From a virus: DNA of 64,000 nucleotides. The stretch lies in the IMG/VR virus record IMGVR_UViG_3300029214_000148; one strand, given 5' to 3'. A program made the translations under genes and the position numbers. How positions within the stretch are numbered: the stretch's first letter is position 1; each line of letters starts with the position of its first letter. This document shows positions 1 to 64,000 of this stretch, piece after piece. A model generated the notes under the pieces. The model had not been told where the DNA came from. It made no database searches and saw only the letters and a list, made by a program, of their open reading frames with translations.

Positions 1-150
1 TAACAAAAAAAATAATTAAATAATACACCATATCTATCCAAAAAAAATAAAAAAATTCCAAAAATCTTTTGACGACAAGGAAGATGGATCAATATATATT
101 GTGAGCACTTACTCATGTGTCAAAAAAAATGTTAAGGAGAAAGGCAATGT

Positions 151-1002
151 ATGGATAAATTTTTGAGCAATTTACCAGAAAATTTAAAATTCAGTATAAA
201 TGAGACTATAAGCATATTTATACTAATTTTAACAATTATGTTAATCACAAAAATATCTATTAAAAAAAAATGGATCACCGAAGAACAATCCGTGATATCC
301 AGCGTAGTGATTGTGTTTCTTGATGCACTTTTATTATATGCCGGACCGGATGTAATGTCCAGATTTCTTGCAGCTGTCCAGCTGCTTCCAAATATTGGAT
401 TTATTATTTTGGCTACTATCCAGAAGACTGTTTCAAAAAAGAAGATACTGGATAACGAGGGGGGTACTTCAGCACAGATTATCGTGAAGGCGATCCCTGA
501 TAACACGATTCTGCTGATCAAAGGGGATGAGCGTACTCCGCTTACCATCGCATATGACAAAGAATCAAAAAAGTATGTATGCTACGAGAACCTTTGCCGT
601 TTGAAAAACATCAATCCTGTAGATCTTTTTGAAGATGCCTATGCAGATATACTTATAGAAGACACCTACAGTTACAGGAAAGTGTTTAACCAGCTGACAA
701 ATAATACCGAACCAAAAGAGGAAGATTATATATTCGTACCCACATGGGTAAGCCGGATTGATACGGATGAAAACTCCGATGTACTTGCAGATTTCTGCCA
801 TAAGTGTTTGCTTGATGACAAGGATGTTCTGGAAAGAGCCGGGGTATCTGCAGATACTGTAAGTTTTATAATCACAAAACCCATCCAGGATGTGGATGAA
901 AAAGACCTGTCGGCAGACAAAATCCGGTATTATAAAGCAAACTTTAAAACACATAAGTTCTATCGGACAGACATTACAAAGAGGGGAGGAAAGAACCAGT
1001 GA
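151..1002 (+). CDS. hypothetical membrane-anchored protein
   Basis: 283 aa ORF with N-terminal hydrophobic segments; stop overlaps the GTG start of the next gene (GTGA). Confidence 0.45.
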   Translation: MDKFLSNLPENLKFSINETISIFILILTIMLITKISIKKKWITEEQSVISSVVIVFLDALLLYAGPDVMSRFLAAVQLLPNIGFIILATIQKTVSKKKILDNEGGTSAQIIVKAIPDNTILLIKGDERTPLTIAYDKESKKYVCYENLCRLKNINPVDLFEDAYADILIEDTYSYRKVFNQLTNNTEPKEEDYIFVPTWVSRIDTDENSDVLADFCHKCLLDDKDVLERAGVSADTVSFIITKPIQDVDEKDLSADKIRYYKANFKTHKFYRTDITKRGGKNQ

Positions 1003-3686
1003 TCTGGAACACTGCATACAAGATTGTAAGCAAATTTTATAAAGCTGTGAACAAAACAATAAGAATCATCATTACGACTGTTGTTATTCTTCTTATCGTA
1101 TCCGGGATAACCGCAGGCACGGGATGGTTATTGTTGCACAACCTGTACGAACAGTCAAGAGAAGAGGAATATAAGATTTTAAGCAACCTCAACGAAGGAA
1201 CATTCCGCCGTATGCGCAATACTGAAATCTATGACAAGAACGGGAATAAGATTGGAGAGATCAAGGCCGCGGATTTTCAGTACACGAAGCTTAAGGATAT
1301 TTGTTCCTTGATACAGGAAGGATATATTGCAGTAGAGGATGTACGGTTTAAAGAGCACAATGGAATTGATCCACAGGCTCTTCTCCGTGCGGGTGCCGCA
1401 TATGTAAAAAACAGAGGGAACATCACCCAGGGAGGATCGACCATCACACAGCAGGTAGTCAAAAACACCCTGCTTACGCAGGAACAGACGATTTCCCGAA
1501 AAGCTGTGGAAATATTTCTTGCCATGGACATTGAAAAAAAATTCTCCAAGGCTGACATCATGGAGTTTTACCTAAATTCCTGCTACTACGGGAATGGCTG
1601 CTATGGAGTAGGAAGTGCATGTAGATATTACTTCGACTGTAAGCCGGAAGATGTCACCCCCGCGCAGGCTGCATTACTGGTCGGAATGTCCAACAACCCG
1701 AACAATGTAAACCCTGTTGCGAGTGAAAAGGCTGCCACTTCCAAGCGGAAGTCAGTTCTTTCCAAAATGGAAAGAGCTGGGGTTATTACGAAAAAAGAGG
1801 AGCTTGCTGCCAACAAGGAAGATATTACGGCAAAGCAGATTTCCTCGGAGTCCATACCTGAAACCTACCAGACTTCCTATGCGGTTTACTGCGCAACAAT
1901 CGAACTTATGAAAAAAGACGGGTTCCAATTCCGGTATGTTTTCGAAGATAAAGATTCTTATAACAAATACCGGAAGAAATACTCCCGGAAATACAAGCAG
2001 TTTTCTTCCCTGATCAGGGAGGGCGGCTACAAGATCTATACGTCTTTTGATGCAGATGAGCAGGAAAACCTGCAGAGAAGCGTGGATTCTGTCCTCAACA
2101 AACGGTCAAAGGAAAAACAGAAAAATGGTAAATATCTGTTACAGGGAGCGGCCGTTGCCATTGACAACAAAACCGGATATATCACCGCTATCGTTGGCGG
2201 ACGAGGTACAGATGACCAGTACAACCGGGCATTTTTAGCATCCCGGCAGTCCGGATCGGCGATCAAACCAATCCTCGATTACGGACCGGCATTTGAAACA
2301 GGAAAGTATTTCCCTTCACTTATCGTCTCCGATTCCCCGATTGATAATGGTCCGAAGAATGCAGGCGGAGGATACAAGGGGAACGTCACCATGCGGTACG
2401 CCATTGCGGAATCCATCAATACCATAGCATACCGGACATTGCAGCAGGTCGGCATTTCAAATGGCTTAAAATACCTTTCTGATATGCAGTTTTCGACGCT
2501 TTCTTATCTGGACAACCACAATTCCGCGATCGCTCTTGGAGGATTTACAAACGGAGTACATATTACGGATATGGCCAGGGCATATGCAGCTGTAGAGAAT
2601 GACGGAAAATTCCGTGACCTCACCTGCATTTCAAAAATCGTCAGCGAACTGGATGGCACTGTTTACGATGGAAAAAAAGAAAAAGGGAAACAGGTATTTT
2701 CCCCGGCAACTGCTTACATGCTCACAAGCTGCATGCAGGATACCATGAAAGATTATGGCACCGGACACGGACTGACACCAAAAGGAAAGATCGTTGCAGG
2801 AAAAACAGGAACCACCAACGATTTGCGAGATGGATGGTTCTGCGGGTATTCTTCGAATGTTACCTGTGTCGTATGGGTAGGGAACGATGACAATTCCAAA
2901 GTGGCGGGCAATTATGGAGCAGCGAACGCTGGTGCCATATGGAAGAAATATATGGAAACAACAAGTGGAGGAAAAGAAAAGTTTTCCGTTCCGGAGACAA
3001 TAAAGAAAAGCTACGTGGATGGCAGAGGATACCCAACATCCGTAAAAACATCCAAAAAAGATCTGTTCGCAGTAGAAATCAAGAAAACAGCAGAGGAAGA
3101 AAAGAGCAGCTATTACCTCAAACAGCAGAAAGCTGCCGCAGATAAGGCGGTAAAAGCATTTGAGGATTTCCATATTGATTCACTGGACGATTATTATGTC
3201 GGATATGACTCCCTTAAAAAAGCTGCCGAAGATGCGGTTGCCGCGATTGATGACGCAGATGCAAGGAAACCGTATCTGAAACGGATTAACACAAAAGCTG
3301 CCGCACTGGAAGATGAAGCAGAAGACTGGAAGGACGTCAGCAGTTCCAAGGCTGCCTACGAAAGACAGAAGGAAGAGGATTCCCAGGCAAAAGCATTACA
3401 GGAACAGGAAGAGAAAAACCGGAAGAACCGGATTGCCTCTGAAGTCAGCAAATGCCAGTCTTACATTGATATGGTAAAGGGATTGGACACTTATTCCAAT
3501 ACTGCAGAAAAACTTCTGAAAAAGGCATATAACGCGCTTATGAAGATCGAGGATGATACGGAGAAAAACCGCATGACAAACGTCTATAATGAAGCCGCAG
3601 ATTATGTATCTGAACTAAAAAAAGCGGCGCTCCAGGAATCTGATACGGAAAACGCGGAAGAAGAGGGAGGCGACAGTATATGGTAA
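999..3686 (+). CDS. class A penicillin-binding protein (GT51 transglycosylase + transpeptidase) with C-terminal coiled-coil extension
   Basis: 895 aa. GT51 signature RGNITQGGSTITQQVVKN. Transpeptidase motifs SGSAIKP (SxxK), SIN (SxN), KTGT. Acidic/coiled-coil tail. Confidence 0.8.
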   Translation: MIWNTAYKIVSKFYKAVNKTIRIIITTVVILLIVSGITAGTGWLLLHNLYEQSREEEYKILSNLNEGTFRRMRNTEIYDKNGNKIGEIKAADFQYTKLKDICSLIQEGYIAVEDVRFKEHNGIDPQALLRAGAAYVKNRGNITQGGSTITQQVVKNTLLTQEQTISRKAVEIFLAMDIEKKFSKADIMEFYLNSCYYGNGCYGVGSACRYYFDCKPEDVTPAQAALLVGMSNNPNNVNPVASEKAATSKRKSVLSKMERAGVITKKEELAANKEDITAKQISSESIPETYQTSYAVYCATIELMKKDGFQFRYVFEDKDSYNKYRKKYSRKYKQFSSLIREGGYKIYTSFDADEQENLQRSVDSVLNKRSKEKQKNGKYLLQGAAVAIDNKTGYITAIVGGRGTDDQYNRAFLASRQSGSAIKPILDYGPAFETGKYFPSLIVSDSPIDNGPKNAGGGYKGNVTMRYAIAESINTIAYRTLQQVGISNGLKYLSDMQFSTLSYLDNHNSAIALGGFTNGVHITDMARAYAAVENDGKFRDLTCISKIVSELDGTVYDGKKEKGKQVFSPATAYMLTSCMQDTMKDYGTGHGLTPKGKIVAGKTGTTNDLRDGWFCGYSSNVTCVVWVGNDDNSKVAGNYGAANAGAIWKKYMETTSGGKEKFSVPETIKKSYVDGRGYPTSVKTSKKDLFAVEIKKTAEEEKSSYYLKQQKAAADKAVKAFEDFHIDSLDDYYVGYDSLKKAAEDAVAAIDDADARKPYLKRINTKAAALEDEAEDWKDVSSSKAAYERQKEEDSQAKALQEQEEKNRKNRIASEVSKCQSYIDMVKGLDTYSNTAEKLLKKAYNALMKIEDDTEKNRMTNVYNEAADYVSELKKAALQESDTENAEEEGGDSIW

Positions 3687-4195
3687 TTCCTGTATATATT
3701 TTACCCGTGATGGCCGTGATCTTTTTTACTGCCGGTGGCATGACTGCACGAAAAAGGAAAAAGGAGCTGGAAATTCCGGATAAAAGAAAGAAAATATCCT
3801 GCATTCTGTTCCTTTTATTCCTTATTTTCACCGTGCTGTCCATCGTGATCCTCCCGATAGAAGGACAGTTTTACGGGGAACCAGTAAAGATACTCTCAAC
3901 CACACTGGACAAAAATGACGTTATGGTTCTTTACGACCAGCCGGCAGATACGAAAAACCTTTCCCTTGCAAAAGATGACACCTTTCTGACGGATGCACAG
4001 TCAACGGAACGCATCCGGTATAAGGATGTCTTATACAACACAAACACAGTTAAAAGAAAAGATGTTTTTTCGGTAACAAAAAGCGAAGATGTAGGGCAGA
4101 ACAATATTTTTATTTCACAATGTATAGTAAAGGAAAAAGTATTATGCTTTTGGAAAGTTTCCGCATGCTATCGGATAACTGTTTCGGAAGATTAA
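3680..4195 (+). CDS. hypothetical membrane protein
   Basis: 171 aa; two hydrophobic helices; start overlaps PBP stop. Confidence 0.4.
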   Translation: MVIPVYILPVMAVIFFTAGGMTARKRKKELEIPDKRKKISCILFLLFLIFTVLSIVILPIEGQFYGEPVKILSTTLDKNDVMVLYDQPADTKNLSLAKDDTFLTDAQSTERIRYKDVLYNTNTVKRKDVFSVTKSEDVGQNNIFISQCIVKEKVLCFWKVSACYRITVSED

Positions 4196-4211
4196 GAAAG
4201 AAGGTGAGGTA

Positions 4212-4388
4212 ATGTTGGATGTAATTGCATCAAGCGGAATATATGCATATCTGATCATTGCTCTTTTGTGTATTCTGATCGTAAGATACGCTCTTCCACG
4301 TATCGCAAGGATTCCCTTCAAGATGATCCGGTTTATCCTGATTGTGGGAGCTATTGTTTTTGCAGCTTACCTGTATGTATCAAACTAG
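4212..4388 (+). CDS. small two-helix membrane protein (58 aa)
   Basis: ATG 8 nt after GAAAGGTGAGG; [24 protein letters not shown]...; not in ORF track because under 60 aa. Confidence 0.4.
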
Positions 4389-4407
4389 AAAAGAGAGGAA
4401 AAAGAAT

Positions 4408-4842
4408 ATGCAGAACATTAAAATCAAATATTTTACAGACAAAATCGAGAAGTTAAAATACGTCGATGGGACGTCCGACTGGATCGACATGCGTGCATCC
4501 GAAGAAGTGACGCTTCATGCCGGAGAGTTCGCTTTGATCCCGCTTGGTGTAGCCATGGAACTGCCGAAAGGCTATGAAGCACATCTGGTACCACGCAGTT
4601 CCACCTTTAAAAACTGGGGAATCATCCAAACAAACAGTATCGGTGTAATCGATGGTTCCTATTGCGGCGATAATGACATGTGGTGCATGCCGGTCTATGC
4701 GACAAGGGACACTGTAATCCATATCAATGACCGCATTGCGCAATTTCGTATCGTGGAGAATCAGCCGAAAATTGCTTTCGAGCAGGTGGAACATTTAATA
4801 GGAAAAGACCGCGGAGGATTTGGAAGCACGGGCATAAATTAA
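4408..4842 (+). CDS. dut: dUTP diphosphatase
   Basis: Internal ATG after AGAGAGGAAAAAGAAT. dUTPase motifs Gx[27 protein letters not shown]. Confidence 0.85.
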
Positions 4843-4863
4843 CCATACGCATTGTATACCAGA

Positions 4864-4886
4864 GGGCAGCAGTAGCTGCCCTTTTG
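4864..4886 (+). terminator. rho-independent terminator after dut
   Basis: GGGCAGCAGTAGCTGCCC hairpin + TTTT. Confidence 0.6.
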
Positions 4887-5088
4887 TATCATACTTTTCT
4901 TTTTTCTCATCTTTTAAAATTTCTACACATTAGACTTTTCTCCTATATTTGGCAGATAATTTAATATGTTTTTTATCTTAAATGCACATATTGCACTTCA
5001 TGTGTGCTTTTTTTCTATATAAAATCACTGGAAATTTTTACCAATAGATTTCCAGATTCTAGTTTTGTATTATCGCTGAAAAAATAGC

Positions 5089-5131
5089 ATTTCACATTAA
5101 TATTGTAAACATTTAGTTCATTGAAAGGAGA
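5089..5131 (+). promoter_or_regulatory. family-2 promoter/leader (TTTCACATTAATATTGTAAAC ... TGAAAGGAG) upstream of sigma factor gene
   Basis: same motif as the cassette island at 16.9-20.6 kb. Confidence 0.4.
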
Positions 5132-5138
5132 AAAGATT

Positions 5139-5849
5139 ATGAACAGACAAAAATTAAACCGCCTGAATAAGCTGGCGGAAAAAATCGGAAACGGAAACCA
5201 GGAAGAGACAAATCAGGCGTTTGAAGAAATGATGGGAATTTACAAAAATGAATTTCGACTCATTATTAGCTTTTGGGCGCAGCGGAAAAATTATTCCCTT
5301 GACAGGGATGATCTTATTCAGATTGCGTCATTAACACTGTTTCAGACGGCCATCAAATGGAATAATTCCAACCGCGGGCGCGATTTTGCATGTTATGTAA
5401 ATCCGGCTATCCGCGCAGCACTTATCCGGGCAACATCCGAGGATGCCCCAATCCGCGTCCCTTATGGCTCACAGCAGAATAAACGCGCCAAAAGGCAGAA
5501 GAGAAAAGGACAAGATAAGATTCTTGTGGACAGCACGGAGCGTATCAAAGTGCAGAATGATTCCTGGGTTGAAGGGACAACCCGTTCGCCAATGGAAATC
5601 GTCCTTGAGAGGGAACAGGAAAATACCCTGTATGCAGCCCTCCAGAGACTTTCAGAAATGGATCGCGAGATCATCATGCGGCACTATGGCATTAATCACG
5701 AAAGGGAGAGCTACAACGAGATTGCTGAAGACCTTGGAGTGACTAAACAGTGTATCAATTATAGACAGAACCGCATCTTTGCACGCCTCAAAGAGATTCT
5801 GTGTGATGAGCTCCAGTTCGATTCAACGGAAATCCTCGCAATGGGATAA
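5139..5849 (+). CDS. sigma-70 family RNA polymerase sigma factor (element-encoded)
   Basis: ATG 7 nt after AAAGGAG; region 2-like DLIQIASLTLFQTAIKW; C-terminal region 4 HTH EIAEDLGVTKQCINYRQNRIFARLKEI. Confidence 0.7.
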   Translation: MNRQKLNRLNKLAEKIGNGNQEETNQAFEEMMGIYKNEFRLIISFWAQRKNYSLDRDDLIQIASLTLFQTAIKWNNSNRGRDFACYVNPAIRAALIRATSEDAPIRVPYGSQQNKRAKRQKRKGQDKILVDSTERIKVQNDSWVEGTTRSPMEIVLEREQENTLYAALQRLSEMDREIIMRHYGINHERESYNEIAEDLGVTKQCINYRQNRIFARLKEILCDELQFDSTEILAMG

Positions 5850-6042
5850 ATCTGATTCCGTAGTCAGGGCTAAGAAAACTGAAAAAGGTAGTCTGTATAT
5901 GGCTATCTTTTTCTTATGGAAAAAGGAGAGAAATCACAAAAAAAACTAAGCTGGAAGCTGCCGCGTCTTCGCGTGCAGATCAGTTAGGTAGATGCAGACA
6001 AGGCCTGCATGCAAAACACACACAGAATGTGAGGCATAACAG

Positions 6043-6243
6043 ATGAGACTTAAGGATTTAATCGAGGTTATTGATATGGATTCTTTCGTGGAAACAATCA
6101 CAGAAATTGATATGTTGCATGGGAAACCACCAACACTACAGGGAACATGGGGAGAATACACAAAGCGGTTAACAGGAAAAGAATGGGAAAGAAAAGTGAA
6201 ACTTCTCCCACAATATGGAATACGGATTGTATTCCAGAGTTAA
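6043..6243 (+). CDS. small hypothetical protein
   Basis: 66 aa ORF with GAGG RBS. Confidence 0.3.
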   Translation: MRLKDLIEVIDMDSFVETITEIDMLHGKPPTLQGTWGEYTKRLTGKEWERKVKLLPQYGIRIVFQS

Positions 6244-6288
6244 AGAGAAAGGAACCAGATCGTTAGTTATCTGGGAAAGGGTTTTTAG

Positions 6289-8760
6289 ATGAAAATCATT
6301 ATTGCAGAAAAACCATCTGTTGGACGCACCTATGCGCAGGTGCTCGGCGTCCATAACAAGGAAGATGGTTACATGGAAAGTGATGAATGGATCGTCACAT
6401 GGTCGGTCGGACACCTTGTAACTTTGTGTTACCCGGAGGATTATGACCCGGAACTGAAACACTGGTCTATGGATACGCTTCCATTTTTACCGGAAACATA
6501 CCATTACCGAGTCATCGATGATGTCCGGAAACAGTTTGAAATCATAAAGAAGCTGTACCACCGGGATGACATCTCGGCGATCTATTACGCAGGAGATTCT
6601 GGACGTGAAGGTTTATACATCCAGATGCTCATAAGGGCACAGGCGGGCACAAAAGCAGGAATCGAGGAAAAAGTGGTATGGATTGATACGCAGACGGACG
6701 AAGAAGTCCTTCGCGGCATTCGGGAAGCAAAGCCTCTTTCCACGAAATTCTATCAGGATCTTATGCAGGCCGGATACATGCGTGCGATTGCAGACTCCGC
6801 AATCGGTATCAATTTTTCAAGAGCATTAACCATTAAATACGGGAACATGTTCCGTTCAAAGTCAAAAACAGACACAAAAGGAGCGATCCGGGCAGGAAGG
6901 GTAATGTCAGCCGTTCTTGGCATGATTGTTGAAAAGGAACGTGCAATCAAGAATTTCAAAGCGGTGCCATATTACAAGATTTCGAACAAAGTGACTGTCC
7001 CTGGCGGAACAATCACCGGCAACTGGAAAATTACCGATGACTCCAAGTATAAGGATTCCCCTCTTTTATATGAGGAAAAGGGGTTCCGGGAGGAAACCGA
7101 CGCGAGAAAAATGATCTCCGGACTGTCATCCCAGGTAACCGTAAAGACTTTTTCCAAAAAACCGGTAAAAAAGAACGCACCATTGCTGTTTAACCTTGCA
7201 GAGCTCCAGTCAGAATGCTCCAAATTATTCAAAATTGGTCCGGATAAGACACTGGAAATAGCACAGAGCCTCTACGAGAAGAAGCTCACCACGTATCCAA
7301 GAACAGACGCGAGAGTGCTGACTACGGCTATGGCAGGAGAAGTTGACAAGAACATCAAGGGGCTGACCGGATACAGCACGGTCTCATTCTTTGCATCAGC
7401 TATTCTGGACAATCACTGGTATAAGGGTATTGTAAAGACCAAATACATTGATGACTCAAAAGTAACCGATCACTACGCCATTATTCCAACTGGCGACACC
7501 AGCGCGTTAAGCAGTCTGAAAACAGAGGAAGCGGACGTTTACGAACTGATTGTAAAGCGATTCCTGAGTATTTTTTACCCGCCGGCTGTCTACGAGCAGG
7601 TATCCATCGAGATGATTGCCGGAACAGAACATTTTTTCACATCCGACAAGGTGCTCTCAGAAAAAGGCTTCTATGAAGTTGCCGGAATTCCAAAAGCGGA
7701 TAAGGAAGGGAAAGACTTTTCCATTTACGAGGGTATTGTATCCGGTTCTTCTTATGACAGTGCATACGGTATTGATAAAGGGACGACCTCCCCGCCAAGT
7801 AGATACACCTCCGGCTCCATTATCCTTGCTATGGAAAACGCGGGGAACCTGCTGGAAGATGAGGAACTGCGTGCGCAGATTAAAGGATGTGGCATCGGAA
7901 CATCTGCCACAAGAGGCGAGATCTACAAGAAGCTTCTGGCAATCAAGTACATCCAGACAGACAAGAAAACACAGGTCTTAACACCAACAGAAGACGGTTG
8001 CATCATCTACGACATCATGAAGGACGCACTTCCGGAGTTATTATCGCCGAAGATGACCGCCGAATGGGAACAGGGGTTATCCGAGATTGAGAATGGCATG
8101 GCCTCCAGAGAGGATTACCAGAACCAGATCAACGAATTTGTGAGAGAAAAGATCCAGCTGATCAAAGAAAAGAATAACGGGGAGAATTACAAAGGGGAAT
8201 CCACCGCGGTGGAAACAAATTTCAAGTGCCCGCTGTGCGGAGGAAAGATTCTCTTCCATAAAAAATATGGTTACAAATGCGAAAAACACATCAAAAAAGA
8301 TGAAGGCTGCAGTTTCCGTATTGGACCGATTCTTGGAATTCTGATTGGAGACAGGGATCTGAATGATTTACTCGAAAAAGGAGTCACAAGACAGATTAAA
8401 GGCTGGTTATCAAAGAGTGGAAAGAAATTTGACGCTGCCCTCCGGATAAAAGTAGACAAGCTGGAGAACAAAATGGAACTCTCCTTTGATTTTGATGCAG
8501 GAAGAGATAAGATCATCTGCCCGAAGTGCGGCGGAGAAGTACGGGAAGGACCAAAAGGATATTTCTGTTCCAACTACAAAAACGGATGTCAGTTGAATGG
8601 TTTATGGAAAAATGCCTGCTGGGTAAACATTACTGCTAAAGACGTCAAACAGCTTCTCGCAGGAAAGACTATTGAAAAAGCTGCAAAGGCGAAGAGCGGG
8701 GAAAGTTACAAAAAAAAGCTTATCTATGATATCAAAAAAGGTGAAATCCACGAAGTTTAA
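6289..8760 (+). CDS. topB: DNA topoisomerase III with C-terminal zinc ribbons
   Basis: 823 aa. Toprim start MKIIIAEKPSVGRTYAQVLG. Type IA core. C-terminal C4 ribbons CPLCGGK...CEKH and CPKCGGEV. Confidence 0.85.
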   Translation: MKIIIAEKPSVGRTYAQVLGVHNKEDGYMESDEWIVTWSVGHLVTLCYPEDYDPELKHWSMDTLPFLPETYHYRVIDDVRKQFEIIKKLYHRDDISAIYYAGDSGREGLYIQMLIRAQAGTKAGIEEKVVWIDTQTDEEVLRGIREAKPLSTKFYQDLMQAGYMRAIADSAIGINFSRALTIKYGNMFRSKSKTDTKGAIRAGRVMSAVLGMIVEKERAIKNFKAVPYYKISNKVTVPGGTITGNWKITDDSKYKDSPLLYEEKGFREETDARKMISGLSSQVTVKTFSKKPVKKNAPLLFNLAELQSECSKLFKIGPDKTLEIAQSLYEKKLTTYPRTDARVLTTAMAGEVDKNIKGLTGYSTVSFFASAILDNHWYKGIVKTKYIDDSKVTDHYAIIPTGDTSALSSLKTEEADVYELIVKRFLSIFYPPAVYEQVSIEMIAGTEHFFTSDKVLSEKGFYEVAGIPKADKEGKDFSIYEGIVSGSSYDSAYGIDKGTTSPPSRYTSGSIILAMENAGNLLEDEELRAQIKGCGIGTSATRGEIYKKLLAIKYIQTDKKTQVLTPTEDGCIIYDIMKDALPELLSPKMTAEWEQGLSEIENGMASREDYQNQINEFVREKIQLIKEKNNGENYKGESTAVETNFKCPLCGGKILFHKKYGYKCEKHIKKDEGCSFRIGPILGILIGDRDLNDLLEKGVTRQIKGWLSKSGKKFDAALRIKVDKLENKMELSFDFDAGRDKIICPKCGGEVREGPKGYFCSNYKNGCQLNGLWKNACWVNITAKDVKQLLAGKTIEKAAKAKSGESYKKKLIYDIKKGEIHEV

Positions 8761-8852
8761 CTTTCATCAAATTCTTCCAGTTTACATACGCGGAGCCTTC
8801 AAAAGCCAGCTCCGCGTTCCATTCAAAAAACACAAATTTTCCTATTTTTTCT

Positions 8853-8880
8853 TTGACGTTTTTTCAAATGGCTCAATATA
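8853..8880 (+). promoter_or_regulatory. family-1 conserved promoter (TTGACGTTTTTTCAAATGGCTCAATAT)
   Basis: one of at least 11 near-identical copies in the window. Confidence 0.5.
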
Positions 8881-8931
8881 TAAGGCGTAAGGAGAAAAAT
8901 GGGAAGAAAATAAACAAGAGAGGAATTTTTT

Positions 8932-9678
8932 ATGAATGAAAATGAAAGAAACGCAATTCTTGAATATGAGCAGATTTTACAAGGGAAAAGCTCCCGAACG
9001 AAGCTTTCAACGACGTATTTTAGGGCAGACTCAAACGAACAGAACCACAAGACGGCTGTCCATATTTTAAGATATATTTTCACAAAGATATACAAATGGA
9101 CACCGCTTGACGTAATGAATAAAGCATCAAAACAGATGATTTCTGATCTGAAGATCACAATCCCATATAGCAAACTGATTTTTCCAAAGGAAATGAATCC
9201 GAAAAGAGATTATTTCTACCTTGCAAAAATTCTGTTTCCGGAAGAAATCAAATCATTTGGGAAATACGACCGGGTTCTTTATCTATACAACCAAGTACGC
9301 CAAAGGAAAGCTCAGTTCCCGGAAGGGTATTTCTCAGAGCCGGGACAAGGAGAATACCGTGCAGGCATCTGCTTACACCAGGCAATCACTGATTCCCAGC
9401 AATTCCGGAATGAAGATGAACTTTATGAATTCTTTTCAGATGAGTCAAAGGCGCACGCTTTTTTGAAGAAATATAAGCTGGACAACGTATGTAGAATTAC
9501 ATTCCGAACACCTTTGGATTATCTATATGCAGCGCTTCCTGACGGACAGGACAAGCCTCTTTTGTACTTCAATCTTAAACTTCAAAAACTGTGTGAAGAA
9601 AAACAAATGCTCGGACAGTGGGATAACATGGTAAAAAAACACAAGAAATCCAAAAGCAAAAAACCAAAATATGCTTAA
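8932..9678 (+). CDS. hypothetical protein
   Basis: 248 aa, basic C-terminal tail, downstream of family-1 promoter. Confidence 0.5.
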   Translation: MNENERNAILEYEQILQGKSSRTKLSTTYFRADSNEQNHKTAVHILRYIFTKIYKWTPLDVMNKASKQMISDLKITIPYSKLIFPKEMNPKRDYFYLAKILFPEEIKSFGKYDRVLYLYNQVRQRKAQFPEGYFSEPGQGEYRAGICLHQAITDSQQFRNEDELYEFFSDESKAHAFLKKYKLDNVCRITFRTPLDYLYAALPDGQDKPLLYFNLKLQKLCEEKQMLGQWDNMVKKHKKSKSKKPKYA

Positions 9679-9801
9679 AGGATACAGGAGAAAAAATGAG
9701 AAAGACACATACTCACCGGGAACCAAAAGGAACTTTAAAGTGGTCGCTGTTGTTCAAACAATAACTATTACATTTCCGGCATGCAATGAGGTGGAGAGAT
9801 T

Positions 9802-10449
9802 ATGGCAATAAACTATGTAGTCCGTGTATCGGACGGGGAAAATGAAATTTACTACCAGCGCAAAAAGCTTTACGATATGGGACTACGTTTTAACAAGCGT
9901 GCCGGGCGAGGTGATTCTTTTTACGAAAAGAAGTGTGAAGAGAATGAAGCACACGCCATCGAGAAGTTTGCAGAACTCAATGGGTTAAAATGCATCCTTA
10001 TCCCGGAACAGTACACACGCTCTGATAATTACCGGAAAGAGTTCTTTAAGGCACAGAAACCGGTCAATAATGCACTGTACCGATGCGCTTACTGTGGTAA
10101 GAAATTCACATTCCAGCAGATCCAAGTTGACCATATTTTCCCTGTCAACGAACTTTCTTACAGCGGAATTGTAAGAAAGAGAGCAGCATCTTACGGAATC
10201 GCAAATGCCAATGATGTCAAAAACCTCTGCTGTGCATGTAAAAAGTGCAATCTGAAAAAAGGAACGAAACTCGGCATGTGGGTAATCCGTGGATTTCTCG
10301 GCAAGCATGAGGCGTACTGGAAGGTACGGCATATTGCAAAGGCAATAGTCTTCTGGTTATGCATTATATTTGCGATCTCCTTTTTAAAAGAAAATGCCCC
10401 GGAATTTTTCCAGACATTGACCAAGCTTTTCCTGTATCCTTTTGCATAA
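9802..10449 (+). CDS. HNH endonuclease domain protein with C-terminal membrane helix
   Basis: CAYCGKKF...VDHIFPV...CCACKKCNLKKG (HNH); hydrophobic C-terminus. Confidence 0.6.
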   Translation: MAINYVVRVSDGENEIYYQRKKLYDMGLRFNKRAGRGDSFYEKKCEENEAHAIEKFAELNGLKCILIPEQYTRSDNYRKEFFKAQKPVNNALYRCAYCGKKFTFQQIQVDHIFPVNELSYSGIVRKRAASYGIANANDVKNLCCACKKCNLKKGTKLGMWVIRGFLGKHEAYWKVRHIAKAIVFWLCIIFAISFLKENAPEFFQTLTKLFLYPFA

Positions 10450-10501
10450 GTCAAGAACCAAAAAACAGCAGCACGAAACGCAAAAAGAGGTAATATATGT
10501 A

Positions 10502-11047
10502 ATGTTTCTATGGATTCATTTTAAAAAGAAATTACGCGGAATATCGGAAATCGAAAAATTTTATATGGAAGACTGTCCCAATACAGCCGGCTATACACTT
10601 GAGTACATCTTGGGGCAAAGCGACAGCTGGCTGGAACAAAAGCACGACTACATACAGTGGCTTTTCCCGACAGCCAAATCCAGCTGCTTTAACCCAAAAG
10701 CGCCGGTGATTTCCCAAAAATCTGCTGACAAACTCATTCAAAAATACGGCGATGCTTTAAAAGAAAAGATTATCAAGAGCTTTTTCCGGATGGCAAAATT
10801 TTACGGTTTCCGCGTGTTTTATATCGTTGGAAGTTCCGTCGTTGTTGAACCGGACGATATACTTGAGAAAGGCTGGCTTTCAAAGGAAAACCACAACTTT
10901 CTGCGGCTGACCAGAATCATGGAATCCCTGCAGCTATTCGGACTTGACAATCATTACAAAGCCTTAAAAGAATGTCTGCTTGTTATTGCCGCAAAATATC
11001 CGGAAATCATTGGAGAAAAAACAAAAACGTATTGGGAAGACTGTTAA
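10502..11047 (+). CDS. OGFr-N-like domain protein
   Basis: WLEQKHDYIQWLFPT resembles the conserved xFIQWLFP core of the opioid growth factor receptor N-terminal family; start chosen after AAAGAGG. Confidence 0.35.
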   Translation: MFLWIHFKKKLRGISEIEKFYMEDCPNTAGYTLEYILGQSDSWLEQKHDYIQWLFPTAKSSCFNPKAPVISQKSADKLIQKYGDALKEKIIKSFFRMAKFYGFRVFYIVGSSVVVEPDDILEKGWLSKENHNFLRLTRIMESLQLFGLDNHYKALKECLLVIAAKYPEIIGEKTKTYWEDC

Positions 11048-11073
11048 AAACTACAAAAAATCTTGAATTTCCT

Positions 11074-11100
11074 TTGACGATTGACAAAAAGGATCAATAT
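11074..11100 (+). promoter_or_regulatory. family-1 conserved promoter variant (TTGACGATTGACAAAAAGGATCAATAT)
   Basis: repeat family copy. Confidence 0.45.
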
Positions 11101-11150
11101 ATAAAGTGAAAATGTAATGAGCATTTTACATAAGAAAGAAGGAAAATTTT

Positions 11151-11579
11151 ATGAAGAAAGCATACGAAGATTATTTGCAGTTGAAGCCTTATCAGTTCGT
11201 TTCATGGTTAAGCCGACAATTTGATATTGATACCCCGTACACGTTTACCACAGAAGATGATATCAACCGTGGACTTGAAGTTCTCTCAGTATACGCCCAG
11301 AATATCAGCTTTTTGGAAGATATGCAGTCCTTCTGCAAGCTGTACTGCAGAGAATTAAAGAGACTTGGGCCGGCAACCAAAAGTTCCTATGAGGATATGG
11401 TTGACCGTGGAGCAGCGATCGAGAATAAGATTTCCGGACTAAAAGTTTTATACCAAGCGCTCAACAAGAATATCACATTGATCTCTGACCAGCTGAAACG
11501 CCCACAGGAACATACCATCAGCAATTCTAGTCAGAACGGGCAGTGGAAAAACACTGGCTACCAGAACCGAAAACACTGA
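11151..11579 (+). CDS. hypothetical protein
   Basis: 142 aa ORF. Confidence 0.45.
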   Translation: MKKAYEDYLQLKPYQFVSWLSRQFDIDTPYTFTTEDDINRGLEVLSVYAQNISFLEDMQSFCKLYCRELKRLGPATKSSYEDMVDRGAAIENKISGLKVLYQALNKNITLISDQLKRPQEHTISNSSQNGQWKNTGYQNRKH

Positions 11580-11585
11580 CGCACG

Positions 11586-11617
11586 AAAGAGACTGCAAAA
11601 GCAGCCTCTTTTTTTTT
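11586..11617 (+). terminator. rho-independent terminator
   Basis: AAGAGACTGCAAAAGCAGCCTCTT + T9. Confidence 0.6.
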
Positions 11618-11695
11618 GGCATAAAAAAATAAGGCTGTAAAAACAGTAATTCATATTAATGGTAGTGAGAAATGAAAGAAAGAGGGGAAAACAAC

Positions 11696-11902
11696 ATGGA
11701 TATAGAAGAACTCTACAACGTGGTGTTTGACGATTATGGGAATATCAAGGTATGTGGTAGACAGCAAACGAAACAGCTGATCCTTGCCTGCCAAAAAGTA
11801 GACAGTACCATGGATTTTGGCGATCCGCGTACGGGATTTATGAATATTACAAACATCTGCATGCTTCGGACACGCTTAAGAAAAAACAGAAAGGAATCGT
11901 GA
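11696..11902 (+). CDS. small hypothetical protein
   Basis: 68 aa; ATG after GAAAGAGGGGAAAACAAC; preceded by conserved AAATAAGGCTGTAAAAACAGTAATTCATATT element. Confidence 0.4.
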   Translation: MDIEELYNVVFDDYGNIKVCGRQQTKQLILACQKVDSTMDFGDPRTGFMNITNICMLRTRLRKNRKES

Positions 11903-11906
11903 ATTT

Positions 11907-12683
11907 ATGCTTTCAACAATACAGATTTATTCGCAGAGATTTTTCCAGGAAGCGATACTTATGACAATTAAGCAGCCATCAAAACCCGGGAAAAGTGTTA
12001 ATTCCAATGCAGGGGTAGCTTCCGTCAACGAACTGAATACTTATTTCACTAATGCCATTTCCTATGCCGGATATATTGTTGTGGCACTTGGAATTATCTC
12101 GTTAATTCTTGCTTTTGCAGAAAGCAGCATGAACTCAAAAGCAAGAGGCTCAATGCTTGTCGCCGGCGGTGCGATCATGGTATCCTTTGCTGCCGTTATG
12201 GATAAACTCCGGATCGGAACAGACTCAACCGGAGCTTCCGTTGCAAAGAAAACACTCACCATGATAGGAACCGGCATGACATTAGTGGGCGGTATTCTGC
12301 TTGCATACAGTGTCATTCAATATATCATGGCATTTATCCATTCTACCGCTGATGAAAGTGCAAACGCGTCCAAAGGGCTTGCTGTCGGAATTGCATTTTC
12401 CTGCGGCGGTGGGATCATGAAAGGATTAAAGGGTATTCTTGCCAGCAATAGCCACGGCACTACAAGAATTGTCAAATATGTCGTATACCAGGTTATCGCA
12501 AATGCGGCAACCTATGTAGGTGTCGGAATGATTCTGTACGGAATTATAAACTATCTGCTTGCCTACAGGGATGAAAATGTTGAATCAAAAATGAAAGCAA
12601 GCATATATTTCGCCATCGGACTCGGACTTACTTCCGCACGGGTTATTATCCATAGTGTAACCAAACTTGGTTACTATAAATAA
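11907..12683 (+). CDS. polytopic membrane protein, putative T4SS component
   Basis: 258 aa, multiple hydrophobic helices, sits in VirB4 neighbourhood. Confidence 0.4.
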   Translation: MLSTIQIYSQRFFQEAILMTIKQPSKPGKSVNSNAGVASVNELNTYFTNAISYAGYIVVALGIISLILAFAESSMNSKARGSMLVAGGAIMVSFAAVMDKLRIGTDSTGASVAKKTLTMIGTGMTLVGGILLAYSVIQYIMAFIHSTADESANASKGLAVGIAFSCGGGIMKGLKGILASNSHGTTRIVKYVVYQVIANAATYVGVGMILYGIINYLLAYRDENVESKMKASIYFAIGLGLTSARVIIHSVTKLGYYK

Positions 12684-12776
12684 AAACTACCGATTATGGA
12701 ACATATAGATCAGCACACCGCACAGCGGTCCTCTGGAGTACCAGAGAAGAGAATGGAAGAAAGGAGGAAAAGGTAG

Positions 12777-13661
12777 ATGTCACAACTTATAGATAAAATC
12801 GTACAGGCGTTTAACTCCATTCTGGAATACCCTGTAAAAAAGCTTCTCGAGAACGCAATCGGAGAACAGCAGTTAAAATCCGTATTGAAGTTCCTGCAGT
12901 TATCAGCAAGCGGCGGATCCGGAAATCCAAATTACGCAAAAGTATTTGAAATGATAAATCTTATATTCAGCGTATTAAAACCGATTGGCTTTGCATTAAT
13001 TGCTACATTTTTCATTATCCATATGATCGAGGTCGTGTCCAAGGATGCCTTGACTTTAGACAGCTTTATCAAAGGATTAATCGGACTTGTATTAGTTATA
13101 TCAGTTGCGGCAAATGCAGCAGAGATTATGAATGCAATCTTTAACCTTGGTGAAAAGTTACTCATGCTCGTTTACAACAGCATTACTTCCCCTAAGAATG
13201 GCACAAACTTAAATTCTGTTATTAAAAATACCGCAAGTTCCATGGTTACAACCTACGGTGCCGGCTCCATAGCAATCGCATTAGTTATCTGGCTTGTCCA
13301 TCAGATCGTTATCATCGGTATTGATGTAGCTGCATTCTCACGAATTATTGATATCGGCTGGAGAGCCGCATGTATGCCTATCGGTATCGCGAATTCGTTT
13401 GAAGGCGGCGTAAATTCTTCTGGTGCAAAATTCTTCAAAGGCTTTGTAGCATCTGTCATATCGGGAGTTGTTATGGTTATCATCTGTGCAATTGGGTTTT
13501 CCTTATCAGCCGCTTTATTATCCTCACAAGCAGCCAGTCTTGCAACAAAATTTGTACATAAAGGAGCCATGACATTGATTGCAGAAGTAATCGCTGTAGA
13601 ATTTGCGACCATGGGAGCTGCAATCGCTGCACCAACAAAAACAAAAGAATTGTTTAATTAA
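12777..13661 (+). CDS. polytopic membrane protein, putative VirB6/TrbL-like channel component
   Basis: 294 aa, at least 6 predicted helices; AAAGGAGG RBS. Confidence 0.4.
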   Translation: MSQLIDKIVQAFNSILEYPVKKLLENAIGEQQLKSVLKFLQLSASGGSGNPNYAKVFEMINLIFSVLKPIGFALIATFFIIHMIEVVSKDALTLDSFIKGLIGLVLVISVAANAAEIMNAIFNLGEKLLMLVYNSITSPKNGTNLNSVIKNTASSMVTTYGAGSIAIALVIWLVHQIVIIGIDVAAFSRIIDIGWRAACMPIGIANSFEGGVNSSGAKFFKGFVASVISGVVMVIICAIGFSLSAALLSSQAASLATKFVHKGAMTLIAEVIAVEFATMGAAIAAPTKTKELFN

Positions 13662-13717
13662 TACATTTTTTTACGGCTTGTGAAAAACATCGTCATAATT
13701 AAGAAAGGAGGATTTTC

Positions 13718-14134
13718 ATGGTATCGAGAAAAACCCAGAAAGATGTTGGAAAATTTAAGGCAAAACTTGCCGGACCATTTACTGCCCGGCAGACGGTATT
13801 TATCGGAATGGGTGCAGCAGTAGATATCCTTGTATGTTCCGCCATGCATGGAGCAGGCTTTGACATCAATGTGATCGCGGCTGTATGCATCTGCATAATT
13901 GCACCATTTGTTTTATTTGGCACCGTCAACCCTTACGGAATGACATGCGAAAAATTCCTGTACCAGTTTTACATCTATCATGTTGTTGCACCATCTGTGA
14001 GGAAATACTGCACGCATACCGCTTTAGACGATATTAACACAGAAATTTCCCCGGAAGACAAGAAAAAGATGGAAATCAAAAAGAAAAAGATGAGTAAACA
14101 TACAGAAATAAAAGGATACCATTCTTTTGAATAA
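13718..14134 (+). CDS. PrgI/VirB3-like small T4SS membrane protein
   Basis: 138 aa, two helices, immediately upstream of VirB4 as in Firmicutes T4SS. Confidence 0.45.
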   Translation: MVSRKTQKDVGKFKAKLAGPFTARQTVFIGMGAAVDILVCSAMHGAGFDINVIAAVCICIIAPFVLFGTVNPYGMTCEKFLYQFYIYHVVAPSVRKYCTHTALDDINTEISPEDKKKMEIKKKKMSKHTEIKGYHSFE

Positions 14135-14138
14135 GAAA

Positions 14139-14166
14139 AGAGGGCTGCGACATGCAGCTCTTTTTC
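14139..14166 (+). terminator. hairpin + T-run
   Basis: GAGGGCTGCGACATGCAGCTC TTTTTC. Confidence 0.45.
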
Positions 14167-14302
14167 TTTACCGTGAAATAAGGCTGCAAAAACAGCAATC
14201 CATATTGATAATAGTGAGATTAACAAACAAGCCAGAATGCTTTTCCCTGTTTTGGGCACGAAATAAGAAGAAAGGAGAGCGGAATTTTCCGCCAAACAAC
14301 TC

Positions 14303-16705
14303 ATGACAGATAAGAAAAAAATAGAATCAACAAAACATCCCACCAAAATACCAAAAGATGTGCTCACCACCATTCCTTTTACAAGAGTGTACGATGACAC
14401 AAATACAGATGGTGGTATCATTGAAATTTCCAATGGATTGTACTCAAAATCCTATTATCTTGATGACACAAGTTTCTCTGACCTCGGAGATGAGGAACAG
14501 GACGATATCTTAAAATCATTCGAAAGGATCCTGAATACATTTAACCACCTGTATTCATATGAAATTACGGTCAACATTCGTAATATCGACAAAAGCAAAT
14601 TTAATGAAACGATCCTTATGCAGTATAAGAAAGATGAACTGGATGACCTGCGTGCGGAGCATAACGAGATCATTCTGGATAAGATGCAGGAAGGTAAAAA
14701 CAATTTAAAGGCGGAGAAGTATATTACCATTTCCGTAGAAGGAGAAAACATCAAAGATGCGCTTGAATTATTCGCTTCCATCGAGAAAGAAATCAATGTG
14801 AAATTCAAACACATTAACAATACCGGCATGCGTGCAATTTCACTGAAGGACCGGATGAAAATTCTCCATAACATCTACAACCTCGAGAACGAAGATTCCT
14901 TTAATCAGGATTTTAACCCGCGTTCCTTACAGAAACAGGGTATGAGCATAAAAACAGCGATTGCACCAATGTCCTTTGACTTCAAATCCAAAAACATGGA
15001 TTTCTTCAAGATTGGCGGCATTTACGGACGTTCCATGATTCTCCGCTCTATTCCTGCTAATATCAGCGGAAACCTGATCGAGACACTTTCCTCCGTATCC
15101 ACCAATATGCTTCTTTCCGTCCATTATGATGCACAGGAGCAGGAGAAAGCAGTCGCGTTTGCCTCTCATCAGGTAACTTCTGTCGGCGGTGATGTTATCA
15201 AACAGCAGACATCCCTTTCCAGAAGTGGTGCATCCCCGGACATGATTTCCCCGAAACTGCGTACTGCCCAGCTGGATGCGCAGGAAATGTTGGATGACCT
15301 GACAAACCGCAACCAGAAACTTTTCAAGGTTACCGTTGTTGCAACCGTGTTTGCAACCAATGAGAAAGACCTTGATATGTTCACGGAACAGATCAAGACA
15401 AAAGCAAAGGAAAATGTGTGTTCCATAGGTATCTTATATACCACGCAGGAACAGGGTTTTAACAGTTCCCTCCCACTGGCTAAAAACTATCTGGATGACA
15501 CCTATCTGGTAATGACCAGCGAGACAGCTTCTGCCGTCCAGCCATTTTCAACGGTCGAACTGCAGTCCAAGGGCGGTTTTTATTACGGACTGAACACCTT
15601 GTCCAAAAACCTTATTATTTACAACCGTTCCATTGGAATCAACCAGAATGGTTTTATCCTCGGTTCCCCTGGTACTGGTAAGTCATTCACTGCAAAAATA
15701 GAAATGTATCAGACTTATCTTAATACGGACAATACACAGATCTTTGTCCTTGATCCAGAGCAGGAGTACACGGTGCTTGCCAACCGTCTCGGCGGACAGG
15801 TATTCTCTATTGAACCGGGTGGCACAACTCACTTAAACCCACTCGATCTCGACATCACAAAAGATTCCGATGGCGATCCTCTCGCCCAGAAAGTAGACTA
15901 TATCATCTGTATCATTGAGCGTATGCTTGGTGGTAAATCGGAGCTTTCCGGATACGCAAAATCTTTCATTGATGCAACGTTACAGGATTTATACCGTCCG
16001 TATATCGCAGATCTGGAAAGCAGGGGGGTTACGATTGATACAGATACCTGTCCGACATTAAAAGATCTGTACGATATGCTCAGTAAGCACAAGAAACCGG
16101 AAGCCAGAAACCTTGCGGCGTCCATCCGTACATATTGTGATGGTACACTGGATCTGTTCGCACACCACACAAACATTGATGTAAACGCCAAAATGGTAAC
16201 CTATGATACCAGCCATATCGGTACCAACTTAAAGGAATTGGGAATGCAGATCTGTCTGAACGATATCTGGAACCGTATGATTGCAAACAAGAAAAAAAAG
16301 ATTCGTACCTATTTCTACATTGATGAGGCTCATTTATTCCTGCGTATGCCATCGTCCGCAGAATATATCGCAATGGTATGGAAACGTGCAAGGAAATGGA
16401 TGGGGACCCCTACCTTTATTACCCAGAACGTAGAAGATATGTTACGGTCCGCAGAAGGAAACACAATTCTTTCTACATCCGATTTCGCCGTTATGCTGTC
16501 TCAGTCACCGCTTGACCGTGCAGCATTATCAGAATTGTTTCATATCAGCCCGGAACAGCAGGAATTCTTTACGCATACCGGTTGCGGTGAGGGACTTATT
16601 TATACAGCAAAAGCAATCGTGCCATTTGAAAACCATTTCCCGGAAAACACAGAACTGTACAAGATTCTGTCCACAAAGCCGGCAGATGCAGAAGCACTTG
16701 CTTAA
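14303..16705 (+). CDS. VirB4-family conjugative transfer ATPase (PrgJ/TcpF-like)
   Basis: 800 aa; Walker A GSPGTGKSF; Walker B YFYIDEAHLFL; size and N-terminal region typical of VirB4/CagE. Confidence 0.85.
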   Translation: MTDKKKIESTKHPTKIPKDVLTTIPFTRVYDDTNTDGGIIEISNGLYSKSYYLDDTSFSDLGDEEQDDILKSFERILNTFNHLYSYEITVNIRNIDKSKFNETILMQYKKDELDDLRAEHNEIILDKMQEGKNNLKAEKYITISVEGENIKDALELFASIEKEINVKFKHINNTGMRAISLKDRMKILHNIYNLENEDSFNQDFNPRSLQKQGMSIKTAIAPMSFDFKSKNMDFFKIGGIYGRSMILRSIPANISGNLIETLSSVSTNMLLSVHYDAQEQEKAVAFASHQVTSVGGDVIKQQTSLSRSGASPDMISPKLRTAQLDAQEMLDDLTNRNQKLFKVTVVATVFATNEKDLDMFTEQIKTKAKENVCSIGILYTTQEQGFNSSLPLAKNYLDDTYLVMTSETASAVQPFSTVELQSKGGFYYGLNTLSKNLIIYNRSIGINQNGFILGSPGTGKSFTAKIEMYQTYLNTDNTQIFVLDPEQEYTVLANRLGGQVFSIEPGGTTHLNPLDLDITKDSDGDPLAQKVDYIICIIERMLGGKSELSGYAKSFIDATLQDLYRPYIADLESRGVTIDTDTCPTLKDLYDMLSKHKKPEARNLAASIRTYCDGTLDLFAHHTNIDVNAKMVTYDTSHIGTNLKELGMQICLNDIWNRMIANKKKKIRTYFYIDEAHLFLRMPSSAEYIAMVWKRARKWMGTPTFITQNVEDMLRSAEGNTILSTSDFAVMLSQSPLDRAALSELFHISPEQQEFFTHTGCGEGLIYTAKAIVPFENHFPENTELYKILSTKPADAEALA

Positions 16706-16762
16706 AAATATATTCCGGGTGTCCAGTGGATGCCCGGTGCTTTTAAAATGAGAGGTGAGGAT

Positions 16763-16933
16763 ATGTCAAGAATATGCCCGGAGACGAACGATACCGTGTT
16801 GTCACAGGATTGCGTGGAGTGTGAGACAAAACTATGCAGAACCAAGACGCAGCCGCCTGACAGCATGATAAACATGGATAAGAAAAGTAATGGTACCGTT
16901 AAAAATGCAGGAAAACCAGAGCTTCGGCTGTAA
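16763..16933 (+). CDS. small Cys-containing protein
   Basis: 56 aa; ATG after GAGAGGTGAGG. Confidence 0.3.
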   Translation: MSRICPETNDTVLSQDCVECETKLCRTKTQPPDSMINMDKKSNGTVKNAGKPELRL

Positions 16934-17013
16934 GTCTATTTCAATCGGAAAAGTTTTTTTCTTTCATATTTTTTGATGTAAGCAAAAAGTTATGCATCGA
17001 AAGGAGAAAATAC

Positions 17014-17352
17014 ATGAAGAGGGAAGGAATTGTAACGGTTGAATTAATTGTCATGTTTACCAACTGTGAGGATAACAATAAATTGAAGGATTTGTTTGAT
17101 CTTGTGATCGAACCGGAATCATCCAATGCCGGCGATCCTGGTATCATCGAATGTTCTGTAGTTTCCGAAGCCCGTATTGAAGCCGAAAACGGGGAAATCT
17201 GGGACAGAAATGGAGACCCCGGCATCTCTCCAAGCTGTGAGTCAGAATATTATTACGACAGCAGCGATCTACTGAAAAAACTGGAACAGCTGGGATACTG
17301 TGCAAAGATTATCTATGAGCAGCCTGACTGGGGCAGTTTTGTTGCGGCATAG
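17014..17352 (+). CDS. hypothetical acidic protein (cassette 1)
   Basis: 112 aa; family-2 promoter + GAAAGGAGAAAATAC RBS. Confidence 0.45.
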   Translation: MKREGIVTVELIVMFTNCEDNNKLKDLFDLVIEPESSNAGDPGIIECSVVSEARIEAENGEIWDRNGDPGISPSCESEYYYDSSDLLKKLEQLGYCAKIIYEQPDWGSFVAA

Positions 17353-17369
17353 CGAAAAATGGAGGGAAC

Positions 17370-17657
17370 ATGCGGAAATTCAAACTTAAAATCTGCTCAG
17401 AGTGTCGGAAGATGTATCTGCCGACCTACAACAACCAGAAACAATGCTCGGAGGACTGCCGTATTTCTGCCGATCGGAGAAGAAAGAGGGAACGGCAGAG
17501 AGAAAAGAGAAATTCGTTTCATAAACTCCATGTCTGCCGGCAGTGTGGCAAAGAGTTTATTGCAACCACGGCATCCATGTATTGTTCTGATGTGTGTCGG
17601 AAGATCGCCCAAAAAGAAAGAGAGCGGAAATACGGGGAAAATGCAGGAGGAAAGTAA
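17370..17657 (+). CDS. zinc-ribbon protein with basic linker
   Basis: 95 aa; CSEC..CSEDC and CRQCG..CSDVC pairs, RRRKRERQREKR. Confidence 0.45.
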   Translation: MRKFKLKICSECRKMYLPTYNNQKQCSEDCRISADRRRKRERQREKRNSFHKLHVCRQCGKEFIATTASMYCSDVCRKIAQKERERKYGENAGGK

Positions 17658-17665
17658 GAGAAAAA

Positions 17666-17692
17666 GGACATAGCTTCGGCTGTGTCTTTTTT
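17666..17692 (+). terminator. UUCG-tetraloop terminator
   Basis: ACATAGC TTCG GCTGTGT + T6. Confidence 0.6.
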
Positions 17693-17743
17693 GTTTCATA
17701 TTCTATATGTAAACAAATTCAGAATTTGAAAGGAGAAAATACG

Positions 17744-18700
17744 ATGAAAAAGGAAGAAATTGAAAGATACGTGGCAGCAAGGAACAATACGGTTTTGAAT
17801 TTTCCCGACCGTGGGCCATGGGGAAACAATAAATATCGTGGAAACTGTAGTGGATGGATAATTGCATATCTCATCTGGAGATATGGTGTCAAATCTCTCG
17901 CGGAGCTATTTGCAGGTGGTGGCACAGGATCTGACGTATGCAGGGATATGGATATTCCATATATCGGCGCAGATCTAAATCCAAACCCGGTAAGAAACAA
18001 TATTCTCACCACTGATGCGGTTTCAGATGAGGTACCGGATGAATTCCGGGACAAAGATATGTTATTCATGCACCCGCCTTATGGTGCTGAAATAGGTATT
18101 CCCTATGCAGGAAGTATGTATAAGGATCCAACCGGGAAACTTGCAAAGTCAGATCTCGGACAGATGCCATGGAAAGACATCATGAAAACGTTAAATGCGA
18201 TCATCATGAAGTATTATGCTGCAATGGCCCCGGGAAGCAAAATGGCAGTTCTTATGGGAGATGTCCGAAGAAAAGGAGTATACCACTCTATGTTCAACGA
18301 CATTGTAATGCCAGGGACAGTTTTACAGACATATGTTAAGATGCAGAACAATTGCGTTTCCGACGGGCGAACATACAGCAATCGTTTTACTCCTATCGGA
18401 CATGAGATGATGTATGTGATCGAAAAGGCAATGAATGCTTACCTGATAAATTACAAAATTCCATTTGAAAAGGAGATGGACATTCGTAATTCTCAGGCAG
18501 CTACTTGGAAAGATGTTGTTTATGCGGCAATGCACAAGCTTAACAAGAATGCGACTATGGAAGAAATTTACGAAGAAATTGAGGGATACAAAAAATGTGA
18601 AAGTAATCCTCATTGGAAAGACAAAGTAAGACAGACTTTGCAATTTGGCCCATTTAAGTCCGTCAGACGCGGCGTTTGGAAACTTGCGGCGGCAGCTTAA
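17744..18700 (+). CDS. orphan DNA methyltransferase (amino-methyltransferase, motif I before motif IV)
   Basis: ELFAGGGTGSD (FxGxG) then FMHPPYG (PPY). No adjacent restriction gene. ATG after GAAAGGAGAAAATACG. Confidence 0.65.
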   Translation: MKKEEIERYVAARNNTVLNFPDRGPWGNNKYRGNCSGWIIAYLIWRYGVKSLAELFAGGGTGSDVCRDMDIPYIGADLNPNPVRNNILTTDAVSDEVPDEFRDKDMLFMHPPYGAEIGIPYAGSMYKDPTGKLAKSDLGQMPWKDIMKTLNAIIMKYYAAMAPGSKMAVLMGDVRRKGVYHSMFNDIVMPGTVLQTYVKMQNNCVSDGRTYSNRFTPIGHEMMYVIEKAMNAYLINYKIPFEKEMDIRNSQAATWKDVVYAAMHKLNKNATMEEIYEEIEGYKKCESNPHWKDKVRQTLQFGPFKSVRRGVWKLAAAA

Positions 18701-18719
18701 AAAATAACTGCATTTAAAG

Positions 18720-18748
18720 GCACGGCTTCGGCTGTGTCTTTTTTTTTG
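18720..18748 (+). terminator. UUCG-tetraloop terminator
   Basis: CACGGC TTCG GCTGTG + T10. Confidence 0.6.
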
Positions 18749-18803
18749 TTTCATATTCCATATGTATAACCAAAATTTCTATCAATGAAAGGAGAAAAAT
18801 GAA

Positions 18804-19199
18804 ATGACAGAATTAGAAAAATCAAGAATGGTGATGGAAGGAAACGGAAATATGACCTGCAATTACATCGAGTACCATAAGATGACGGATCGAATGTTTT
18901 ACGGCGTACCACTGACAGAGGCTCATCTTGCAAGATGTACGGAAACATTACGTTGCTATCTTACCAATGGTGGAGCCGGAAAACTCATGAACAAATTAGG
19001 TATCGGAATTAAGTTGACTACCAAACAGGCTTTACTTCTTCCAGAAGAAATTGTATCTGAGCGGTTCGTCTGGTTAAAGGGACCGCGAAAAGGGCAGTTA
19101 CTGGAAAGACATGAGATCGAAGCTATCGGAATGTTCCTTCCCGGCGGAGCGTTATACCAAAAAGAAGGTAATTACAGATGGGATAGTCTCACCAATTAA
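18804..19199 (+). CDS. hypothetical protein (cassette)
   Basis: 131 aa; second ATG after an ATG-AAA-TGA micro-ORF. Confidence 0.45.
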   Translation: MTELEKSRMVMEGNGNMTCNYIEYHKMTDRMFYGVPLTEAHLARCTETLRCYLTNGGAGKLMNKLGIGIKLTTKQALLLPEEIVSERFVWLKGPRKGQLLERHEIEAIGMFLPGGALYQKEGNYRWDSLTN

Positions 19200-19254
19200 T
19201 TATTGATATTTTTGGAGATGCAAAATATGCCAGAAATAAATCATTTTAATTTCA

Positions 19255-19285
19255 AGAGCCTGCTTTGGCAGGCTCTTTTTTTTAT
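19255..19285 (+). terminator. rho-independent terminator
   Basis: AAGAGCCTGC TTTG GCAGGCTCTT + T8. Confidence 0.7.
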
Positions 19286-19335
19286 CTCATATTCTCTATG
19301 TAAACAAATTTGCATCATCGAAAGGAGATTTTACT

Positions 19336-20193
19336 ATGAGCTATTACAAAGTAAGAAGTGTCGCTTTTAAGCGGTCAATCAAGAAGATTTACGTCAGCTG
19401 CGCGGATCCATCTCTGCCCCCACTCAAGTATTACAGAAGCGAATACGCAGAGAATGTTGAGGATTTCGCAGAGAAATGCAAGATGTTCTGGGTGGATGTC
19501 CTGTCTGGGAACTTCCAGTTCATGAAAAGCAACCGATGGAATTCTTACGTGACAGATGCGTATGCAGAAATGCACCGGATCGCACATGATATCGATATTT
19601 TCGGCAAGGATCTGGATTACAAAACCAGTTTTTACGATGAGCTGCAGGAGTATGTTGCGAAAACATATCTTGTGCCGATCGTCACAAAGGAAGCAAAGCA
19701 TATTGATGTTGAATTCGAGGCTGGCTTCGCAGAAAAATGCCAGAAAAGATGGGATGAGATCGACAAGGAACGCAGTCAAAACAAACAAATTTATATTCAC
19801 ACTGCGTTAATATCAGACATATTCCATGGATGGGATACACTTTGGAGCAAAGACAAAAACCAGACCATCATTGCCAGAAGAGGACACTACAACAACCGTG
19901 GACTCCTGGACAATGCAGATGAGACAGCCATTTTCCTTCCGGAAGGAAGTGGAAGTGACTGGGGAAAGATTGCGCACGCAAAGACAGAAAATCTCCCGGA
20001 GATCCTGAATAAATACCCGCAGCTTGCCGGCGCGATCACAGTCGAAGCAACCTACCAGTCTGAAGAACGCGCCGCAATGGACGGCTACGAAAAGATTTTC
20101 CGGAAACCGGACGGTGTCATCCTGTACGCAAAAGAAGGCAACCACCATGAGACAACATGGGCGGAAGTCATTGGATATGGGGAAGTGTATTAA
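19336..20193 (+). CDS. hypothetical protein (cassette)
   Basis: 285 aa. Confidence 0.5.
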   Translation: MSYYKVRSVAFKRSIKKIYVSCADPSLPPLKYYRSEYAENVEDFAEKCKMFWVDVLSGNFQFMKSNRWNSYVTDAYAEMHRIAHDIDIFGKDLDYKTSFYDELQEYVAKTYLVPIVTKEAKHIDVEFEAGFAEKCQKRWDEIDKERSQNKQIYIHTALISDIFHGWDTLWSKDKNQTIIARRGHYNNRGLLDNADETAIFLPEGSGSDWGKIAHAKTENLPEILNKYPQLAGAITVEATYQSEERAAMDGYEKIFRKPDGVILYAKEGNHHETTWAEVIGYGEVY

Positions 20194-20194
20194 C

Positions 20195-20491
20195 ATGCAT
20201 GAACTTATATCTTACGACCAGCTGTTAAAAGACATCAAAGAACATCCGGAGTTCCCTTATGTCATTCTTGATCTTTTCCTTGAAAACGATGAGGAAGTTG
20301 ATCTCTGGTGTTCCCAGCATACGACATCTGCGTTTAAACTTGGGGAACCGGTGTACCGGCTTGTGCGGGGAAAGACCGCATACGAGCTGCCGGATATGAA
20401 ACAGGTTGGTTGGAAAATCAAGGACAGACTGCAGAAAGATCTGCGAGGTACCAGTTTTGAGGTACACAGTAACCTGCGGTTTAAAATCTGA
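20195..20491 (+). CDS. hypothetical protein, translationally coupled
   Basis: internal ATG in ORF 20024..20491, 1 nt after upstream stop. Confidence 0.4.
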   Translation: MHELISYDQLLKDIKEHPEFPYVILDLFLENDEEVDLWCSQHTTSAFKLGEPVYRLVRGKTAYELPDMKQVGWKIKDRLQKDLRGTSFEVHSNLRFKI

Positions 20492-20511
20492 CACCTGCAG
20501 ATAACATTAAG

Positions 20512-20538
20512 GAGAGTCTTCGGGCTCTTCTTTTTTTA
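20512..20538 (+). terminator. UUCG-tetraloop terminator
   Basis: AGAGTC TTCG GGCTCT + T7. Confidence 0.6.
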
Positions 20539-20588
20539 TTGCATATTAAGGGTGTAAACAAAACATATTTGAAAGGAGAATTGAAACT

Positions 20589-21083
20589 ATGAAAGAGTAC
20601 AAAGAATTTAAAGATCGGGATGAAATGTATAAAGTAATTACTTTCTGGAGTAATTGCTGCGGTGACCTGCATCACAACGGGGAATACGATGTCAGCGAGG
20701 AACAGCTTCCGGAAGAATTGCAAAGGGCATACCGCGAACTGTGGGAAGAAGGTAACGGATGCCTGGAATATCTTCTTGAGTATGGTGGCAGATATTACGT
20801 TGCGTTGTCTGCGGAATTTGATGGCGATTACGCAGATATGCTTGGTCTTTCCATGGACGAACTGTATACGGTTGGTAAATGCAATGCACTTAAACTGTAT
20901 TGCACGGATCTGTTTAAGGATACACTGCTTCTTATGGCAAAAAAGCCGCTAGATGGAGATTGCCACGAATTCATATTCCTGGTTCCGGCAATGGAGTCGA
21001 AGGAAGTTTACGATGAAATCGAGAAGGAAATCAGCGAAAAAATCTGGGATGTCCCGAAGGAAGTTGTGGATAAGAGAAGATAG
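20589..21083 (+). CDS. hypothetical acidic protein
   Basis: 164 aa, strongly acidic. Confidence 0.45.
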   Translation: MKEYKEFKDRDEMYKVITFWSNCCGDLHHNGEYDVSEEQLPEELQRAYRELWEEGNGCLEYLLEYGGRYYVALSAEFDGDYADMLGLSMDELYTVGKCNALKLYCTDLFKDTLLLMAKKPLDGDCHEFIFLVPAMESKEVYDEIEKEISEKIWDVPKEVVDKRR

Positions 21084-21231
21084 CAACAAATCACTTAAGG
21101 GGGAATGGGAAACCGTTCCTTCTTTTTCTGCCTGCAAGCAGACGATGTATACAGTTTATTTCAAAAATTAAAATATGAGGTTTTTCAGTATACGGTTGTA
21201 AAAATATTTTTAAAAAACTTTCTAAATTCCT

Positions 21232-21258
21232 TTGACAATTTTCCAGATGGCGCAATAT
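21232..21258 (+). promoter_or_regulatory. family-1 conserved promoter (TTGACAATTTTCCAGATGGCGCAATAT)
   Basis: repeat family copy. Confidence 0.5.
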
Positions 21259-21261
21259 GTG

Positions 21262-21420
21262 TATTGTAAAGGTCATAAACCGGGCTGCCAGGGTTACCGG
21301 CTGGCAGAAATCCTTTCGAAAATGTTTACGCTTCCGGGAAAACCCGGAAAGGAGCAGGAGGACAGCAGCACATGCTGCTTCCGGGTGCGATTCCCGGATG
21401 CTTCTTTTACAAGACCGCAC
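21262..21420 (+). ncRNA. conserved structured leader RNA, copy A
   Basis: About 160 nt shared with copies at 33.1 and 38.2 kb. Nested hairpins GCTGCCAG/CTGGCAGC, CCGGGAAAACCCGG, GCAGCACATGCTGC, and a T-arm-like CCGGGTGCGATTCCCGG followed by a U-rich tract. Confidence 0.45.
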
Positions 21421-21471
21421 GAAGCGGCGCAAAAACCACATAAACATGACAAAATACAGGGAGATTAAAAA

Positions 21472-23772
21472 ATGAATCAGAATAAGAAGATAGCAGAGAA
21501 AAAATCAAGACCATACCAGCAGGAATGCATTGATAAGGTAGACAGCTTAAAAGAAGGAAGATTCCTGATTGCTCTTGCAACAGGGCTTGGGAAGACATGG
21601 ATCTTCTCCCATTTTAAGAGATACGGAAGAGTGCTTATTCTTTCACACAGGGATGAACTGGTCAACCAGCCGAGACGGTATTTCGACTGTAGTTTTGGCG
21701 TAGAAAAGGCAGAAAACCATTCCAATGGGGAAGAGGTAGTATCTGCGAGTGTTCAGACACTCAGCCATGACTCCCGTCTTAAGCAGTATAAGCCGGACGA
21801 TTTCCACACGATCATCATTGATGAGGCGCACCACGCTGCCGCGCCATCCTATAAGAAGATCTTAAATTACTTTTCCGGCGCTAAGCGTGTGATCGGTGTC
21901 ACGGCAACTCCGAAGCGTAGCGACAACGTCCGGTTAGATGACGTTTTTAACGAGATTATTTATGCAAAGGACCTTCGTTGGGGGATTAAAAATAAATATT
22001 TAAGTCCGGTGCACTGCCGGGAGGTCCGTGCAAAATATTCCCTGAAAGGCGTAAAAAAATCTATGGGGGATTTTAATGTATCCGATTTGGACGGTTGTAT
22101 TACGGAAGAAGCTGTAATAAGTGTTGCAAAAGTTCTTACAGACTGTCTTCAGGAGAATCGGCATATTCTTATTTATTGTACTACTGTCAGAACCTGTAAT
22201 TTCCTGAAGGCAGTAGTTGACAAACTGCTCCCGGAAAAAGAACGTGGCAGTGTTGCTGTTTTATCAGGGAAAACGCAGGAAGAAGATAGAAAAAATATGC
22301 TTGATGGTTTTATGAACGGGAGTGTCCGCGCCATTATTAACTGCATGGTTTTAACAGAAGGTACAGATCTTCCTATTACGGATACCATTATCAACTTCCG
22401 GCCGACGTGCAACGCGTCTTTGTATCAGCAGATCATCGGAAGAGGAACCCGGCTCTATGAAGGTAAGGAAAACTGTTTATGCATTGATATTCTTCCAGAT
22501 GATGGCAGCGGAACAAATCTGTGTACAGCTCTTACTCTTTTTGGTATAGATGCAAAACTTCTTGGAAAGAAACAGTCTCGAATGCTTGAAGGTGAGACTG
22601 ATCCGCTTGAGATTAGCGATGAAATTGCAGGACGATTTGCAGAACTTACAAAGGCATATGAATATCGGTTGGAGCAGGTTAATCGCTTTGTGCAGGAGCA
22701 GGAAGAAATTATATCTTCTGCGCGGAAGAAACCACATGCAGATTTAAACGACCTTGCGCATGCAGTAGATAAATATAATTCAAAGAAAATGGATGAATTC
22801 CAAAATGATTATGATTTCCTTGGAATGGATTACTCACTTATGCCGGATACGGAACATCGTTATTGTATCAAACCTACATGGAATGACCATATTTACCTTG
22901 CTGATCCAGATGTTATGGGAAATACAACAGTTACGTTTGATCTTACTGCTAGTGTCGGGAAATATTATATCGGTGAAATGAAAATGCAGGATGCAATTTC
23001 ATTTGTTCATGATTTTTGTATGATATCTCCAGATTATATGAAATATTCCTGGAACGTGGCATTACAGGATGAATGGGGGAAAATAAAAGCAACTGAAAAT
23101 CAAATTGGACGTCTTATGAATGAGTATGACGGGTTTCACAAAGGAAATATTAACAAACTTCAAGCATCCAGACTGATTGATCTTGCCTCTCGTATTTCGA
23201 AGATGAAGGCAGAGGGGAAAATGATGCTTATTACACCAAGAATGCAGGAAAAAACAATTGATAAAAAAAAGAAAATGTTTAAGGAAATACTCGAAAAGGA
23301 ACTGAGGGCAAAAGAGCAGGGGCGTAGTGAGTTTGGAGAATTCCAGTCGAAAATCTTTGCTTTGGCAGAAAAAAAGAAAAAAGACGAAGAGAAATTAAAG
23401 AACCAAAAGCCTTTGGAAGAAGAAATGCTCGAAAATGGGGCGATTACAGTTAATATTGCTGTTTTTAGTTCAAAAAAAACAGCAAGCGATGCGCAGATAA
23501 AATTTCTTGGTAATTTAAAAGATAAATTAAAAAACAGAGGAGTGGCTGTCGATAAAAAAATTCCTTATATAGGAATGGGAGCAGAAGAGGCAAGTGTATA
23601 TATTACTATATTAAAAACGCTTGTAGATCGTAACGTAGACCTTATAAAATATGGTAAAAAAATTTATTTTAATCCAAATACAATCATGAGTGTTGTATTA
23701 AAACTAAAGGACACTTCATCCAGAGAAATTAAATGTTGTATCCCGTTCGAAAAAATAGAAGAATTGAGATAA
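21472..23772 (+). CDS. SF2 (DEAH, ResIII-like) helicase with long C-terminal extension
   Basis: 766 aa; motif I ALATGLGKT; motif II IIIDEAHHAA; VTATPKR; no HD domain. Confidence 0.7.
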   Translation: MNQNKKIAEKKSRPYQQECIDKVDSLKEGRFLIALATGLGKTWIFSHFKRYGRVLILSHRDELVNQPRRYFDCSFGVEKAENHSNGEEVVSASVQTLSHDSRLKQYKPDDFHTIIIDEAHHAAAPSYKKILNYFSGAKRVIGVTATPKRSDNVRLDDVFNEIIYAKDLRWGIKNKYLSPVHCREVRAKYSLKGVKKSMGDFNVSDLDGCITEEAVISVAKVLTDCLQENRHILIYCTTVRTCNFLKAVVDKLLPEKERGSVAVLSGKTQEEDRKNMLDGFMNGSVRAIINCMVLTEGTDLPITDTIINFRPTCNASLYQQIIGRGTRLYEGKENCLCIDILPDDGSGTNLCTALTLFGIDAKLLGKKQSRMLEGETDPLEISDEIAGRFAELTKAYEYRLEQVNRFVQEQEEIISSARKKPHADLNDLAHAVDKYNSKKMDEFQNDYDFLGMDYSLMPDTEHRYCIKPTWNDHIYLADPDVMGNTTVTFDLTASVGKYYIGEMKMQDAISFVHDFCMISPDYMKYSWNVALQDEWGKIKATENQIGRLMNEYDGFHKGNINKLQASRLIDLASRISKMKAEGKMMLITPRMQEKTIDKKKKMFKEILEKELRAKEQGRSEFGEFQSKIFALAEKKKKDEEKLKNQKPLEEEMLENGAITVNIAVFSSKKTASDAQIKFLGNLKDKLKNRGVAVDKKIPYIGMGAEEASVYITILKTLVDRNVDLIKYGKKIYFNPNTIMSVVLKLKDTSSREIKCCIPFEKIEELR

Positions 23773-23841
23773 TAATATTATATTAAAATAAAAGTTTGTT
23801 ACTATGTATAAAAATAAATACAATATTCTTTTAAAATTTTT

Positions 23842-23868
23842 TTGACGTTTGTTTAAATGGCGCAATAT
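23842..23868 (+). promoter_or_regulatory. family-1 conserved promoter reading into a small CRISPR array
   Basis: TTGACGTTTGTTTAAATGGCGCAATAT about 75 nt upstream of the first repeat. Confidence 0.5.
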
Positions 23869-23945
23869 TCATAACGAAGGAAGTAAACAGTTAAAAATAA
23901 TCCCACGGGGATAGAGGTTAGTGAATAGCTTTAAGCCACTGTTAT

Positions 23946-24180
23946 AGTTGCACCACGCAAGGGTGCAGGGGTGAAATATTATACTGAATCGTCGCTGCCT
24001 GCATAGATATAGTTGCATCCCTTATGGGATGTATGGGTTGAAATTCAATAGAAACAGATGCATTCGGAGGTGTTACAAGTTGCACCCCCGCAAGGGGTGC
24101 ATGGGTTGAAAATAAGAAATGGTAGGAAGGAATTCAGATATGAACATTAGTTGCATCCCGCAAGGGGTGCAGGGTTGAAA
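23946..24180 (+). CRISPR. degenerate small array, 4 repeats (GTTGCACCCCGCAAGGGGTGCATGGGTTGAAAT-like), 3 spacers
   Basis: repeats at 23946, 24011, 24078, 24149 with spacers of 34-37 nt; spacer 2 near-identical to spacer 2 of the array at 41014. Confidence 0.7.
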
Positions 24181-24343
24181 TAAAAGGATGTTGCCATATA
24201 TGTCAACCGAACTCGGCTATTGAATAACCGAGCATGAGGAAGCGGTTCTTCGGAACCGATGAATCATCCAGTATGACTGGTGAAGCGATGGTATACATAT
24301 TTGAACAAATCAAACAAAAATACAGAATCAGAGGAGAAATAAC

Positions 24344-24982
24344 ATGTCAAAAACAAAAGGACTATCAAAGAAGAAAAAATTACTAAAAACGCTCATGGAT
24401 GAATACCTACCATTTATTACGGTACTACTTATTGTCTTTTTGTATGCAGTAATTGCATTTATTAACATTCCAATTAATAAATGGCTTAGTTTCAACTGTC
24501 CACAATGGTCAGATGGGGAATATCATTTTTGCGATGCATTTTTTGTTCTTCCCTTATTTGAACTGATTATTTGTTTCATTGTGTTTGCTGTTTGTTATTT
24601 TGCCAGCAAGATAACAGCATACAGGAATTATTGTTGCATCCCCCTTACAGAAAATGAAATCAGGAAAAAAGGATTCAGAAACGCAGATGAGTATTTTACC
24701 TACGTGTGCGACATGTGTTCTTATGGTTTTAAAAATAATAAGGGCTACATTCTTGTTGGTGATGAAGACCTCAAAAAAATGTTAACTACTTGTCTGCAGG
24801 TATTTCCTGATAATGGGACAATTTTTTTAATAAACCGCCATATGGTACGAAATATCATATGGGATCCTGATTTTCTTTCCGCGCTTGCACTAGCCAGTGA
24901 CCAAAGGGCGGAAATCATCAATGGACGTGTTGTATTGTCTGGCACCACAAAAGATGGTGACAGAAAAGAATATAAGATATAA
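24344..24982 (+). CDS. two-helix membrane protein, paralog family A
   Basis: 212 aa; N-terminus MSKTKGLSKKKK..FINIPINKWLSF; paralog of 46140..46787; sits immediately downstream of a CRISPR array. Confidence 0.55.
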   Translation: MSKTKGLSKKKKLLKTLMDEYLPFITVLLIVFLYAVIAFINIPINKWLSFNCPQWSDGEYHFCDAFFVLPLFELIICFIVFAVCYFASKITAYRNYCCIPLTENEIRKKGFRNADEYFTYVCDMCSYGFKNNKGYILVGDEDLKKMLTTCLQVFPDNGTIFLINRHMVRNIIWDPDFLSALALASDQRAEIINGRVVLSGTTKDGDRKEYKI

Positions 24983-24998
24983 AGCAAGGAGATATAAT

Positions 24999-25217
24999 AT
25001 GTCAAAGAAAGCATCAGAAACACCGGAGGTGCCATCATATATCCCTCCGGCAAGTGAAAAGGAAAAGATTATAGAAAAGATCCGAAAAAAAGGAATTGAA
25101 TGCAAACCGGATGGTACCGGGATTCCAATATTCTACACAAATGACCCGAAAGTAATGGATATGATCCGAAAAGAGATCAATGAACGATTTTCGTTCGGGT
25201 TTCATATTCGTCCATAG
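24999..25217 (+). CDS. small hypothetical protein
   Basis: 72 aa; ATG after AAGGAGAT. Confidence 0.4.
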   Translation: MSKKASETPEVPSYIPPASEKEKIIEKIRKKGIECKPDGTGIPIFYTNDPKVMDMIRKEINERFSFGFHIRP

Positions 25218-25256
25218 GGAAAATAATAGAAAATAAGATTATAGGAGAAATAGTAC

Positions 25257-25546
25257 ATGTCAAAGAAAAAAATATCAAAAAAGAAAATGTATTAAAGGTG
25301 TTATGGAATGAGTGTATAACATTCAAGGTGTTAATTTTTATCATAGCATATGTAGTGCTTGCGTTTATTAATATGCCATTTGAAAAATGGCTCTCGCTTT
25401 ATTTCGAATGGGAAAAATTAAAGGATTATCAAGAAGTATTCATGGAGGAGATAACATTATTAGTAATTCTCCCTCTCATGGAGATAGCTGCTGTTGCATT
25501 AATTTGTTTTATTATCTATGAGTTTTTTGCTCTGTCAGTAAGATGA
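25257..25546 (+). pseudogene. frameshifted truncated paralog of family A membrane protein
   Basis: MSKKKISKKK...stop; one frame over continues VLKVLWNECITFKV...FINMPFEKWL, matching 46140; shift lies in an A-run. Confidence 0.4.
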
Positions 25547-25655
25547 TTGCATCTGATGAAGTAATTTCGATTGAAAAGGAAGAATGATACGAAAAGAACA
25601 CCGCTATTAGGTCAGAAATAAATAGCAGAGGTTTGCAGATATAAGGAGGATCGGA

Positions 25656-25877
25656 ATGTGTACTTTAAAGGATAAGTTAGTGGAATGTGGAGCATGTGTA
25701 GCAGCTGTAATTCTTGTGTTGGCAGTTTGTTATGGACTAAGTTGGATTGTAACATGTGGAGTTATTAAGCTGATTACGATGTGTTTTGGATTAACATTTA
25801 AGTGGTCCATTGCAACCGGTATTTGGTTAATAATTTGTATTTTGAAAAGTATTTTTAATGTAACTGTTAAGAAATAA
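25656..25877 (+). CDS. small membrane protein
   Basis: 73 aa hydrophobic. Confidence 0.35.
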   Translation: MCTLKDKLVECGACVAAVILVLAVCYGLSWIVTCGVIKLITMCFGLTFKWSIATGIWLIICILKSIFNVTVKK

Positions 25878-26146
25878 ATAGGAGAAATGAGCTATGACAA
25901 TATTAAATTTTATCATTGAGTGTTGGAAGAATTCTTGCGACGAAAAAATCAAAAGGAATTATGTTGAATCCCTTGCTAAAGTGGCGGTTTCAGTGGCCAT
26001 CATTATTATATCTGTTTTATTATATTTGCACATATGAAATGTATAACGGAAATGTATATTTTGGGGGAGGAGGGGTAAGTACAAACATAATTTTTAAAAA
26101 AGTAGCGCAAAGAAAGAATTCACTAATGCAGAAGGAGCGTAACAAT

Positions 26147-27970
26147 ATGATCAACGGAGAATTAGTTGTAGATAATTTTGCGGGCGGAGGAGGAGCTTCC
26201 ACAGGAATTGAACTTGCTACCGGATACAGCGTAGACATAGCTATTAACCATGATCCGGAGGCCATTAAGATGCATAAAGTAAATCATCCCAATACAAAAC
26301 ACTATTGTGAAAACGTATGGGAGGTTGATCCAGTAAAAGCCTGCAAGGGGCACCCTGTCGGTCTTGCATGGTTTTCTCCGGACTGTAAGCATTTTTCCAA
26401 GGCCAAGGGGGGAAAACCGGTAGAAAAGAATATTCGCGGTCTTGCGTGGGTTGTGCTTAAATGGGCGGCACTTGTCAGACCAAGAGTTATCATGCTTGAA
26501 AATGTGGAAGAATTTCAGACATGGGGACCATGTATTCCTATCAGGGATAAAGATACAGGACGCGTTATTGTCAGCATGGTAGGAAGGCATGACAGAGAGA
26601 AGAACGAGCCGCGTACGAGGGTTGCAGATCCAGGAGAAGTTGTTCCTGTAGATCGCCAGATATTCCAACCAGATCCTAAAAGGAGCGGCCAGACATACAA
26701 AAAATGGAGAAAGCAGCTAGAAGCACTTGGATATGAGATAGATACAAAGGAACTTGTAGCAGCTGATTATGGCGCACCTACTATGAGAAAGAGATTCTTT
26801 ATGATTGCACGGTGTGATGGCAAGCCGATTGTCTGGCCGGAACCAACACATGGACCGGCAGACAGTGAAGCGGTTAAAGCAGGTCTTGCCAAACCTTATG
26901 TAGGAGCGTACACGCAATTGGATTTTTCCATGCCGTGTCCGAGTATATTCGATACATCTAAGGAAATCAAAGAGAAGTATGGAATACGCGCTGTACGTCC
27001 ATTGGCGCAGAAAACAATGGATCGAATCGCAAGAGGATTAAAAAAGTTCGTATTAGACAATCCGGAGCCGTTTATTATCCAATGCAATCATGGTGGAGAG
27101 CGTAGACAAAACGACATCAAAGAGCCTTTACCTACTATTACTGGAAAACACGGATATGGAATTGTGGAACCTAAGATTGTTCCATATATGGGAACCAATA
27201 CAACAAATCATCCAGGTGGAAATTGTAAAAATCCTATACATACAATTACAACAGGAAATCAACAGTGCCTTATCAGCCCAACGCTGATTCAGTATTATTC
27301 CGAAACATCGAAGGATGAAGTCAGAAGCCAATCGATTGAAGATCCGATAATGACCGTGGATGGTTCGAACCGATACGGATTGGTCACGTCGTTTCTACAT
27401 AAATATTATGACGGAGGATACACTGGAGCTGGTGATACTGTCGAAAATCCGTTACCGACAGTAACATCCTGGGATCATAACAGTCTGTGTGCAGTTAATC
27501 TGATCCAAATGAATAATCATTGCGATGGAAGGGACGTGAAGGAGCCAATTCCAACAATCACAGCAGGCGATGGTCATTTCGGAGAGGTTAGAGCATTTCT
27601 GATCAAGTATTATGGTCAGGGAACTGGACAGGATGTTAAGGAACCTTTGGATACGGTTACATCAAGAGATCGATTTGGTTTAGTTACAATTAATGGTACC
27701 GACTATAAGATCGTGGATATCGGATTGAGGATGCTTGAACCGAAAGAACTGTATGGATGCCAGGGATTTCCAGATGATTACATCATAGACCGCGATTACA
27801 CAGGGAAAAAATACCCACGGAGTGAGCAGGTACGCAGGTGTGGAAATGCTGTATGTCCTCCGATTCCGGCTGCTCTTGTAAAAGCAAATCTTCCGGAATT
27901 ATGTGTGGCGAAGCGTACCGGCAATATGAAAATCCGGGAGGAACAGACCGGACAGCTTGGATTTGCATAA
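26147..27970 (+). CDS. DNA (cytosine-5)-methyltransferase with five repeated target-recognition modules
   Basis: Motif I FAGGGG; motif IV FSPDCKHFSKAKGG; motif VI ENVEEF; motif X GNAVCPP. Five repeats of (E/N)P(L/I)PT(I/V)T...G. Internal ATG after GAAGGAG. Confidence 0.7.
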   Translation: MINGELVVDNFAGGGGASTGIELATGYSVDIAINHDPEAIKMHKVNHPNTKHYCENVWEVDPVKACKGHPVGLAWFSPDCKHFSKAKGGKPVEKNIRGLAWVVLKWAALVRPRVIMLENVEEFQTWGPCIPIRDKDTGRVIVSMVGRHDREKNEPRTRVADPGEVVPVDRQIFQPDPKRSGQTYKKWRKQLEALGYEIDTKELVAADYGAPTMRKRFFMIARCDGKPIVWPEPTHGPADSEAVKAGLAKPYVGAYTQLDFSMPCPSIFDTSKEIKEKYGIRAVRPLAQKTMDRIARGLKKFVLDNPEPFIIQCNHGGERRQNDIKEPLPTITGKHGYGIVEPKIVPYMGTNTTNHPGGNCKNPIHTITTGNQQCLISPTLIQYYSETSKDEVRSQSIEDPIMTVDGSNRYGLVTSFLHKYYDGGYTGAGDTVENPLPTVTSWDHNSLCAVNLIQMNNHCDGRDVKEPIPTITAGDGHFGEVRAFLIKYYGQGTGQDVKEPLDTVTSRDRFGLVTINGTDYKIVDIGLRMLEPKELYGCQGFPDDYIIDRDYTGKKYPRSEQVRRCGNAVCPPIPAALVKANLPELCVAKRTGNMKIREEQTGQLGFA

Positions 27971-28110
27971 ATTGCATAAATTGCTATACTGTAAAAAGAA
28001 AATGTAAATATTGCTATCATTTGTATTTTTATAGACGTTCATATGCGCAATACATAATTCTTTTTGAAAAAGTAATGAGATGGTAACAAAGAAAAAAGGA
28101 GAGTGAAAGA

Positions 28111-28569
28111 GTGGTTCAAAATTTTGAGGCGTATGGAGTTGAAATTACGGTAGAGAAACCAATTGCTGTATGCGTAGCGTGCTCATTTTGTGTAAACATA
28201 GATATGGCGGTGGATAAAAATGTTACTCATTTTTGTGAAATTCTTGGGAAAGAAATGACTAATCAAGAAGCTGATAATAAACCTTGTTCAGAATGTCCAA
28301 TTACATATAGAAATAAAGAGTCTTTAAATGAAAAGAAGGAGAAAGGAAAAATGTTGATAATAAGTATTGTAATTTTATTTATGGGACTTGTATACATGGG
28401 GGCTATTGGAGTTGAAACTTTTTCACGCTCATTAATTTTTATTATGATTTCCATCGTTGAGCTTTTTCTTATCGTGTATGCGGACCGAAAAGATTTTGAA
28501 GAAAAAAGAAAACGTGATCATTCCATAACTCAATATGATCCGGATGAAGAAACAATAGAAGAGGATTAA
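28111..28569 (+). CDS. hypothetical protein (Cys pairs N-terminal, central membrane helices, acidic tail)
   Basis: 152 aa; GTG start after GGAGAG. Confidence 0.35.
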   Translation: MVQNFEAYGVEITVEKPIAVCVACSFCVNIDMAVDKNVTHFCEILGKEMTNQEADNKPCSECPITYRNKESLNEKKEKGKMLIISIVILFMGLVYMGAIGVETFSRSLIFIMISIVELFLIVYADRKDFEEKRKRDHSITQYDPDEETIEED

Positions 28570-28639
28570 AAAATGGGGGATGAAATTTGCTATTTGCATG
28601 CTTCAGAATAGGAAATTAAAAGGATAATGGAGAATAGAA

Positions 28640-29002
28640 ATGGGAGTTTTTCAAACAAAAGTATACAAGGAATGTTATCCATTTTCGAGAGAGGTTTTGT
28701 ACAATACAGAAAAACGGAAATTAATAATTCATTTACTAGAATTCCGTAATCCGGATCTTGTTTATGGCTCAAAAAAGAAAGCAATGATAACTGGAAGAAA
28801 ATTAAGGAAACAGGTTTTAGTTGCTGTTGACGAAGAATTAGATAAAATAGATGAAATTTATACATATATAGAAAATAGAGAGTATGCGAAAGTTGACGGT
28901 ATTTATATGAATTGGCTTCTCAAATTCTACAAATCCAGGATACGATGTTTTTTGGGAATAGGATTATATATGCCATATCAATGCTTTCAGTTATTTGAAT
29001 AA
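28640..29002 (+). CDS. hypothetical protein
   Basis: 120 aa. Confidence 0.4.
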   Translation: MGVFQTKVYKECYPFSREVLYNTEKRKLIIHLLEFRNPDLVYGSKKKAMITGRKLRKQVLVAVDEELDKIDEIYTYIENREYAKVDGIYMNWLLKFYKSRIRCFLGIGLYMPYQCFQLFE

Positions 29003-29015
29003 AGGTGGTGATATA

Positions 29016-29288
29016 ATTATGCATGAAATAGAAAACAAAATTTTAGAAGAATTGCTTGTTGCACCTTTGTGCATTGTTCAAGACCGGTATGGTGGATGTT
29101 ATTCTGGAGCAGAATATCTGGCATTTAATATGGAACCGTATTTAGTAACAGAATTGGACGTAGATGCAGGTGATATGAGCTGTCGCGATTTTTGGGAATA
29201 CGAAGCGAAAGAGTATATTATTGGAAAAGGAAATACTCCGTTAGAAGCACTATGCGATTTACAAATTAAATTAACTTCAAAGAAGTGA
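29016..29288 (+). CDS. hypothetical protein
   Basis: 90 aa; ATG after AAGGTGGTG. Confidence 0.4.
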   Translation: MMHEIENKILEELLVAPLCIVQDRYGGCYSGAEYLAFNMEPYLVTELDVDAGDMSCRDFWEYEAKEYIIGKGNTPLEALCDLQIKLTSKK

Positions 29289-29482
29289 TTGTGGCAGAAA
29301 GAACGGGTATAAAATGAAAAAGATTCCATGGCTTGTCTTATCTATCAATAACAGCAGAGTACCACTTCCATATGATGCTCCGCATGGGAGTGGTAGTTCA
29401 TAAAAAAGCTTCCATCAATGCTTTTGAAAAGCTATAATTATAACGTGTTATGGTCAAGCTTATAATAAGGAGATGAATAAAT

Positions 29483-29698
29483 ATGTACGGTATATCAAGG
29501 AAAATCCATGAGAGATTCATAAATAGAAAGTCAAAGAAACACGATGAAAAATATACAGTCCCATTTCCTACGGACATTCCAAACCCAAATATCGTGGTTT
29601 TCGGTACTCATGGGAGTGGTAAATGTCGGATGCCTCTTCGCGTTAATGCTCAAATAAAAGAACTGACTACATATGATGGACTGACAGAAAGGAGATAA
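29483..29698 (+). CDS. small hypothetical protein
   Basis: 71 aa; AAGGAG RBS. Confidence 0.35.
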   Translation: MYGISRKIHERFINRKSKKHDEKYTVPFPTDIPNPNIVVFGTHGSGKCRMPLRVNAQIKELTTYDGLTERR

Positions 29699-29700
29699 AT

Positions 29701-30045
29701 ATGGGAACTATTAGAAACAGATTGACGATTGTGAATGATTACAATTTTGATAGAATTACCAACACAAGACAAAATGCGGTTGAATATTTTGGAAAAATCA
29801 TGCGAGATGAATTTGACTTTCCGGATTATGATGTGAACACACAGATGATAAGTCCTATTTTGCCAAGTGTAGTAAACGGCATATACACCTTTGTTATTAT
29901 GGGAGACTGCTCAAAAGACGGATGGGAATTATCTAACGATTTTAAAAAGTACAGAGACGAGTGGATTCGGAAAAATAAGGGTCTAAATATATTGGTTGCA
30001 GACTTTGGAGAGGGAGATGCAGAAGCATATATAAAAGAGTATTAA
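29701..30045 (+). CDS. hypothetical protein
   Basis: 114 aa; AAAGGAG RBS. Confidence 0.4.
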   Translation: MGTIRNRLTIVNDYNFDRITNTRQNAVEYFGKIMRDEFDFPDYDVNTQMISPILPSVVNGIYTFVIMGDCSKDGWELSNDFKKYRDEWIRKNKGLNILVADFGEGDAEAYIKEY

Positions 30046-30256
30046 TGCCCGTTTACAGTCTATAAAAGACATATTGTATCCAGAATTAAGCAAACAAGCC
30101 GTTTCTTCTCGCCTGTAGAAGGAAGGTTGAACTGGATGAAGATGTGACAGTAGACAACTGGAAGGCTCGTATAGATATTGATGAATTAGAAGCTACATAT
30201 CGGGTCGCAGATTTATATACCGGTTCAATCGAAGCGTGATAGTTAATGTGTAAAGA

Positions 30257-30288
30257 AAGAGTCTTGGAATAAGGCTCTTTTTTTTATT
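30257..30288 (+). terminator. rho-independent terminator
   Basis: AAGAGTCTTGGAATAAGGCTCTT + T8. Confidence 0.6.
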
Positions 30289-30321
30289 TCAGAAAAATTT
30301 TCAAGAAATTTCTGATTTACT

Positions 30322-30348
30322 TTGACGATTTTTCAAAAGGCGCAATAT
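30322..30348 (+). promoter_or_regulatory. family-1 conserved promoter (consensus copy)
   Basis: TTGACGATTTTTCAAAAGGCGCAATAT. Confidence 0.55.
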
Positions 30349-30391
30349 GTGTAATGAAGACGAAAATAAGACGATTTTGGAGGGAGAAAAA

Positions 30392-30721
30392 ATGAAAATT
30401 TACTTTGAGGATGGAAAACTTGTCAATATTAAGCAATTACCGATTGCGCCGGATTATGTGATTGATGCTTCTGATGGAGTAACTGCCTGCATGGATATGC
30501 TGGATCGAATTTACTCGACTAATCGAGATGCAGTTGTATATACAAATTCAATTATTGCATTCAGTAACCGGTATGCATGGAATGAAGAGAAGAAAATTTC
30601 GGATGTTTATATCAGAGATGGAGAGGGTATGGAATTTACCAATATTGCGCTTCTGACAAATAGACAACTTCGGGAGGGGCATAATCTCGCGAAGTTGTAT
30701 CTTGGCGGTGAGTTCCGGTAG
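30392..30721 (+). CDS. hypothetical protein
   Basis: 109 aa; ATG after GGAGGGAGAAAAA. Confidence 0.45.
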   Translation: MKIYFEDGKLVNIKQLPIAPDYVIDASDGVTACMDMLDRIYSTNRDAVVYTNSIIAFSNRYAWNEEKKISDVYIRDGEGMEFTNIALLTNRQLREGHNLAKLYLGGEFR

Positions 30722-31115
30722 GAAAGAAAGGGAAAAATCATGGACAAAAGTGGAGTAATTAACGGATAGACTTACGAGGAAACAAACCAGACTGCGAAAA
30801 CTGCATGATTGTGGGAAAAAATATGTACAGATAGGATGTCCTACGACAGCTTATGGGATTTGTGTAGGCATACAAAAAGGAAATTGATGAATACTATGCG
30901 GTCGGAGTCCCAGAAGAGCGCCTGGAAAATGCAGAAAAGCAGAGAAAGGAAGAAAAACTTGAGCAAGAATCTAATTTGCATATGAGGGTATAGCAGATTC
31001 AAGATCGGTTGTATGTATTATTTTTGAAAGGGGTGATGCCTATTGAGAGTTAATTTTAAAGAGAGTACATAAATAGCAGTTTAAAAAATCATAAAGAATG
31101 TGAGGGAAAAAATAT

Positions 31116-32900
31116 ATGAGTGGTTTACCATTTGATCCTATTATTATTGCGGTTGTCGCGGTCGTTGTGATCCTTATCGGCATACTTGCCAGCGGGTATG
31201 TCAAAGCGCCGGCAGACAAGGCATACATCATTTCCGGACTTAAGAAAGTTCCGAAGGTGTTAATTGGCCGGGCAGGAATTAAGATTCCTTTTCTGGAAAG
31301 AAAAGACGAACTTCTGTTAAAGCAGATCGGTATTGATATTAAAACCGGAGGCTATGTTCCAACGAAAGATTTCATCGGTGTTGATATTGATGCGATTGCA
31401 AAAATCCGTCTGATTTCCATGCAGGATGTAGGCAAAGAGAAAACCTATACCAGAACAATCGTTGATGAGATTGTTGACGGCAGCAATACAAAAGATGGAG
31501 ATAAAGAATATTCAACTCATACAGAAACTGTTACAATCAAGATTACAGAAGATATGGCGCGTGCGGCAATGCGGAATTTCCTTAATATGAAAGAATCCAA
31601 CATTGTTGAAGCTTTACAGGATTCTTTACAGGGAAATATGAGAGAAATCGTTGGTACGCAGACATTGCGTGCTTTGTGCCAGGATCGTAAATCTTTTGGT
31701 GATGAGGTTCAGAGCAAAGCGCAGCCGGATATGAATGCCCTCGGTGTATGGATCGAGTCCTGCAATATTCAGCGTATTGAGGACGAACAGGATCTGATCA
31801 ATGCTCTTGGTATGGATAACATGGCTGCTATCCAGAAGAGTGCAAGCATTGCAAAGGCAGAGGCTGACAAAGACGTTGCGATTGCACAGGCGAAGGCAGC
31901 AAGAGAAGCAAATGATGCAAAAGTCGCCGCTGATACGGAAATTGCTGAGAAGCAGAACGAGCTTGCAATCAAAAAGGCAGAATTACAGCAGCTCTCTGAC
32001 ACAAAGAAGGCGATTGCGGATGCTGCTTATAAGATTCAGGAACAGGAACAGCGTAAAGCGATTGAGACAGCAAAAGTTAATGCAGATATTGCAGAGCAGG
32101 AAAGAACTGTTGAACTTCGCGAGAAGGAAGCACAGGTTGCAGAACAGACACTTAATGCGACGGTAAAGAAGCAGGCGGATGCAGATAAGTACAGCAGACA
32201 GCAGGCTGCAGAAGCAAATCTGATTGAAAAATCCCGTCAGGCTGATGCAGAAAAATATCAGCAGGAGAAGGAAGCAGAAATCCAAAAGATTAAGGCAGAG
32301 GCCGATAAGGAAGCGAAGAAAAAAGAAGCAGAAGGTATTCTTGCAATCAAGAGATCAGAAGCAGAAGGTATCGCCGCTGTAGGTAAAGCAGAAGCTCAGG
32401 CAATCGAAGCAAAAGGTATTGCAGAAGCTCAAGCAATGGAGAAAAAAGCAGAAGCTTATTCAAAGTATAACAAGGCTGCTGTTGCAGAAATGACGATCAA
32501 AATGCTTCCAGAGCTTGCAGCCAAAGTTGCTGAGCCGCTTGGACAGATTGACAAAATCACAATCATCGGAGGCGGCGATGGCAGCAATGGTATCGAACAG
32601 GTTGCCGGGAATGTTCCTGTTGTTATGGCGAAGGTCTTTGAGAGTGTCAAAGAAGCTACAGGGATAGATCTGACAAGTATTGTTAATGCTGAGTCTTACG
32701 ATGCGAAGGTTAACCGCAATGTTAATTTAACCGGTATCAAAGATACGGTGGCAATTTCCGGCGGATCAAAGAGTGATACTGACGCAGATAAAACCGAGAA
32801 TTCCGGCATCGATTCTGATTTATCAGGAGAAAATGCAGAGGTCATCCGTTCTTTGGCAGAAAATGCTAATCAGGAATCAGCTGACAGTAATCTGGACTAA
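31116..32900 (+). CDS. SPFH/band-7 flotillin-like protein (YqiK/FloA-like)
   Basis: 594 aa; N-terminal membrane hairpin; SPFH core; long Ala/Glu/Lys coiled coil (AEAEK repeats). Confidence 0.7.
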   Translation: MSGLPFDPIIIAVVAVVVILIGILASGYVKAPADKAYIISGLKKVPKVLIGRAGIKIPFLERKDELLLKQIGIDIKTGGYVPTKDFIGVDIDAIAKIRLISMQDVGKEKTYTRTIVDEIVDGSNTKDGDKEYSTHTETVTIKITEDMARAAMRNFLNMKESNIVEALQDSLQGNMREIVGTQTLRALCQDRKSFGDEVQSKAQPDMNALGVWIESCNIQRIEDEQDLINALGMDNMAAIQKSASIAKAEADKDVAIAQAKAAREANDAKVAADTEIAEKQNELAIKKAELQQLSDTKKAIADAAYKIQEQEQRKAIETAKVNADIAEQERTVELREKEAQVAEQTLNATVKKQADADKYSRQQAAEANLIEKSRQADAEKYQQEKEAEIQKIKAEADKEAKKKEAEGILAIKRSEAEGIAAVGKAEAQAIEAKGIAEAQAMEKKAEAYSKYNKAAVAEMTIKMLPELAAKVAEPLGQIDKITIIGGGDGSNGIEQVAGNVPVVMAKVFESVKEATGIDLTSIVNAESYDAKVNRNVNLTGIKDTVAISGGSKSDTDADKTENSGIDSDLSGENAEVIRSLAENANQESADSNLD

Positions 32901-32917
32901 CAGAATATGTAATTTAA

Positions 32918-32962
32918 GACATATACCGGGGTACTTGCGTATTCTGGTATATGTCTTTTTAT
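32918..32962 (+). terminator. rho-independent terminator
   Basis: AGACATATACC...GGTATATGTCT + T5. Confidence 0.55.
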
Positions 32963-33109
32963 GCTTTTATGGTGAGAGTTTTATTTTTGATCATGGCGAA
33001 ACGATACCAAAGAAAGTCCGGTTTGCAGTGTACGAAAAATGCAACCACCGGTGCAGTTTTTACTTCGAAAAGATCGGACTGGATATGGCGTAAGTTTTTC
33101 AAAAAATCT

Positions 33110-33136
33110 TTGACGATTTTTCAAAAGGCGCAATAT
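33110..33136 (+). promoter_or_regulatory. family-1 conserved promoter
   Basis: TTGACGATTTTTCAAAAGGCGCAATAT. Confidence 0.55.
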
Positions 33137-33139
33137 GTA

Positions 33140-33290
33140 TAGTGTAAAGGTCATAAACCGAGCTGCCAGGGTTACCGGCTGGCAGAAAATCCTTTCGAAA
33201 AATGTTTACGTTCCGGGAAATCCCCGGAAAGGATAGTGGGTACGCAGCGCAAGTTATTCCGGGTTCGACTCCCGGATATCCTTTTTCAAA
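33140..33290 (+). ncRNA. conserved structured leader RNA, copy B
   Basis: same architecture as 21262..21420; T-arm-like CCGGGTTCGACTCCCGG. Confidence 0.45.
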
Positions 33291-33319
33291 ATTGCAGGAA
33301 AAATGTGGAGGAAAAGAGA

Positions 33320-33625
33320 ATGGATGAACTGATCAAGAAACTTCGGATGTATGCAGACACATACAAAAAAGAACCAGCCGGACGGGAAGTTGAAGGTACC
33401 GTGGAATTGCTCGAAAATTCTGCAGATGCTTTGCAGGAAGCAGGGGAGGCTGTTCAAAAATTAAAGCAGAGATTTGTGGATGGAATAGATGTCCATTACC
33501 AGGGACATGATGCCGACGATTACATTGAGTGTCCTTTCTGCGGATACGAGGTTGCAGCGATCGACGATTACTGTGAGCTGCGCCCAAATCATTGTCCGAA
33601 ATGTGGAACAAAGCTGATATACTAG
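33320..33625 (+). CDS. zinc-ribbon protein
   Basis: 101 aa; CPFCG...CPKCG; RBS GGAGGAAAAGAGA. Confidence 0.5.
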   Translation: MDELIKKLRMYADTYKKEPAGREVEGTVELLENSADALQEAGEAVQKLKQRFVDGIDVHYQGHDADDYIECPFCGYEVAAIDDYCELRPNHCPKCGTKLIY

Positions 33626-33640
33626 ATATAGGAGGCTGGC

Positions 33641-33868
33641 ATGAAAGAATTGAGGAAGTTGTGCATGCACCCATTGTGCGATGCAGAGCCAAAAATGCAT
33701 ACGATTTACGAATATATCGGAAAAGCCGGGACGAAAGGTACGACAGTTTTGTGGTTCCTTGAGATCCCCAAAAAGGAGCCAAAGTGTATGGGATCAGTGA
33801 GGAAGACCATGTTTCTCCATATATGGAAGGCATGGCATTCCGGTATGCAGAATTCAAACCATACATGA
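33641..33868 (+). CDS. small hypothetical protein
   Basis: 75 aa; GGAGG RBS. Confidence 0.35.
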   Translation: MKELRKLCMHPLCDAEPKMHTIYEYIGKAGTKGTTVLWFLEIPKKEPKCMGSVRKTMFLHIWKAWHSGMQNSNHT

Positions 33869-33977
33869 TTGATGAGATTTACAGCAATGGATTCGTTGTC
33901 TGCCACGAGTGTTAGGATGAGACAAAAATGCGTGTCCAATTAACAAGAAGGAATATGCGGTAAGTAATGGAGATATT

Positions 33978-34457
33978 GTGGATATAAATGCAGAATACCA
34001 CAAAAGGGCATCAAATCTTGGCATGGAGAAGCAGAGGACTTACCTTCAGTATGAGATCTCCAAGCCAGATGTCATCAGAAAAGATCTTGAGACCGCAAAA
34101 AAGAGGCTGGAAAATGCAAAAGAAAGAAATTTTAAAACGTTGGATGAGTGGGAAGAAAAAATTGAAGCTTATACGAAAGTGTTGGAAGACAGCAAAGTAT
34201 CTTCCTTGTTTTACAATGATATTTCTAACGCCATTTCGGACGGAACAGCACAGTGCCGTATCTGTACCTTCGTTTGGCGGGGTAAATGGAAATATACGGA
34301 AAATATTTCCCTTGGAGTGTGCGTCGTGATCAAGCACATGGGGTACACCTACATTTTTGGCACAAGTCCAGACAGCCAGTATTCTCCATGTTTTGCAGTA
34401 TGGGAAAGCGAAGGAGAACCAGAGCTGGAAGAAGAAAACTACCTTATAGTCAAGTAA
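33978..34457 (+). CDS. hypothetical protein
   Basis: 159 aa; GTG start after GGAG. Confidence 0.4.
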   Translation: MDINAEYHKRASNLGMEKQRTYLQYEISKPDVIRKDLETAKKRLENAKERNFKTLDEWEEKIEAYTKVLEDSKVSSLFYNDISNAISDGTAQCRICTFVWRGKWKYTENISLGVCVVIKHMGYTYIFGTSPDSQYSPCFAVWESEGEPELEEENYLIVK

Positions 34458-34509
34458 GAAAGAAGCCGGGGAATCCCGACTTTTCTGCTGCATTGTGTGT
34501 ATATTTTAA

Positions 34510-34582
34510 CGCCGCCTGCGGGATTCGAACCCGCGGATAAAGAGTTCAAAGCTCCCTGCGTTAACCTTTTCGCCAAGGCGGA
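34510..34582 (-). tRNA. tRNA-Gln (anticodon TTG)
   Basis: Manual fold. T-arm GCGGG-TTCGAAT-CCCGC; anticodon loop CTTTGAA; D-arm GCGA/ACGC. Position 1:72 is a U-C mismatch. No encoded CCA. Confidence 0.55.
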
Positions 34583-34583
34583 G

Positions 34584-34651
34584 CACACCCGGAAGGACTC
34601 GAACCCTCGTTACCGGTTTTGGAGACCAGTTTCTGTCCATCAGACAGGTGC
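34584..34651 (-). tRNA. tRNA-Trp-like (anticodon CCA) with truncated D-arm
   Basis: Anticodon stem-loop CTGGT-CTCCAAA-ACCGG and T-arm fold well; only 68 nt; D-arm TCTG-ATGGA-CAGA is abnormally short. Confidence 0.35.
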
Positions 34652-34655
34652 ATAA

Positions 34656-34726
34656 CAGGCGATAATGGAATCGAACCATTGTTTTCTGAGTCAGAATCAG
34701 ATGTCTTACCATTGAACGAATCGCCC
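34656..34726 (-). tRNA. tRNA-Gln (anticodon CTG)
   Basis: Anticodon stem TCTGA/TCAGA perfect; loop TTCTGAC; 4-nt variable loop; acceptor GGGCGAT/ATCGCCT. Confidence 0.55.
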
Positions 34727-34728
34727 AG

Positions 34729-34802
34729 TATCCCCAAAGGGACTCGAACCCTTAACCGACAGATTAGAAATCTGTTGCTCTTTCCAATTGAGCTATGGGG
34801 GT
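34729..34802 (-). tRNA. tRNA-Arg (anticodon TCT)
   Basis: Anticodon stem ACAGA/TCTGT; loop TTTCTAA; D-arm GCTC-AATTGGAAA-GAGC; one acceptor mismatch. Confidence 0.6.
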
Positions 34803-34808
34803 ATATAG

Positions 34809-34898
34809 CGCAGACACCGGGGATCGAACCCGGACAGCGGGTGTGCCGCATGCCACATTAGCAGTGTGGAGGGGTACCATTTACCTTTATATGTCTGC
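34809..34898 (-). tRNA. tRNA-Ser (anticodon GCT), class II
   Basis: Anticodon stem CCACA-CTGCTAA-TGTGG; long variable arm GCGG-CACA-CCGC; acceptor GCAGACA/TGTCTGC. Confidence 0.6.
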
Positions 34899-34903
34899 AT
34901 AAG

Positions 34904-34975
34904 AGGCATCGGAGGGGATCGAACCCTCGCCTTCCGGGTTGCAGCCGGACGCCTTCGCCGTTTGGCTACGATGCC
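34904..34975 (-). tRNA. tRNA-Cys (anticodon GCA)
   Basis: Acceptor GGCATCG/CGATGCC perfect; anticodon stem TCCGG/CCGGA; loop CTGCAAC. Confidence 0.65.
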
Positions 34976-35005
34976 ATATAATTCTTCCCGATAAGAGAAG
35001 ATGAG

Positions 35006-35089
35006 CGCTGTGGCAGGGAGTCGAACCCTGATATCCTTTCGGAATGACGGTTTTCAGGACCGTTGCTTTACCAGTTGAGCCACCACAGC
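35006..35089 (-). tRNA. tRNA-Ser-like (anticodon TGA), class II, with C at position 33
   Basis: Acceptor GCTGTGG/CCACAGC; anticodon stem ACGGT/ACCGT; loop CCTGAAA; variable arm TCC-GAAA-GGA. Confidence 0.5.
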
Positions 35090-35197
35090 AAAAATAAAAG
35101 CATACACCTCTCAATCGAAAGATGTATGCTTTGTAATTCCAGGTATTTCCAATATTCTCCCGGAAATTTTCCTACAATGACCACATTTCTTTCAATT

Positions 35198-35278
35198 TGA
35201 GACAATATTTATTTGCACGACAACTACGCCAGATACATGACTGCGACTGACTCATACTTGCCTGTGAATATTGTCTCA
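35198..35278. repeat. 12-bp inverted repeat pair (TGAGACAATATT ... AATATTGTCTCA) separated by 57 bp, inside the tRNA cluster gap
   Basis: read directly; lies between the two tRNA sub-clusters. Confidence 0.5.
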
Positions 35279-35334
35279 TTACTGCTGTAATCATTGATTT
35301 TCCCTTCCTTTCCTTGGTTTTCTTGAATATTTAG

Positions 35335-35408
35335 TGTGTCTGGTGGGACTTGAACCCGACGACCCCACGATTAAAAGTCGCGTGCTCTGCCAACTGAGCT
35401 ACAGACAC
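35335..35408 (-). tRNA. tRNA-Lys (anticodon TTT)
   Basis: Acceptor GTGTCTG/CAGACAC perfect; D-arm GCTC-AGTTGGCA-GAGC; anticodon loop CTTTTAA; weak T-stem. Confidence 0.6.
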
Positions 35409-35413
35409 ATAAG

Positions 35414-35485
35414 CGGATCAGGAGGGAATCGAACCCTCATCTTCCGGTAGACAGCCGGATGTACTAGCCGCTATACTACAGATCC
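35414..35485 (-). tRNA. tRNA-Asp (anticodon GTC) with U at position 37
   Basis: Anticodon stem TCCGG/CCGGA; loop CTGTCTA; D-arm GTAT-AGCGGCTA-GTAC. Confidence 0.55.
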
Positions 35486-35489
35486 ATAA

Positions 35490-35562
35490 AGCTCCCGTCC
35501 GGCTTCGAACCGGAAACCTTCTGATTACAAGTCAGATGCACTACCAGTTGTGCTACAGGAGC
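35490..35562 (-). tRNA. tRNA-Thr (anticodon TGT)
   Basis: Acceptor GCTCCTG/CGGGAGC; D-arm GCAC-AACTGGTA-GTGC; anticodon stem TCTGA/TCAGA. Confidence 0.65.
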
Positions 35563-35646
35563 AGGAACACTTCCGACGGGTGCTGCCCCGCTATCTCCGC
35601 CGTGACAGGGCGGTGACTCTGTTGTTTGTCCTCGGAAGTAAATAAG

Positions 35647-35728
35647 TGCGCCGGGGAGGACTCGAACCTCCGGTGTTTCTTTGTGGCTGATTTACAGTCA
35701 GCTGCTGTCGCCTCTGAGCCACCGACGC
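35647..35728 (-). tRNA. tRNA-Tyr (anticodon GTA), class II
   Basis: Acceptor GCGTCGG/CCGGCGC; anticodon stem GCTGA-CTGTAAA-TCAGC; long variable arm. Confidence 0.6.
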
Positions 35729-35733
35729 ATAAG

Positions 35734-35806
35734 CTGGTCCGGAGGGTCTCGAACCCTCAACGCCCCGGTTAACAGCCGGGTGCTCTACCATTGAGCTACG
35801 GATCAG
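35734..35806 (-). tRNA. tRNA-Asn (anticodon GTT)
   Basis: Anticodon stem CCCGG/CCGGG; loop CTGTTAA; D-arm GCTC-AATGGTA-GAGC. Confidence 0.6.
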
Positions 35807-35878
35807 AGCATGTGACGGGTCTCGAACCCGCCCGTCCTGCTTGGAAGGCAGGTGTGCCGCCAACAACACTTCACATGC
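35807..35878 (-). tRNA. tRNA-Gly (anticodon TCC)
   Basis: Acceptor GCATGTG/CACATGC perfect; anticodon stem CCTGC/GCAGG; loop CTTCCAA; A at position 8. Confidence 0.6.
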
Positions 35879-36431
35879 ATGCGGATAAAAGAAGTGCCTG
35901 TTTTCTCTTATCCATTCAGTTTTTTACCGCATCGCTGCGGAGTGGACAGGAGTGGTAACGATCCACCCTGTAAGGATTTTCAGTCCTTCGCTAATCCATC
36001 TCAGCTACCTGTCCATGGCTTTTTCTGCAATAAAAAAGCCGCATCAAGAAATTTCCTCTTCTCTCTGCGGTCATCTGCGTTTTGCAATATTTCGGTTTTA
36101 AGTGCCTGGTTTAAAATCGAAATCGACCGCGGGAAGGTGTATCATAATAGTTCTGTCCCCATGTTTTCCCGGATTTTGAGCATGAGAAACTAAACATATT
36201 GCTGAAATCGCCGTATGTTCTACAATCATTATTAAAATTTTTACTACTCATCATCTTTAACATGGTTTTCTTTTCCTTTCATTTTAATTAATGCTGGATA
36301 AACAAAAAGCCCGTCACTTAACTCAAAGCTACACATCCAAATAGCTCTGAGTTAAAAGACAGGCACTTCTTTTATCTCATGCACCTATCATATCATACTG
36401 ATCGTGAAGTGTCAACAGGAAATTTAAAAAA

Positions 36432-36500
36432 GGTTATTTTTGGTTATTTTGGTTATTTTTCAAAATAAAACAAAATAAAACAAAATAAAACAAATAAAAA
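36432..36500. repeat. tandem repeats GGTTATTTT x3 and CAAAATAAAA x4
   Basis: read directly, in the 3-prime flank of the minus-strand gene. Confidence 0.6.
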
Positions 36501-36526
36501 TCTCCGCCAAAATAGACGGAGATTTG
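36501..36526 (-). terminator. terminator for the minus-strand gene
   Basis: TCTCCGCCAAAATAGACGGAGA hairpin followed on the minus strand by a T-rich run. Confidence 0.55.
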
Positions 36527-36530
36527 AAAA

Positions 36531-37151
36531 TTAACAGGTTAATTCGTAGTCGTACAGATCGAGCGGCGTTTTGTTTCCGCTGGACCACTCAAACTCTTCG
36601 TTGTCCCAAATGCTGCGGGCGTTGTTCAGATTGATCTCATCCGCCAGTACCTTTTCTTCGATATTAATGAACCGTTCCAAAGATTCTTTGAAGCGGTTGA
36701 TGACTTCCTCGGGATTCTTTGAATGCCAGCTGTATTCGTCGAAAAACCTTCCACTGGCGGTAATTGTTAATTCCTCGCCGTTATCCGACAATCCAGATAA
36801 TTCAAGTGTAACCATTCCCTCGGAAATATCGCTATAATATTCGCCTGGTTTGTTGGTATCGTTGATTTTGTTCCCTAGTTCTTCCGCTTTTTCCATCATG
36901 CCCCAAATTTCCCCTGGAAGCGTAAGGTAGTCTTCTGGATAGTGTTCCACGGTTGGGTTGATTTCCTCTTGCAGGAGATCTTCAACAAAATTGTCTCCTT
37001 TAAAAATAGCAAAAGAGTCGACACCTCTTGCGGAAACCTCAACTTTCCCGCATTTGCATGGGAATATTTTAAAAAGTCTTCTATCTCGAGTGTCATAAGC
37101 TACTGAAAAAATGCCGCATTCTTTGCATTTAAAATTTCTTTGTGTTTTCAT
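36531..37151 (-). CDS. hypothetical protein with N-terminal zinc ribbon
   Basis: 206 aa from internal Met (MKTQRNFKCKECG...CKCGKV) preceded by GGGAGAAAAATC; family-2 promoter upstream on the minus strand. Confidence 0.5.
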   Translation of the reverse strand: MKTQRNFKCKECGIFSVAYDTRDRRLFKIFPCKCGKVEVSARGVDSFAIFKGDNFVEDLLQEEINPTVEHYPEDYLTLPGEIWGMMEKAEELGNKINDTNKPGEYYSDISEGMVTLELSGLSDNGEELTITASGRFFDEYSWHSKNPEEVINRFKESLERFINIEEKVLADEINLNNARSIWDNEEFEWSSGNKTPLDLYDYELTC

Positions 37152-37159
37152 GATTTTTC

Positions 37160-37215
37160 TCCCTTCATCAATGGTTTTATTTACACTTTTAATATGAAAT
37201 ATTAAAAATATTTCA
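37160..37215 (-). promoter_or_regulatory. family-2 promoter/leader on minus strand
   Basis: TTTCATATTAAAAGTGTAAATAAAACC ... GAAGGGAG. Confidence 0.4.
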
Positions 37216-37234
37216 AAAAATTTCCCGGAAATTT

Positions 37235-37261
37235 TTGACGAAATTTCAAAAGGCGCAATAT
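37235..37261 (+). promoter_or_regulatory. family-1 conserved promoter, divergent from the minus-strand family-2 promoter
   Basis: TTGACGAAATTTCAAAAGGCGCAATAT. Confidence 0.5.
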
Positions 37262-37289
37262 ATGTAATGAAAGGAGGAGGAAATACAAA

Positions 37290-37622
37290 TTGGAATGTTT
37301 GACATGCAAGAAACACTGGTCGCAGGGAGGCCGCTATTCAGAGAACGTGAGAAACTGCCTGCATTATGAGGAAGAACCAAGAGGAAAAATGGTCCGCACA
37401 GAACTGTCTTTTCGTATGGATGCAGAGGCGGAAACTCCGGTGGTCAGATTTGGAGAGAAAATACTGGTTTCCGATGGTTCAAAAGCGGTCGAGATGACTG
37501 TGGTCAAGATCAACTGGGTTAATCTTCGGGATATGCTCTGCAATGTATCCGCGGATTATCATGAGAATGAGATGCCGCGATTTGAGAAAGAAAAGAAGTT
37601 CAAAGCATTACATGGAAAATAG
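37290..37622 (+). CDS. hypothetical protein
   Basis: 110 aa; TTG start after AGGAGGAGG; its stop abuts a small CRISPR array. Confidence 0.4.
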   Translation: MECLTCKKHWSQGGRYSENVRNCLHYEEEPRGKMVRTELSFRMDAEAETPVVRFGEKILVSDGSKAVEMTVVKINWVNLRDMLCNVSADYHENEMPRFEKEKKFKALHGK

Positions 37623-37728
37623 TTGCATTCCAGTGGAATGCATGGGGTGAAAGAAATAGGCAAATCGCATGACAATTTCTGAAATTAAATTGTTGCGCTC
37701 CCGTGGAGGGGGGCGTATGGATTGAAAT
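37622..37728 (+). CRISPR. small array, 2 degenerate repeats + 1 spacer, in the 3-prime UTR
   Basis: GTTGCATTCCAGTGGAATGCATGGGGTGAAAG / 38-nt spacer / GTTGCGCTCCCGTGGAGGGGGGCGTATGGATTGAAAT. Confidence 0.55.
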
Positions 37729-37875
37729 GTGGAATCCTGTGATTGGCACATACTTGGGTGTAGTGCAGAAAAAGTGACTCATTACAGATCACTTTCGATG
37801 AAAATTTGCTTTGCGATTTTTCCGATCACCCAATTTGGAATGTCGCTGCGGCATCCAGAATGGATTTCTCCGTTT

Positions 37876-38058
37876 TCAACAAAAAAAGAATGCGGATTCT
37901 TCCGTTTTCATGCGGTCTAAAGCTTGCGCAGAAAAATATAAGGAATGGTGGAAGTCGCATCTTTGTGCCTCCTCATATGTATGGACTTCCTCTATTTTCC
38001 CATCGATCAGGCTGACACAGCCGGACCAGAACTCTTTTCCTTCGAATATTGCTGCCAT
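37876..38058 (-). CDS. small hypothetical protein
   Basis: 60 aa; GAAAGGAGCAAAAC-ATG with a family-2 promoter on the minus strand. Confidence 0.4.
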   Translation of the reverse strand: MAAIFEGKEFWSGCVSLIDGKIEEVHTYEEAQRCDFHHSLYFSAQALDRMKTEESAFFFC

Positions 38059-38135
38059 GTTTTGCTCCTTTCAAAATACTTTCGTTTACACTTTCAATAT
38101 GAAATGAAAATATTTCAAAACATTTCCAAAAACTT

Positions 38136-38162
38136 TTGACGATTTTTTAAATGGCGCAATAT
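38136..38162 (+). promoter_or_regulatory. family-1 conserved promoter
   Basis: TTGACGATTTTTTAAATGGCGCAATAT. Confidence 0.55.
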
Positions 38163-38335
38163 GTATCATGTAAAGGTCATAAACCGAGCTGCCAGGGTTA
38201 TCGGCTGGCAGAAATCTTTTCGATATTTGTTTACACTCCGGGGAAACCCGGAAGGGGTAGTGAGGACGCAGCGTGTGCTGTTTCCGGGTTCGATTCCCGG
38301 GTATCCCTTTTGACTGCCACATACGGTCTTCTCAA
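38163..38335 (+). ncRNA. conserved structured leader RNA, copy C
   Basis: same core as copies A and B; T-arm-like CCGGGTTCGATTCCCGGG; followed by about 250 nt of extra leader before the gene. Confidence 0.45.
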
Positions 38336-38589
38336 AATTCAGCCGTCTGCGGCCTGTGGAACTTTCCACTGGACCAAAATAACGATAACCGCCAGAATAA
38401 CAGCAGCGTGCGTTGGCGTGAGAACTATCGGCGCACAGGGATTACTCCTTTCATATTTATCTATCAAACCTTTCCGTACATCGTATGGAAAGGTTATGGG
38501 ACAGCAGGTGCATAGACATGAACTATTCCGGGATCGTTTCCCGGATGTTCCATTTTTAAAACATTAAAACAAATCATAGGAGGGAATTG

Positions 38590-39315
38590 ATGATGGAGAA
38601 AGAAGTAGTATATGTTGCAGAACTGGATTCCGATGTTGATGATGTCGTTGCGGCACATTACTTATTTAACGAGGGTGTGTTAAAGTGTGTAGTATGCGAT
38701 CCATATCCAAGAACACCGGAGGGGTTGGCACGAAAGGGAAAGCTGGAAGCGCTTGGCATCGATGTGGTTAAGAAAATGCCACCGGTTGCAAAATATGTGT
38801 TTGTTGGCGGCGCTCTTACGGCTGTTGCTGGCTATATCCGGATGCACCATGTCGACTGGCTGGTAATGAACGGAGGCTTTGTTGGAGCAAATATTGCGAC
38901 CTTTGAACTGGATAAGTTCAAGGGGAAGAACACTGTCCGTACCTTCAATTTCAACTGCGATGTTGTGGCTGCAGATACGGTTTTGAAAACTGATGAGAAG
39001 CATATTTCTCATATTGTTCTTGTCGGAAAAAACGTCTGCCATGACGTCCGAAATACGAAAAATGGTCTCTGGAGTGGCGAGAAATACAAGAAATTGTTCG
39101 ATGAGTACCGGGTTAAGGATGAGAAGCGTCAACACGACTTGCTTGCCTGCCATGAGGGGCTTGCATTTCTGCGGGGAACCAATGCGATCTGTGAGTATGA
39201 GATGGTAAGACCATACAACACAGGCTTGAATGGCAAGCTGACGCAGTGGGGTAGCACAAAAACCATGGAAACACCATATCGCGAAGTGCTTGCTGCTGTT
39301 GGCTACCAGAATTAA
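38590..39315 (+). CDS. hypothetical protein, possible nucleoside-hydrolase-like fold
   Basis: N-terminal VYVAELDSDVDDVVAA loosely resembles the aspartate-cluster motif of nucleoside hydrolases; strong RBS AGGAGGG. Confidence 0.35.
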   Translation: MMEKEVVYVAELDSDVDDVVAAHYLFNEGVLKCVVCDPYPRTPEGLARKGKLEALGIDVVKKMPPVAKYVFVGGALTAVAGYIRMHHVDWLVMNGGFVGANIATFELDKFKGKNTVRTFNFNCDVVAADTVLKTDEKHISHIVLVGKNVCHDVRNTKNGLWSGEKYKKLFDEYRVKDEKRQHDLLACHEGLAFLRGTNAICEYEMVRPYNTGLNGKLTQWGSTKTMETPYREVLAAVGYQN

Positions 39316-39317
39316 AA

Positions 39318-39422
39318 GCTGCATCATGTGCGGGGGTGTATGGATTGAAATGTCGGAGTATGGTGTAAGAATCATATATATTCCTACGTTGTGCTCCTCC
39401 CGGTTGGTGCATGGGTTGAAAT
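39318..39422 (+). CRISPR. small array, 2 degenerate repeats + 1 spacer, in the 3-prime UTR
   Basis: GCTGCATCATGTGCGGGGGTGTATGGATTGAAAT / 36-nt spacer / GTTGTGCTCCTCCCGGTTGGTGCATGGGTTGAAAT. Confidence 0.5.
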
Positions 39423-39653
39423 ATAGTTCTAAAAATGGTTGGAAGACCTGTTTTTTGGTTACACCCATTGTCAGCTGTAAACCACAGTTAAGGCTTTCGG
39501 ATGCGGTTAAAGTTTAAAAAGGCAACACCGCCAGATGGCTGTTCCTTTCGCGCCCTGAGATCAAGAAATCATTATGGGGCGGGCACTTACCAAATGAACT
39601 TGAAAGAAAGATCTACGTGGAATCCATGATCCACAGGACAAAGGATAATCCCA

Positions 39654-40010
39654 TTGTCCTTTATGACTTTGATGACAGGTTTTACCAGTGCATGTACATG
39701 CTCCACTATGCGTGAAGATGGCACAGTCGCTGAAAGACGGTTCTTAAAACTCCCGGCAGAATACGACTCTCTGCAACATAAGATCGATCATATCAAACGT
39801 GCACGGCACCATGGTTCCAGACGTGTTTCAAACCTCTGGGCATATGCAGACGACGTCAATAAAGACATTGTTGTAAAAACAGCCCAGTTTGTTACGGATA
39901 CTGCCGTGCTGCATGTTAACAGCATGCAGTTGCGGTGTTATCACTGTGTCCTCAGTCAGCGAGTCCATACGGGAAAACAGGTATGGAAGCACGCGAATTT
40001 AGTCATGTGA
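39654..40010 (+). CDS. hypothetical ORF (weak)
   Basis: 118 aa; poor RBS. Confidence 0.2.
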   Translation: MSFMTLMTGFTSACTCSTMREDGTVAERRFLKLPAEYDSLQHKIDHIKRARHHGSRRVSNLWAYADDVNKDIVVKTAQFVTDTAVLHVNSMQLRCYHCVLSQRVHTGKQVWKHANLVM

Positions 40011-40120
40011 GACTTCACGGCCGGCCGCCGAAAGGACGTACACTACAAAAGCCTTTTGCACCTGACTTTTCTGTGGTATACTGAAAATATAAAAGATATT
40101 TCAAGGAGAAGGCAGAGAAA

Positions 40121-40993
40121 ATGAGAAAAAGTGTGAAAGATTTTGGAAATTTTGTAAGAAAAGACAATTACCCGGAGCTTCCAGAAGAATTGAAAGAATT
40201 TAACTATTTTTTGAGTGATGGCGAGACGGGACATGTGATCATGGCTGTGCCTGAGCACACTTTGAATAAAGCAGAAGAAAATGGGGATGAACTGGATGAT
40301 TACGAATGTCCAGTTCCAGTGGCATATGTTCTTAAGAATGGCTATCGGCTGTATAAGAACCATGTAATATGCCAGGTTCCGTACGATGAGAAACTGGGGA
40401 TGCGTATTCCGGAAGAATATTACGAACCGTCGATTATTTCTACAGATGCCGGGGAAGCAGAGAATCCGGTGTCCGGAGAGTTCCCTTATGAGAAAAGGAA
40501 ATGCTATCCAGAATTTGCAAACCATGCAGAAGCTGTAGTTGCGGATATCGTTAAGGATTACGTGCAGATCCGCGTATTTTTTAAAAATCCTACAGAAAAC
40601 GAGATTGCACAGTTTTCTCCGGATGCCAGACTGAAAATTCGTTTTACGGAGATGGATGGAACCTGTCTGTTTACCGTTAAAGCTGGTGATTTGTCATGGA
40701 TGGATGCACCATACCATGCAAAACTTGCAAAAGATTTGTCTGGATTCGACTTTACAGGTGAAAGTGAGATTCCGTTATATCTCCTCCTGATCGACTCATC
40801 GAATGGTGAGGTCAAAGCGGTTCGAAATGTCCAGTTGTCAGAAGAGTTTTCCAGCAAATTGAGAAATCTGGTGGATCGTCAGGTCAACTCTGATTTTGAT
40901 AAAAAGAAATATGCGGATATATTGTCCAACATTTATCTCCTTTTTTCATCGGATGAGCTGGCGGATGCCAGCACCATTAAGTGTCAGTGGTAG
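40121..40993 (+). CDS. hypothetical protein
   Basis: 290 aa; AAGGAGAAGG RBS; followed directly by a small array then a terminator. Confidence 0.5.
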   Translation: MRKSVKDFGNFVRKDNYPELPEELKEFNYFLSDGETGHVIMAVPEHTLNKAEENGDELDDYECPVPVAYVLKNGYRLYKNHVICQVPYDEKLGMRIPEEYYEPSIISTDAGEAENPVSGEFPYEKRKCYPEFANHAEAVVADIVKDYVQIRVFFKNPTENEIAQFSPDARLKIRFTEMDGTCLFTVKAGDLSWMDAPYHAKLAKDLSGFDFTGESEIPLYLLLIDSSNGEVKAVRNVQLSEEFSSKLRNLVDRQVNSDFDKKKYADILSNIYLLFSSDELADASTIKCQW

Positions 40994-41013
40994 GTAAGAA
41001 GATATACTTTACT

Positions 41014-41232
41014 GTTGCGCCCCATTGGGTGCATGGGTTGAAATCTTTATGACCTTCTGAAAAGTGAGGGCATCTTAGTTGCACCCCCGCAAGGGATGTA
41101 TGGGTTGAAATTCAATAGAAACAGATGCATTCGAAGGCGTTACAAGTTGCACCCCGCGAGGGGTGTATGGGTTGAAATTGCAGAAAGCTCAGGATTGGAA
41201 GGTTGCATCCTATGGGATGCATGGATTGAAAC
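41014..41232 (+). CRISPR. small array, 4 degenerate repeats + 3 spacers
   Basis: repeats at 41014, 41078, 41146, 41202; spacer 2 (TCAATAGAAACAGATGCATTCGAAGGCGTTACAA) matches spacer 2 at 24044 with 2 mismatches. Confidence 0.7.
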
Positions 41233-41271
41233 GAACATATTTGTTATTATTTATTATTGAGATCAGAAAGG

Positions 41272-41308
41272 TCTGCAGTCAGTTAATCTGGCTGCAGATT
41301 TTTTTTTG
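41272..41308 (+). terminator. rho-independent terminator after the array
   Basis: TCTGCAGTCAGTTAATCTGGCTGCAGA + T9. Confidence 0.65.
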
Positions 41309-41336
41309 CAATTTTTTAAAAATTTTCCAAAATCTT

Positions 41337-41363
41337 TTGACGATTTTTTAAAAGGCGCAATAT
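41337..41363 (+). promoter_or_regulatory. family-1 conserved promoter
   Basis: TTGACGATTTTTTAAAAGGCGCAATAT. Confidence 0.5.
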
Positions 41364-41598
41364 ACATATTGAAGGGATAAACAGGGGCTTACCGTTTGTT
41401 TCTTCAATAAGAGTTTTTCTCTTATATGCCTCCTTAAGTTTCCTGCGCTGCATTTACAGCATTTTGGCAGCGCAGGGGGAATCCACAGGACTGCATTTGA
41501 CGTTGTGTGGCGGCCTGCTCATCCGGTTCAACCCCGGAGGATTCCCATACCGCTTATTTTTGCGGAGACAAAAATTTTAAAAAATATTCAAAAATTCT

Positions 41599-41625
41599 TT
41601 GACGATTTTTTTAAAGGCGCAATAT
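41599..41625 (+). promoter_or_regulatory. family-1 conserved promoter upstream of the cas operon
   Basis: TTGACGATTTTTTTAAAGGCGCAATAT; leader shares GAAGGAATAAACAGGGGCTTGCCG with the 41337 copy. Confidence 0.55.
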
Positions 41626-41678
41626 GTGTATTGAAGGAATAAACAGGGGCTTGCCGCTGTTGATTACCAGAGTTAAAA

Positions 41679-41707
41679 GTTGTGCCCCTATGGGGTGCAT
41701 GGGTAAT
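41679..41707 (+). repeat. solo degenerate CRISPR repeat in the cas5 5-prime UTR
   Basis: GTTGTGCCCCTATGGGGTGCATGGGTAAT; hairpin retained, 3-prime handle degenerate. Confidence 0.5.
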
Positions 41708-41718
41708 AAGAGAAAGGA

Positions 41719-42393
41719 ATGGAAAAAGAAAAAATGGGAGTGAAACTAAAAGTCTGGGGAGATTACGCATTGTTCACCAGACCAGAACTGAAAACTGAAC
41801 GGTATACATACGATGTGATGACACCGTCGGCGGCTAGAGGAATTCTGGAATCTATCTACTGGCATCCGGGACTTCGGTGGTATGTAGACAAGATTCATGT
41901 ATTAAATCCGATTGCCACTACGAGCGTGAGAAGAAATGAACTTCTCAGTAAGATACCAAAGTCAAATATGCTGCAGGCATACAACGGCGGGGATGTGAAA
42001 CTGTATAACTCGTCAAGAGACGATATTATCCAGAGGGCATCTGTTATTCTCCGGGATGTCTGCTATGTGATTGAGGCGCATTTTGAAATGACAGGGAAAG
42101 CGAGCCCAACAGACAGCCCGGCAAAGTTTATAAGTATCTTTAACAACAGGGCAAGAAAAGGGGCATGTTATTCGATGCCGTATTTTGGTGTAAGGGAATT
42201 CCCGGCACACTTTGAACTCTGCGAAGGAGATGAAAAGATCCCATCCTACTATGAAGGACTTTCGGATAAGGATCTCGGGCTGATGCTTTATGATCTGGAT
42301 TACTCCTGCGGTAGAGATATCCAGCCAATGTATTATCATGCGATTATGAAAAACGGCGTTATTGACGTTGGGAACAGTGAGGTGCTTCGATGA
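41719..42393 (+). CDS. cas5: Cas5c (Cas5d), type I-C
   Basis: KLKVWGDYALFTRPELKTERYTYDVMTPSAARGILESIYWHP matches the Cas5d N-terminal signature. Confidence 0.85.
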   Translation: MEKEKMGVKLKVWGDYALFTRPELKTERYTYDVMTPSAARGILESIYWHPGLRWYVDKIHVLNPIATTSVRRNELLSKIPKSNMLQAYNGGDVKLYNSSRDDIIQRASVILRDVCYVIEAHFEMTGKASPTDSPAKFISIFNNRARKGACYSMPYFGVREFPAHFELCEGDEKIPSYYEGLSDKDLGLMLYDLDYSCGRDIQPMYYHAIMKNGVIDVGNSEVLR

Positions 42394-44129
42394 TCTTTCA
42401 GTCACTTGTGAAATTATATGAAACACTTGCGGATCAGGGAAAAGTGTCCCGTCCTGGCTGGTGTAATGCAAAGGTATCCTATGCGGTGGTTTTAAACCAT
42501 GATGGGACGATTAAAGATATTGTTTCCGTGAAACAGAAAGTGAAGAGAGGAAAGAAGACTGTTGAAATTCCAATAATTATGCAGGTTCCAGAGATGGTCA
42601 CCCGCGCTAACAACATTGCCTCCAGCTTTCTCTGCGAAAATGCAAAGTATCTCTTTGGAATTGACGAAAAGATGAGTTTGCGTACACTGGAATGTTTTAA
42701 GGCGGCAAAGAAAAAACATCTTGATATTCTTGATGTTGTGGATTCACCTGTAGCACAGACGGTATGTAACTTTTTCCGTTCATGGGATCCGGAACAGGCG
42801 TTGGATCAACCGGCTGTTGCAAAACTTGCAGAAGAGTTTTATAAAGGCGGAAACCTCGTTTTTGAAGTAGATGGGGAATATGTGCATGATGATGAAGAAG
42901 TCCGCAGGGCATGGATGGATTACAGCAGTGTACCATATGAAATGGTAACTGGAAGATGCCTTATTACTGGAGAGGAAGCGGAGATTGCCCGCACGCACGG
43001 GAAAATCAAAGGAGTTCCGGGAGCACAGTCATCTGGCGCGTCGCTTGTATCATTTAACGGAGCATCCCTTGAGTCTTATGAAAAAACACAGAGCTACAAC
43101 GCGCCGATTAGCACCTATGCGGCGTATGCATATGTGACCGCGCTGAATTACTTGCTTTCTACGGACGGGTATCACAGCAAGGTAGGAGATTCCATGGTGG
43201 TTTTCTGGACAGATTCCGGGGATGTGGATGATGTGAGCAGACTGCGGAAGATGATGGGAAATATCAATGAAAAGGATCACACCCTTACAGATACGGATGA
43301 AAAACTGTACGTCCTCTGCCTTGCACCAAATGCCGGGCGAATTGCAGTCCGGTTCTTCTATGAGGATGCGATCGGGGCAATCTGGGAAAACCTGTCCGAA
43401 CATGCCAGCCGGATGAAGATTGTAAAACCAGTATTTGAGGATCAAGAATTTATCAATATCTGGCAGATGCTCATGGAGACAGTCAACCAGAATCTTACAG
43501 ATAAAACACCTGTCCCGCATATGTCAGCAATGACGTTACAGTCAGTCATTTCGGATACACCGTATCCGCAGAGTCTGTATGCAGGTGTGTTATCTCGTAT
43601 CCGCGCGGAGCACAAAGGTGTTACTTACAGAAAAGCATCGATTATTAAAGCTTTTTTAATAAAGAACTACAAATGGGAGGAAGGAAAAAATATGGAAGCA
43701 TTAAATGAAGGCTGTAAGGATCGGGCATATATCCTTGGAAGACTGTTTGCGGTTATGGAAAAGGCACAGAAAGAAGCAGTTGGCAATATCAACCAGACAA
43801 TTTGTGATAAGTTTTACAATTCCGCGTGCACAACACCAAGATCGATCTTTCCAGTACTGATCAGGCTATCTAACAGTCATTTAAGTAAGTTGAAACGGAC
43901 AAAACCGGGGAGAGGATATTATTTTACAGCTAAAATGCAGGATTTAATGGATAAAATTCCGGTAACAGATGATGATCCGGGATTTCCGCGGCGTTTCTCA
44001 TATGAGGATCAGGGTAAGTTTGCACTTGGTTATTATCATCAGATGCGGGCGGAATATACAAGCAGTAAGTTAAAAGATAATGATTCAGAAGGTGATCAGA
44101 CAAATGCAGAGAATATGGAGGAAAACTAA
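42390..44129 (+). CDS. cas8c: Cas8c (Csd1), type I-C large subunit
   Basis: 579 aa between cas5c and cas7c; N-terminus MIFQSLVKLYETL typical of Csd1. Confidence 0.7.
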   Translation: MIFQSLVKLYETLADQGKVSRPGWCNAKVSYAVVLNHDGTIKDIVSVKQKVKRGKKTVEIPIIMQVPEMVTRANNIASSFLCENAKYLFGIDEKMSLRTLECFKAAKKKHLDILDVVDSPVAQTVCNFFRSWDPEQALDQPAVAKLAEEFYKGGNLVFEVDGEYVHDDEEVRRAWMDYSSVPYEMVTGRCLITGEEAEIARTHGKIKGVPGAQSSGASLVSFNGASLESYEKTQSYNAPISTYAAYAYVTALNYLLSTDGYHSKVGDSMVVFWTDSGDVDDVSRLRKMMGNINEKDHTLTDTDEKLYVLCLAPNAGRIAVRFFYEDAIGAIWENLSEHASRMKIVKPVFEDQEFINIWQMLMETVNQNLTDKTPVPHMSAMTLQSVISDTPYPQSLYAGVLSRIRAEHKGVTYRKASIIKAFLIKNYKWEEGKNMEALNEGCKDRAYILGRLFAVMEKAQKEAVGNINQTICDKFYNSACTTPRSIFPVLIRLSNSHLSKLKRTKPGRGYYFTAKMQDLMDKIPVTDDDPGFPRRFSYEDQGKFALGYYHQMRAEYTSSKLKDNDSEGDQTNAENMEEN

Positions 44130-44130
44130 G

Positions 44131-45042
44131 ATGAGCACACCAATTAAGAACAGATATGATTTCGTAGTATTATTCGACGTAGAGAATGGAAATCCGAACG
44201 GTGATCCGGATGCCGGAAATATGCCGAGAGTTGATCCAGAGACTGGCATCGGGCTTGTGACAGATGCCTGCATAAAGCGCAAGATCCGTAACTATGTGGA
44301 AACTGTAAAAGAAGATGCAGCCGGGTTCAAGATCTATATTAAAGAGGGGGTCCCGCTGAACCGGAGTGACCTTAAGGCAGTCGAAAGTCTTGGTATTGAC
44401 GTCGGTGACGACAAAAATGCACTTGAAGATGTAAAGAAGCTGAAAAAGACAGATGAAGATGTGGATCTTAAGCTCCGTGACTATATGTGTAGTAATTTCT
44501 ATGATATCCGTACATTTGGTGCTGTCTTGACTACCTTTACAAAGGCGGCATTAAACTGTGGGCAGGTACGTGGCCCGGTACAGATTGGTTTTGCAAAAAG
44601 TATTGATCCTGTTTTCAGCCAGGATATTACTGTAACCAGAGTTGCAATCACAACGGAAAAGGATGCGGAAAAGAAAAATACAGAAATGGGAAGAAAGAGT
44701 ATTATTCCTTATGGACTTTACCGTGTGGAGGGATATATTTCTGCTAATCTTGCCCGTAAGACCACCGGCTTTTCTGAAGACGATCTGGAACTGCTTTGGG
44801 AAGCAATCATTAACATGTTTGAGAATGACCATTCCGCAGCACGCGGGAAGATGGCAGTGCGTGAGCTCATCGTATTCAAGCATAACAGCGAGCTTGGCAA
44901 TTGTCCATCGTACAAACTGTTTGAAACTGTTGATGTTAAGAAGAATGATGGTGTTGAGTTTCCTCGTAAATATTCCGATTATGCAGTGACTATTCATGAG
45001 GATGCGATTCCGGATGGCGTGACAATGACTCGCAAAATCTAA
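44131..45042 (+). CDS. cas7: Cas7c (Csd2), type I-C
   Basis: VLFDVENGNPNGDPDAGNMPRVDPETGIGLVTDACIKRKIRNY is the Csd2 signature; start ATG after TGGAGGAAAACTAAG. Confidence 0.85.
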   Translation: MSTPIKNRYDFVVLFDVENGNPNGDPDAGNMPRVDPETGIGLVTDACIKRKIRNYVETVKEDAAGFKIYIKEGVPLNRSDLKAVESLGIDVGDDKNALEDVKKLKKTDEDVDLKLRDYMCSNFYDIRTFGAVLTTFTKAALNCGQVRGPVQIGFAKSIDPVFSQDITVTRVAITTEKDAEKKNTEMGRKSIIPYGLYRVEGYISANLARKTTGFSEDDLELLWEAIINMFENDHSAARGKMAVRELIVFKHNSELGNCPSYKLFETVDVKKNDGVEFPRKYSDYAVTIHEDAIPDGVTMTRKI

Positions 45043-45292
45043 AAAGATTTCCAGAGATTACAAGGCAACCCGCGTTTTGCGGGCTGCATCTGCTTGGGTT
45101 ATGCCGAAATGTAGAATTCCGGTGCGAACTGAAAGCTTACATAGCTTCTCTAGGAGACTCGCACCGGAAATGGAGGTATTAGTGTACAAATAGAACACAA
45201 AACCCAACTGTATAAGGCCGTTTGAGAACAATTAATTAGAGGAATTGTTTATATTTTGGCGATCGGGAGAGTTGTTTCTGTTCACTTTTACA

Positions 45293-46069
45293 GCTACGCC
45301 CCATGGAGGGCGTATGGATTGAAAATTGTATAGCCATCCCTGACAGCTTCCTCATTAGACGCTACGCCCCATGGAGGGCGTATGGATTGAAAATCTATAC
45401 TCTATTATGTGATGTACTAATGTCGCTGCTACGCCCCATGGAGGGCGTATGGATTGAAAATGATTGTTATTGGTTTTTATTCATGGAGAGGAAAGCTACG
45501 CCCCATGGAGGGGCGTATGGATTGAAAAGTAAGGTTTCGTCTCGAAGCCTTTATTCTGTTTTGCTGCGCCCCATGGAGGGGCGTATGGATTGAAATACCA
45601 AAATCTTTTGACATTCTTATAAATGGTAACAGCTACGTCTTATGGGGTACGTATGGATTGAAATCATAATAATTGTAGAGATCTCAATACAAAATAAAGC
45701 TGCGTCTCATGGAATACGTATGGATTGAAATGAAAAGGCGAGTTTGCGAAAGCAGATATTGGAATGTTGCGTCTCGTGGAGTACGTATGGATTGAAATTC
45801 CAACTTTAACTACATAACTATCCTGATAAACTTGCTGCACCCCATGGATAGTGTATGGATTGAAATTTAAAAAATCATGGATAACATCTGCGATAAGACG
45901 TTGCACCTCGCTAGGGGTGTATGGGTTGAAATTTCCATAATCGGTAGCCAATTATTATCATTAGGTGTTGCACCCCATAGAGGGTGTATGGATTGAAATT
46001 ATATAAAAATGATGAATATGTAAAAAAAATAAAAGAGTTACGCTCCATGGAGTGCGTATGGCTTGAAAC
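45293..46069 (+). CRISPR. type I-C-like array, 12 repeats in three repeat subfamilies, 11 spacers
   Basis: Repeats every 66-70 nt. Subfamily 1: GCTACGCCCCATGGAGGGCGTATGGATTGAAAAT (R1-R5). Subfamily 2: GCTGCGTCTCATGGAATACGTATGGATTGAAAT (R6-R8). Subfamily 3: GTTGCACCCCATAGAGGGTGTATGGATTGAAAT (R9-R11). R12 is degenerate. 3-prime handle GTATGGATTGAAAT conserved throughout. Confidence 0.8.
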
Positions 46070-46139
46070 CTCTTATTTTTTAAAAGATATCACGATTACA
46101 CCCAAAGTGGGCTTACGTAAATTTAAAGGAGAAAAGTAC

Positions 46140-46787
46140 ATGTCAAAAACAAAAGGAATATCAAAAAAGAAAGATGTATTAAAGGTATTTTGGAATGAGT
46201 GTGCAGTATTTAAGGTAGTTGTTTGTATTCTTGCGTATGTGATACTCGGCTTTATCAATATACCAATTAACAGGTGGCTTACATTTCATGTACCTAAATG
46301 GTCAGATGGGAAACTACATGATATAACAGGATCATTTTTTGTTCTTCCCATCCTTGAAGTATTAGCGGTCACTTTAATTTATCTTATCGCTAATGGATGC
46401 TTTTATTTCATCAGCAAGATGATCGCGTACAGGAATTACTGTTACATTCCGCTTACGGAAGATGAAATTAAAGGAAAGAAATTTAAGAATGCAAATGAGT
46501 ATTTTTCCTATGTCCTCAATGTCCTTTCCTATGGTTTTAAGAATGAAAAAGAAAATCTCCAGGTTAGTGATGATGATCTTCGAGAAATGCTTATAACTTG
46601 TCTGATTGTATTCCCTGATAATGGGACAATATTTCAGATAAAACCAGAAACTGCGTGGAATGTTTCAGACGACATCCTTTTCTCCGAAGCCGTTGAATTG
46701 AATTGCGGAAAAGCAGAAATAATTGATAAGCATGTTGTATTGTCTGGTGATAATAGAAACGGCAAAAGAGAAGAATATACAGTGTGA
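46140..46787 (+). CDS. two-helix membrane protein, paralog family A
   Basis: 215 aa; MSKTKGISKKKDVLKVFWNECAVFKV..FINIPINRWLTF; paralog of 24344; immediately downstream of the large array. Confidence 0.55.
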   Translation: MSKTKGISKKKDVLKVFWNECAVFKVVVCILAYVILGFINIPINRWLTFHVPKWSDGKLHDITGSFFVLPILEVLAVTLIYLIANGCFYFISKMIAYRNYCYIPLTEDEIKGKKFKNANEYFSYVLNVLSYGFKNEKENLQVSDDDLREMLITCLIVFPDNGTIFQIKPETAWNVSDDILFSEAVELNCGKAEIIDKHVVLSGDNRNGKREEYTV

Positions 46788-46838
46788 AAGTTGATAGGTC
46801 CTCATTCGAATTTTTTATCAAATTATGGAGGAATGGCA

Positions 46839-47363
46839 ATGGAAACAATAAGAGATTACGAAGCAATGGTATACGTACTTGAACATAACCGGAAAAGTGC
46901 CGGAACAGGTGAAAATATCAGTTGGAAGAAAATATCATATGAAAAGTTAAGTAAAGAGATGAAAAGCTATACCGGACGGATTAAGCGTATGCTTGGAGAA
47001 CTTATATTAAACGGACGGATAGAGATTAAAACAGAACGTCCTTTTGTTTACCGTGTTCTTATTAAATCCGTGTTTACAGAAGAAGAATTTAAGGAATACC
47101 AGGATACCCGTCTTCTTGGAAAATTCCATGACTCATTATCAAAATTAACTGATACTGTGGAAACTGCTTCCGAAACAGTACAAGCTGTTTGGCGTCCAAG
47201 TGAAGCTATGCAGAAACGCCAGACGGGTGCGGGGAATACGTTTGTGTATAGCAAAGGGAATTCTTTAAGCGTGCATGAGAGTTTTGAACGGTCAAAACAG
47301 AACCGGGAATACCGGCCGGCAGGAGAAAAGGCAGGAAAGAGAAAAGCTGTAACGATATGGTAA
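46839..47363 (+). CDS. hypothetical protein with basic C-terminus
   Basis: second ATG 8 nt after GGAGG. Confidence 0.45.
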   Translation: METIRDYEAMVYVLEHNRKSAGTGENISWKKISYEKLSKEMKSYTGRIKRMLGELILNGRIEIKTERPFVYRVLIKSVFTEEEFKEYQDTRLLGKFHDSLSKLTDTVETASETVQAVWRPSEAMQKRQTGAGNTFVYSKGNSLSVHESFERSKQNREYRPAGEKAGKRKAVTIW

Positions 47364-47391
47364 TTAAAAAGTAGGAAGGAAGTGAAGCGGA

Positions 47392-47856
47392 ATGTATGGT
47401 CTTATTATTAAGAAAAAATGGTTGGATTTAATCATGAGCGGGCAGAAGACTCTGGAGATCCGCGGAAGCAGGACTTCCCATGCAGGAGAAGAGATTGCGC
47501 TTCTCGAAAGCGGATCACAGAAGATCCGTGGTTTTTGTACGATTAAAGAAGTAACGGCCTTGGATAAAGGAAAATGGGAAGCACACAGGGATCGCCATTG
47601 CGTGGATGTGCCGTGGGAAAATCTTATTAAACGATATAAGACGCCATATGCGTGGCACTTATCTTCAATCACACCAACGGAGGAACTTACATATGAGCAT
47701 CCAAAGGGTGCCGTGATCTGGGTTAACCTGGATCATGTTCCTGTATTTAAAAAAATGAACAATAAAGGAAGAAATTGTCATGAACAAATCAAGGGAACCA
47801 GCTTGCACAAATATTTCATCTCGGGAGGGTTCTATGGAAAATATCATAACTTATAA
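47392..47856 (+). CDS. ASCH domain protein
   Basis: IKKKWLDLIMSGQKTLEIRGS is a typical ASCH N-terminal beta-barrel signature. Confidence 0.55.
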   Translation: MYGLIIKKKWLDLIMSGQKTLEIRGSRTSHAGEEIALLESGSQKIRGFCTIKEVTALDKGKWEAHRDRHCVDVPWENLIKRYKTPYAWHLSSITPTEELTYEHPKGAVIWVNLDHVPVFKKMNNKGRNCHEQIKGTSLHKYFISGGFYGKYHNL

Positions 47857-48238
47857 AACGACAAACTTATTTTCAACACCAGATCTGGTTTCTCTTTTCA
47901 CATCTGTTGGATGGGTTAATGAAAGTGCAGAATATCCTAATCGATTGGAAAATGCAATGTATCATTCAGATATTGTTTTTAGCGCATGGGACGGAGATAA
48001 GCTTGTTGGTTTATTAAGTACCATAAGTGATACAATGCATGTTTATATAACATATCTTCTAGTCGATCCATCTTATCAAAATAGAAAGATAGGTACTAAA
48101 TTGTTAAATATGTTTGAAAAACATTATGTTAATTACAAAAAAGAACTTAAAACGGAGAAAGCATCAGATTATTATAAACGCTTTGGGTGGCATTCGGATT
48201 CTGTGGGGATGGTTAAGAATGATCTTCCCCCTTTATGA
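47834..48238 (+). CDS. GNAT family N-acetyltransferase
   Basis: ATG after GGGAGGG; motif A-like LLVDPSYQNRKIGTKLL. Confidence 0.6.
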   Translation: MENIITYKTTNLFSTPDLVSLFTSVGWVNESAEYPNRLENAMYHSDIVFSAWDGDKLVGLLSTISDTMHVYITYLLVDPSYQNRKIGTKLLNMFEKHYVNYKKELKTEKASDYYKRFGWHSDSVGMVKNDLPPL

Positions 48239-48393
48239 TTATTGATTCTTAACAAATGCACCAATTGCGAAGTAGAAGGAGACGCAAATGTCATATATGA
48301 GTGAGTGGATTTATTCCGAAGAAGATGCATATTTTATTATTTTAGCAGTTGCTGATATTGTAACAGGGATTTCAACACTTGGAGGTTTTAACC

Positions 48394-48819
48394 ATGAATA
48401 ACGTTGTATTGATAATTATAGCTATTGCCACAACATTTGTAATTGATAAAGTATTTGATGATGTTCTAAGTCCTGCTGCAAAGTTTATTGTGACATTGTT
48501 GACGATATTGTTTTTCGTTTTTATTTATGTTTTTGGACAGTATGCAGCGGGTTCTGCCACTGCTGAACTACACAAATTTGTAGAACAACTTGATACGGAA
48601 CAGCAGAATCAGGTAGTTGAGACAGAAAAACAAGCTAATCCAAAAAAGCAAACAAGAAAAGAGCAGGAAGAGAAATTACATAAACTTGCCGCATCTGGTA
48701 AAGCGAAGATTGTAATAGATGGTGAACCGACAAGTGATGAGTTTGATATTGATGGCATTAAATTAAAAGATTATGATATCAAATTTAAGAATGGAAAAGT
48801 CTATTTGATATCAAAATAG
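48394..48819 (+). CDS. membrane protein with conserved C-terminal module (paralog of 59698)
   Basis: shared C-terminus D.DGI.L..Y.IK.K.GK.YLI.K; ATG after GGAGG. Confidence 0.45.
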   Translation: MNNVVLIIIAIATTFVIDKVFDDVLSPAAKFIVTLLTILFFVFIYVFGQYAAGSATAELHKFVEQLDTEQQNQVVETEKQANPKKQTRKEQEEKLHKLAASGKAKIVIDGEPTSDEFDIDGIKLKDYDIKFKNGKVYLISK

Positions 48820-49056
48820 GAAGCTATTACTATGTATTTCATTACTCTTATCTAAGTTTTGTTAGAATTAAAGAGGTTTGTCATGCCTATTGTTTTGAGC
48901 GTCATTATAGTATTTATGGGTAATTCAGAATGGGTATCCTGCAAGAATTGTAATAGAAAAATCTGAGGCTATTAATTCATTATTCTTTCCTAAAAATACA
49001 GAAGTCAAAGATTAGATTATTCTTGCAAAAATGCATTTAAGGAGGAACAAATTTTA

Positions 49057-49545
49057 ATGAATACGTTGGAAAATTTAGAAATGGTATTGTTTGACTTTGA
49101 TGATACGCTGTGCATACATAATCATCGCTCGGATGCTTATGAGGAAATGATGGAATATTTGTCATATATTCATTCAGGTGAAACATTTCCAAAATCATGG
49201 AATAAATCAAAACCGAATTTGCAGTTAAAGAAATTCATGGATTATCTTGCTTATAAGAATATCCCTATGGGTTTAATCAGCGGAGTGCGTGATTGTAAGA
49301 CTGCGGAAAGAAAGATCAAATGGGTTAAAGAAAATTACGGTTATTTACTGGAAAATTACTGTGTATCCAGTCAGGAACAGAAGATCATTGAACTTAAGGT
49401 CCTTGCAAAGGTTAACAGGCTTCATGAAAACCAGATTGCTATTATCGACGATTTGTATCCCAATCTTGAAAAAGCAGAAAGTGAGGGATTCGTTGCTCTT
49501 TCACCAATGCAGATTGTCAATATGTTCAATGAAGTATCTGAGTAG
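49057..49545 (+). CDS. HAD-superfamily hydrolase, deoxyribonucleotidase-like
   Basis: motif I MVLFDFDDTL; motif IV-like IIDDL. Confidence 0.55.
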   Translation: MNTLENLEMVLFDFDDTLCIHNHRSDAYEEMMEYLSYIHSGETFPKSWNKSKPNLQLKKFMDYLAYKNIPMGLISGVRDCKTAERKIKWVKENYGYLLENYCVSSQEQKIIELKVLAKVNRLHENQIAIIDDLYPNLEKAESEGFVALSPMQIVNMFNEVSE

Positions 49546-49713
49546 AAGTCTGCTGCAAGGATTATTCCATGCAAGATATGTTGAGAGATAATTTGTTGAA
49601 TTAGAGGTGATTATATTGGATTTATTTGGAAGAGATTTATGAACCCAAGCAGATGAAGATTTTTTAGGTAGAAAGTGTTATTTGTTGCAGAGTACGGTTG
49701 GAAGGGGATTTTA

Positions 49714-50520
49714 ATGAATAAGTTGGAAAATTTAAAAATGGTATTGTTTGACTTTGATGATACATTGGCTGTACATAGTCAAGGACATCGCATAAGCGAT
49801 CATCTGATGAAATATATGATTAACGTGCATTCTGGAAGTAAAGAATTATGGAATACCTCGAAACCGAATTTACAATTAAAAAAATTCATGGATTATCTTG
49901 CCTATAAGAATATCCCTATGGGATTGATTAGTGGAGTACATGATTGTAAAGCCGCGGAAAGAAAAATCGAATGGGTCAAAGAAAACTATGGGTATTCATT
50001 AGAGAATTATTGTGTATCCAGTCAAGAACAGAAGATGATTGAATTATCAACCATTGCAGAGGTTAATGGATTTCATGAAAGCCAGATTGCTCTTGTTGAT
50101 GACTACTATGAAAATCTCGGAAATGCTGAAAAAATGGGATTTACAACATTTTCTCCTATGGAAATTGTTAATTTGGTTAATTGCTTTCAAAAATCCTGGG
50201 GGGGGAAGATAAATTTACGAAATAAATACATATTCTGGGATATAGACGGCACTTTAGCGGCATACCGGTTTAACGGGCATGTTTCAGATCCGGAAGGTAC
50301 CGATAATGGTATGAGTTTAAAAGAAATCGAGGATGGGGTTTTATCGGAAGACAAATCAAAAGCAGATACCATTTTGCAATACTGTAAGGATCATGATATT
50401 AGCTTGCAAGATGTGGTATTTGTTGATGACACGATTCCATTTCTCCGCGAAGCAGAGCGAAAAGGGATTAAATCATTTCATATCAGCAGTTTTTTGGATT
50501 GGGATTTCGAAAGGAGGTAA
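49714..50520 (+). CDS. tandem HAD-domain hydrolase
   Basis: first domain paralogous to 49057 (MVLFDFDDTL); second DxDGT motif IFWDIDGTL in the C-terminal half. Confidence 0.55.
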   Translation: MNKLENLKMVLFDFDDTLAVHSQGHRISDHLMKYMINVHSGSKELWNTSKPNLQLKKFMDYLAYKNIPMGLISGVHDCKAAERKIEWVKENYGYSLENYCVSSQEQKMIELSTIAEVNGFHESQIALVDDYYENLGNAEKMGFTTFSPMEIVNLVNCFQKSWGGKINLRNKYIFWDIDGTLAAYRFNGHVSDPEGTDNGMSLKEIEDGVLSEDKSKADTILQYCKDHDISLQDVVFVDDTIPFLREAERKGIKSFHISSFLDWDFERR

Positions 50521-50524
50521 CATA

Positions 50525-51592
50525 ATGGATTTATGTATTGACTACAACTTGTTGTTTGCAGAATTAAAGAAACATGGTTTCTGCCTTGGTTTTTCAACAA
50601 TTGAGAATGTTGCGCTTTCAAAGGATCAGGTGGATTACTGGCATCGTGGCAATTTCATTTGTTGTGTAAAATCAAAGGGATTAATTGCAACTTATGTATG
50701 CTTTATTACTGGTGATGAATTGAAAGATGAATTCTCTACTTATAAGAGTGTTCATGAGTATTTGAATTTCACAGATACTATAGAAGCTCAGCGGAGACCA
50801 TCAATCATTAAAGCATTTGAAAACGTTTTATTTGCCAGTTATTCTGATGCAGTTGCTAAATATAATCAGATGCTTGCTGTTTTTCCAAAATTTACACCAG
50901 CATTTAAAGAATTGTTTGCAGAAGAAATGGATGCTCTTGCAGTATCTAATACGTCAATTCAGGTTAAACCTGATTTGTCTAAAATTTATATAAATAAAGA
51001 GCATGAATATTGTTACATCTCAGCTGTTACACCGGATAGTGTTTGTGTTAACCGGCTCACCGCTGTATCTTTTGAAAAAGAGCTGGATTATCGTGAATTG
51101 CAGCAATACACTGCCGTTCCAGAAGTTTTTGACGAATTACGTTCACTTCTGTTAACAGTATTACACGGTCTTTCTTCTGTTATCAAGATAAATAATCTGC
51201 CTGAAGATAACAGTGTTTCTTTGAAATATTATAATGAAACCGATGAATTCCGTGATACAAGATATACTGCAGTTGGTCAAAATTTCGAATTGATACTTAT
51301 CAATATGCTTGGTGCTTCCTGTTATTTGAGTGATAAGTCTCGTACACATGATTCAGATAATAAGTGTCACGCATACGATATTGCTGATGTTTTTTCAGCA
51401 AATGCTAAAGCCAAACGTATTCATGATTTTCTTGTAAAACTCATGAAAGAGTTTGCGCCTATTTTAGCAGGTGACCTGGCATTGCGGAAGCAGCTTTTCG
51501 ATTATTTGTATACACTTGAGGATGGTGATAATTCCGTTAATGCGCAGCAACCAGGGTTGCCAGATAATACGGATTCTTTGCCTCATAAATAG
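50525..51592 (+). CDS. hypothetical protein
   Basis: 355 aa; GGAGGTAACATA RBS. Confidence 0.5.
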   Translation: MDLCIDYNLLFAELKKHGFCLGFSTIENVALSKDQVDYWHRGNFICCVKSKGLIATYVCFITGDELKDEFSTYKSVHEYLNFTDTIEAQRRPSIIKAFENVLFASYSDAVAKYNQMLAVFPKFTPAFKELFAEEMDALAVSNTSIQVKPDLSKIYINKEHEYCYISAVTPDSVCVNRLTAVSFEKELDYRELQQYTAVPEVFDELRSLLLTVLHGLSSVIKINNLPEDNSVSLKYYNETDEFRDTRYTAVGQNFELILINMLGASCYLSDKSRTHDSDNKCHAYDIADVFSANAKAKRIHDFLVKLMKEFAPILAGDLALRKQLFDYLYTLEDGDNSVNAQQPGLPDNTDSLPHK

Positions 51593-51620
51593 GAAGAAAA
51601 AGGAGGAAAATAATTGCGAT

Positions 51621-52412
51621 ATGTATACTAAAATATATGCTATTTTTACGACAGTGGTTAAATATTTTATTCTGGCGTGTGGTATATCCTTATTACTATT
51701 TTTCTTTTATGATAATGAATTAGAACCAACAAAAGACAATATTAAATGTGTAGTTAGCATAATATATATGAATTTATTAACTGCAGTAGTAATTACATAT
51801 TTATTTAAAAAATTAATTGGTAGTATTAAGGAAGACGTTGTAAATGCAAAGCCGTATGGAAAAGCGCAAATAGGAAATAAAGAAAAAACGTATGAGAATA
51901 TAAGAGAAATGATTACTGTTCACGAAGCAGGTCATGCAGTAATGTCTTATTTAAAAAATGCAGATACAATTATTGTGAATGCTTCTCTTTGCGAACCCAA
52001 TGTAGTATCGGGATATGATAGCGTAGTAAATGCAGAAGTTGTGAAAAGCATGATACTTATTAAATACGCAGGAGCAATAGCAGAAGAATTAATATTTGGA
52101 CATTATAGTGCAGGTTCTTTTTTCGGATCTAATTCAGATAATTCAGATTTTAAACGTGCGACGGAATTAATTAAGGGCTACATTACTATGATTAATCCAG
52201 AACGGAGCAAAACACTATTAGATGACGAACTGAAAGATCAACTTATAGATATATCAAAAGCTTTTTATCAAGAATGCAAAGAATTACTTAGCTGTAATAT
52301 AAAATTAGTTGAACATTTATCTAATGTATTGACATACAAAGAAAGATTAACCACAGAAGAAGTACTTGAGATAATAAATGCTTTCAAGGAGAGCAAAGAA
52401 ATAAATACTTAA
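51621..52412 (+). CDS. membrane-anchored M41 (FtsH-type) zinc peptidase domain protein lacking the AAA module
   Basis: HEAGHAV zinc site; GAIAEELIFG and SNSDNSDFKRAT mirror the FtsH protease domain; single N-terminal membrane helix. Confidence 0.55.
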   Translation: MYTKIYAIFTTVVKYFILACGISLLLFFFYDNELEPTKDNIKCVVSIIYMNLLTAVVITYLFKKLIGSIKEDVVNAKPYGKAQIGNKEKTYENIREMITVHEAGHAVMSYLKNADTIIVNASLCEPNVVSGYDSVVNAEVVKSMILIKYAGAIAEELIFGHYSAGSFFGSNSDNSDFKRATELIKGYITMINPERSKTLLDDELKDQLIDISKAFYQECKELLSCNIKLVEHLSNVLTYKERLTTEEVLEIINAFKESKEINT

Positions 52413-52572
52413 ATTTTTATCATTTCCGGATGTCACGATTATCTGCAATGATTGCCACGGCAGAGGCTTTGCGGTTGTTGCAGAGAGTATTCGTGAACTG
52501 TCCGACAATATAAAGCAGCTGATTGAACAGAACAATAAGGATTGAAGATGATATCCTGTATTTAATGTCAAA

Positions 52573-52773
52573 GTGAAAGGAGAATTGTATATGGTTGTTA
52601 TTATTGGAGCAATAATTGTTTTTTGCCTTTTCATGGGAGTTATTCTTATAATTTCCGGATGTCACGATTATAACGAAGCAAACAGAGGAATGGAGATTGG
52701 CATTGGTATTTCTCTTATCCTCGCCCCAATTGTTGTTACGTTGACATATCTGGCTTTTGGAGGTGTGTTGTAA
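52573..52773 (+). CDS. small membrane protein
   Basis: 66 aa, two helices. Confidence 0.35.
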   Translation: MKGELYMVVIIGAIIVFCLFMGVILIISGCHDYNEANRGMEIGIGISLILAPIVVTLTYLAFGGVL

Positions 52774-52788
52774 TTTCTTGCGGAGCAG

Positions 52789-52861
52789 AGCAGAGGAAGG
52801 CTCACCGGGCTCATGACCTGGGTGTCGGATGTTCGATTCCTTTCTCCGCAATTAATTTTAA
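52789..52861 (+). tRNA. tRNA (anticodon CAT; Met or Ile2) on the plus strand
   Basis: Acceptor TGCGGAG/CTCCGCA perfect; D-arm GAGC/GCTC; anticodon stem CCGGG/CCTGG; loop CTCATGA; weak T-stem GGATG/CCTTT; C at position 8. Confidence 0.5.
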
Positions 52862-52965
52862 AAAAGGGAGGTTATAACATGTTCTAACTGATTAGAAAAC
52901 ATAAACAAGCATTCGTTCAAAAGAAAGATTCGTATGTGAAAAAAGGATGGGAGGAAAAGAAAATC

Positions 52966-53916
52966 ATGGGAATGGATGTAAACATGCTTGCCTGCGTGCG
53001 GGCACTTGCAGAAAACAGAATACAGGATGCGAAGAAATACGCGGTCTGCTGTTGTGCCAATGACAATACGAAGAAAAATGAGAGCCAGGTCAGAAGATAC
53101 AAAAATCTTCTGCTCAACGGTCCAAACATGATCGAGCTGCCAGCAAATCTTAACGGGCTCCTACGTATGGAAGATGTGTCCAGCTTTCATGCCGAGCGGT
53201 ACTACCTTGGGAAAACCCAGTGGGATCTTTTTGAAAAGATTAAACGTGGTGTGGCGGTCACGCTTAAATTAATGGAGTATGGGATTCCCTACAAAAACAG
53301 CACCCTCATATACGGCGTGCCCGGCACTGGGAAAACGGAGTTTGCCAGATATGTGGCGTATTCCCTGGGTATTCCTTATGCATATATTAATTTTTCCTTC
53401 CTGATCGACTCATTCATGGGGAATACATCGAAGAATATCCAGCGTGTGTTTGATTTCTGCAAAGGGCAGAAATGTGTCCTGATGCTTGATGAGATCGACT
53501 GTATCGGATTAAAGCGCGGCATAGGAGGAAATGGGGGACCAGATGGGGAAATATCAAGAACGACCATTTCTCTTATGCAGGCATTGGACGATCTGACAGA
53601 CGGGCAGATCATCATTGCTGCCACGAACCGGTACGACCTGCTTGATCCCGCTTTGTCCAGACGGTTCCAAAACCATGTGGAATTCTGTCCATTCAATTTT
53701 GAAGAAAACAGGGAGATGATGGAAAAATTCCTGGCGGCAGTGGACGAGTCTTTGCTGAGTGCTATGGAAATTGTAACGTATGCAAGAGAAAACCATACGC
53801 AGGCAGAGGTAACCGGGCATCTCATTGAAGTACTGACGCGCAAGGTATCGCAGGAAGTGGATGTGGAAGCGGCGCTGGAAGCACTAAAAAGTGGGAATGA
53901 AAGAACAGATAACTAG
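52966..53916 (+). CDS. AAA+ ATPase
   Basis: Walker A GVPGTGKTEFA; Walker B VLMLDEID; sensor/arginine finger region; ATG after GGGAGG. Confidence 0.7.
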   Translation: MGMDVNMLACVRALAENRIQDAKKYAVCCCANDNTKKNESQVRRYKNLLLNGPNMIELPANLNGLLRMEDVSSFHAERYYLGKTQWDLFEKIKRGVAVTLKLMEYGIPYKNSTLIYGVPGTGKTEFARYVAYSLGIPYAYINFSFLIDSFMGNTSKNIQRVFDFCKGQKCVLMLDEIDCIGLKRGIGGNGGPDGEISRTTISLMQALDDLTDGQIIIAATNRYDLLDPALSRRFQNHVEFCPFNFEENREMMEKFLAAVDESLLSAMEIVTYARENHTQAEVTGHLIEVLTRKVSQEVDVEAALEALKSGNERTDN

Positions 53917-53961
53917 GAAAATTTTTCTAACCGGTATTAACGGCAATAAGGAGGGAAAATC

Positions 53962-54366
53962 ATGGATAATCAGATTAACATTAAATATATGTTCACCGTG
54001 ATCGGTGGAGGCTGGACGCGTGTATCGAGGGCGTATTTTATTGCTGATGATAGAGTTTATTTTTTAAATAAGTTTTCACCAGCGGATTTAAAAATGTTTG
54101 AGAATCATTTTGATGATATCACAGCTACACTTGCTTCCGTGAATTTTGACACAACCGGGCTGGATTTTGTGAATCATGGCACGAATGTAGGTTTTGATAT
54201 GCCGACAATTACCATGTACCGGTATGAAAATGGGAAATACAAAAAATTGTGGTCAGAAGGGGATTATCGAAATTCAGAAGCTGTCGATACAATTCAGAGC
54301 ATTTTTCAGGATTCCGGCTACCTGGCAAAAGGGGGAAACCGGTCTGCAAATACCGCTACTTCATGA
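53962..54366 (+). CDS. hypothetical protein
   Basis: 134 aa; AAGGAGGG RBS. Confidence 0.45.
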   Translation: MDNQINIKYMFTVIGGGWTRVSRAYFIADDRVYFLNKFSPADLKMFENHFDDITATLASVNFDTTGLDFVNHGTNVGFDMPTITMYRYENGKYKKLWSEGDYRNSEAVDTIQSIFQDSGYLAKGGNRSANTATS

Positions 54367-54533
54367 GTGGGATGTTTTACCCGACTGACGGAAACGAATA
54401 CGAGATCAATATTCCATCTCCAGTGATACATGACTCTAAAGAAGAAGCTATGGCTGATGGAAACTTTGGTTACCGCTTTATACAGATAGATAGATCGGTT
54501 GGACCGGTAATCGTTATATTTGAAAGTCAATAA
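54363..54533 (+). CDS. small hypothetical protein, ATGA-coupled
   Basis: 56 aa; start overlaps the upstream stop. Confidence 0.3.
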   Translation: MSGMFYPTDGNEYEINIPSPVIHDSKEEAMADGNFGYRFIQIDRSVGPVIVIFESQ

Positions 54534-54845
54534 CCCATCACTAAAGTGACGGGCTTGTGTTTCAGCCACTACACAGTGGATATGCAGGCCCGATATTGAC
54601 TAGCCTAAGTGCTTCGGGCACTACGTTAAGAGAGAATACATAGTTACCTGCGGATGTAATGCCTAGTCTGCAGCAATAAGGGGACGTATTAAACAGTTTC
54701 ATTGGGGTGGAACAGTGTGCGGCAGATAAAGATGTACCTTTATCTCTTATCCATATAAACCTCTCTTAACATTGGCGAAGGCATTTTAACCACACTTCGG
54801 TGTGAGTACTTAAATCCGAAAGGATTTCAGAAAGGAGCATGACCT
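54534..54845 (+). ncRNA. putative IscB omega RNA (OMEGA guide RNA scaffold)
   Basis: 312-nt GC-rich noncoding tract directly abutting the iscB start, with multiple hairpins; position matches the known upstream omega-RNA arrangement of IscB loci. Confidence 0.5.
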
Positions 54846-56102
54846 ATGGTTTATGTGTTATCAAAAACCGGACAGCCTTTGATGCCGACAGAGAACCATG
54901 CAAAGGTCCGTGTTCTGTTAAAACAGCAAAAGGCAAAAATAGTACACGGCTGTCCGTTTACCATACAGTTGCTGTATGACAGTACAGACTATACACAGCC
55001 GGTAAGTCTTGGCATTGATGCCGGAAGCAGGCATATCGGCGTATCTGCCACTACGGAAACGAAAGTCCTGTACGAAGCAGATGTGACACTCAGAAACGAC
55101 ATCGTGGATCTTTTATCTACACGCCGGGAAGCACGGCGCACCAGAAGAAGCCGAAAGACTCGCTACCGCAAGCCGCGGTTCAATAACAGAACCCGCAAGG
55201 ACGGCTGGCTGGCTCCGTCCATACAGCAGAAGGTGGATACGCACCTTACTACGGTGCGCAAGGTAACGGAGATACTTCCAGTAAACAGCATCACGGTGGA
55301 AACTGCATCATTCGATATCCAGAAGATCAAGAACCCGGACATAGCCGGTACTGGCTATCAGCAGGGCGAACAGCTCGACTTCTGGAACGTACGTGAGTAT
55401 GTACTCTTCCGTGACGGCCATAAGTGCCAGTGCTGTAAAGGGAAGTCAAAAGATCCAGTGCTTAACGTGCATCATATCGAAAGCCGTAAGACCGGAGGAA
55501 ACGCACCGAATAACCTGATCACACTCTGCGAAACATGTCACAAGGGCTATCATAACGGTACCGTAAGCCTGCCGAAAAACATCAGGCGCGGCATGAAATT
55601 TAACGATGCTGCATTTATGGGTATCATGCGGTGGGCCTTTTTCAACAGGGTAAAGGAGACCTACGAGCCGCTTGGCATCATGGTAAAAATGACATATGGC
55701 TATATCACAAAAAATACAAGGATAGAGCACGACCTGCCGAAGGACCACTTCATCGATGCCAGATGTATCAGCGGGCACCCGGATGCAACAAGTGACGGTA
55801 CAGTCTTTTATCAAAAGAAAGTGCGCTGTCATAACCGCCAGATCCATAAACAGAAGATATTAAAAGGCGGTATCCGCAAACGGAACCAGGCCCCGTACCT
55901 GGTGAAAGGATTCCGGCTGTTTGAAAAAGTCAAATACCACGGGAAACAGTATTTTATCTTTGGCAGAAGGAGCAGCGGTTTTTTCGACATAAGGACTTTA
56001 GATGGCACCAAAGTAAATAAAGGCAGTGTAAGCTGTAAAAAGATCAGATCTTTGGACATGCCACGTAGCTATTTAACAGAAGAAAGAAAGGCAATAGTTT
56101 AG
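54846..56102 (+). CDS. iscB: IscB RNA-guided nuclease (PLMP domain, split RuvC with HNH insert)
   Basis: PLMP motif LSKTGQPLMPT; RuvC-I LGIDAGSRHIGVS; Arg-rich bridge helix RREARRTRRSRKTRYRKPRF; HNH CQCC...HHIESRKTGGNAPNNLITLCETCH; RuvC-III HFIDA. Confidence 0.8.
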   Translation: MVYVLSKTGQPLMPTENHAKVRVLLKQQKAKIVHGCPFTIQLLYDSTDYTQPVSLGIDAGSRHIGVSATTETKVLYEADVTLRNDIVDLLSTRREARRTRRSRKTRYRKPRFNNRTRKDGWLAPSIQQKVDTHLTTVRKVTEILPVNSITVETASFDIQKIKNPDIAGTGYQQGEQLDFWNVREYVLFRDGHKCQCCKGKSKDPVLNVHHIESRKTGGNAPNNLITLCETCHKGYHNGTVSLPKNIRRGMKFNDAAFMGIMRWAFFNRVKETYEPLGIMVKMTYGYITKNTRIEHDLPKDHFIDARCISGHPDATSDGTVFYQKKVRCHNRQIHKQKILKGGIRKRNQAPYLVKGFRLFEKVKYHGKQYFIFGRRSSGFFDIRTLDGTKVNKGSVSCKKIRSLDMPRSYLTEERKAIV

Positions 56103-56168
56103 CCTATAGTGTGTTCCTCTCATGACTAAAGTCACGAGTGTACGCACTTGGCTTACTAAAGGTATTTT

Positions 56169-56411
56169 ATGAAAATTGGTGAATTAAAGAGAAATAAGGA
56201 AGAAACAGAAGGAAAAATTCCTTCATTCGTCATCGGAGAGGTGGACAGTGACGCAGAAGCTGCGGAAATCATTGCAAATCTTGATGCCCACCGTCCAGAC
56301 TATCCGATGACTCTTGCAAAGAAGGGCGGCGGGATGTCGTTTGCGGAGAAATATCGGATAATGCGGGAAGAAATCGGGAAAATATCAGAAACAGGAGGGG
56401 AAAGCAGATGA
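56169..56411 (+). CDS. hypothetical protein
   Basis: 80 aa acidic. Confidence 0.4.
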   Translation: MKIGELKRNKEETEGKIPSFVIGEVDSDAEAAEIIANLDAHRPDYPMTLAKKGGGMSFAEKYRIMREEIGKISETGGESR

Positions 56412-56778
56412 GAAAAAGAATTGGGATGTTTGCAGTCATTGGATGTATTTTCTGCAGTGGATTATTCATCGGCGGATGCCGGATATTACGAAAGGGACAT
56501 TGTTGTCTGATAAATCATATAAATTAAGCGGGGATGTTACGTTTCTTCCAATTTCCGAGCAGAAGATCGATAACAACGATGAAGATCCGACGGTGATTAC
56601 GGAGTTTGTTAATATCAAAGATAAGACGGTGTGGATGCAGTCGTACAAAAGCTGTTCCGGATCCGAAATGTATGCCATCAGTATTGGACAGAGCATGGTC
56701 CAGGAACTTGATCCGGATGGAAAGCCGAAGCTGTATACCGGGGATATTAACGAGCTGATCAAGAAGTTCCAAAAGTAA
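56408..56778 (+). pseudogene. frameshifted putative lipoprotein
   Basis: Signal peptide + lipobox MRKRIGMFAVIGCIFCSGLFIGGC in one frame (56408..56527); mature part continues in ORF 56443..56778 in another frame. Confidence 0.3.
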
Positions 56779-56849
56779 TCAGATCCGCAAAGTTGCCTCA
56801 TGCCGGGGCAGTTTCTTATCGTCAAATACGGATACACAGAGGTTTAAAT

Positions 56850-57590
56850 ATGTTGGAAAAATACAGTTATGAATTGTGGAATGGAAATTGTCTGGAATTA
56901 ATGAAATCTATTCCTGATAAATCAATAGATATGATTTTATGTGATCTGCCATATGGGACAACTAAGTGCAAATGGGATATCGTAATACCATTTAAACCAA
57001 TGTGGGATCAATATAGTCGTATTGCAAAAGATAATGCCGCAATCGTATTGTTTGGACAGGAGCCATTTTCTTCTTTATTAAGGGTAAGCAATATCAGCGA
57101 TTACAAGTATGATATTTACTGGGAAAAAGAGCGGTTAACAAATATTAATCAGGTTAAACGGAGAGTTGGGAAAACTGTAGAGACAATATCTGTATTTTAT
57201 AAAAAACAATGTACATATAATCCTCAAATGGTTAAGCATGAAGGAAAACTAAGGAAAAACAGGGTAAAAAATGGTAAACTCGGAAAACTTACAGATGAAA
57301 ATGAAAAAAAAGTAATTGAGTATAATGATACTGGGTGGCGTTACCCTACGCAAGTTTGGAAATTTCAAAGAGATTGTCTGACTTCAAATTTGCATCCAAC
57401 CCAAAAACCATTGCTTTTATGTGAGACACTTGTCAAAACATTTTCCAATGAAGGCGATATTGTCCTGGATAATTGTATGGGATCTGGAACGGTTGGTGTA
57501 GCATGCAAACTTTTAAACCGTAAATTTATTGGTATAGAACTTGAAGAGAACTATTTCAAAATTGCAAAGGAAAGGATTGACCATAATTGA
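56850..57590 (+). CDS. beta-class DNA methyltransferase (N4-cytosine or N6-adenine)
   Basis: motif IV DLPYGT precedes motif I NCMGSGTVGV (beta order); no adjacent endonuclease. Confidence 0.65.
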   Translation: MLEKYSYELWNGNCLELMKSIPDKSIDMILCDLPYGTTKCKWDIVIPFKPMWDQYSRIAKDNAAIVLFGQEPFSSLLRVSNISDYKYDIYWEKERLTNINQVKRRVGKTVETISVFYKKQCTYNPQMVKHEGKLRKNRVKNGKLGKLTDENEKKVIEYNDTGWRYPTQVWKFQRDCLTSNLHPTQKPLLLCETLVKTFSNEGDIVLDNCMGSGTVGVACKLLNRKFIGIELEENYFKIAKERIDHN

Positions 57591-59413
57591 GAAAAGGACA
57601 GATTAAATTACTGGAAAAAGCAGAAAAAGAAGGATTTACAGAAGAACAGCTGGCTGTATTGCGTGGCAATCAGATGTTATGCACTTTAGATTATTATTAC
57701 TTTTTGCTGAAGCGTGGTGTTTCTGCTTCTGTAATTAATGCAATCATCAAAGCTGGTGAAGGATGGGGAATGGATTCGTTTGGATTCCAGTTGATGGAAT
57801 GTGGTTATTCATTGGAGGATATCCTTACATATATTGAGAAAAGCAAAAAGCTGTTACTTAATCATAATTATTTTTACGAAGAGATCATGACAGGGAAAAG
57901 TAAAAATGAAACTGATGTGTCTTTGCGTAAAAGCTATGCAGAAATACTTATACAGATTCCCGAATTATTGAGTTGCCGTGATGCATATATTACAAAGGCT
58001 GTCGAATTTGCAATCAATTCACGAATTTCAGTGAAAGATTTTATTGAGGAATTTTTCCCAAAGGAAGAGGATAGCTGGAAGGTCTTTAGAAACGGAAATT
58101 ATAAAGATAGCCAGTATACCGCTTTACTTTCTTTTTGGCGTAACCATATTCCACATTTATCAGACTTGTTATTGCCCAATGACAACAGTTTGTTTTTGTT
58201 TTACGAGCAGAAAGAAGTAGCTTTGGAAGATCAGATGAAACTTTTTATGGAAGCATGGAAAGCCCTTAACCATGTAACAGGGAAAGAACATTTCATTAAA
58301 ATAAAAGACTGCCCCATGTACTACAGGAGTATTGACATTAATAAGTCAGCAGTTAATATTTATCTGGCTTCGTCTTCTTATACAAATATTAACAATGGCG
58401 AATTCCATTTTGATGTATCGGAAGTATCTATGAAACTGGTCATTTTCCATTCCGGTGGATATTACTATAAAGGTTTCAAAGACCGGCTATTTCCGATTTC
58501 CATAAAGAAATTAAGTTCCATATGGAATGATTATGGAAATCTTGGAAAACAGGTGGTTACATTCATCCTTGGACATGCAATGGAAAAATTAAATGCCCTG
58601 GTCATGAAGGATATCCTGCGGACATTTGAAAAAGATAATTTTATGCTGCTTCCAATCAGACTTATCGACTGCCGGGATTCGTATAATTACAATCATCTGC
58701 TTCAGAAGAGGTGGGTTGCTGCGGATAAGATCAACTGGAACAGAACAGACGTCAACCTTGCTTACCTCGTAATTAAAAGTCTTCCGTACCTGGGACGTGA
58801 AAGCGATAAAAAACGATTATTACAGACAAAAGATACATCCCTGCTTGATGTGGTGGATTCTTCCTTCTGGAAGAGGAGATGGAACAACAAATGTATTTCC
58901 ACTTTCCTCGGATGCTTTATTGCAGGCGGTATCAGTGATGTGCCTGAAGATGGCGATCTGGATAATGTCAGAATCACAGCAGATGATTACATAAAAATGG
59001 CACACGAGATGCACCAAAAGGTTAAGCTTGGGTTCCGTAGCTGGAAGAAACTTAAGGATGCGCATGACAAAATATCAAAGAAATACAAAAATCGACTTCA
59101 CCGGGTGCATGTTCCAAAGAACAGCAAGTTCAACCATCTGAGGGAACTGCTCCCGGAATCCTATGAATGGATCCGTACAGGCAGCCGTCTCCGCATGGAA
59201 GGTATTGAGATGGGACACTGTGTGAATTCTTACTGGCAATACATAAACCAGGATACCTGTGCCATATATTCCTTTACAGCAGGAGAAAAACGCTACACTG
59301 CAGAATTCCGTGTTGACAGGAACGGGAAATATACGGTTAAGCAGATCCAGTCAAAGTATGACAGGGGGTGTCCGGCTTCTGTCCGGAAACAGGTGGGTAA
59401 GTTGATTTCCTAA
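57587..59413 (+). CDS. PcfJ-like protein, translationally coupled to the methyltransferase
   Basis: C-terminal RMEGIEMGHCVNSYWQY...KYDRGCP resembles the PcfJ family of conjugative plasmids; TTG start overlapping the upstream stop. Confidence 0.4.
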   Translation: MRKGQIKLLEKAEKEGFTEEQLAVLRGNQMLCTLDYYYFLLKRGVSASVINAIIKAGEGWGMDSFGFQLMECGYSLEDILTYIEKSKKLLLNHNYFYEEIMTGKSKNETDVSLRKSYAEILIQIPELLSCRDAYITKAVEFAINSRISVKDFIEEFFPKEEDSWKVFRNGNYKDSQYTALLSFWRNHIPHLSDLLLPNDNSLFLFYEQKEVALEDQMKLFMEAWKALNHVTGKEHFIKIKDCPMYYRSIDINKSAVNIYLASSSYTNINNGEFHFDVSEVSMKLVIFHSGGYYYKGFKDRLFPISIKKLSSIWNDYGNLGKQVVTFILGHAMEKLNALVMKDILRTFEKDNFMLLPIRLIDCRDSYNYNHLLQKRWVAADKINWNRTDVNLAYLVIKSLPYLGRESDKKRLLQTKDTSLLDVVDSSFWKRRWNNKCISTFLGCFIAGGISDVPEDGDLDNVRITADDYIKMAHEMHQKVKLGFRSWKKLKDAHDKISKKYKNRLHRVHVPKNSKFNHLRELLPESYEWIRTGSRLRMEGIEMGHCVNSYWQYINQDTCAIYSFTAGEKRYTAEFRVDRNGKYTVKQIQSKYDRGCPASVRKQVGKLIS

Positions 59414-59697
59414 TCGGTACCGGAAACAAAACTGCCGTAAGGAAAACATGACATGCGGATTTTTATGTCATCCTTTAAATACGGAATAAGATCGGAGATT
59501 CGATAATAAATCATGGGTTTTAAATTTGAAGAAAAAACGTCAGCTTAAAATGCACTGAGTGCGGTCAGGATTACGAAGATACGCAGATAATTGTGAATGG
59601 TGTTCCGAGCTGCAAATTCCACATATGTCCGGAATGTCAAAGAAAGTTTGAGAAAGTTTTTGGAAAGATCAAGGAAGTAATAAGAAAGTGGTAGGAA

Positions 59698-60042
59698 ATG
59701 AGTACATGTTTTTTGATTCTTGGAATTATTTGTATAGTTGCTGGAGTTGCTGGAATAATTCTCGAAATATACGGATGGGGTAGTCGTAATAAGAGACCTA
59801 TTGCGGTTTGCGAAGGTATTATGGCTGTATTATTAGGCATTGGAATGATTCTAGGACGAAATGAAAAAACTTATGATGAAATACAGGAAGAACTTGAGTC
59901 AGAAGCTATTGAAAACTATGATAATGGTTCAGAAGTTTATATCAATGGCAAGAAAAACAATGACATAGACATTAACGGTATTAATCTTGATAGATACAAT
60001 ATTAAAATCAAGGAAGGAAAAATTTACTTGATTGATAAATAA
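59698..60042 (+). CDS. membrane protein with conserved C-terminal module (paralog of 48394)
   Basis: C-terminus INGINLDRYNIKIKEGKIYLIDK. Confidence 0.45.
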   Translation: MSTCFLILGIICIVAGVAGIILEIYGWGSRNKRPIAVCEGIMAVLLGIGMILGRNEKTYDEIQEELESEAIENYDNGSEVYINGKKNNDIDINGINLDRYNIKIKEGKIYLIDK

Positions 60043-60120
60043 GCAGCCAAAACACAGTTCCATATTCATGATATAGGACTGTGTTTTTTGTAAGAAAATA
60101 AATAAAATTTTAAATTTCCT

Positions 60121-60150
60121 TTGACGAATTCTGAGATGGATAAATATATA
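60121..60150 (+). promoter_or_regulatory. family-1 promoter variant
   Basis: TTGACGAATTCTGAGATGGATAAATATAT. Confidence 0.35.
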
Positions 60151-60242
60151 TGCTGAAAATAAAAATTGCCATACAGGGGGCAGAACACATAGAATTTTCT
60201 GTCATCCTTTAAAAATCAGAAAATTAAAGGAGAACAATTTCA

Positions 60243-61688
60243 ATGAAAGAAAAATTTTTCCACCAGCTTCTTTCCATGTTTAGGGTAACACCGGAATATC
60301 CGGAAACGCTTATCCCGTCCGTAGAGGAAACCGCGAGAATTTTAAAAATAAACCCGGAAATATATAAGAGATTTGAGAATGCCTACCAGACTTCAGATGC
60401 TATAGATATTCCCGGCTATCCCATAAATGCAAAACAGGCTGCCAGAGAAAAAGAGGGAGTGGATATATCTGCTCCGGATCTTTCCTCTCTTATGAACAGG
60501 ATCGTTAGAGAGTTGGAAAACGATACTTTTATCTGGAAGTACACGGATGGAACTGTTTCCCCATTTAGTATCAACATTCCGGAAATAACAGAAATACCGG
60601 AACCTGTAACGGTGGAAGAGTTAAACATTGTTCCACGGGAATACCGCCCACAGCTTGCCGGGAATATCATCTGCAGGGGCTTGAATGACCATGCAGGGCG
60701 GCAGGCTGCATACTGGTATAATCTTGCAGTTAGTGAAAAATCAGAAAAGAAAAGGGAAGAAGCTTATTCCATGTTCCGGAAAAGTCTGGATATCCTTAAC
60801 CCTGATCTTGTTACATACAAAATGATCGGGATGAATGTCAATTCCATGGGTTACTGGCTTCCAAAGATGGTGAATGCCATAAAGGAAGACGGCTTCTTTA
60901 AAATTCCAGACACAACAATCATTAAAATCCCGCTTCCTCTGTTACAGCTCACATTTCTGGAATACAGCGACATTAACCGTACAACCCTTGATATCGTTGA
61001 TGATTACTGCAGGAAGGTTTTTTCGTTGGACGAGACAAAGGAATACTTCATTAAAACCGGAGTTTTTTCATCCAAATATGATTTCAGAAATGCCCGTGTA
61101 AGTGGGAAAAAGGAAGTCCGTGAACTTGGCGAATACCTGCTGTATATCCATGGATTTTCAAGAGTTGTTGGTGGCCCAACATCCTATGGTGCTGCCACAA
61201 CTAACGAGTGGGTGGTTCGTGACTTTATTCCAGACACAGAGAATAACCCAACGATCTACCATGGTCTGCCGCTCCATACGGAATACCGGGTATTTGTGGA
61301 TTTTAATGCTACGGATCCCTTTGAGCAGGTGCTTGGTATCAGTCCATATTGGGAACCAAAAACCATGAAAAATCATTTTAAGCCTCTTGCAGAAGGTTGC
61401 AGGGGAATGGATCCAGATGCATACCATGACTACTGCACATATTCCGTTGCCGAGGAAAAACTGATGAAAAGATATGAAGAGAACAAAGAGAAAGTTCTGG
61501 ATCATGTTTTGAATATAGTCCGCTGCAATGAACAGATGTATGGACAATGGTCCATGGATATCATGCAGAACGGAAATGATTTCTGGTTTATCGACATGGC
61601 AACAGCAAGTGAATCTGCATTAAATGAATGCATTCCTAAAGGAAAATTAAAAAAGATGGAAGAAAACTGGATTCCGGAGATCAGATAG
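60243..61688 (+). CDS. hypothetical protein
   Basis: 481 aa; AAAGGAG RBS. Confidence 0.5.
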   Translation: MKEKFFHQLLSMFRVTPEYPETLIPSVEETARILKINPEIYKRFENAYQTSDAIDIPGYPINAKQAAREKEGVDISAPDLSSLMNRIVRELENDTFIWKYTDGTVSPFSINIPEITEIPEPVTVEELNIVPREYRPQLAGNIICRGLNDHAGRQAAYWYNLAVSEKSEKKREEAYSMFRKSLDILNPDLVTYKMIGMNVNSMGYWLPKMVNAIKEDGFFKIPDTTIIKIPLPLLQLTFLEYSDINRTTLDIVDDYCRKVFSLDETKEYFIKTGVFSSKYDFRNARVSGKKEVRELGEYLLYIHGFSRVVGGPTSYGAATTNEWVVRDFIPDTENNPTIYHGLPLHTEYRVFVDFNATDPFEQVLGISPYWEPKTMKNHFKPLAEGCRGMDPDAYHDYCTYSVAEEKLMKRYEENKEKVLDHVLNIVRCNEQMYGQWSMDIMQNGNDFWFIDMATASESALNECIPKGKLKKMEENWIPEIR

Positions 61689-61699
61689 GGGGGAAAACT

Positions 61700-62386
61700 A
61701 TGAAAATTATTTATTCTAAATATACATTTGAAGAAGTCCACAATACAAGAAGAAAATGGTTATCTGATGAACCTGGTACATCGCGTGAAAAAATAAAAAT
61801 TGTATTACGATCCTTTCCATTTTTAGTTTATTTTTTATTTTGTGAGTATATCCTTCTCATTAACATATTTGATTATTCACAGCCGCTGGCTTATAGAAAT
61901 GTTATGAGGAAAATAATGAACCTTGATATTTATAAAAGCGCAGGGGTTTATACGAAGTTTTCAATCGATATACTATCGTACATATGCTATATGAGCGCTA
62001 TTGGCATTGCATTATGTCTAATAGCGATACTAATTTGCAAAATATATAAAAATATTGTATGCAGGATTATACCAATCAGTACGCCATGTATAGATAGAAA
62101 CAAGAAAAATCGATATGGGTATGATAAAACAATTGACATTGAAAAATTACTAGAAAGACAGAAAATGTTAAAAGAATTTATCAGTGATCATAATGCAGTA
62201 TTTACTCTAACAGGTAACGTGTTAAAAGTTACAATTTGTGAAGATGGATATTGCGAAGAAAAGTCTTTCCAGTTATCAGAGACAGAAGCAGAAAACATTC
62301 GGGAAAATGGGACATTTGATTTTTCTTATTTTGATGAAGAATGGGAAAAAATAATGTCGTACATACGAGGAGAAGAGAAAATATGA
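61700..62386 (+). CDS. membrane protein
   Basis: 228 aa, two or three helices. Confidence 0.45.
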   Translation: MKIIYSKYTFEEVHNTRRKWLSDEPGTSREKIKIVLRSFPFLVYFLFCEYILLINIFDYSQPLAYRNVMRKIMNLDIYKSAGVYTKFSIDILSYICYMSAIGIALCLIAILICKIYKNIVCRIIPISTPCIDRNKKNRYGYDKTIDIEKLLERQKMLKEFISDHNAVFTLTGNVLKVTICEDGYCEEKSFQLSETEAENIRENGTFDFSYFDEEWEKIMSYIRGEEKI

Positions 62387-62961
62387 ACAGTGAAATATTT
62401 AGAGTAGGTCAAACCTACAGTTTCATGGGTTACGATTGGACGGCCTGTGATCTTGTTAATGATGGTAAAACCCTTGTGATTCAGTCCCATGGTGTAACCC
62501 ATGGGGAATGGCCGGGTTTTGTAATGCCGCAGTTCGGCAACGGGAATTTTTATGCAGCAGATATTGATGGCGAGGATATTAGTGCCTACGATGACAAGAT
62601 GCAGACACTCTACGATGCCATCAAGGATGCTGAGGATTCATCCGCTTCCTATGGTAAGGGATTGTTTCTTATTAGCAAAGAAAAAGCCAATTTTACGAAA
62701 TGTGGAGAACCTGGTTCCAAAAATTACTGGCAGGCACTGAAGACAGCAGCGGAAAACGCCCGTTCGTTCTGGGCTACCTACTGCGCGTGGCTTGGTACTG
62801 TCGACGACAGCCACAATGCGTGGTATGTTCACTCGAATGGCTACGTCTATAGCTACGGCAATCAGAGCAGCGACTTTGTTGTCGCGCCGGCTTTCAATCT
62901 CGACTTGTCCAAAGTTGAGGTTGTTGAAAATCAAATTGTCAAAATAAGGTTAGAAAGGTGA
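62383..62961 (+). CDS. hypothetical protein, tandem paralog 1
   Basis: MNSEIFRVGQTYSFMGYDWTACDLVNDGKTLVIQSHGV; about 70% identical to the next gene. Confidence 0.5.
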   Translation: MNSEIFRVGQTYSFMGYDWTACDLVNDGKTLVIQSHGVTHGEWPGFVMPQFGNGNFYAADIDGEDISAYDDKMQTLYDAIKDAEDSSASYGKGLFLISKEKANFTKCGEPGSKNYWQALKTAAENARSFWATYCAWLGTVDDSHNAWYVHSNGYVYSYGNQSSDFVVAPAFNLDLSKVEVVENQIVKIRLER

Positions 62962-62967
62962 AAAATA

Positions 62968-63584
62968 TGAATAGTCAAATTACAAAAAATAACAATGTTT
63001 TAGAACTTGGGAAAACATACAGACTCGCCGGTTATGACTGGACGGCCTGTGAGCTGATCAACAATGGTAAAACCCTTGTAATCCAGTCCCATGGTGTGAC
63101 AAGTGGTGCATGGCCGGGATATGTAATGCCACAGTTCGGCAACGGGAATTTTTATGCAGCAGATATTGATGGCGAAGATATCAGTGCCTACGATGACAAG
63201 ATGCAGACACTCTACGATGCCATCAAGGATGCTGAGGATTCATCCGCTTCCTATGGTAAGGGATTGTTTCTTATTAGCAAAGAAAAAGCCGGTTTTACGG
63301 AATGGCGTGAACCCGGCTCTGGAAATTACTGGCAGGCTTTGAAAGAGGCTTCGATGAATTATCAGTCGTTCGGGGCTGCCGACGGCAACGCGTCGCTCGG
63401 TACTGTCTACGTCTACCACAACGCGTGGTATGTCTACTCGGATGGCTACGTCTACACCGACGGCAATCAGGACTACGACTTTGTTGTCCCGCCCGCTTTT
63501 AATCTCGATTTATCCAAAATAGAGATTGTTGGAGATGAGATTATCATTATGCATAAAGAAAATTTTAAAGATGAAGAAAAATAA
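62968..63584 (+). CDS. hypothetical protein, tandem paralog 2
   Basis: MNSQITK...LAGYDWTACELINNGKTLVIQSHGV. Confidence 0.5.
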
Positions 63585-63747
63585 TATAATGAATTACGTT
63601 TTAAATTTATGGCGAAAAATCCACAGGCTTGCCTGTGGGATGAAAGCTACATTTTTCACTTACTTGTTTCAACAGTTGGACACATAAGTGAAACTACAGT
63701 GATCAAATACATTGAGGAGCAGAAAATACATGGATGCTGACGAGTAC

Positions 63748-64000
63748 AAAAAACTTCTGAAAAAATTTCATAAACTTTCTGACAGGCATATCCTGGTCGC
63801 TGAGACGGATATGTCCTATCCTGATGTGCAGAAGGTCGTCCACTTTTCCGACAGGATCCGGAAAGCTGGCAATGAGCTTGTTGGTGTCATGAAAAAGAAT
63901 TATGAACAGCTCATGCGTACCAAAAAGTACCGCAAGCTGCTCCAGCTGTATGGCTCCACTGAGGACAAAAACAAACGCAAAACATATGCCGGACAGCTCA
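63748..64000 (+). CDS. hypothetical protein (3-prime partial, runs off the window)
   Basis: ATG after GAGGAGCAGAAAATAC. Confidence 0.3.

Follow-up and report, generated by a model that had tools for sequence, protein, structure and literature searches.

An orphan C5-cytosine methyltransferase on a gut conjugative element carries a six-unit array resembling target-recognition domains

Introduction

At present, the idea of a multispecific DNA methylase rests on a handful of Bacillus phages, whose enzymes M.SPRI, M.Phi3TI/M.SPBetaI, M.Rho11sI and M.H2I are borne on mobile elements without an endonuclease partner. In these enzymes, modules with a TL motif stand in tandem between motifs VIII and IX, and the module content varies among related elements. 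Their experimentally defined target-recognition domains (TRDs) are about 38–50 aa long, and M.Phi3TI has two specificities. The C5-cytosine methyltransferase described here, encoded at positions 26147–27970 of the window (the whole stretch of 64,000 nucleotides that was analysed), is like them in its mobile setting, in lacking a recognised endonuclease partner, in its tandem modules and in the variation of these modules among relatives.

Full-text literature searches found neither a description of its array nor a characterised member of its family. Other methylases were considered as relatives and set aside: M.BatI (PMC8936443) is a different, small enzyme; no link to the array family was established for the TET-linked phage GpC methylases (PMC8256090); and P1 Dmt was dropped, there being no literature link and Escherichia being absent among the top organisms of the phage matches.

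The gene and its catalytic domain

The coding sequence and the elements outside the array are as follows.

26132–26137, plus strand: Shine-Dalgarno sequence AAGGAG, 9 nt 5' of the ATG at 26147
26147–27970, plus strand: coding sequence of the C5-cytosine DNA methyltransferase, 607 aa (ORF, Pfam and PHROG matches, AlphaFold2, Foldseek)
26177–26194, plus strand: motif I, FAGGGG (aa 11–16), AdoMet binding; invariant in family alignment A1
26375–26386, plus strand: motif IV, SPDC (aa 77–80), with catalytic Cys80; S77, P78, D79 and C80 invariant
26498–26506, plus strand: motif VI, ENV (aa 118–120); invariant in the family alignment
26537–26671, plus strand: variable beta-hairpin insertion (aa 131–175) between motifs VI and VIII; only some relatives have it
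26768–26812, plus strand: motif VIII region YGAPTMRKRFFMIAR (aa 208–222), including RKR at aa 214–216 (motif inspection, family alignment)
26813–27103, plus strand: family-conserved segment (aa 223–319) from motif VIII to the array, predicted mostly helical (pLDDT 70–97)
27728–27781, plus strand: motif IX, RMLEPKELYGCQGFPDDY (aa 528–545), including RMLEPKE at aa 528–534 (PDB sequence and profile alignments)
27842–27862, plus strand: motif X, GNAVCPP (aa 566–572), GNAV being aa 566–569 (PDB sequence and profile alignments)

From its motifs and profile matches, this ORF is an intact C5-cytosine DNA methyltransferase. Pfam family PF00145 matches the 607-aa protein with 85.5 bits against a cutoff of 22, which places it in the family, and PHROG 116, "DNA methyltransferase", does so with an E value of 1e-99; with TIGR00675 the match is broken by the array, and its 73 bits therefore stay under the full-length cutoff (100.65). 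Motifs I, IV, VI, VIII, IX and X follow one another in canonical order and are invariant in alignments of 22 and 50 sequences. The earlier note, written from the letters alone, had already placed FAGGGG, SPDC and ENV ahead of the repeats and motif X after them, and they lie there, at aa 11–16, 77–80, 118–120 and 566–572. In the family alignment homologues too start just ahead of motif I, so the 607-aa form is favoured over calls of 643 and 684 aa. A scan for promoters and terminators gave sites no commoner than in shuffled sequence.

The catalytic domain is modelled by AlphaFold2 with pLDDT above 90 over aa 1–80 and 100–300, and Foldseek matches the model, in the catalytic domain only, to 3g7u, DNMT1, M.HaeIII and M.HhaI (E 3e-11 to 1e-8). 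The insertion between motifs VI and VIII, in which strands are predicted at aa 140–149 and 154–159, is replaced or missing in relatives at 75–89% identity. The segment ahead of the array has P231, H235, I267, F268, L286, T290, R293, G297 and P308 as invariant residues. Long relatives carry inteins at motif IV; extra enzymatic fusion domains in such proteins were considered and rejected, the insertions being inteins.

A six-unit array in the variable region

The variable region of the protein is built from six tandem units of 32–37 aa, listed here with their sequence types.

27104–27211, plus strand: unit R1 (aa 320–355), EPLPTIT..GYGIVEP, type B, an N-terminal "starter" type (unit HMM, type clustering)
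27212–27322, plus strand: unit R2 (aa 356–392), NPIHTITTGNQQCLISPTLIQYY, type B (unit HMM, type clustering)
27323–27427, plus strand: unit R3 (aa 393–427), DPIMTVDGSNRYGLVTSFLHKYY, type D (unit HMM, type clustering)
27428–27523, plus strand: unit R4 (aa 428–459), NPLPTVTSWDHNSLCAVNLIQM, type E (unit HMM, type clustering)
27524–27622, plus strand: unit R5 (aa 460–492), EPIPTITAGDGHFGEVRAFLIKYYG, type F, the penultimate unit conserved family-wide (positional profiles, clustering)
27623–27730, plus strand: unit R6 (aa 493–528), EPLDTVTSRDRFGLVTINGTDYKIVDIG, type C, the last unit conserved family-wide, adjoining motif IX (positional profiles, clustering)

Each unit follows the layout G-x3-4-(E/D/N)-P-x-x-T-(I/V)-(T/D), then a short polar or glycine-rich loop and a hydrophobic beta-strand of about 10 residues. 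The units open with EPLPTIT, NPIHTIT, DPIMTVD, NPLPTVT, EPIPTIT and EPLDTVT, and the P-x-x-T-[IV] motifs lie at aa 327, 363, 400, 435, 467 and 500, thus 32–37 aa apart; the five repeats of about 45 aa reported in the earlier note were miscounted and oversized, the spacing giving six of about 35 aa. Among 20,000 shuffles, P..T[IV] motifs number 0.41 on average and never more than 4, against six here, and a unit HMM built from the family matches all six units (E 9e-8 to 7e-16). Judged by these matches, the units are paralogues of each other. They are pairwise 19–41% identical and no DNA-level repeats were found in the array region, and their duplication is therefore ancient.

The structure of the array was predicted poorly. 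In the full-length AlphaFold2 model, made from a 50-sequence alignment, the array has pLDDT 30–50 and its geometry is unusable, each unit being predicted as a single long beta-strand. A model of the fragment aa 428–607, made from 59 C-terminally anchored fragments, reaches pLDDT 68–82 in R4–R5 and 45–48 in R6 with a pTM of 0.34, which falls short of what a fold search needs.

The array across the family

Within its very large family of phages, plasmids and ICEs (PHROG 116), which comprises 9,423 clusters at 50% identity, the gene is an ordinary member, and the array is typical of the family rather than peculiar to the gene. Relatives are encoded on more than 598 viral contigs, and between motifs VIII and IX they share one layout, a conserved segment of about 95 aa followed by the unit array. 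From 3 to 12 units of about 35 aa are borne by 148 of 150 diverse relatives (representatives at 50% identity), and 72 complete viral proteins have 4–8 units each, their length following a line with a slope of 35 aa per unit and an intercept of 400 aa. Searched by tblastn, the array alone finds only annotated cytosine methylase genes, or loci with no listed feature, on plasmids of Bacteria and Archaea.

Clustering resolves 11 unit types, told apart by residues that are conserved in the loop (VKGGHFA, AhRGE, GGgGK, NRh, DHh and KDRFG, for example). Positional conservation marks the last two units throughout the family; the upstream units are generic, falling into about nine conserved types besides the fixed F–C pair. 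A conserved GQ ahead of P-x-x-T is prominent only before the last unit, a hint that a complete TRD exists at the last junction alone. Any type may be missing except C and, mostly, F, and 147 distinct unit architectures occur among 149 proteins, of which 93 carry at least two units of the same coarse type. The types keep a significantly preferred N-to-C order (77% majority order vs 57% in shuffles), with types B, G and I as starters at the N-terminal end.

This family-wide scaffold, with its fixed C-terminal pair and preferred order, would also fit a single repeat domain. The array would then be an open beta-hairpin solenoid of N-cap, body and C-cap units with non-specific DNA binding or a spacer or clamp function, for instance in the fast, processive methylation of incoming DNA; copy number would alter only reach or affinity, and a single specificity would come from the R5–R6 junction with motif IX. 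Generic units upstream of a fixed pair, N-terminal starter types, the GQ before the last unit only, one long predicted strand per unit and a solenoid-typical tolerance of 3–12 copies speak for such a domain, as does the failure of the unit HMM to find known TRDs significantly (see below). Uniform backbone contacts, however, would not lead one to expect some nine distinct loop types, each deeply conserved. The freedom to lack any upstream type, the near absence of repeated architectures and the swapping of whole units between close relatives also speak against such a domain; AlphaFold2, moreover, is normally confident on solenoids and is not on this array. Taken for itself, a structural or DNA-clamp role is possible, and it is nearly as likely as the reading preferred here.

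Turnover and selection

Close relatives gain, lose and swap whole units, in versions with 6, 7 and 9 of them. Relatives at about 93% identity have one additional 36-aa unit between R1 and R2; R1 and R2 are only 39–53% identical between relatives in which the remainder of the protein is 78–92% identical; and R4 is deleted in one relative (P0273) and replaced in another (P0271). As these comparisons between close relatives suggest, the protein is tolerant of gains, losses and swaps of whole units.

At the codon level, the array appears to be under strong purifying selection. Its dN is 0.09–0.12 vs 0.07 in the catalytic core, and its dN/dS is about 0.05–0.07, where dS is saturated at about 2 and only the relative dN values are firm. 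This selection bears on whether the array might be a decaying or neutral linker, in an enzyme that is inactive or works without it. A natural relative of 389 aa (P0154) lacks the entire array, and the low AlphaFold2 confidence on the array would agree with such a linker; yet loop motifs are kept across phyla and hundreds of contigs carry the methylase ORF intact and almost unchanged, which, together with the selection, makes a neutral linker barely credible.

Comparison with target-recognition domains

Alignment of the modules to the TRDs of Phi3T, which the earlier note had proposed as a check, gave a match for the last unit and no significant one for the units in general. R6 together with motifs IX–X aligns to the C-terminal TRD of M.Phi3TI by BLASTP (E 2e-5) and to M.Phi3TI by hhalign (E 9.5e-5, probability 59%). 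With motifs IX–X removed, the alignment to M.Phi3TI scores 7.2 bits, a value reached by none of 2000 shuffles, and hhalign also places EVRAFL of R5 on EVRAVL of M.Phi3TI. The general unit HMM, by comparison, had no significant match in M.Phi3TI and M.Phi3TII, the Phi3T TRDs scoring from -3 to +2 bits. In sequence and profile searches of the PDB, solved structures align on the catalytic motifs and motifs IX–X, and no solved TRD matches the units. By these alignments R6 and the core of an ordinary TRD are related, and the units appear to resemble that core in their succession of TL motif, loop and strand. That the array as a whole is a functional, TRD-derived structure in contact with DNA is probable.

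The strong form of the idea would make all six units complete and independent TRDs, each with its own target, so that up to six unrelated sequences would be methylated. It draws on the unit turnover, the loop types and the R6 alignment, which equally support the preferred reading, and on M.Phi3TI, whose P/F-T-[LV] motifs, one at aa 308 and one at aa 354, equal its specificities in number. Against it, R5 and R6 do not vary in a family that spans many phyla and resemble a single common core, the units do not reach the length of defined TRDs, and the presence of two or more units of one coarse type in most proteins would amount to redundancy. Six independent domains are accordingly improbable.

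Genomic context

The element that carries the methylase is conjugative and belongs to a gut bacterium of the Lachnospiraceae. NCBI gives near-identical proteins the name Roseburia faecis, and the same neighbourhood recurs in independent contigs and is kept in gut metagenomes with an assignment to that species. The earlier note had called the enzyme an orphan with no adjacent endonuclease, and this holds within the limits of detection: searches with Pfam, PADLOC and PHROGs gave no nuclease domain among the neighbours within about 5 kb, although endonucleases can escape profile searches. The pairing of a type II restriction-modification system, with an endonuclease beside the methylase, was not seen among the neighbours searched, nor were matches to the DISARM genes drmB (DUF1998) and drmC (PLD); as a counterpart of the DISARM helicase gene drmA there is only a generic SF2 helicase.

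A cognate nuclease might still hide in a small, unannotated ORF nearby or in the SF2 helicase encoded at 21472–23772, which has an unassigned C-terminal part of 426 aa, and the methylase would then belong to a restriction-modification or DISARM-like system. Restriction endonucleases diverge too far for profiles to detect them reliably, the helicase matches restriction-enzyme helicase modules of PADLOC, and the DISARM profile DrmMII matches the methylase. The helicase, however, is generic, lies 2.4 kb upstream with four ORFs between, and matches in the helicase core only; no nuclease, DUF1998 or PLD domain was seen among the neighbours searched, several of which look hydrophobic and putatively membrane-spanning when their translations are read by eye; and the phage and plasmid relatives are also orphans, in unrelated contexts without nucleases. 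A hidden partner is therefore highly improbable, and the ORF is very probably an orphan C5 DNA methylase of a mobile element. Of the two further methyltransferases claimed for this element, the one at 56793–57590 is a solid N6/N4 methylase, and ORF 17594–18700 stays below threshold (18.5 bits vs a cutoff of 26.7).

A working model of the enzyme

The reading we prefer, at a probability of roughly 0.45, is that of a self-protecting orphan methylase in which R5–R6 is a fixed recognition domain and R1–R4 are extra, exchangeable recognition modules. R5 and R6, together with motif IX, would most likely form a constitutive TRD, keeping DNA in place above the catalytic pocket. R1–R4 would be dispensable modules, each with the conserved loop of its type, and most likely additional or alternative recognition modules through which more than one sequence context is methylated. 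That R1–R4 widen target specificity or multiply it is itself a tentative proposal, at slightly under even odds. The enzyme would thus be multispecific in the way that M.SPRI and M.Phi3TI are, though from shorter units, and by methylating the element's own DNA and that of the host it would let the element survive restriction after transfer. With such an array, one enzyme may protect DNA against several restriction systems.

The likeness to multispecific methyltransferases drawn in the earlier note is borne out by the tandem TRD-like modules, the orphan state, the mobile element and the whole-module differences between relatives, and is weakened by the family-wide scaffold with its fixed C-terminal pair. 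Several observations count against the preferred reading: units of 32–37 aa fall short of the TRD size in the Bacillus phage enzymes; the general unit HMM has no significant match in the Phi3T TRDs, and no solved TRD aligns; the conserved GQ is prominent before the last unit only; AlphaFold2 confidence in the array is low; and the preferred type order with a fixed C-terminal pair gives the array the cap-and-body look of a solenoid-type domain.

A bolder version, rather unlikely, would treat the units of about 35 aa as a modular recognition alphabet in which every type outside the fixed F–C pair stands for one DNA motif. The phage and plasmid methylases of the family would then be "hyper-multispecific", a single enzyme having as many as about ten targets; the succession of unit types could spell out its specificity, and units could be inserted or taken away to re-programme it. 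The gut Lachnospiraceae variants with 6, 7 and 9 units would capture moments in an arms race against local restriction systems.

For the gene itself the result is modest. If the units are working recognition modules, however, the family would exceed every other set of multispecific DNA methylases by a wide margin in size and modularity, and would suggest that phages, plasmids and ICEs generally counter restriction in this way, in Bacteria and Archaea alike. Relatives with 0, 3, 6, 7, 9 and 12 units would be natural material for testing how a single catalytic domain works with alternative recognition domains, a question to which we know of no structural answer. Practical uses would lie in predicting methylomes from metagenomes and in methylation tools for transforming gut bacteria that are hard to engineer. 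Should the array be only a structural DNA clamp, it would still be an undescribed repeat fold in a classic enzyme family, of specialist interest.

Comparison with known systems

Set against the Bacillus phage enzymes, the present family differs in several ways. Motif IV reads SPDC here and GFPCPTFS in M.Phi3TI, which marks a different subfamily, and ahead of the array lies an additional conserved stretch of about 95 aa. The units are shorter (32–37 aa) and far more numerous (3–12 family-wide) than the modules of the phage enzymes, and, unlike these, they are clearly alike, follow a preferred order and end in a fixed pair. Multispecificity is here a conjecture from sequence.

With the monospecific type II enzymes M.HhaI and M.HaeIII, the protein has in common the catalytic fold, motifs I–X and a TL-type motif upstream of motif IX, but these enzymes have one TRD and a cognate endonuclease, whereas here a six-unit array is present and no endonuclease was recognised. 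The DISARM methylase profile DrmMII (PADLOC PDLC02654, 322 positions) scores 96.7 bits overall and matches aa 479–580, that is, the R5 strand, R6 and motifs IX–X. It is too short for the array, and the match of so short a profile implies that short relatives with about one unit exist; no DISARM partner genes were recognised here. M.EcoGII and Mom, the known promiscuous examples among orphan anti-restriction enzymes, are adenine modifiers of degenerate specificity, in contrast to a C5 enzyme with a TRD-like array.

The biological role is best compared with that of the orphan anti-restriction methyltransferases of conjugative plasmids and phages, which have been reviewed (PMC12707154), as have plasmid leading regions (PMC11541004). 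Like them, the enzyme is an orphan on a conjugative element, and protective methylation at transfer would be expected of it.

Methylase gene and catalytic domain

The frame 25916-27970 on the + strand is a single long open frame in the ORF listing, and the 607-aa product of 26147-27970 is its likely protein, because AAGGAG (26132-26137) precedes the ATG at 26147 and homologue N-termini fall just ahead of motif I in the family alignment. Judged by profiles, motifs and predicted fold, this query protein is an intact C5-cytosine DNA methyltransferase. It matches Pfam PF00145 with 85.5 bits (cutoff 22) and PHROG 116 with an E value of 1e-99, and its catalytic domain is predicted by AlphaFold2 with a pLDDT >90; Foldseek matches are the prophage methylase 3g7u, DNMT1, M.HaeIII and M.HhaI.

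Sequence motifs of the query methylase
aa 11, FAGGGG
aa 77-80, SPDC
aa 118, ENV
aa 214, RKR
aa 528, RMLEPKE
aa 566, GNAV

Between motifs VI and VIII lies a 45-aa beta-hairpin insertion (aa 131-175, window 26537-26671), which is a second variable module, within the catalytic domain; it is found in some relatives only and is absent or replaced in relatives at 75-89% identity. Seven relatives of 940-1190 aa from the cluster search (P0141, P0194, P0206, P0216, P0234, P0257, P0267) carry an intein in motif IV at the catalytic cysteine, corresponding to query aa 79/80 (window 26381-26386), with a Hint domain in 7/7, a LAGLIDADG homing-endonuclease domain in 4/7 and an intein-splicing domain in 2/7.

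The element and the solitary methylase

The window is a conjugative element, and related contigs also encode LPD1 and Mob_Pre proteins.

Genes of the element
6289-8760, topoisomerase III
9802-10449, HNH endonuclease-domain protein, 215 aa
14303-16705, VirB4/TraG-type ATPase
21472-23772, SF2 helicase (ResIII + Helicase_C, aa 1-340)
31116-32900, flotillin/SPFH protein (Band_7 + Flot), 594 aa
54846-56102, RRXRR + HNH protein, upstream of the N6/N4 methylase
56793-57590, N6/N4 methylase (PF01555, E 2e-33; PHROG 67)
57587-59413, PcfJ-like protein, its start overlapped by the N6/N4 methylase gene

The neighbours of the query gene are small and have no assigned function, several appear hydrophobic from their translations, and the neighbourhood is seen again in independent samples. 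The SF2 helicase, whose 426-aa C-terminal part has no Pfam or PHROGs match, is conserved in every related contig inspected, at a distance of 2.4 kb on the upstream side of the methylase. No nuclease domain was detected near the methylase with Pfam, PADLOC or PHROGs, and its phage and plasmid relatives are solitary too. Orphan status, as proposed in the earlier note, is supported by these profile searches within the limits of endonuclease detection. Of the two further methyltransferases claimed there, the N6/N4 enzyme is solid, but the other (ORF 17594-18700, listed there at 17744) is no more than a candidate, matching N6_N4_Mtase below threshold (E 0.002, 18.5 bits vs cutoff 26.7), together with a DpnI_C-like HTH. 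This ORF ends at a terminator-like hairpin (~18720-18750); the region varies between copies of the element, since related contigs have a 638-aa LPD1 protein there.

The element also carries a minimal set of type I-C Cascade genes flanked by two CRISPR-like arrays (window 41018-46070).

Cascade region
41018-41233, CRISPR-like array, 4 repeats
41719-42393, cas5c
42390-44129, cas8c/Csd1
44080-45042, cas7
45293-46070, CRISPR-like array, 12 repeats of ~34 nt (spacing 66-70 nt; repeats 65-100% identical)

Among the tested ORFs near these genes, no cas3, cas1, cas2 or cas4 was recognised, and the element may carry a Cascade that lacks genes for both nuclease and adaptation functions.

Six repeat units in the variable region

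Tandem repeats in the variable region, noticed in the first reading as five of ~45 aa, are real, and are six in number with a period of 32-37 aa. P-x-x-T-[IV] motifs occur at aa 327, 363, 400, 435, 467 and 500, which is not explained by chance, as shuffled sequences contain 0.41 on average and 4 at most (20,000 trials). The units (R1-R6) are 19-41% identical to each other, and no DNA-level repeats were detected across them, so they are ancient. An HMM refined on the methylase family, with the consensus GQSLDEPLPTVTAKGHHALVAAFLTKYYGTDI, recovers 6/6 units (E 9e-8 to 7e-16), and the hydrophobic half of each is predicted by AlphaFold2, at low confidence, as one long beta-strand. Profile searches of the query gave no Pfam or NCBIfam model covering the array, and no description of it was found in full-text literature searches.

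The array across the family

Proteins at least 95% identical to the query are encoded on hundreds of gut-metagenome contigs, some bearing the NCBI name Roseburia faecis. When clusters at 50% identity were searched exhaustively, 9,423 relatives were returned at E <=1e-3 and 2,711 at E <=1e-30. Three to 12 units, most commonly 5-8, are present in 148/150 best-scoring relatives, a list skewed to high scores and hence to many units, and protein length follows an intercept of 400 aa plus 35 aa per unit. In IMG/VR, relatives are encoded on over 598 viral contigs, and the 72 complete proteins among the best 80 viral relatives have 4-8 units. Cultured carriers include Roseburia phage Jekyll (76% identity), Bacillus phage phi105 (3 units), many actinophages, and plasmids of Bacteria and Archaea; when the array alone was searched against plasmids, all annotated hits lay in genes annotated as cytosine methylases. 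The query is an unremarkable representative of a huge family whose arrays vary in copy number, and the array is typical of the whole family and not special to this gene.

Counted from motif IX, the last unit has the family-wide signature ePlhT.TtKDRfGLVtV.g..y.ivDIgm and the penultimate one eP.pTiTa.G.H.aeVrAfL.kYYg, while units further upstream keep the G...P..T.T framework alone. Clustering of 950 units gave 11 types, set apart chiefly by residues conserved in the loop: type C always takes the last position, type F mostly the penultimate one, and nine other types occupy the remaining positions (query, B-B-D-E-F-C). The type string is unique in 147/149 proteins, among which every type except C can be missing. 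Order is nevertheless significantly preferred, the majority order being kept by 77% of type pairs vs 57 ± 1% after shuffling, and the N-terminal positions tend to be taken by types B, G and I. In some relatives (the P0129, P0142, P0144, P0154 group) the last unit is swapped for a different module, ..DLKNWPKIRALLNKYCGY..DDEVILL.I.G..YFI.DIGMRML; P0154 (389 aa) has zero units and an intact catalytic domain.

Close relatives of the query differ by whole units. P0288 and P0103, ~93% identical elsewhere, have one additional unit of 36 aa placed exactly between R1 and R2, and P0271 and P0273, with about nine units, contain both first-unit variants, one of which is retained in the query and the other in P0329. 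Proteins of the P0281/P0329 group match the query at 39-53% identity in R1 and R2 vs 78-92% over the rest of their length. With dN of 0.09-0.12 in units vs 0.07 in the catalytic core, and dN/dS of ~0.05-0.07 (dS being saturated), the array is under strong constraint despite unit turnover.

Relation to known target-recognition domains

M.Phi3TI of a Bacillus phage is a multispecific enzyme that targets GGCC and GCNGC. Matches of the generic unit HMM to this enzyme are confined to its two TL motifs (SPTLTT, aa 308; AFTVNT, aa 354), and their scores are not significant. R6 with motifs IX-X aligns with it from EPLDTVTSRDRFGLV onward, onto EPAFTVNTIDRHGVA (BLASTP E 2e-5), and a profile of R4-R6 carries the alignment as far as EVRAFL/EVRAVL (hhalign E 9.5e-5, probability 59%). 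With motifs IX-X left out, a model of R5-R6 reaches 7.2 bits against the variable region of Phi3T, higher than any of 2000 shuffles (maximum 6.0). Alignments to solved structures were confined to motifs IX-X. From the M.Phi3TI alignments, the last unit is plausibly homologous to a genuine target-recognition domain (TRD), and the remaining units, by their internal repeat relationship with it, would be TRD-core paralogues. The likeness to multi-TRD phage methylases drawn in the earlier note is a reasonable analogy, and the function that it suggests is putative.

These results show the query to be an intact orphan C5 methylase, carried by a mobile element and containing six units that resemble TRD cores. 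R5-R6 with motif IX would form a constant recognition core, and R1-R4 would be dispensable modules under selection. The upstream units might supply additional or alternative target recognition, with specificity broadened or multiplied (probability roughly 0.45). In favour of this are the distinct types of loop and their deep conservation, the near-uniqueness of architectures, the exchange of whole units among close relatives, the anti-restriction lifestyle and the homology that connects the array with M.Phi3TI. Somewhat less probably, the array is one solenoid-like domain that binds or clamps DNA and has a single specificity, a reading favoured by the fixed terminal pair, the preferred order of types, the shortness of the units and the lack of significant matches to known TRDs. 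That the six units are six independent TRDs, the strong form of added recognition, is unlikely; these assessments refer to overlapping, nested claims. At the family level, the array is a distinct and apparently undescribed variant, built from repeats, of the multi-TRD idea.

Follow-up and report, generated by a model that had tools for sequence, protein, structure and literature searches.

A two-module array of 14 tRNA genes with a module-matched small ORF ahead of each half, on a probable mobile element of human-gut Lachnospiraceae

Results

Organization of the tRNA array

Both ARAGORN and the Rfam model RF00005 found a dense cluster of tRNA genes on the minus strand of the DNA analyzed here, a 64,000-nucleotide stretch of the virus record IMGVR_UViG_3300029214_000148 (hereafter the window). 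The array comprises 14 genes between positions 34510 and 36014 (Table 1). Twelve of them are solid, with RF00005 scores from 67 to 47.6 bits, the Trp-like gene is marginal and the Ser(GCU)-like gene falls just below threshold. Five chromosomal Lachnospiraceae tRNAs, for comparison, scored 59-63 bits. The gathering score of the model is 29 bits, and 13 of the 14 array genes are at or above it. The Ser(GCU)-like member was called by ARAGORN only at a relaxed threshold (ps80) and, given its score, is best termed tRNA-like.

The first-pass annotation had described 13 tRNA genes ending at 35878, packed almost end to end and none of them encoding CCA. The cluster is real, since 12 of the 13 were called by both programs with the anticodons it had given (Gln-UUG, Trp-CCA, Gln-CUG, Arg-UCU, Cys-GCA, Ser-UGA, Lys-UUU, Asp-GUC, Thr-UGU, Tyr-GUA, Asn-GUU and Gly-UCC); the ARAGORN check that it had proposed called these 12 outright. 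Thirteen tRNAs in 1.5 kb of a 64-kb window are far above chance. A 14th gene, tRNA-Phe(GAA), had been overlooked, and the density is thus about 9 tRNA genes per kb (14 in 1.5 kb). The end-to-end packing holds within blocks, where the spacers are 0-6 nt, but the other spacers measure 64, 84, 30 and 245 nt. CCA is encoded by none of the 14 genes. It is also missing from five of five chromosomal Lachnospiraceae tRNAs, so that CCA-less genes are the norm for the likely host group. The array tRNAs carry CU-rich trailers, as the chromosomal Lachnospiraceae tRNAs do.

Twelve amino acids are covered. A 16-bp hairpin splits the array into module 1 (Phe, Gly-UCC, Asn, Tyr, Thr-UGU, Asp and Lys-UUU) and module 2 (Ser-UGA, Cys, Ser-GCU-like, Arg-UCU, Gln-CUG, Trp-like and Gln-UUG). 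Amino-acid identity rules for discriminator bases are well established in bacteria, and by these rules the discriminator base matches the anticodon identity in all 14 genes. In the other arrays compared, Leu tRNAs all have A73 and Ser tRNAs all have G73 (one ARAGORN mis-parse, in the related faecal array L105, was corrected by hand). The anticodon loop has 7 nt with U33 and a purine at position 37 in 12 of the 14 genes, the exceptions being Ser(UGA) and Asp.

Table 1. Features of the array and of its carrier within the window. "Both" denotes a call by ARAGORN and RF00005.
Feature	Position	Strand	Base 73	RF00005 (bits)	Call	Remarks
Topoisomerase III	6289-8760
PrgI family protein	13718-14134					1.2e-15
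VirB4/TraG-like P-loop ATPase	14303-16705					3.4e-15; directly downstream of PrgI
Terminator-like hairpin	34463-34482	-				Array end
tRNA-Gln(UUG)	34510-34582	-	G	55.1	Both	U1.C72
Trp(CCA)-like	34584-34651	-	G	33.1	Both	68 nt; G1.U72
tRNA-Gln(CUG)	34656-34726	-	G	58.3	Both	G1.U72
tRNA-Arg(UCU)	34729-34802	-	A	66.5	Both	C2.A71 mismatch
Ser(GCU)-like, class II	34809-34898	-	G	28.3		Perfect 7-bp acceptor stem; 4-bp variable stem
tRNA-Cys(GCA)	34904-34975	-	U	67	Both	Canonical
tRNA-Ser(UGA), class II	35006-35089	-	G	53.1	Both	C33 (loop CCUGAAA)
16-bp hairpin + UAUUUUU	35090-35132	-				Abuts tRNA-Ser(UGA)
ORF2, 40 aa	35172-35294	-				MITAVMRQYSQASMSQSQSCIWRSCRANKYCLKLKEMWSL; GGAAGGG Shine-Dalgarno-like site ahead; upstream of module 2
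tRNA-Lys(UUU)	35335-35408	-	A	59.3	Both	Canonical loop; T stem 3 bp, or 5 bp with bulged C
tRNA-Asp(GUC)	35414-35485	-	G	62.3	Both	U37 (loop CUGUCUA); U6.U67 mismatch
tRNA-Thr(UGU)	35490-35562	-	U	66.8	Both	Fully canonical; UAAUCA at 36-41
tRNA-Tyr(GUA)	35647-35728	-	A	54.8	Both	Unpaired 14-nt variable region CACAAAGAAACACC
tRNA-Asn(GUU)	35734-35805	-	G	62.1	Both	A3.C70 mismatch
tRNA-Gly(UCC)	35807-35878	-	U	49.0	Both	A8
tRNA-Phe(GAA)	35943-36014	-	A	47.6	Both	Non-canonical T loop AUCGUUA (A54/U58)
Hairpin CCGCA...UGCGG + U run	36029-36070	-				Between ORF1 and tRNA-Phe; weaker of the two ORF-downstream hairpins
ORF1, 50 aa	36111-36263	-				MLKMMSSKNFNNDCRTYGDFSNMFSFSCSKSGKTWGQNYYDTPSRGRFRF; upstream of module 1; candidate "sampler" leader ORF
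Long 5' leader hairpin	36297-36376	-				Inverted repeat; fold z -5.4
Predicted promoter	36387-36415	-				TTGACA, 17-nt spacer, TATGAT, upstream TG; 11/12 consensus
PcfJ-like protein	57587-59413

Carrier element

The Gram-positive type IV secretion genes in the window (PrgI and the VirB4-like ATPase) bear out the earlier view that the array lies on a mobile element. Neither a relaxase nor a coupling protein was found in the 64-kb window and 10 kb on each side, which is a part of an element of at least 200-350 kb; the carrier contigs measure 200-350 kb. The flotillin protein that neighbors the array is indexed in 1918 metagenome data blocks. The array occurs in well over a thousand such blocks, and its carrier is very prevalent in the human gut. 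The carrier is probably an undescribed large mobile element of human-gut Lachnospiraceae.

Non-canonical features and their maintenance

Six oddities had been listed from manual folding, and all of them are present: U1.C72 in Gln(UUG), the short D arm of the Trp-like gene, C33, U37, A8 and the T stem of Lys. The Trp-like gene has a D stem of 3 bp, a D loop of 5 nt and an anticodon stem of 6 bp; the Trp tRNAs of Lachnospiraceae chromosomes share its anticodon loop, and their D arm is normal. The homologue of tRNA-Lys in L105 has a regular T stem.

Further oddities were seen in addition to those listed: the T loop of Phe, the variable region of Tyr, the D arm and linker of Ser(GCU), A3.C70, U6.U67, C2.A71 and G1.U72 (twice). 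The Ser(GCU)-like gene has a mini D arm (GGUA-AAUGG-UACC) and a 6-nt 8-9 linker, and the Tyr variable-region motif also occurs in Tyr tRNAs from faecal and IMG/VR arrays.

The array was compared with that of a sister lineage (lineage B). Divergence between the two is 12.4% in the spacers and 6.1% in the tRNAs. Among 17 changed stem pairs, seven were compensatory double changes, against about 0.6 double hits expected by chance, and two further one-sided stem changes still pair. Three of the compensatory changes lie in tRNA-Tyr (pairs 5-68, 11-24 and 12-23), one in tRNA-Lys (4-69), which keeps its T-stem bulge, and one in the Trp-like gene (28-42), which has A1-U72 in lineage B. The four differences in tRNA-Cys and the three in the Ser(GCU)-like gene are all in loops. 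tRNA-Gly is identical, U37 of Asp is common to both lineages and the odd T loop of Phe is retained as AUCAUUA. The gene content of the array is identical across 10 independent metagenome contigs.

These compensatory changes, together with the fitting discriminator bases, the near-consensus predicted promoter and the wide occurrence, show that the array genes are maintained by selection on their folds and are not decaying. It is very unlikely that the array is a non-functional relic, in which tRNAs taken over from some phage or earlier host now decay, with the oddities as pseudogene lesions. Such a relic would explain the low scores of the Trp-like and Ser(GCU)-like genes (33 and 28 bits), the absence of Arg(UCU), Gln(CUG) and Gln(UUG) from lineage B and of module 2 from the variant L100, which has module 1 only. 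It would also fit the lineage-specific mismatches in Asn, where A3.C70 is confined to the present lineage (A3-U70 in lineage B), and in Arg, where C2.A71 is a minority polymorphism (U2-A71 in 8 of 11 contigs). The two weakest members, however, vary only in loops or by compensation, the tRNAs diverge less than the spacers, every discriminator base is appropriate, and the array has its own strong predicted promoter and is retained across very many samples.

Decay is apparent at one slot. Ser(UGA) bears three lesions in three lineages: U33C in the present array, G35A in lineage B, which gives the anticodon UAA on a Ser-type body with G73, and, in a third variant (L119), a loop shortened by the deletion of 1 nt. 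The L105 homologue has the canonical loop CUUGAAA. A U5.C68 polymorphism breaks the acceptor stem of the Ser(UGA) gene in 5 of 11 contigs that are nearly identical. These independent loop lesions and the stem-breaking polymorphism are what a relic would show, and decoding by this slot is probably being lost or altered.

Predicted promoter, leaders and small ORFs

The predicted promoter is preceded by A/T-rich 10-nt repeats, and lineages A and B both retain it. The 5' arm of the long leader hairpin (36356-36376) is 95% complementary to the Phe-Gly spacer at 35884-35904; the duplex of this arm with the distal partner has -32.6 kcal/mol and that with its local partner -25.8 kcal/mol. Both leaders are strongly structured (z of -5.4 for leader 1 and -6.6 for leader 2), and leader 1 is the most conserved stretch of the locus.

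A small ORF lies ahead of each module. In ORF1, 24 of 49 codons (49%) are read by module-1 tRNAs. In a background of 312 small ORFs the mean module-1 share is 0.245 (sd 0.084), and 0.3% of them reach the observed value. In ORF2, 16 of 39 codons (41%) are read by module-2 tRNAs, while its share of module-1 codons is just 0.18; the background mean of the module-2 share is 0.154 (sd 0.062), and none of the 312 small ORFs reaches the observed value. Nulls that keep the composition of each ORF gave p=6.5e-4 for ORF1 and p=1.4e-4 for ORF2. The enrichment is frame-specific in both ORFs, the other frames of ORF1 having module-1 shares of 0.17 and 0.29.

ORF1 differs between lineages A and B by a single synonymous change. 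ORF2, in contrast, has 19 of 38 codons changed in lineage B and still has a module-2 share of 0.42, four module-2 codons being lost and four gained; it is present also in L119. The stem of the 16-bp hairpin downstream of ORF2 is preserved in lineage B, where one A-U pair is G-C and another is G.U.

Discussion

Supply of tRNAs to the element

Our preferred reading, held with middling confidence, is that the array is a maintained two-module auxiliary tRNA operon that supplies the codons of the element, with most oddities being tolerated drift and the Ser(UGA) slot in decay. We infer its transcription, processing, charging and benefit as follows. Host sigma-A RNA polymerase would start at the near-consensus promoter. 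Host RNase P and RNase Z would free the CCA-less tRNAs, and the CCA-adding enzyme would finish them. Since discriminators and anticodons agree, host synthetases would be expected to charge them. The extra tRNAs would raise the supply for codons that are commoner in the element than in Lachnospiraceae chromosomes (AAA, ACA, UCA, CAA, UAY, AAY, UGG and UGY), and expression of the element would thereby depend less on the tRNA pool of whichever host it had entered.

Codon usage favors such matching of supply. Codons cognate to the array make up 41% of the element codons against 33-35% in loci taken as proxies for the host, and are richer in the element than in Roseburia loci (p=0.0006) or in all Lachnospiraceae loci (p=0.0011, Mann-Whitney). 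The enrichment is gone, however, against two low-GC Agathobacter MAG loci (p=0.95). For Arg, Thr, Gly and Lys, the codon that the element uses most within the family is the one read by the array tRNA. The matching is incomplete, because the heavily used or element-enriched codons GAA, AUU/AUC and CCA and the Leu codons have no array tRNA. As part of the same reading, most oddities would be drift tolerated in a redundant, element-lineage tRNA set. Drift alone poorly explains U37 of Asp, A8 of Gly, A54/U58 of Phe and the mini D arms, since these are conserved across lineages.

Relation to known arrays

A transcribed array of 20 tRNAs has been described on the conjugative megaplasmid pMP7017 of Bifidobacterium breve, and its authors read it as codon supply (PMC10832533). 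ARAGORN called 18 tRNAs in it. Both carriers come from the human gut, measure about 200 kb or more and have conjugation genes, CRISPR-Cas and a dense, same-strand, redundant tRNA array whose members diverge from those of the host. The two arrays have in common Gly-UCC, Gln-CUG, Gln-UUG, Cys, Ser-GCU, Ser-UGA, Arg-UCU, Phe, Lys-UUU and Tyr, their Tyr genes are 90% identical over 69 nt, and both have non-canonical members, including C33 and the A54/U58 T loop. Unlike this, the backbones share no DNA similarity, and the hosts belong to different phyla (Actinomycetota for pMP7017, probable Lachnospiraceae here). A tmRNA and a manA motif are found in pMP7017 and not in the present array, whereas module-matched leader ORFs are found here and none was seen in pMP7017. 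Expression is proven for pMP7017 and predicted for the present array.

Mycobacterium plasmids and phages and Acidithiobacillus ICEs also carry tRNA array units (PMC5966550, PMC12803027, PMC4758250), and an anti-defence role has been proposed for plasmid tRNA arrays (PMC12803027). Like the present array, these units are dense, redundant and borne by plasmids or ICEs, and they depart from the chromosomal copies in the D, anticodon and variable arms. They hold 20-40 tRNAs for nearly all amino acids, against 14 for 12 here, come from other phyla and contain an embedded HNH gene that is absent here. The definition of Tran et al. 2016 (PMC4758250) sets a minimum of 20 tRNA genes and a density of 2 or more per kb; the present array has the density and falls short in gene number. 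The first-pass annotation regarded an array on a conjugative element as notable; pMP7017, the mycobacterial plasmids and the Acidithiobacillus ICEs weaken that novelty.

Escape from anticodon nucleases

The same annotation linked the array to changes by which phage tRNAs escape anticodon nucleases. Its premises stand, in that the tRNAs are real, several are non-canonical and the carrier is mobile, but the loops of the classical substrates are canonical (Lys CUUUUAA, Tyr CUGUAAA, Asn CUGUUAA and Thr CUUGUAA), which argues against escape by loop changes. The supposed enrichment for nuclease substrates does not discriminate, since published tRNase targets, taken together, include almost every isotype; His and Glu, both classical targets, are missing from the array. 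Nor does C33 look adaptive, as it is not conserved and the same slot bears other lesions in lineage B and L119.

A comparison with phage T5 bears on this point. T5-type tRNA regions neutralize PARIS, retron-Eco7 and PrrC (PMC11464382, PMC12409363, PMC11555353). The T5 Lys, Thr and Asn variants together suffice to block PARIS, for which the AriB cleavage motif and the escape states have been reported (PMC12409363), and T5 tRNA-Tyr counters PtuAB of retron-Eco7 by over-expression from a strong promoter (PMC11555353). The present array resembles that of T5 in having Lys-UUU, Thr-UGU, Asn-GUU and Tyr-GUA, an apparently strong promoter and small ORFs among the tRNAs. The T5 Lys, however, has the escape changes U39A, A41C and U16C. 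Here, Thr carries the exact E. coli AriB site (UAAUC/A) and Lys carries UAAUCG with U16 and U17 kept. Since the motif and U16 are kept, both are in the sensitive state and not in the T5 escape state by the criteria for E. coli AriB, from which Lachnospiraceae nucleases may differ. The carriers also differ, T5 being a lytic phage and the element here of a conjugation type.

It is possible, if doubtful, that the array acts in counter-defence by supply. It would refill tRNAs depleted on entry by tRNases of the host or of rival elements (PARIS-, PrrC-, retron/Septu-, VapC- or HEPN-type nucleases are candidates) and so keep the element translated, with resistance coming from dosage, from body differences or from both and not mainly from anticodon-loop mutations. 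Module 1 holds the three AriB targets Lys-UUU, Thr-UGU and Asn-GUU as well as Tyr, the target of PtuAB; such presence discriminates weakly. The near-consensus predicted promoter and the tRNA bodies unlike chromosomal ones, such as the Trp D arm, are consistent with this possibility. Relatives occur in faecal and IMG/VR phage-like arrays, so that the tRNAs belong to a mobile-element pool, and deviations at universally conserved positions recur in unrelated arrays of this kind: C33 is found in 4 of 88 ARAGORN-called tRNAs of mobile-element arrays and in one Tyr-like tRNA that ARAGORN leaves uncalled, and A54/U58 T loops in both the present array and pMP7017. U37 of Asp is conserved across lineages, and for at least one anticodon nuclease a determinant lies at position 37 (PMC2275089). 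Against this possibility stand the canonical loops and the retained UAAUCA and UAAUCG motifs. In addition, C33 sits here on a decaying slot, and cleavage by gamma-toxin is unaffected by U33C. The window and its 10-kb flanks showed no tRNA-repair gene and no recognizable tRNase, and there is no Lachnospiraceae tRNase of known specificity for comparison.

Small ORFs as possible sensors of tRNA demand

A large plasmid with a tRNA array is already a known kind of object; a module-matched ORF ahead of each half is unexpected. We tentatively consider, as a reading less probable than not, that each module is controlled in cis by a "sampler" leader ORF composed of its own codons. When the tRNAs of a module are scarce, which may occur if a new host matches the codons poorly or if tRNases attack, translation of the ORF would slow. 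Read-through, processing or stability of the leader would then be altered, and more of the tRNAs of that module would be produced. Such sensing is compatible both with codon supply and with counter-defence.

The idea draws on the module-specific codon enrichment of both ORFs over the 312 background ORFs, which is limited to the reading frame and, in ORF2, survives change at half of the codons in lineage B, as well as on the retention of this ORF in L119. It draws further on the strong structure of both leaders, the conservation of leader 1 and the hairpin with a U run that follows each ORF directly ahead of the first tRNA of the module. Ribosome-mediated transcription attenuation is reported in Firmicutes (PMC4191407). 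Several points argue against such sensing. The terminator hairpins were never destabilized by ribosome masks in equilibrium folding: no classical antiterminator was visible at any masked position, terminator pairing being at least 0.96 in leader 2 and at least 0.75 in leader 1, where the stem probability was 0.75-0.99 at every simulated ribosome position. ORF2 of lineage B retains Gln and Arg codons though those tRNAs are absent there. The pattern was spotted post hoc, though ORF2 was a second test after ORF1, and both ORFs could encode genuine small proteins. Analogous small ORFs were not seen in L105, in L108 or in pMP7017.

The leader-peptide attenuators of amino-acid operons (trpL, pheL and hisL; PMC1183508) offer a likeness. 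In both cases a short ORF with a ribosome-binding site, here with predicted translation, is rich in codons whose decoding would sense the product of the genes downstream and lies ahead of a hairpin that leads into a U run. The genes controlled here would be tRNAs themselves, and the codons sample seven isoacceptors in place of a run for one amino acid. We did not assign the leaders to this family, folding having given no antiterminator alternative. No published example of tRNA genes preceded by a leader ORF came to light. If the reading is true, the two ORFs would therefore represent, without a precedent that we found, a leader-peptide sensor that governs tRNA genes.

Composition of the tRNA array

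ARAGORN called 13 minus-strand tRNA genes between 34509 and 36014 of the window, and the Rfam tRNA model recovered the same 13 genes above its curated threshold. A Ser-GCU candidate scored 28.3 bits under permissive Rfam settings, against a cut-off of 29 bits, and was called by ARAGORN at a relaxed threshold only. By both programs the 13 tRNAs listed in the first-pass annotation, which was made without database searches, were correct, the Ser-GCU member being borderline. The cluster that it delimited also stood, but its end did not: a 14th gene, Phe-GAA, had been overlooked, and the array is longer accordingly (see the table). The genes form two modules with a 245-nt spacer between them. Module 1 comprises Phe, Gly-UCC, Asn, Tyr, Thr-UGU, Asp and Lys-UUU, and module 2 comprises Ser-UGA, Cys, Ser-GCU-like, Arg-UCU, Gln-CUG, Trp-like and Gln-UUG.

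An arm-by-arm parse, checked against the sequence, found all six oddities reported earlier: U1.C72 in Gln-UUG, a 3-bp D stem with a 5-nt D loop in Trp, C33 in Ser-UGA, U37 in Asp, A8 in Gly, and in Lys a T stem of 3 bp unless one C is bulged. To these the parse added an A54/U58 T loop in Phe, an unpaired variable region in Tyr, a mini D arm with a long linker in Ser-GCU, and one acceptor-stem mismatch each in Asn, Asp and Arg. CCA is encoded by 0/14 genes, as had been observed, but this is no oddity, because five of five chromosomal Lachnospiraceae tRNAs are also without an encoded CCA; their CU-rich trailers are similar to those of the array. In RF00005-type scoring, seven array genes gave 58-67 bits, five gave 47.6-55 bits and two were marginal, while the same five chromosomal tRNAs, used as calibration, gave 59-63 bits. 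The score spread is matched by other mobile-element arrays. The discriminator bases of all 14 genes fit their anticodons under established bacterial identity rules, which are not derived from the tRNAs of the true host. Leu and Ser tRNAs of the other arrays compared follow the A73/G73 rule after hand correction of one ARAGORN mis-parse.

Apart from the array, ARAGORN also called a lone, weak tRNA-like Met-CAU gene, which has G37 and a poor T arm and lies just upstream of an IetA-like AAA ATPase gene.

Coordinates of the array and of other features of the element and its relatives (window positions unless another contig is named)
Feature	Position	Strand	Remarks
tRNA array	34510-36014	-	14 genes
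Ser-GCU candidate	34809-34894	-	borderline
Phe-GAA	35943-36014	-	A54/U58 T loop
Array promoter	36415-36387	array strand	11/12 consensus positions, extended -10
ORF1	36263-36111	array strand	50 aa, between promoter and Phe
ORF2	35294-35172	array strand	40 aa, before module 2
Tandem 10-nt repeat CAAAATAAAA	36461-36500	+	just upstream of array promoter
Met-CAU-like gene	52778-52852	+	35.4 bits
IetA-like AAA ATPase	52936-53916		PADLOC 2.7e-51
Structured leader, copy 1	33139-33290	+	upstream of zinc-ribbon ORF
Structured leader, copy 2	38162-38315	+	upstream of nucleoside-hydrolase-like ORF
Structured leader, partial third copy	38526-38555
Structured leader homologue	L098 12365-12545	-	lineage B
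Zinc-ribbon ORF	33320-33625
Nucleoside-hydrolase-like ORF	38587-39315
TTGACGATTTTTCAAAAGGCGCAATAT box	30312, 33100, 37225, 38126, 41327, 41589, 45598	+	recurrent
Sigma-70-family factor ORF	5121-5849
cas5d, cas8c/csd1, cas7	41719-45042		type I-C, Cascade only
CRISPR arrays	45284-46000, 41014-41244		degenerate repeats
Solitary CRISPR repeats	37695-37727, 39318-39350, 39392-39422		directly downstream of ordinary ORFs
HEARO (omega) RNA	54526-54790	+	115.6 bits
IscB-type RRXRR/HNH protein	54846-56102	+	418 aa
Class II tRNA, lineage B	L098 12005-12089		UAA anticodon, G73 Ser-type
Class II tRNA, third variant	L119 about 2575-2660		6-nt loop, G73 Ser-type
Mini-array, faecal 'Bacteriophage sp.' scaffold	L105 (MT835946.1) 7170-7767		C33 in Cys and Tyr-like tRNA
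GOLLD RNA, viral contig	L108 4127-4571		196.9 bits

Maintenance of the array in a sister lineage

A sister lineage of the array (lineage B) was recovered via the neighbouring 206-aa gene. Its array, 88% identical overall to that of the window, has the same first seven tRNAs followed by a class II tRNA, Cys, Ser-GCU-like and Trp, and is without Arg-UCU and both Gln genes; one contig has the first seven tRNAs only. The 11 common tRNAs (831 nt) differ at 51 positions, or 6.1%, against 12.4% in the spacers. Of 17 changed stem pairs, seven were altered on both sides with pairing kept (Tyr 5-68, 11-24 and 12-23; Lys 4-69; the class II tRNA 7-66 and 27-43; Trp 28-42), and two more are still paired via G.U. 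The per-site rate predicts about 0.6 double hits, against the 7 observed, a covariation that rests on few events in two and a half sequence lineages. In the two weakest array members, the changes lie in loops or are compensatory only. The array has a predicted promoter (see the table), and a terminator-like hairpin is found 3' of the last array gene. The compensatory changes, the fitting discriminators and the promoter and terminator make a strong case for the array as a functional RNA operon under selection, the tRNAs of which would be expressed, processed and charged.

Several oddities are common to both lineages, namely Asp U37, Gly A8, the bulged T stem of Lys and the A54/U58 T loop of Phe, and the mini D arms of Trp and Ser-GCU are likewise kept. 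Asn A3.C70 was seen in the window lineage only, and Arg C2.A71 is polymorphic (3/11 near-identical contigs). The tandem repeat CAAAATAAAA differs in copy number among otherwise near-identical contigs and is missing in lineage B.

Probable degeneration of the Ser-UGA slot

The orthologous Ser-UGA tRNA of L105, a faecal 'Bacteriophage sp.' scaffold with a related mini-array, has the canonical loop CUUGAAA and was the reference for lesions. Relative to this loop, the window lineage carries U33C. Lineage B carries G35A, resulting in the anticodon UAA on a G73 Ser-type body (38.7 bits), and a third variant, L119, has lost one nucleotide, resulting in a 6-nt anticodon loop. A U5.C68 mismatch is also present in the Ser-UGA gene of 5 of the 11 window-lineage contigs. 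On the simplest reading of these sequences, the slot is losing its decoding function, and C33 would be a lesion, not an adaptation. We rejected C33 as an adaptive escape change at this locus in view of the differing loop lesions per lineage and the stem-breaking polymorphism. If charged with Ser, the UAA form would misread UUA and UUG. With its score of 38.7 bits, two stem mismatches and a sister with a 6-nt loop, it is unlikely to be a deliberate Leu-to-Ser mistranslator and more likely to be a pseudogene.

Outside this slot, C33 is found in the L105 mini-array and in Gln-CUG and Leu-UAA of pMP7017, a conjugative Bifidobacterium megaplasmid, the Lys tRNA of which shares the A54/U58 T loop with the window Phe. 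Both features, which are deviations at near-universal tRNA positions, thus recur in unrelated gut mobile-element arrays. Tyr tRNAs with a UGCAA T loop were missed by ARAGORN in L105 and in L108 (IMG/VR UViG 3300029705_000399), a viral contig retrieved through a common Tyr variable-region motif. In L108, a GOLLD RNA adjoins a 24-tRNA array.

Small ORFs preceding the two modules

Upstream of each module lies a small ORF on the array strand, followed by a hairpin and U run that end just before the first tRNA. ORF1 has 49 codons after the start, 24 of which are decoded by module 1; the other small ORFs of the window (312) have a mean module-1 share of 0.245 (sd 0.084), and 0.3% of them come up to that of ORF1. 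Module-2 tRNAs (Ser UCA, Cys, Ser AGY, Arg AGA, Gln, Trp) decode 16/39 codons of ORF2, of which only 18% are module-1 codons; the background for module 2 is 0.154 on average (sd 0.062), and 0/312 ORFs reach the ORF2 value. The codon enrichment is confined to the ORF frame. Although 19 of 38 ORF2 codons are changed in lineage B (15 non-synonymously), 42% are still module-2 codons, four having been lost and four gained. The third variant retains ORF2 with a different end, and conservation within the locus is highest in the ORF1 region. Both leaders fold more stably than shuffled controls (z -5.4 and -6.6), and between lineages the hairpin before module 2 has changed in ways that keep its pairs.

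These observations led us to consider, tentatively, that the leader peptides would sense the very tRNAs encoded downstream; both translation and regulation are predictions, and we judge the proposal somewhat improbable. Constrained folding, in which a ribosome footprint was moved along each ORF, gave no classical antiterminator in either leader, and the terminator hairpins were never destabilised at any footprint position. A trp-type antiterminator is thus unsupported, and the ORFs, if regulatory, must act kinetically or via processing or stability. In leader 1, the 5' arm has a distal partner in the Phe-Gly spacer, to which it is complementary at 95%. The duplex predicted with this spacer (-32.6 kcal/mol) is stronger than that with the local partner (-25.8 kcal/mol) and would be one possible alternative pairing or a processing stem. 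ORF2 of lineage B keeps Gln and Arg codons without the matching tRNAs. Analogous leader ORFs were not seen in three other arrays (L105, L108 and pMP7017), and no literature precedent was found for leader ORFs upstream of tRNA genes.

Codon supply and nuclease defence

Codon usage of 40 long window ORFs was compared with that of long ORFs from Lachnospiraceae chromosomal loci found via flotillin homologues. Array-read codons make up a larger share in the element (41%) than in the chromosomal loci (33-35%), an enrichment seen both against Roseburia (Mann-Whitney p=0.0006) and against all Lachnospiraceae loci (p=0.0011). AAA, ACA, UCA, CAA, UAC, AAC, UGU and UGG are among the most enriched codons, and for Arg, Thr, Gly and Lys the codon that the element uses most is one read by an array tRNA. 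The enrichment is gone, however, against two low-GC Agathobacter MAG loci, and the heavily used GAA, AUH, CCA and Leu codons have no array tRNA. Judged against these proxy loci, the codon match is real but incomplete, and it depends on the host. Supply is also the published interpretation of the transcribed 20-tRNA array of pMP7017 (PMC10832533). We rank codon supply first among the readings of the array and consider it about evenly poised between right and wrong.

The tRNAs had earlier been proposed to escape anticodon nucleases by changes in the anticodon loop. Canonical loop sequences used for comparison came from established knowledge and not from the true host. The chromosomal Lachnospiraceae tRNAs recovered (Trp, Cys, Pro and Gly only) were too few for the loops to be compared one by one with those of a host. 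Standard loops are present in Lys, Tyr, Asn, Thr, Gly, Phe, Trp and Ser-GCU. In PARIS, the case that is characterised best, AriB cuts U36-A-A-U-C-A41 directly before A41 and reads U16 too, and the resistant T5 Lys tRNA carries U39A, A41C and U16C (PMC12409363). The window Thr has UAAUCA, and Lys has UAAUCG with U16 and U17. With such loops, escape is unsupported for the main substrates. Cleavage by gamma-toxin is unaffected by U33C and abolished by position-37 changes (PMC2275089); Asp U37 is the only conserved loop change that could fit escape. As an argument, the supposed enrichment for nuclease substrates is weak: most isotypes are the target of some published tRNase, and the array has neither His nor Glu.

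Supply of tRNA might itself be a counter-defence. In phage, a tRNase can be overcome simply by making more tRNA from a strong promoter (PMC11555353), so a defence-related role of the array is conceivable. No tRNase or tRNA-repair gene, however, was found near the array. We place this explanation below codon supply and regard it as somewhat improbable.

Carrier element and host

The element had been described as mobile and conjugative. Its type IV secretion genes agree with this, a PrgI-family protein being encoded directly upstream of a VirB4-like ATPase, but neither a relaxase nor a coupling protein was seen in the 64-kb window or in 10 kb on either side, of an element of 200-350 kb. From its gene content, a conjugative carrier is therefore plausible, not established. 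The window also encodes topoisomerase III, a PcfJ-like protein, a ParA/VirC1-like protein, a sigma-70-family factor and DNA methylases. Over more than 80 kb (window 1-64000, L109 and L111), nearly all genes except the tRNA array and the 206-aa gene lie on one strand, GC skew is steadily positive, and most genes have no Pfam or PHROG match.

No relatives of the element were found in PLSDB or INPHARED, where matches reflected generic tRNA similarity only; the exception among reference matches was L105, the 15-kb faecal 'Bacteriophage sp.' scaffold, used as outgroup. Exact-pattern scans of IMG/VR for the Trp-like tRNA and leader 1 gave no match. A flotillin-like protein encoded 1.6 kb from the array, on the other hand, is residue-for-residue identical in 1918 blocks of a public assembly index. 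Contigs carrying it come from the human gut and measure 200-352 kb, and the same 13 ARAGORN-called tRNAs were present on 10/10 contigs examined. In human-gut metagenomes, the element ranks with the most widespread of large mobile elements. The best chromosomal homologue of the flotillin (70%) is in an Agathobacter MAG, followed by Roseburia and other Lachnospiraceae at about 50-55%, which suggests that the host is probably a Lachnospiraceae species, placed to family level only.

The 206-aa gene upstream of the array (AlphaFold model pLDDT 74.6) has no Pfam, PHROG or PADLOC match, no PDB fold resembles its model at E below 0.05, and its distant homologues do not adjoin tRNAs. Two of these, L092 and L097, lie with genes for a CCA-adding-enzyme-like protein (HD + tRNA_NucTran2_2), a bacterial RNase A-like protein and a SocA/Panacea-domain protein, with no tRNA gene within 10 kb.

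The window carries a type I-C Cascade-only gene set; cas3, cas1, cas2 and cas4 were not seen beside it in the window. The solitary CRISPR repeats are possibly Cas5d processing sites or RNA anti-CRISPR-like units. The HEARO RNA is followed by a gene for an IscB-type protein, and the pair is an IS200/605-family RNA-guided nuclease module of a known kind.

The conserved promoter box of the element precedes each of two paralogous structured leaders, which are about 150 nt long and share 91% identity over the first 92 nt. They end in an 8-bp stem, which encloses a tRNA-like T arm (CCGGG-UUCGAYU-CCCGG), followed by a U run, and Rfam gave no match for them up to an E of 5. One copy lies directly against the tRNA array in lineage B. 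Possible identities of these leaders are a riboswitch, an attenuator or a tRNA-like RNA. A box, TTGACGATTTTTCAAAAGGCGCAATAT, is found seven times upstream of plus-strand genes of the element, which has a sigma-70-family factor of its own. The array promoter differs from this box and is of housekeeping type (TTGACA/TATGAT).

Relation to known arrays and implications

The array joins a known class of dense, redundant and somewhat aberrant tRNA clusters on large, transfer-competent-looking elements, such as pMP7017, mycobacterial plasmid arrays and Acidithiobacillus ICE arrays. With 14 genes, it falls short of the 20 that the formal definition of a 'tRNA array unit' requires (PMC4758250). Relatives of the window Tyr, Ser-UGA and Lys genes occur in phage-like arrays from faeces and IMG/VR, which points to a shared mobile-element pool as the source of the tRNAs, and not to recent copying from the host. 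New in this array are three features: a very prevalent, undescribed Lachnospiraceae carrier, the two-module layout and the matched small ORF of each module.

The array extends plasmid-borne tRNA arrays to gut Clostridia, and the element offers a natural system in which codon supply, host-range breadth and defence evasion can be set against each other. Should the leader ORFs prove not to be sensors, the array simply adds to the known class, with the escape reading dropped for most tRNAs. If they are sensors, they would represent a new way of regulating tRNA genes and a handle on the 50-year-old question of why mobile elements carry tRNAs, and the codon content of each leader would tell which shortage the element guards against.

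Follow-up and report, generated by a model that had tools for sequence, protein, structure and literature searches.

What can a CRISPR surveillance complex do for a mobile element when the genes for target cleavage and spacer acquisition do not accompany it? The locus considered here lies within the window, by which we mean the whole stretch of 64,000 nucleotides analysed. A first-pass annotation had recognised a type I-C cas5c-cas8c-cas7c cassette carried on a mobile element, and had proposed that it silences competitors, or the element's own genes, rather than providing immunity. The identity of the cassette was confirmed. Briefly, cas5c (41719..42393, +) encodes the Cas5d-type pre-crRNA endonuclease and handle binder (PF09704, E=2e-38), which can be aligned with D. 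vulgaris Cas5c along its entire length (PDB 8dex, E=2e-65). The large subunit, Csd1, is encoded by cas8c (42390..44129, +; PF09709, E=1e-165; PDB matches 8dej and 8g9t). The backbone subunit, Csd2, is encoded by cas7c (44131..45042, +; PF05107, E=8.5e-108) and its translation contains NPNGDPD. An internal cas11c frame (43692..44129, +) starts at Met435 of cas8c. The C-terminal 145 residues of Cas8c align to the Cas11c chains 7kha_K and 8g9s_H, and GGAGGAAGGA precedes the internal ATG. This Shine-Dalgarno-like motif is a predicted ribosome-binding site, from which Cas11c would be translated.

One reading is that a type I-C locus was captured and is now decaying, leaving a degraded array and a cassette that no longer has a function. 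Frameshifts, which the first-pass annotation had treated as the mark of decay, were not found in the cas genes. All three ORFs are intact; cas5c and cas8c overlap at ATGA, and cas8c meets cas7c at TAAGATG. As read from the sequence, the three genes are translationally coupled, and the internal cas11c start is kept. Compared with lineage L015, dN/dS is 0.046 for cas7 and 0.072 for cas8c, with dS of approximately 0.9. Such values (0.05–0.07) indicate strong purifying selection on both genes. The proteins are near-identical in hundreds of assemblies. Within the assembly collection, 198 blocks index the exact Cas8c of the window, and the 90% cluster of this protein has 366 members, with next relatives only ~50% identical. 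In line with decay, lineage L015 lacks cas5 and the N-terminus of its Cas8c is replaced by 650 residues of unrelated sequence.

The cas genes were also said to sit behind a promoter of the element's own, and this is what we observe. The 27-mer TTGACGATTTTTTAAAAGGCGCAATAT is present in seven copies on the + strand of the window, where none is expected. Aligned copies share the invariant core TTTGACG...GGCGCAATAT. One copy (41599..41625, +) is directly 5' of cas5, and a second (41337..41363, +) would drive an untranslated stretch of ~200 nt. The 5' UTR of cas5 contains a repeat-like hairpin (41680..41712, +) with repeat geometry, an 8-bp stem and a diverged handle, which folds at -11.6 kcal/mol. 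This hairpin could be the vestige of a terminal repeat or, alternatively, a site of processing by Cas5c. In lineage L016, an array is found directly 5' of cas5.

The window derives from a conjugative megaplasmid of ~357 kb found in the human gut. Pfam searches identified the conjugation genes VirB4 and PrgI in the window. VirB4 of the element was found on 439 contigs, and proteins identical to that of the window are encoded by gut metagenome contigs of up to 360,627 and 375,736 bp. MAG labels on proteins of the plasmid include Roseburia faecis and Lachnospiraceae bacterium. Judged only by such binning labels and by protein similarity, the host would be a member of the Lachnospiraceae. Being very common in metagenomes of the human gut, the element would shape the traffic of phages, ICEs and plasmids in this family.

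The megaplasmid is associated with Lachnospiraceae and is probably one of the 'Hodor' plasmids (Yuan et al. 2026 preprint, PMC12934698). Like these, it comes from the human gut, is represented by contigs of 360–376 kb and has a VirB4/PrgI conjugation region. It is a gut conjugative plasmid exceeding 200–300 kb that carries VirB4 and a type I-C system whose repeats are degenerate. The GC content of the window is ~41%, compared with 44.6–47.1% reported for Hodor. The preprint also describes Rep_3, ParA/ParB/ParM, several sortases, a MOBH-like HD nuclease and nucleotide identity of 90% or more with group G1 or G2. None of these genes was detected in the window and 18 kb of flank, save for a weak ParA-like match at 151-1002. 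The type I-C system is given one sentence in the preprint, which calls the repeat array apparently degraded. It is silent on missing cas3 and adaptation genes, on mini-arrays, on array dynamics and on targets.

Are the missing genes truly missing? Among the 58 window ORFs, Pfam detected no HD, Cas3, Cas1, Cas2 or Cas4 domain. We also used phmmer --max to compare two Cas3 proteins, Cas4, Cas1 and Cas2 from the closest chromosomal I-C loci with 1196 six-frame segments of at least 30 residues. The best E-values were 0.12 for Cas3, 0.62 for Cas4, 0.04 for Cas1 and 0.24 for Cas2, and the adaptation-gene matches fell on short unrelated segments. Control searches with Cas5 and Cas7 returned 1e-94 and 1e-162, respectively. 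When 143 ORFs were assessed with PADLOC, Cas5c, Cas8c and Cas7c were the only cas families among the 25 of 144 families listed. The helicase encoded at 21472-23772, described previously as the only one and as having no HD domain, has ResIII and Helicase_C domains without HD. It resembles RadD/XPB in a PDB search; neither that search nor phmmer --max returned a Cas3 match, and no HD-domain protein was detected nearby. Hence, the earlier statement that cas3, cas4, cas1 and cas2 are absent from the 64 kb stands.

The same genes were not found in ~18 kb of additional flanking sequence, nor near the module in L015 and L016. In total, ~82 of ~357 kb (~23%) of the replicon was covered. Since only this portion was inspected, cas3 or cas1-cas2 could lie elsewhere on the plasmid, completing the system. 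The plasmid has repeats and arrays scattered along more than 45 kb of its length, and its cas genes could likewise be scattered. Against this, the Cascade genes of all related chromosomal loci sampled have cas3 and cas4-cas1-cas2 as immediate neighbours, with the adaptation complex in the operon of cas3. Furthermore, three independent lineages have none of these genes beside the module, and the sole large helicase of the window is RadD/XPB-like. We regard a complete but scattered system as improbable.

The 12-repeat array reported by the first-pass annotation is present (45293..46069, +; 11 spacers, period 66–70 nt), but it is not the sole array. It is accompanied by four mini-arrays and the cas5-leader hairpin, scattered across 22 kb of the window. 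MA1 (23947..24181, +) has four repeats and its own promoter copy (23842-23868), and is flanked by the RadD-like helicase gene and ORF 24344-24982. In lineage L015, the MA1 spacers are found within the single cas-adjacent array. MA2 (37620..37728, +), with two repeats, overlaps the stop codon of ORF 37290-37622. MA3 (39318..39422, +) consists of two repeats with weak hairpins, directly 3' of the stop codon of ORF 38587-39315. MA4 (41011..41232, +) has four repeats and is directly 3' of ORF 40121-40993. Downstream, at about 41270-41310, a terminator-like hairpin and T-run were identified by eye. Spacer 2 of MA4 matches the MA1 spacer at 24045-24078 with two mismatches. Next to the main array is a membrane-protein gene, orfX (46143..46787, +), whose paralog, 24344-24982, lies 3' of MA1. 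A homolog is also found 3' of the L015 array (46% identity over 78 aligned residues, at the locus end). No Pfam or PHROG match was obtained for orfX, which may or may not belong to the CRISPR system.

The repeats have the organisation expected for type I-C: a hairpin followed by an 11-nt 5' handle, ...TGGATTGAAAY. In 17 of 24 repeats, a 7–8-bp hairpin ends exactly 11 nt before the repeat end, as in the I-C repeats of D. vulgaris and Roseburia. The hairpin and the 11-nt handle, on which Cas5c depends, are kept in most repeats. Stems differ in sequence, with several versions among the repeats. The remaining seven repeats have no canonical hairpin, repeats at the distal end of the main array are degenerate, and the mini-array spacers are irregular in length (21–42 nt). 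These features, like the description of the array as degraded in the preprint, would suit a remnant. Conversely, repeats at the leader end of the main array are identical.

Comparison with other gut samples showed that the main array is alive, with spacers being added at the leader end in natural populations. The leader occupies 45043..45292 (+) and new spacers appear only at this end. Relative to the window, L001 has no extra spacer, L002–L005, L014, L019 and L021 have one, and L020 has two. Internal deletions and a duplication are also seen among copies of the main array, while the mini-arrays and solitary repeats are invariant between samples. The newly added spacers have perfect targets flanked by TTC. 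Together with the intact, conserved genes, these data make a remnant very unlikely. Gain of TTC-flanked spacers at the leader end also means that a Cas1-Cas2-Cas4 complex is needed in trans. The closest relatives of the module are complete chromosomal I-C loci of the Roseburia type (78% identity for Cas7, 62% for Cas5 and 51% for Cas8c). The 11-nt crRNA handle, TGGATTGAAAT, is identical in the window and in these loci, which also encode Cas3. The leader end ...TTTACA|G is common to the window, L015 and L016, unlike the TTGCT|G of sampled Roseburia loci. This difference counts against the sampled Roseburia as the settled donor of adaptation proteins.

We also asked what the spacers recognise. 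Target searches with the 11 spacers of the main array and all mini-array spacers of the window identified no target. Five spacers from sister copies and lineages of the array could be mapped. All five match perfectly and adjoin the canonical I-C PAM, 5'-TTC. Three target gut phages and two target the first two genes of an ICE, in its first operon. Specifically, the 'new' leader-end spacer matches ICE ORF227 (34/34, TTC; L017 and L018) and L016 spacer 3 is identical to a site in ORF117 of that ICE (34/34, TTC). The ICE context is ORF227-ORF117-...-T4CP-ADP-ribosyltransferase-ParA, or VirB4 with T4CP. In L017, the ICE is integrated beside the chromosomal phosphoglucomutase gene. The newest L020 spacer matches 21 IMG/VR phage contigs (34/34; 7.6–48 kb, most 36–48 kb) with TTC in all 21. 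L016 spacers 2 and 7 match phage contigs, both with TTC, and one of the sites is in a tail gene. L016 spacer 7 and the newest L020 spacer target the same phage group. At another mapped phage site, TTC is present in five of five contigs. Protospacers occur on both strands. In the ICE variant of L022–L024, TTC has become TGC and the first four seed positions are altered, so that all four mismatches are PAM-proximal.

As predicted by the first-pass annotation, competitors are targeted: at least one spacer family matches a competing conjugative element. Phage and ICE targets with a TTC PAM are, however, the target spectrum of ordinary CRISPR immunity. The phrase 'rather than immunity' is therefore unsupported or overstated. 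The suggestion that the element silences its own genes fared no better. No spacer matches the window within nine mismatches, and there are only three partial seeds of 14–15 nt. A plasmid self-regulator would use dispersed repeats as Cas5c RNA-processing sites, while mini-array guides and partial seeds tuned plasmid promoters. The arrangement of the repeats lends itself to this idea. Mini-arrays and solitary repeats are directly 3' of plasmid ORF stop codons, downstream of the plasmid promoter and invariant, and a repeat-like hairpin precedes cas5. Spacer M5 resembles the plasmid promoter family (24/34 identity to P41337 and P38136, with a seed of 15 nt). For M10, a PAM-proximal seed of 15 nt is matched exactly at 12701-12687, and M9 has a 14-nt match at the start codon of ORF 53962. 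Two self-matches of at least 15 nt occur in only 0.6% of shuffles. Against self-regulation, the partial matches are flanked by TTT and ATG instead of TTC, and every mappable spacer matches foreign elements. We judge self-regulation to be as remote as decay. The module is neither a decaying remnant nor a self-regulator.

The locus is a Cascade-only module directed against mobile elements, which most likely acquires spacers via a host I-C adaptation complex. We see an even chance that it is a functional minimal type I-C surveillance module of the plasmid, comprising Cas5c, Cas8c with Cas11c, Cas7c and five arrays, that is fed by the host and binds without cutting. New spacers would be installed in trans by the type I-C Cas1-Cas2-Cas4 of the host. 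Both the main array and the mini-arrays would yield crRNAs through processing by Cas5c, the mini-arrays being transcribed together with plasmid operons from the plasmid's own promoter type. Cascade would then bind TTC-flanked targets, blocking transcription or replication without cleavage. In this way, prophages and ICEs in the chromosome of the host could be restrained without host death.

The earlier claim that this Cascade cannot recruit Cas3 is overstated. A host that has an I-C adaptation complex normally has Cas3 as well, which the plasmid Cascade might recruit. A host cas3 or adaptation module with matching repeat type, named beforehand as a refuting observation, is therefore a live possibility. 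The plasmid would then provide Cascade and guides, the host would provide Cas3 and Cas1-Cas2-Cas4, and targets would be degraded. Alternatively, host Cascade would use plasmid crRNAs. Leader-end gain of TTC-flanked spacers requires an I-C adaptation complex, which shares an operon with cas3 in all sampled relatives. The identical 11-nt handle, the shared hairpin geometry and the 78% identity of Cas7 to Roseburia Cas7 also point this way. Binding by itself usually gives poor protection from lytic phages, as known from type I-E systems, and this counts against silencing. So does the late tail-gene protospacer, together with targets on both strands, which fits nuclease immunity, unlike promoter-directed silencing. 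The PAM and seed changes in the ICE variant look like escape from effective interference.

Other observations argue against a borrowed Cas3. Cas8c mediates Cas3 recruitment in type I-C (10.1101/2023.08.05.552134), yet Cas8c is only 51% identical to that of Roseburia and 37% between two Cas3-less lineages. A conjugative plasmid reliant on a matching host Cas3 would have a useless module in many of its hosts, which sits poorly with the strong conservation of the Cascade genes. Attack by Cas3 on a chromosomally integrated ICE or prophage, such as the ICE of L017, would kill the plasmid's own host. Finally, at least two deep lineages have stably remained without Cas3; the L016 module is deeply diverged (Cas8c 37% identical), is also Cas3-less, and shares one spacer and enemies with the window module. 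We consider cleavage by host proteins a serious contender, of lower probability than binding without cutting. Overall, we lean towards silencing rather than borrowed host Cas3.

A broader proposal can be offered tentatively. The Cas3-less Cascade may be a programmable repressor serving a broad-host-range plasmid, in which hard-wired guides, released by Cas5c from operon 3' ends, and a growing, host-fed array together silence, instead of cutting, prophages and ICEs integrated in the chromosome of any host. This would make it the type I-C counterpart of type IV-A3. Two or more deep lineages, with common enemies and one identical spacer, would have evolved or retained it. Dispersed single repeats may be Cas5c processing sites for plasmid mRNAs. 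Nuclease-free CRISPR of plasmids is so far understood mainly from type IV-A. If the proposal is true, the same design has been reached by another, unrelated path, from a type I-C Cascade that is without Cas3 and adaptation genes and is still re-armed in nature. 'Bind, don't cut' would then be a strategy that mobile elements use generally. With three genes in a compact 3.3 kb and a known PAM, the module could be a natural CRISPRi tool for gut Firmicutes.

How does the module compare with known systems? Like canonical type I-C (Dvulg; D. vulgaris, Neisseria lactamica and Roseburia), it has Cas5c, Cas8c with internal Cas11c, and Cas7c. Repeats of 32–33 nt with a hairpin and the 11-nt handle, spacers of 33–37 nt, the 5'-TTC PAM and leader-proximal growth are also shared. 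In contrast to canonical I-C, cas3 and cas4-cas1-cas2 do not adjoin the Cascade genes, there are several dispersed mini-arrays, and the module is on a conjugative megaplasmid with a plasmid-specific promoter.

Cas3-less CASTs (I-F3, I-B and reported I-C) likewise keep a Cascade-only type I module on a mobile element, sometimes with atypical repeats around privileged guides. No TnsA, TnsB, TnsC, TniQ or transposase domain was detected by Pfam in the window ORFs. Separately, the only gene of an RNA-guided transposon type in the window encodes IscB (54846-56102). Unlike CAST guides, spacers of the window lineages target phages and an ICE, not a homing site. The phage-borne system of PMC7162821 (2020) is also a Cas5d-like I-C derivative without Cas1, Cas2 and Cas3 on a very large mobile element. 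That variant is carried by a phage, the window module by a plasmid. In the phage locus, a helicase gene replaces cas3. Here, genes flanking the cas operon encode no helicase domain, and the RadD-like helicase gene is 18 kb upstream, directly before MA1.

The closest parallel in lifestyle is type IV-A3, a precedent for in-trans adaptation and non-nucleolytic interference on plasmids (Benz et al., 10.1101/2023.06.23.546257). Large conjugative plasmids as carriers, no adaptation module or nuclease, and mobile-element targets are shared. In type IV-A3, a co-resident type I system with the same PAM supplies spacers in trans, and silencing without cutting is proposed to spare the host; for the window module we only infer both. 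The effectors are different: Cas5c, Cas8c and Cas7c rather than Csf1, Csf2, Csf3 and Csf5, and no DinG was found. Unlike in type IV-A3, a large part of the targets mapped for the lineages of the window module are phages.

The first-pass annotation described three cas genes, and these are real. All three match Pfam families, are intact and are translationally coupled: cas5c (41719-42393, + strand; PF09704, E=2e-38), cas8c/Csd1 (42390-44129, + strand; PF09709, E=1e-165) and cas7c/Csd2 (44131-45042, + strand; PF05107, E=8.5e-108). In a PDB search, subunits of solved type I-C Cascades align with Cas5c, Cas8c and Cas7c over their full lengths. The type I-C small subunit is a product of internal translation. 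Within cas8c, GGAGGAAGGA is found upstream of Met435, and the resulting 145-aa internal frame aligns to Cas11c chains. Hence, the small subunit would seem to be provided for. The PAM-loop residues are RANN, compared with KGNG in D. vulgaris and RSGS in N. lactamica. Decay of the locus is very unlikely. In comparisons of the window with L015, a sister lineage (Cas7 91% and Cas8c 87% identical), dN/dS was 0.046 for cas7 and 0.072 for cas8c, with dS ~0.9. These low ratios argue against decay.

A 27-nt motif, TTGACGATTTTTTAAAAGGCGCAATAT, lies upstream of the cas operon. Seven copies occur on the + strand of the window (23842, 30322, 33110, 37235, 38136, 41337 and 41599), where none are expected. 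The promoter family recurs at 15630 and 20062 of L054, which reaches beyond the window end. When the copies are aligned, the core TTTGACG...GGCGCAATAT is invariant and an A/T-rich tract lies upstream. The plasmid also encodes a sigma-70-family protein (5121-5849), which may read this plasmid-specific promoter family.

The reported absence of cas3, cas4, cas1 and cas2 holds across ~82 kb of the replicon, comprising the window and its flanks, by Pfam and phmmer. Pfam scans of 58 ORFs spanning the window identified no HD, Cas3, Cas1, Cas2 or Cas4 domain. Cas3, Cas4, Cas1 and Cas2 from the closest complete chromosomal I-C loci (L006 and L007, Roseburia-type) were used as phmmer queries, with filters off, against 1196 six-frame window segments of at least 30 aa. 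There was no match below E=0.04; positive controls in the same search scored 1e-94 (Cas5) and 1e-162 (Cas7). Precomputed Pfam annotation contained no cas genes in the 10 kb upstream and ~8 kb downstream of the window. PADLOC, run over all ORFs, listed 25 of 144 families and is insufficient alone to establish that Cas3 is absent. Cas3 and adaptation genes are absent nearby in three lineages: the window's element, L015 and L016, a deeply diverged Cas3-less I-C module. It is improbable that Cas3 is encoded elsewhere on the replicon.

As annotated, the helicase at 21472-23772 lacks an HD domain. It contains ResIII and Helicase_C only and is RadD/XPB-like in the PDB, with no Cas3 match. A PADLOC DpdF model match (1.5e-73) is probably to this protein. 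A split Cas3, made of an HD gene and this helicase, was rejected given the RadD/XPB-like assignment and the HD-less neighbours: ORFs 19336-20193 and 20589-21083 have no HD domain and no PDB similarity. The best match of both Cas3 queries was to ORF 20550-21080, with a non-significant E of about 0.1. A CAST reading was also rejected; Tn7-like genes were not found in Pfam scans of window ORFs.

Downstream of cas7 is a 250-nt leader and then the main array of 12 repeats (45293-46069). I-C repeats extend beyond this array, a point that the first-pass annotation overlooked. Mini-array MA1 (23947-24181, 4 repeats) directly follows the promoter copy at 23842. For MA2 (37620-37728), MA3 (39318-39422) and MA4 (41011-41232), the start coincides with a plasmid ORF's stop codon or falls no more than about 20 nt from it. 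One spacer is common to MA1 and MA4. A repeat-like hairpin occupies 41680-41712 in the cas5 leader. Finally, L054 contains a solitary intergenic I-C repeat whose hairpin and handle are both perfect (17462-17495, equivalent to window coordinate ~67.7 kb, ~4 kb past the window end). Hence, repeats are dispersed across 45 kb or more of plasmid sequence. On folding, 17 of 24 repeats form a 7-8-bp hairpin ending exactly 11 nt before the repeat end, so the array is degenerate at its old end and not simply degraded. Several distinct stem sequences give this same geometry, which is that of the D. vulgaris and Roseburia repeats cleaved by Cas5c. The plasmid Cas5c would free crRNAs from main-array transcripts and also from the mini-arrays, which would be transcribed together with plasmid operons.

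Two-TM proteins of ~212 aa (MSKTKG[LI]SKKK...), paralogous to one another, are encoded directly downstream of MA1 (24344-24982), the main array (46143-46787) and the L015 array (L015 57-290). They have no Pfam or PHROG match. Either array and gene were duplicated together as a module, or this is an accessory gene not recognised so far.

The main array is alive: copies of the locus from other gut samples differ at the leader end. Spacer TACCGCAACAATTAAAGGCAATGAAAATCTTGTA leads the array in L002-L005, L014, L019 and L021, and is missing from the window and L001. In L020, one further spacer sits ahead of TACCGCAACAATTAAAGGCAATGAAAATCTTGTA. There are also internal deletions and one duplication among array copies; mini-arrays are unchanged between samples. 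We infer that host type I-C Cas1-Cas2-Cas4 installs spacers in the plasmid array. This would parallel type IV-A3 plasmids, which rely on host I-E Cas1/2 for adaptation (10.1101/2023.06.23.546257).

In chromosomal relatives the gene order is cas3-x-x-cas5-cas8c-cas7-cas4-cas1-cas2-array. The last 11 nt of their repeat, GTCGCTCCCCTTGTGGGAGCGTGGATTGAAAT, are the handle of the plasmid main-array repeats. Compared with their Roseburia counterparts, the window's Cas7 is 78% identical, its Cas5 62% and its Cas8c 51%. Clustering at 90% places the element's Cas8c in a group of its own with 366 members; beyond it, the nearest matches are chromosomal Lachnospiraceae proteins at about 50% identity. The L016 locus is ordered cas7-array-cas5-cas8c, with 8 identical repeats and a Cas8c that is 37% identical. 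This module (ERZ1106929 NODE-133, 84.7 kb) lies two genes downstream of a 1771-aa Eco57I-type methylase/SF2-helicase protein and an HTH gene. In L015 (2174-5563, - strand), an unrelated N-terminal region of 650 aa, which has no detectable domain, is joined in frame to Cas8c residues 107-579, and cas5 is absent upstream. Either the locus is disrupted or a new Cas8c fusion has arisen.

Every mappable spacer (5/5) has a perfect, TTC-flanked match, either in phages or in a rival conjugative element. In a metagenome-contig scan, which also found arrays, the 'new' spacer of the sister copies had two true protospacers, in contigs L017 and L018 (34/34, preceded by 5'-TTC). The protospacer is inside a 227-aa ORF, the first gene of an ICE conjugation module ordered ORF227-ORF117-...-coupling protein-ADP-ribosyltransferase-ParA. 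In a relative, the module carries VirB4/TraC and a coupling protein. In L017, the ICE has inserted next to a chromosomal phosphoglucomutase gene, with an IS21-type transposase also adjacent. The 'new' spacer is also at the leader end of the L016 array, and a second L016 spacer matches ORF117 of the same ICE on the opposite strand (34/34, TTC). An ICE variant (L022-L024) has changes both in the PAM and at the first four positions of the protospacer; this single case may represent escape. For the newest L020 spacer there are matches in 21 IMG/VR phage contigs (34/34, TTC in 21/21), which range from 7.6 to 48 kb and are mostly 36-48 kb long; L016 spacer 7 targets this phage group too. Five viral contigs contain the protospacer of L016 spacer 2, which lies within a tail gene adjoining Dit.

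For the window's own 11 main-array spacers and all mini-array spacers, database scans mapped no target. Spacers had no match in INPHARED or PLSDB, and megablast of window 38000-50000 against known phages and plasmids returned none. Two scans of GTDB species genomes found no spacer match, which indicates that the plasmid is missing from these representatives. IMG/VR had no match for the 'new' spacer, main-array spacers M1 and M2, the duplicated mini-array spacer or one L016 spacer. None of 110 Roseburia chromosomal spacers has a full protospacer in the plasmid or its targets; all that emerged was one partial match, of 23/24 nt, in the phage group of the L020 spacer. Targeting of sister megaplasmids was also rejected: no match within 8 mismatches occurs in the VirB4 neighbourhoods of L009-L013, relatives with VirB4 proteins 86%, 76% or 59% identical to the window's. 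These neighbourhoods contain neither the I-C repeats nor the promoter motif.

Silencing of the element's own genes had been proposed and was not borne out. Even with up to 9 mismatches allowed, no spacer has a match in the window, and full self-targeting was rejected. Partial matches do occur. Main-array spacer M5 (45597-45630) is 24/34 identical to the plasmid's own promoter family (41326-41359 and 38125-38158), including an unbroken 15-base identity across the -35 box. For M10 the PAM-proximal seed is exact over 15 nt at 12701-12687, and M9 has a 14-nt match at the start codon of ORF 53962. Two matches of at least 15 nt arise in 0.6% of shuffles, so these partial seeds are statistically unusual and lend self-regulation some support. 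However, their PAMs are not TTC. No perfect target was found for M5, and homologous regions of relatives contain no protospacer. M5 looks like a diverged member of the promoter family. Regulation of the plasmid by its own spacers is very unlikely.

The Cascade gene set is intact and conserved, the repeats are processable, spacer gain is polarised with an I-C PAM and targets are foreign. For the effector step we favour binding without cutting, to which we give an even chance. The Cas3-less state is stable in deep lineages, and Cas8c, which docks Cas3 in type I-C (10.1101/2023.08.05.552134), is the most diverged protein here. Furthermore, a plasmid that moves between hosts cannot rely on each of them for a matching Cas3. 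Because the mapped ICE sits in the chromosome, cutting it would kill the plasmid's host; this too favours binding. In the main rival, which we rate lower though still a serious contender, the plasmid module borrows host Cas3, or its crRNAs serve host Cascade. A cell able to add spacers would normally encode Cas3 as well, and the tail-gene target and both-strand targets resemble nuclease immunity.

The window encodes PrgI, a VirB4-type ATPase, PcfJ, topoisomerase III, DNA methylases, a sigma factor and a penicillin-binding protein. Almost all genes are on one strand and 14 encode tRNAs. Thirteen of the latter cluster at 34509-36014 (- strand), opposite to nearly all protein genes, an unusual plasmid cargo; a separate tRNA-Met is at 52778-52852. 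Index entries for the exact Cas8c occur in 198 blocks of an assembly collection, from human-gut metagenomes. Identical VirB4 is present on 439 contigs, of up to 360,627 and 375,736 bp, with NCBI MAG labels Roseburia faecis and Lachnospiraceae bacterium. 'Hodor' conjugative megaplasmids average 357 kb and inhabit Bacillota hosts in the human gut (PMC12934698). The features of the element fit this description, and it is probably a Hodor; reported Hodor GC is 44.6-47.1% (PMC12934698), compared with about 41% for the window.

The penicillin-binding protein is of class A (transglycosylase and transpeptidase, 895 aa; 999-3686) and is encoded beside a ParA-like gene and a dUTPase. At 54526-56102, a full-length HEARO RNA (Rfam RF02033, 115.6 bits) is directly upstream of a 418-aa RRXRR+HNH protein; this unit is an IscB/omega-RNA (OMEGA) system. 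Related plasmids L009 and L011 also have IscB- and Cas12f/TnpB-like genes. Region 51471-53916 encodes a peptidase M41-like protein and, after it, an AAA ATPase, which is probably the ORF matched by the PADLOC IetA model (E=3e-51). This would suggest an IetAS-like defence pair. Tandem HAD-like paralogs at 49057-50520 have near-identical N-terminal halves, and two paralogous ORFs of ~206 aa at 62341-63584 have repeated segments (for example, the same 21-mer at 62600 and 63202).

A preprint (PMC12934698) had already described the host element and noted that it has I-C genes. In the literature searched, the architecture without Cas3 or adaptation genes, the scattering of mini-arrays, the continuing gain of TTC-flanked spacers, the targeting of phages and an ICE, and recurrence in a second deep lineage all appear undescribed. 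By gene content, the module is classed as a type I-C derivative. Complete type I-C systems require Cas3 and an adaptation module, whereas the plasmid locus has neither. The I-C variant of huge phages is helicase-associated, unlike the plasmid cas locus, and CASTs carry Tn7 genes that the plasmid module lacks. Although it has no protein in common with the plasmid module, type IV-A3 would be closest in its mode of working.
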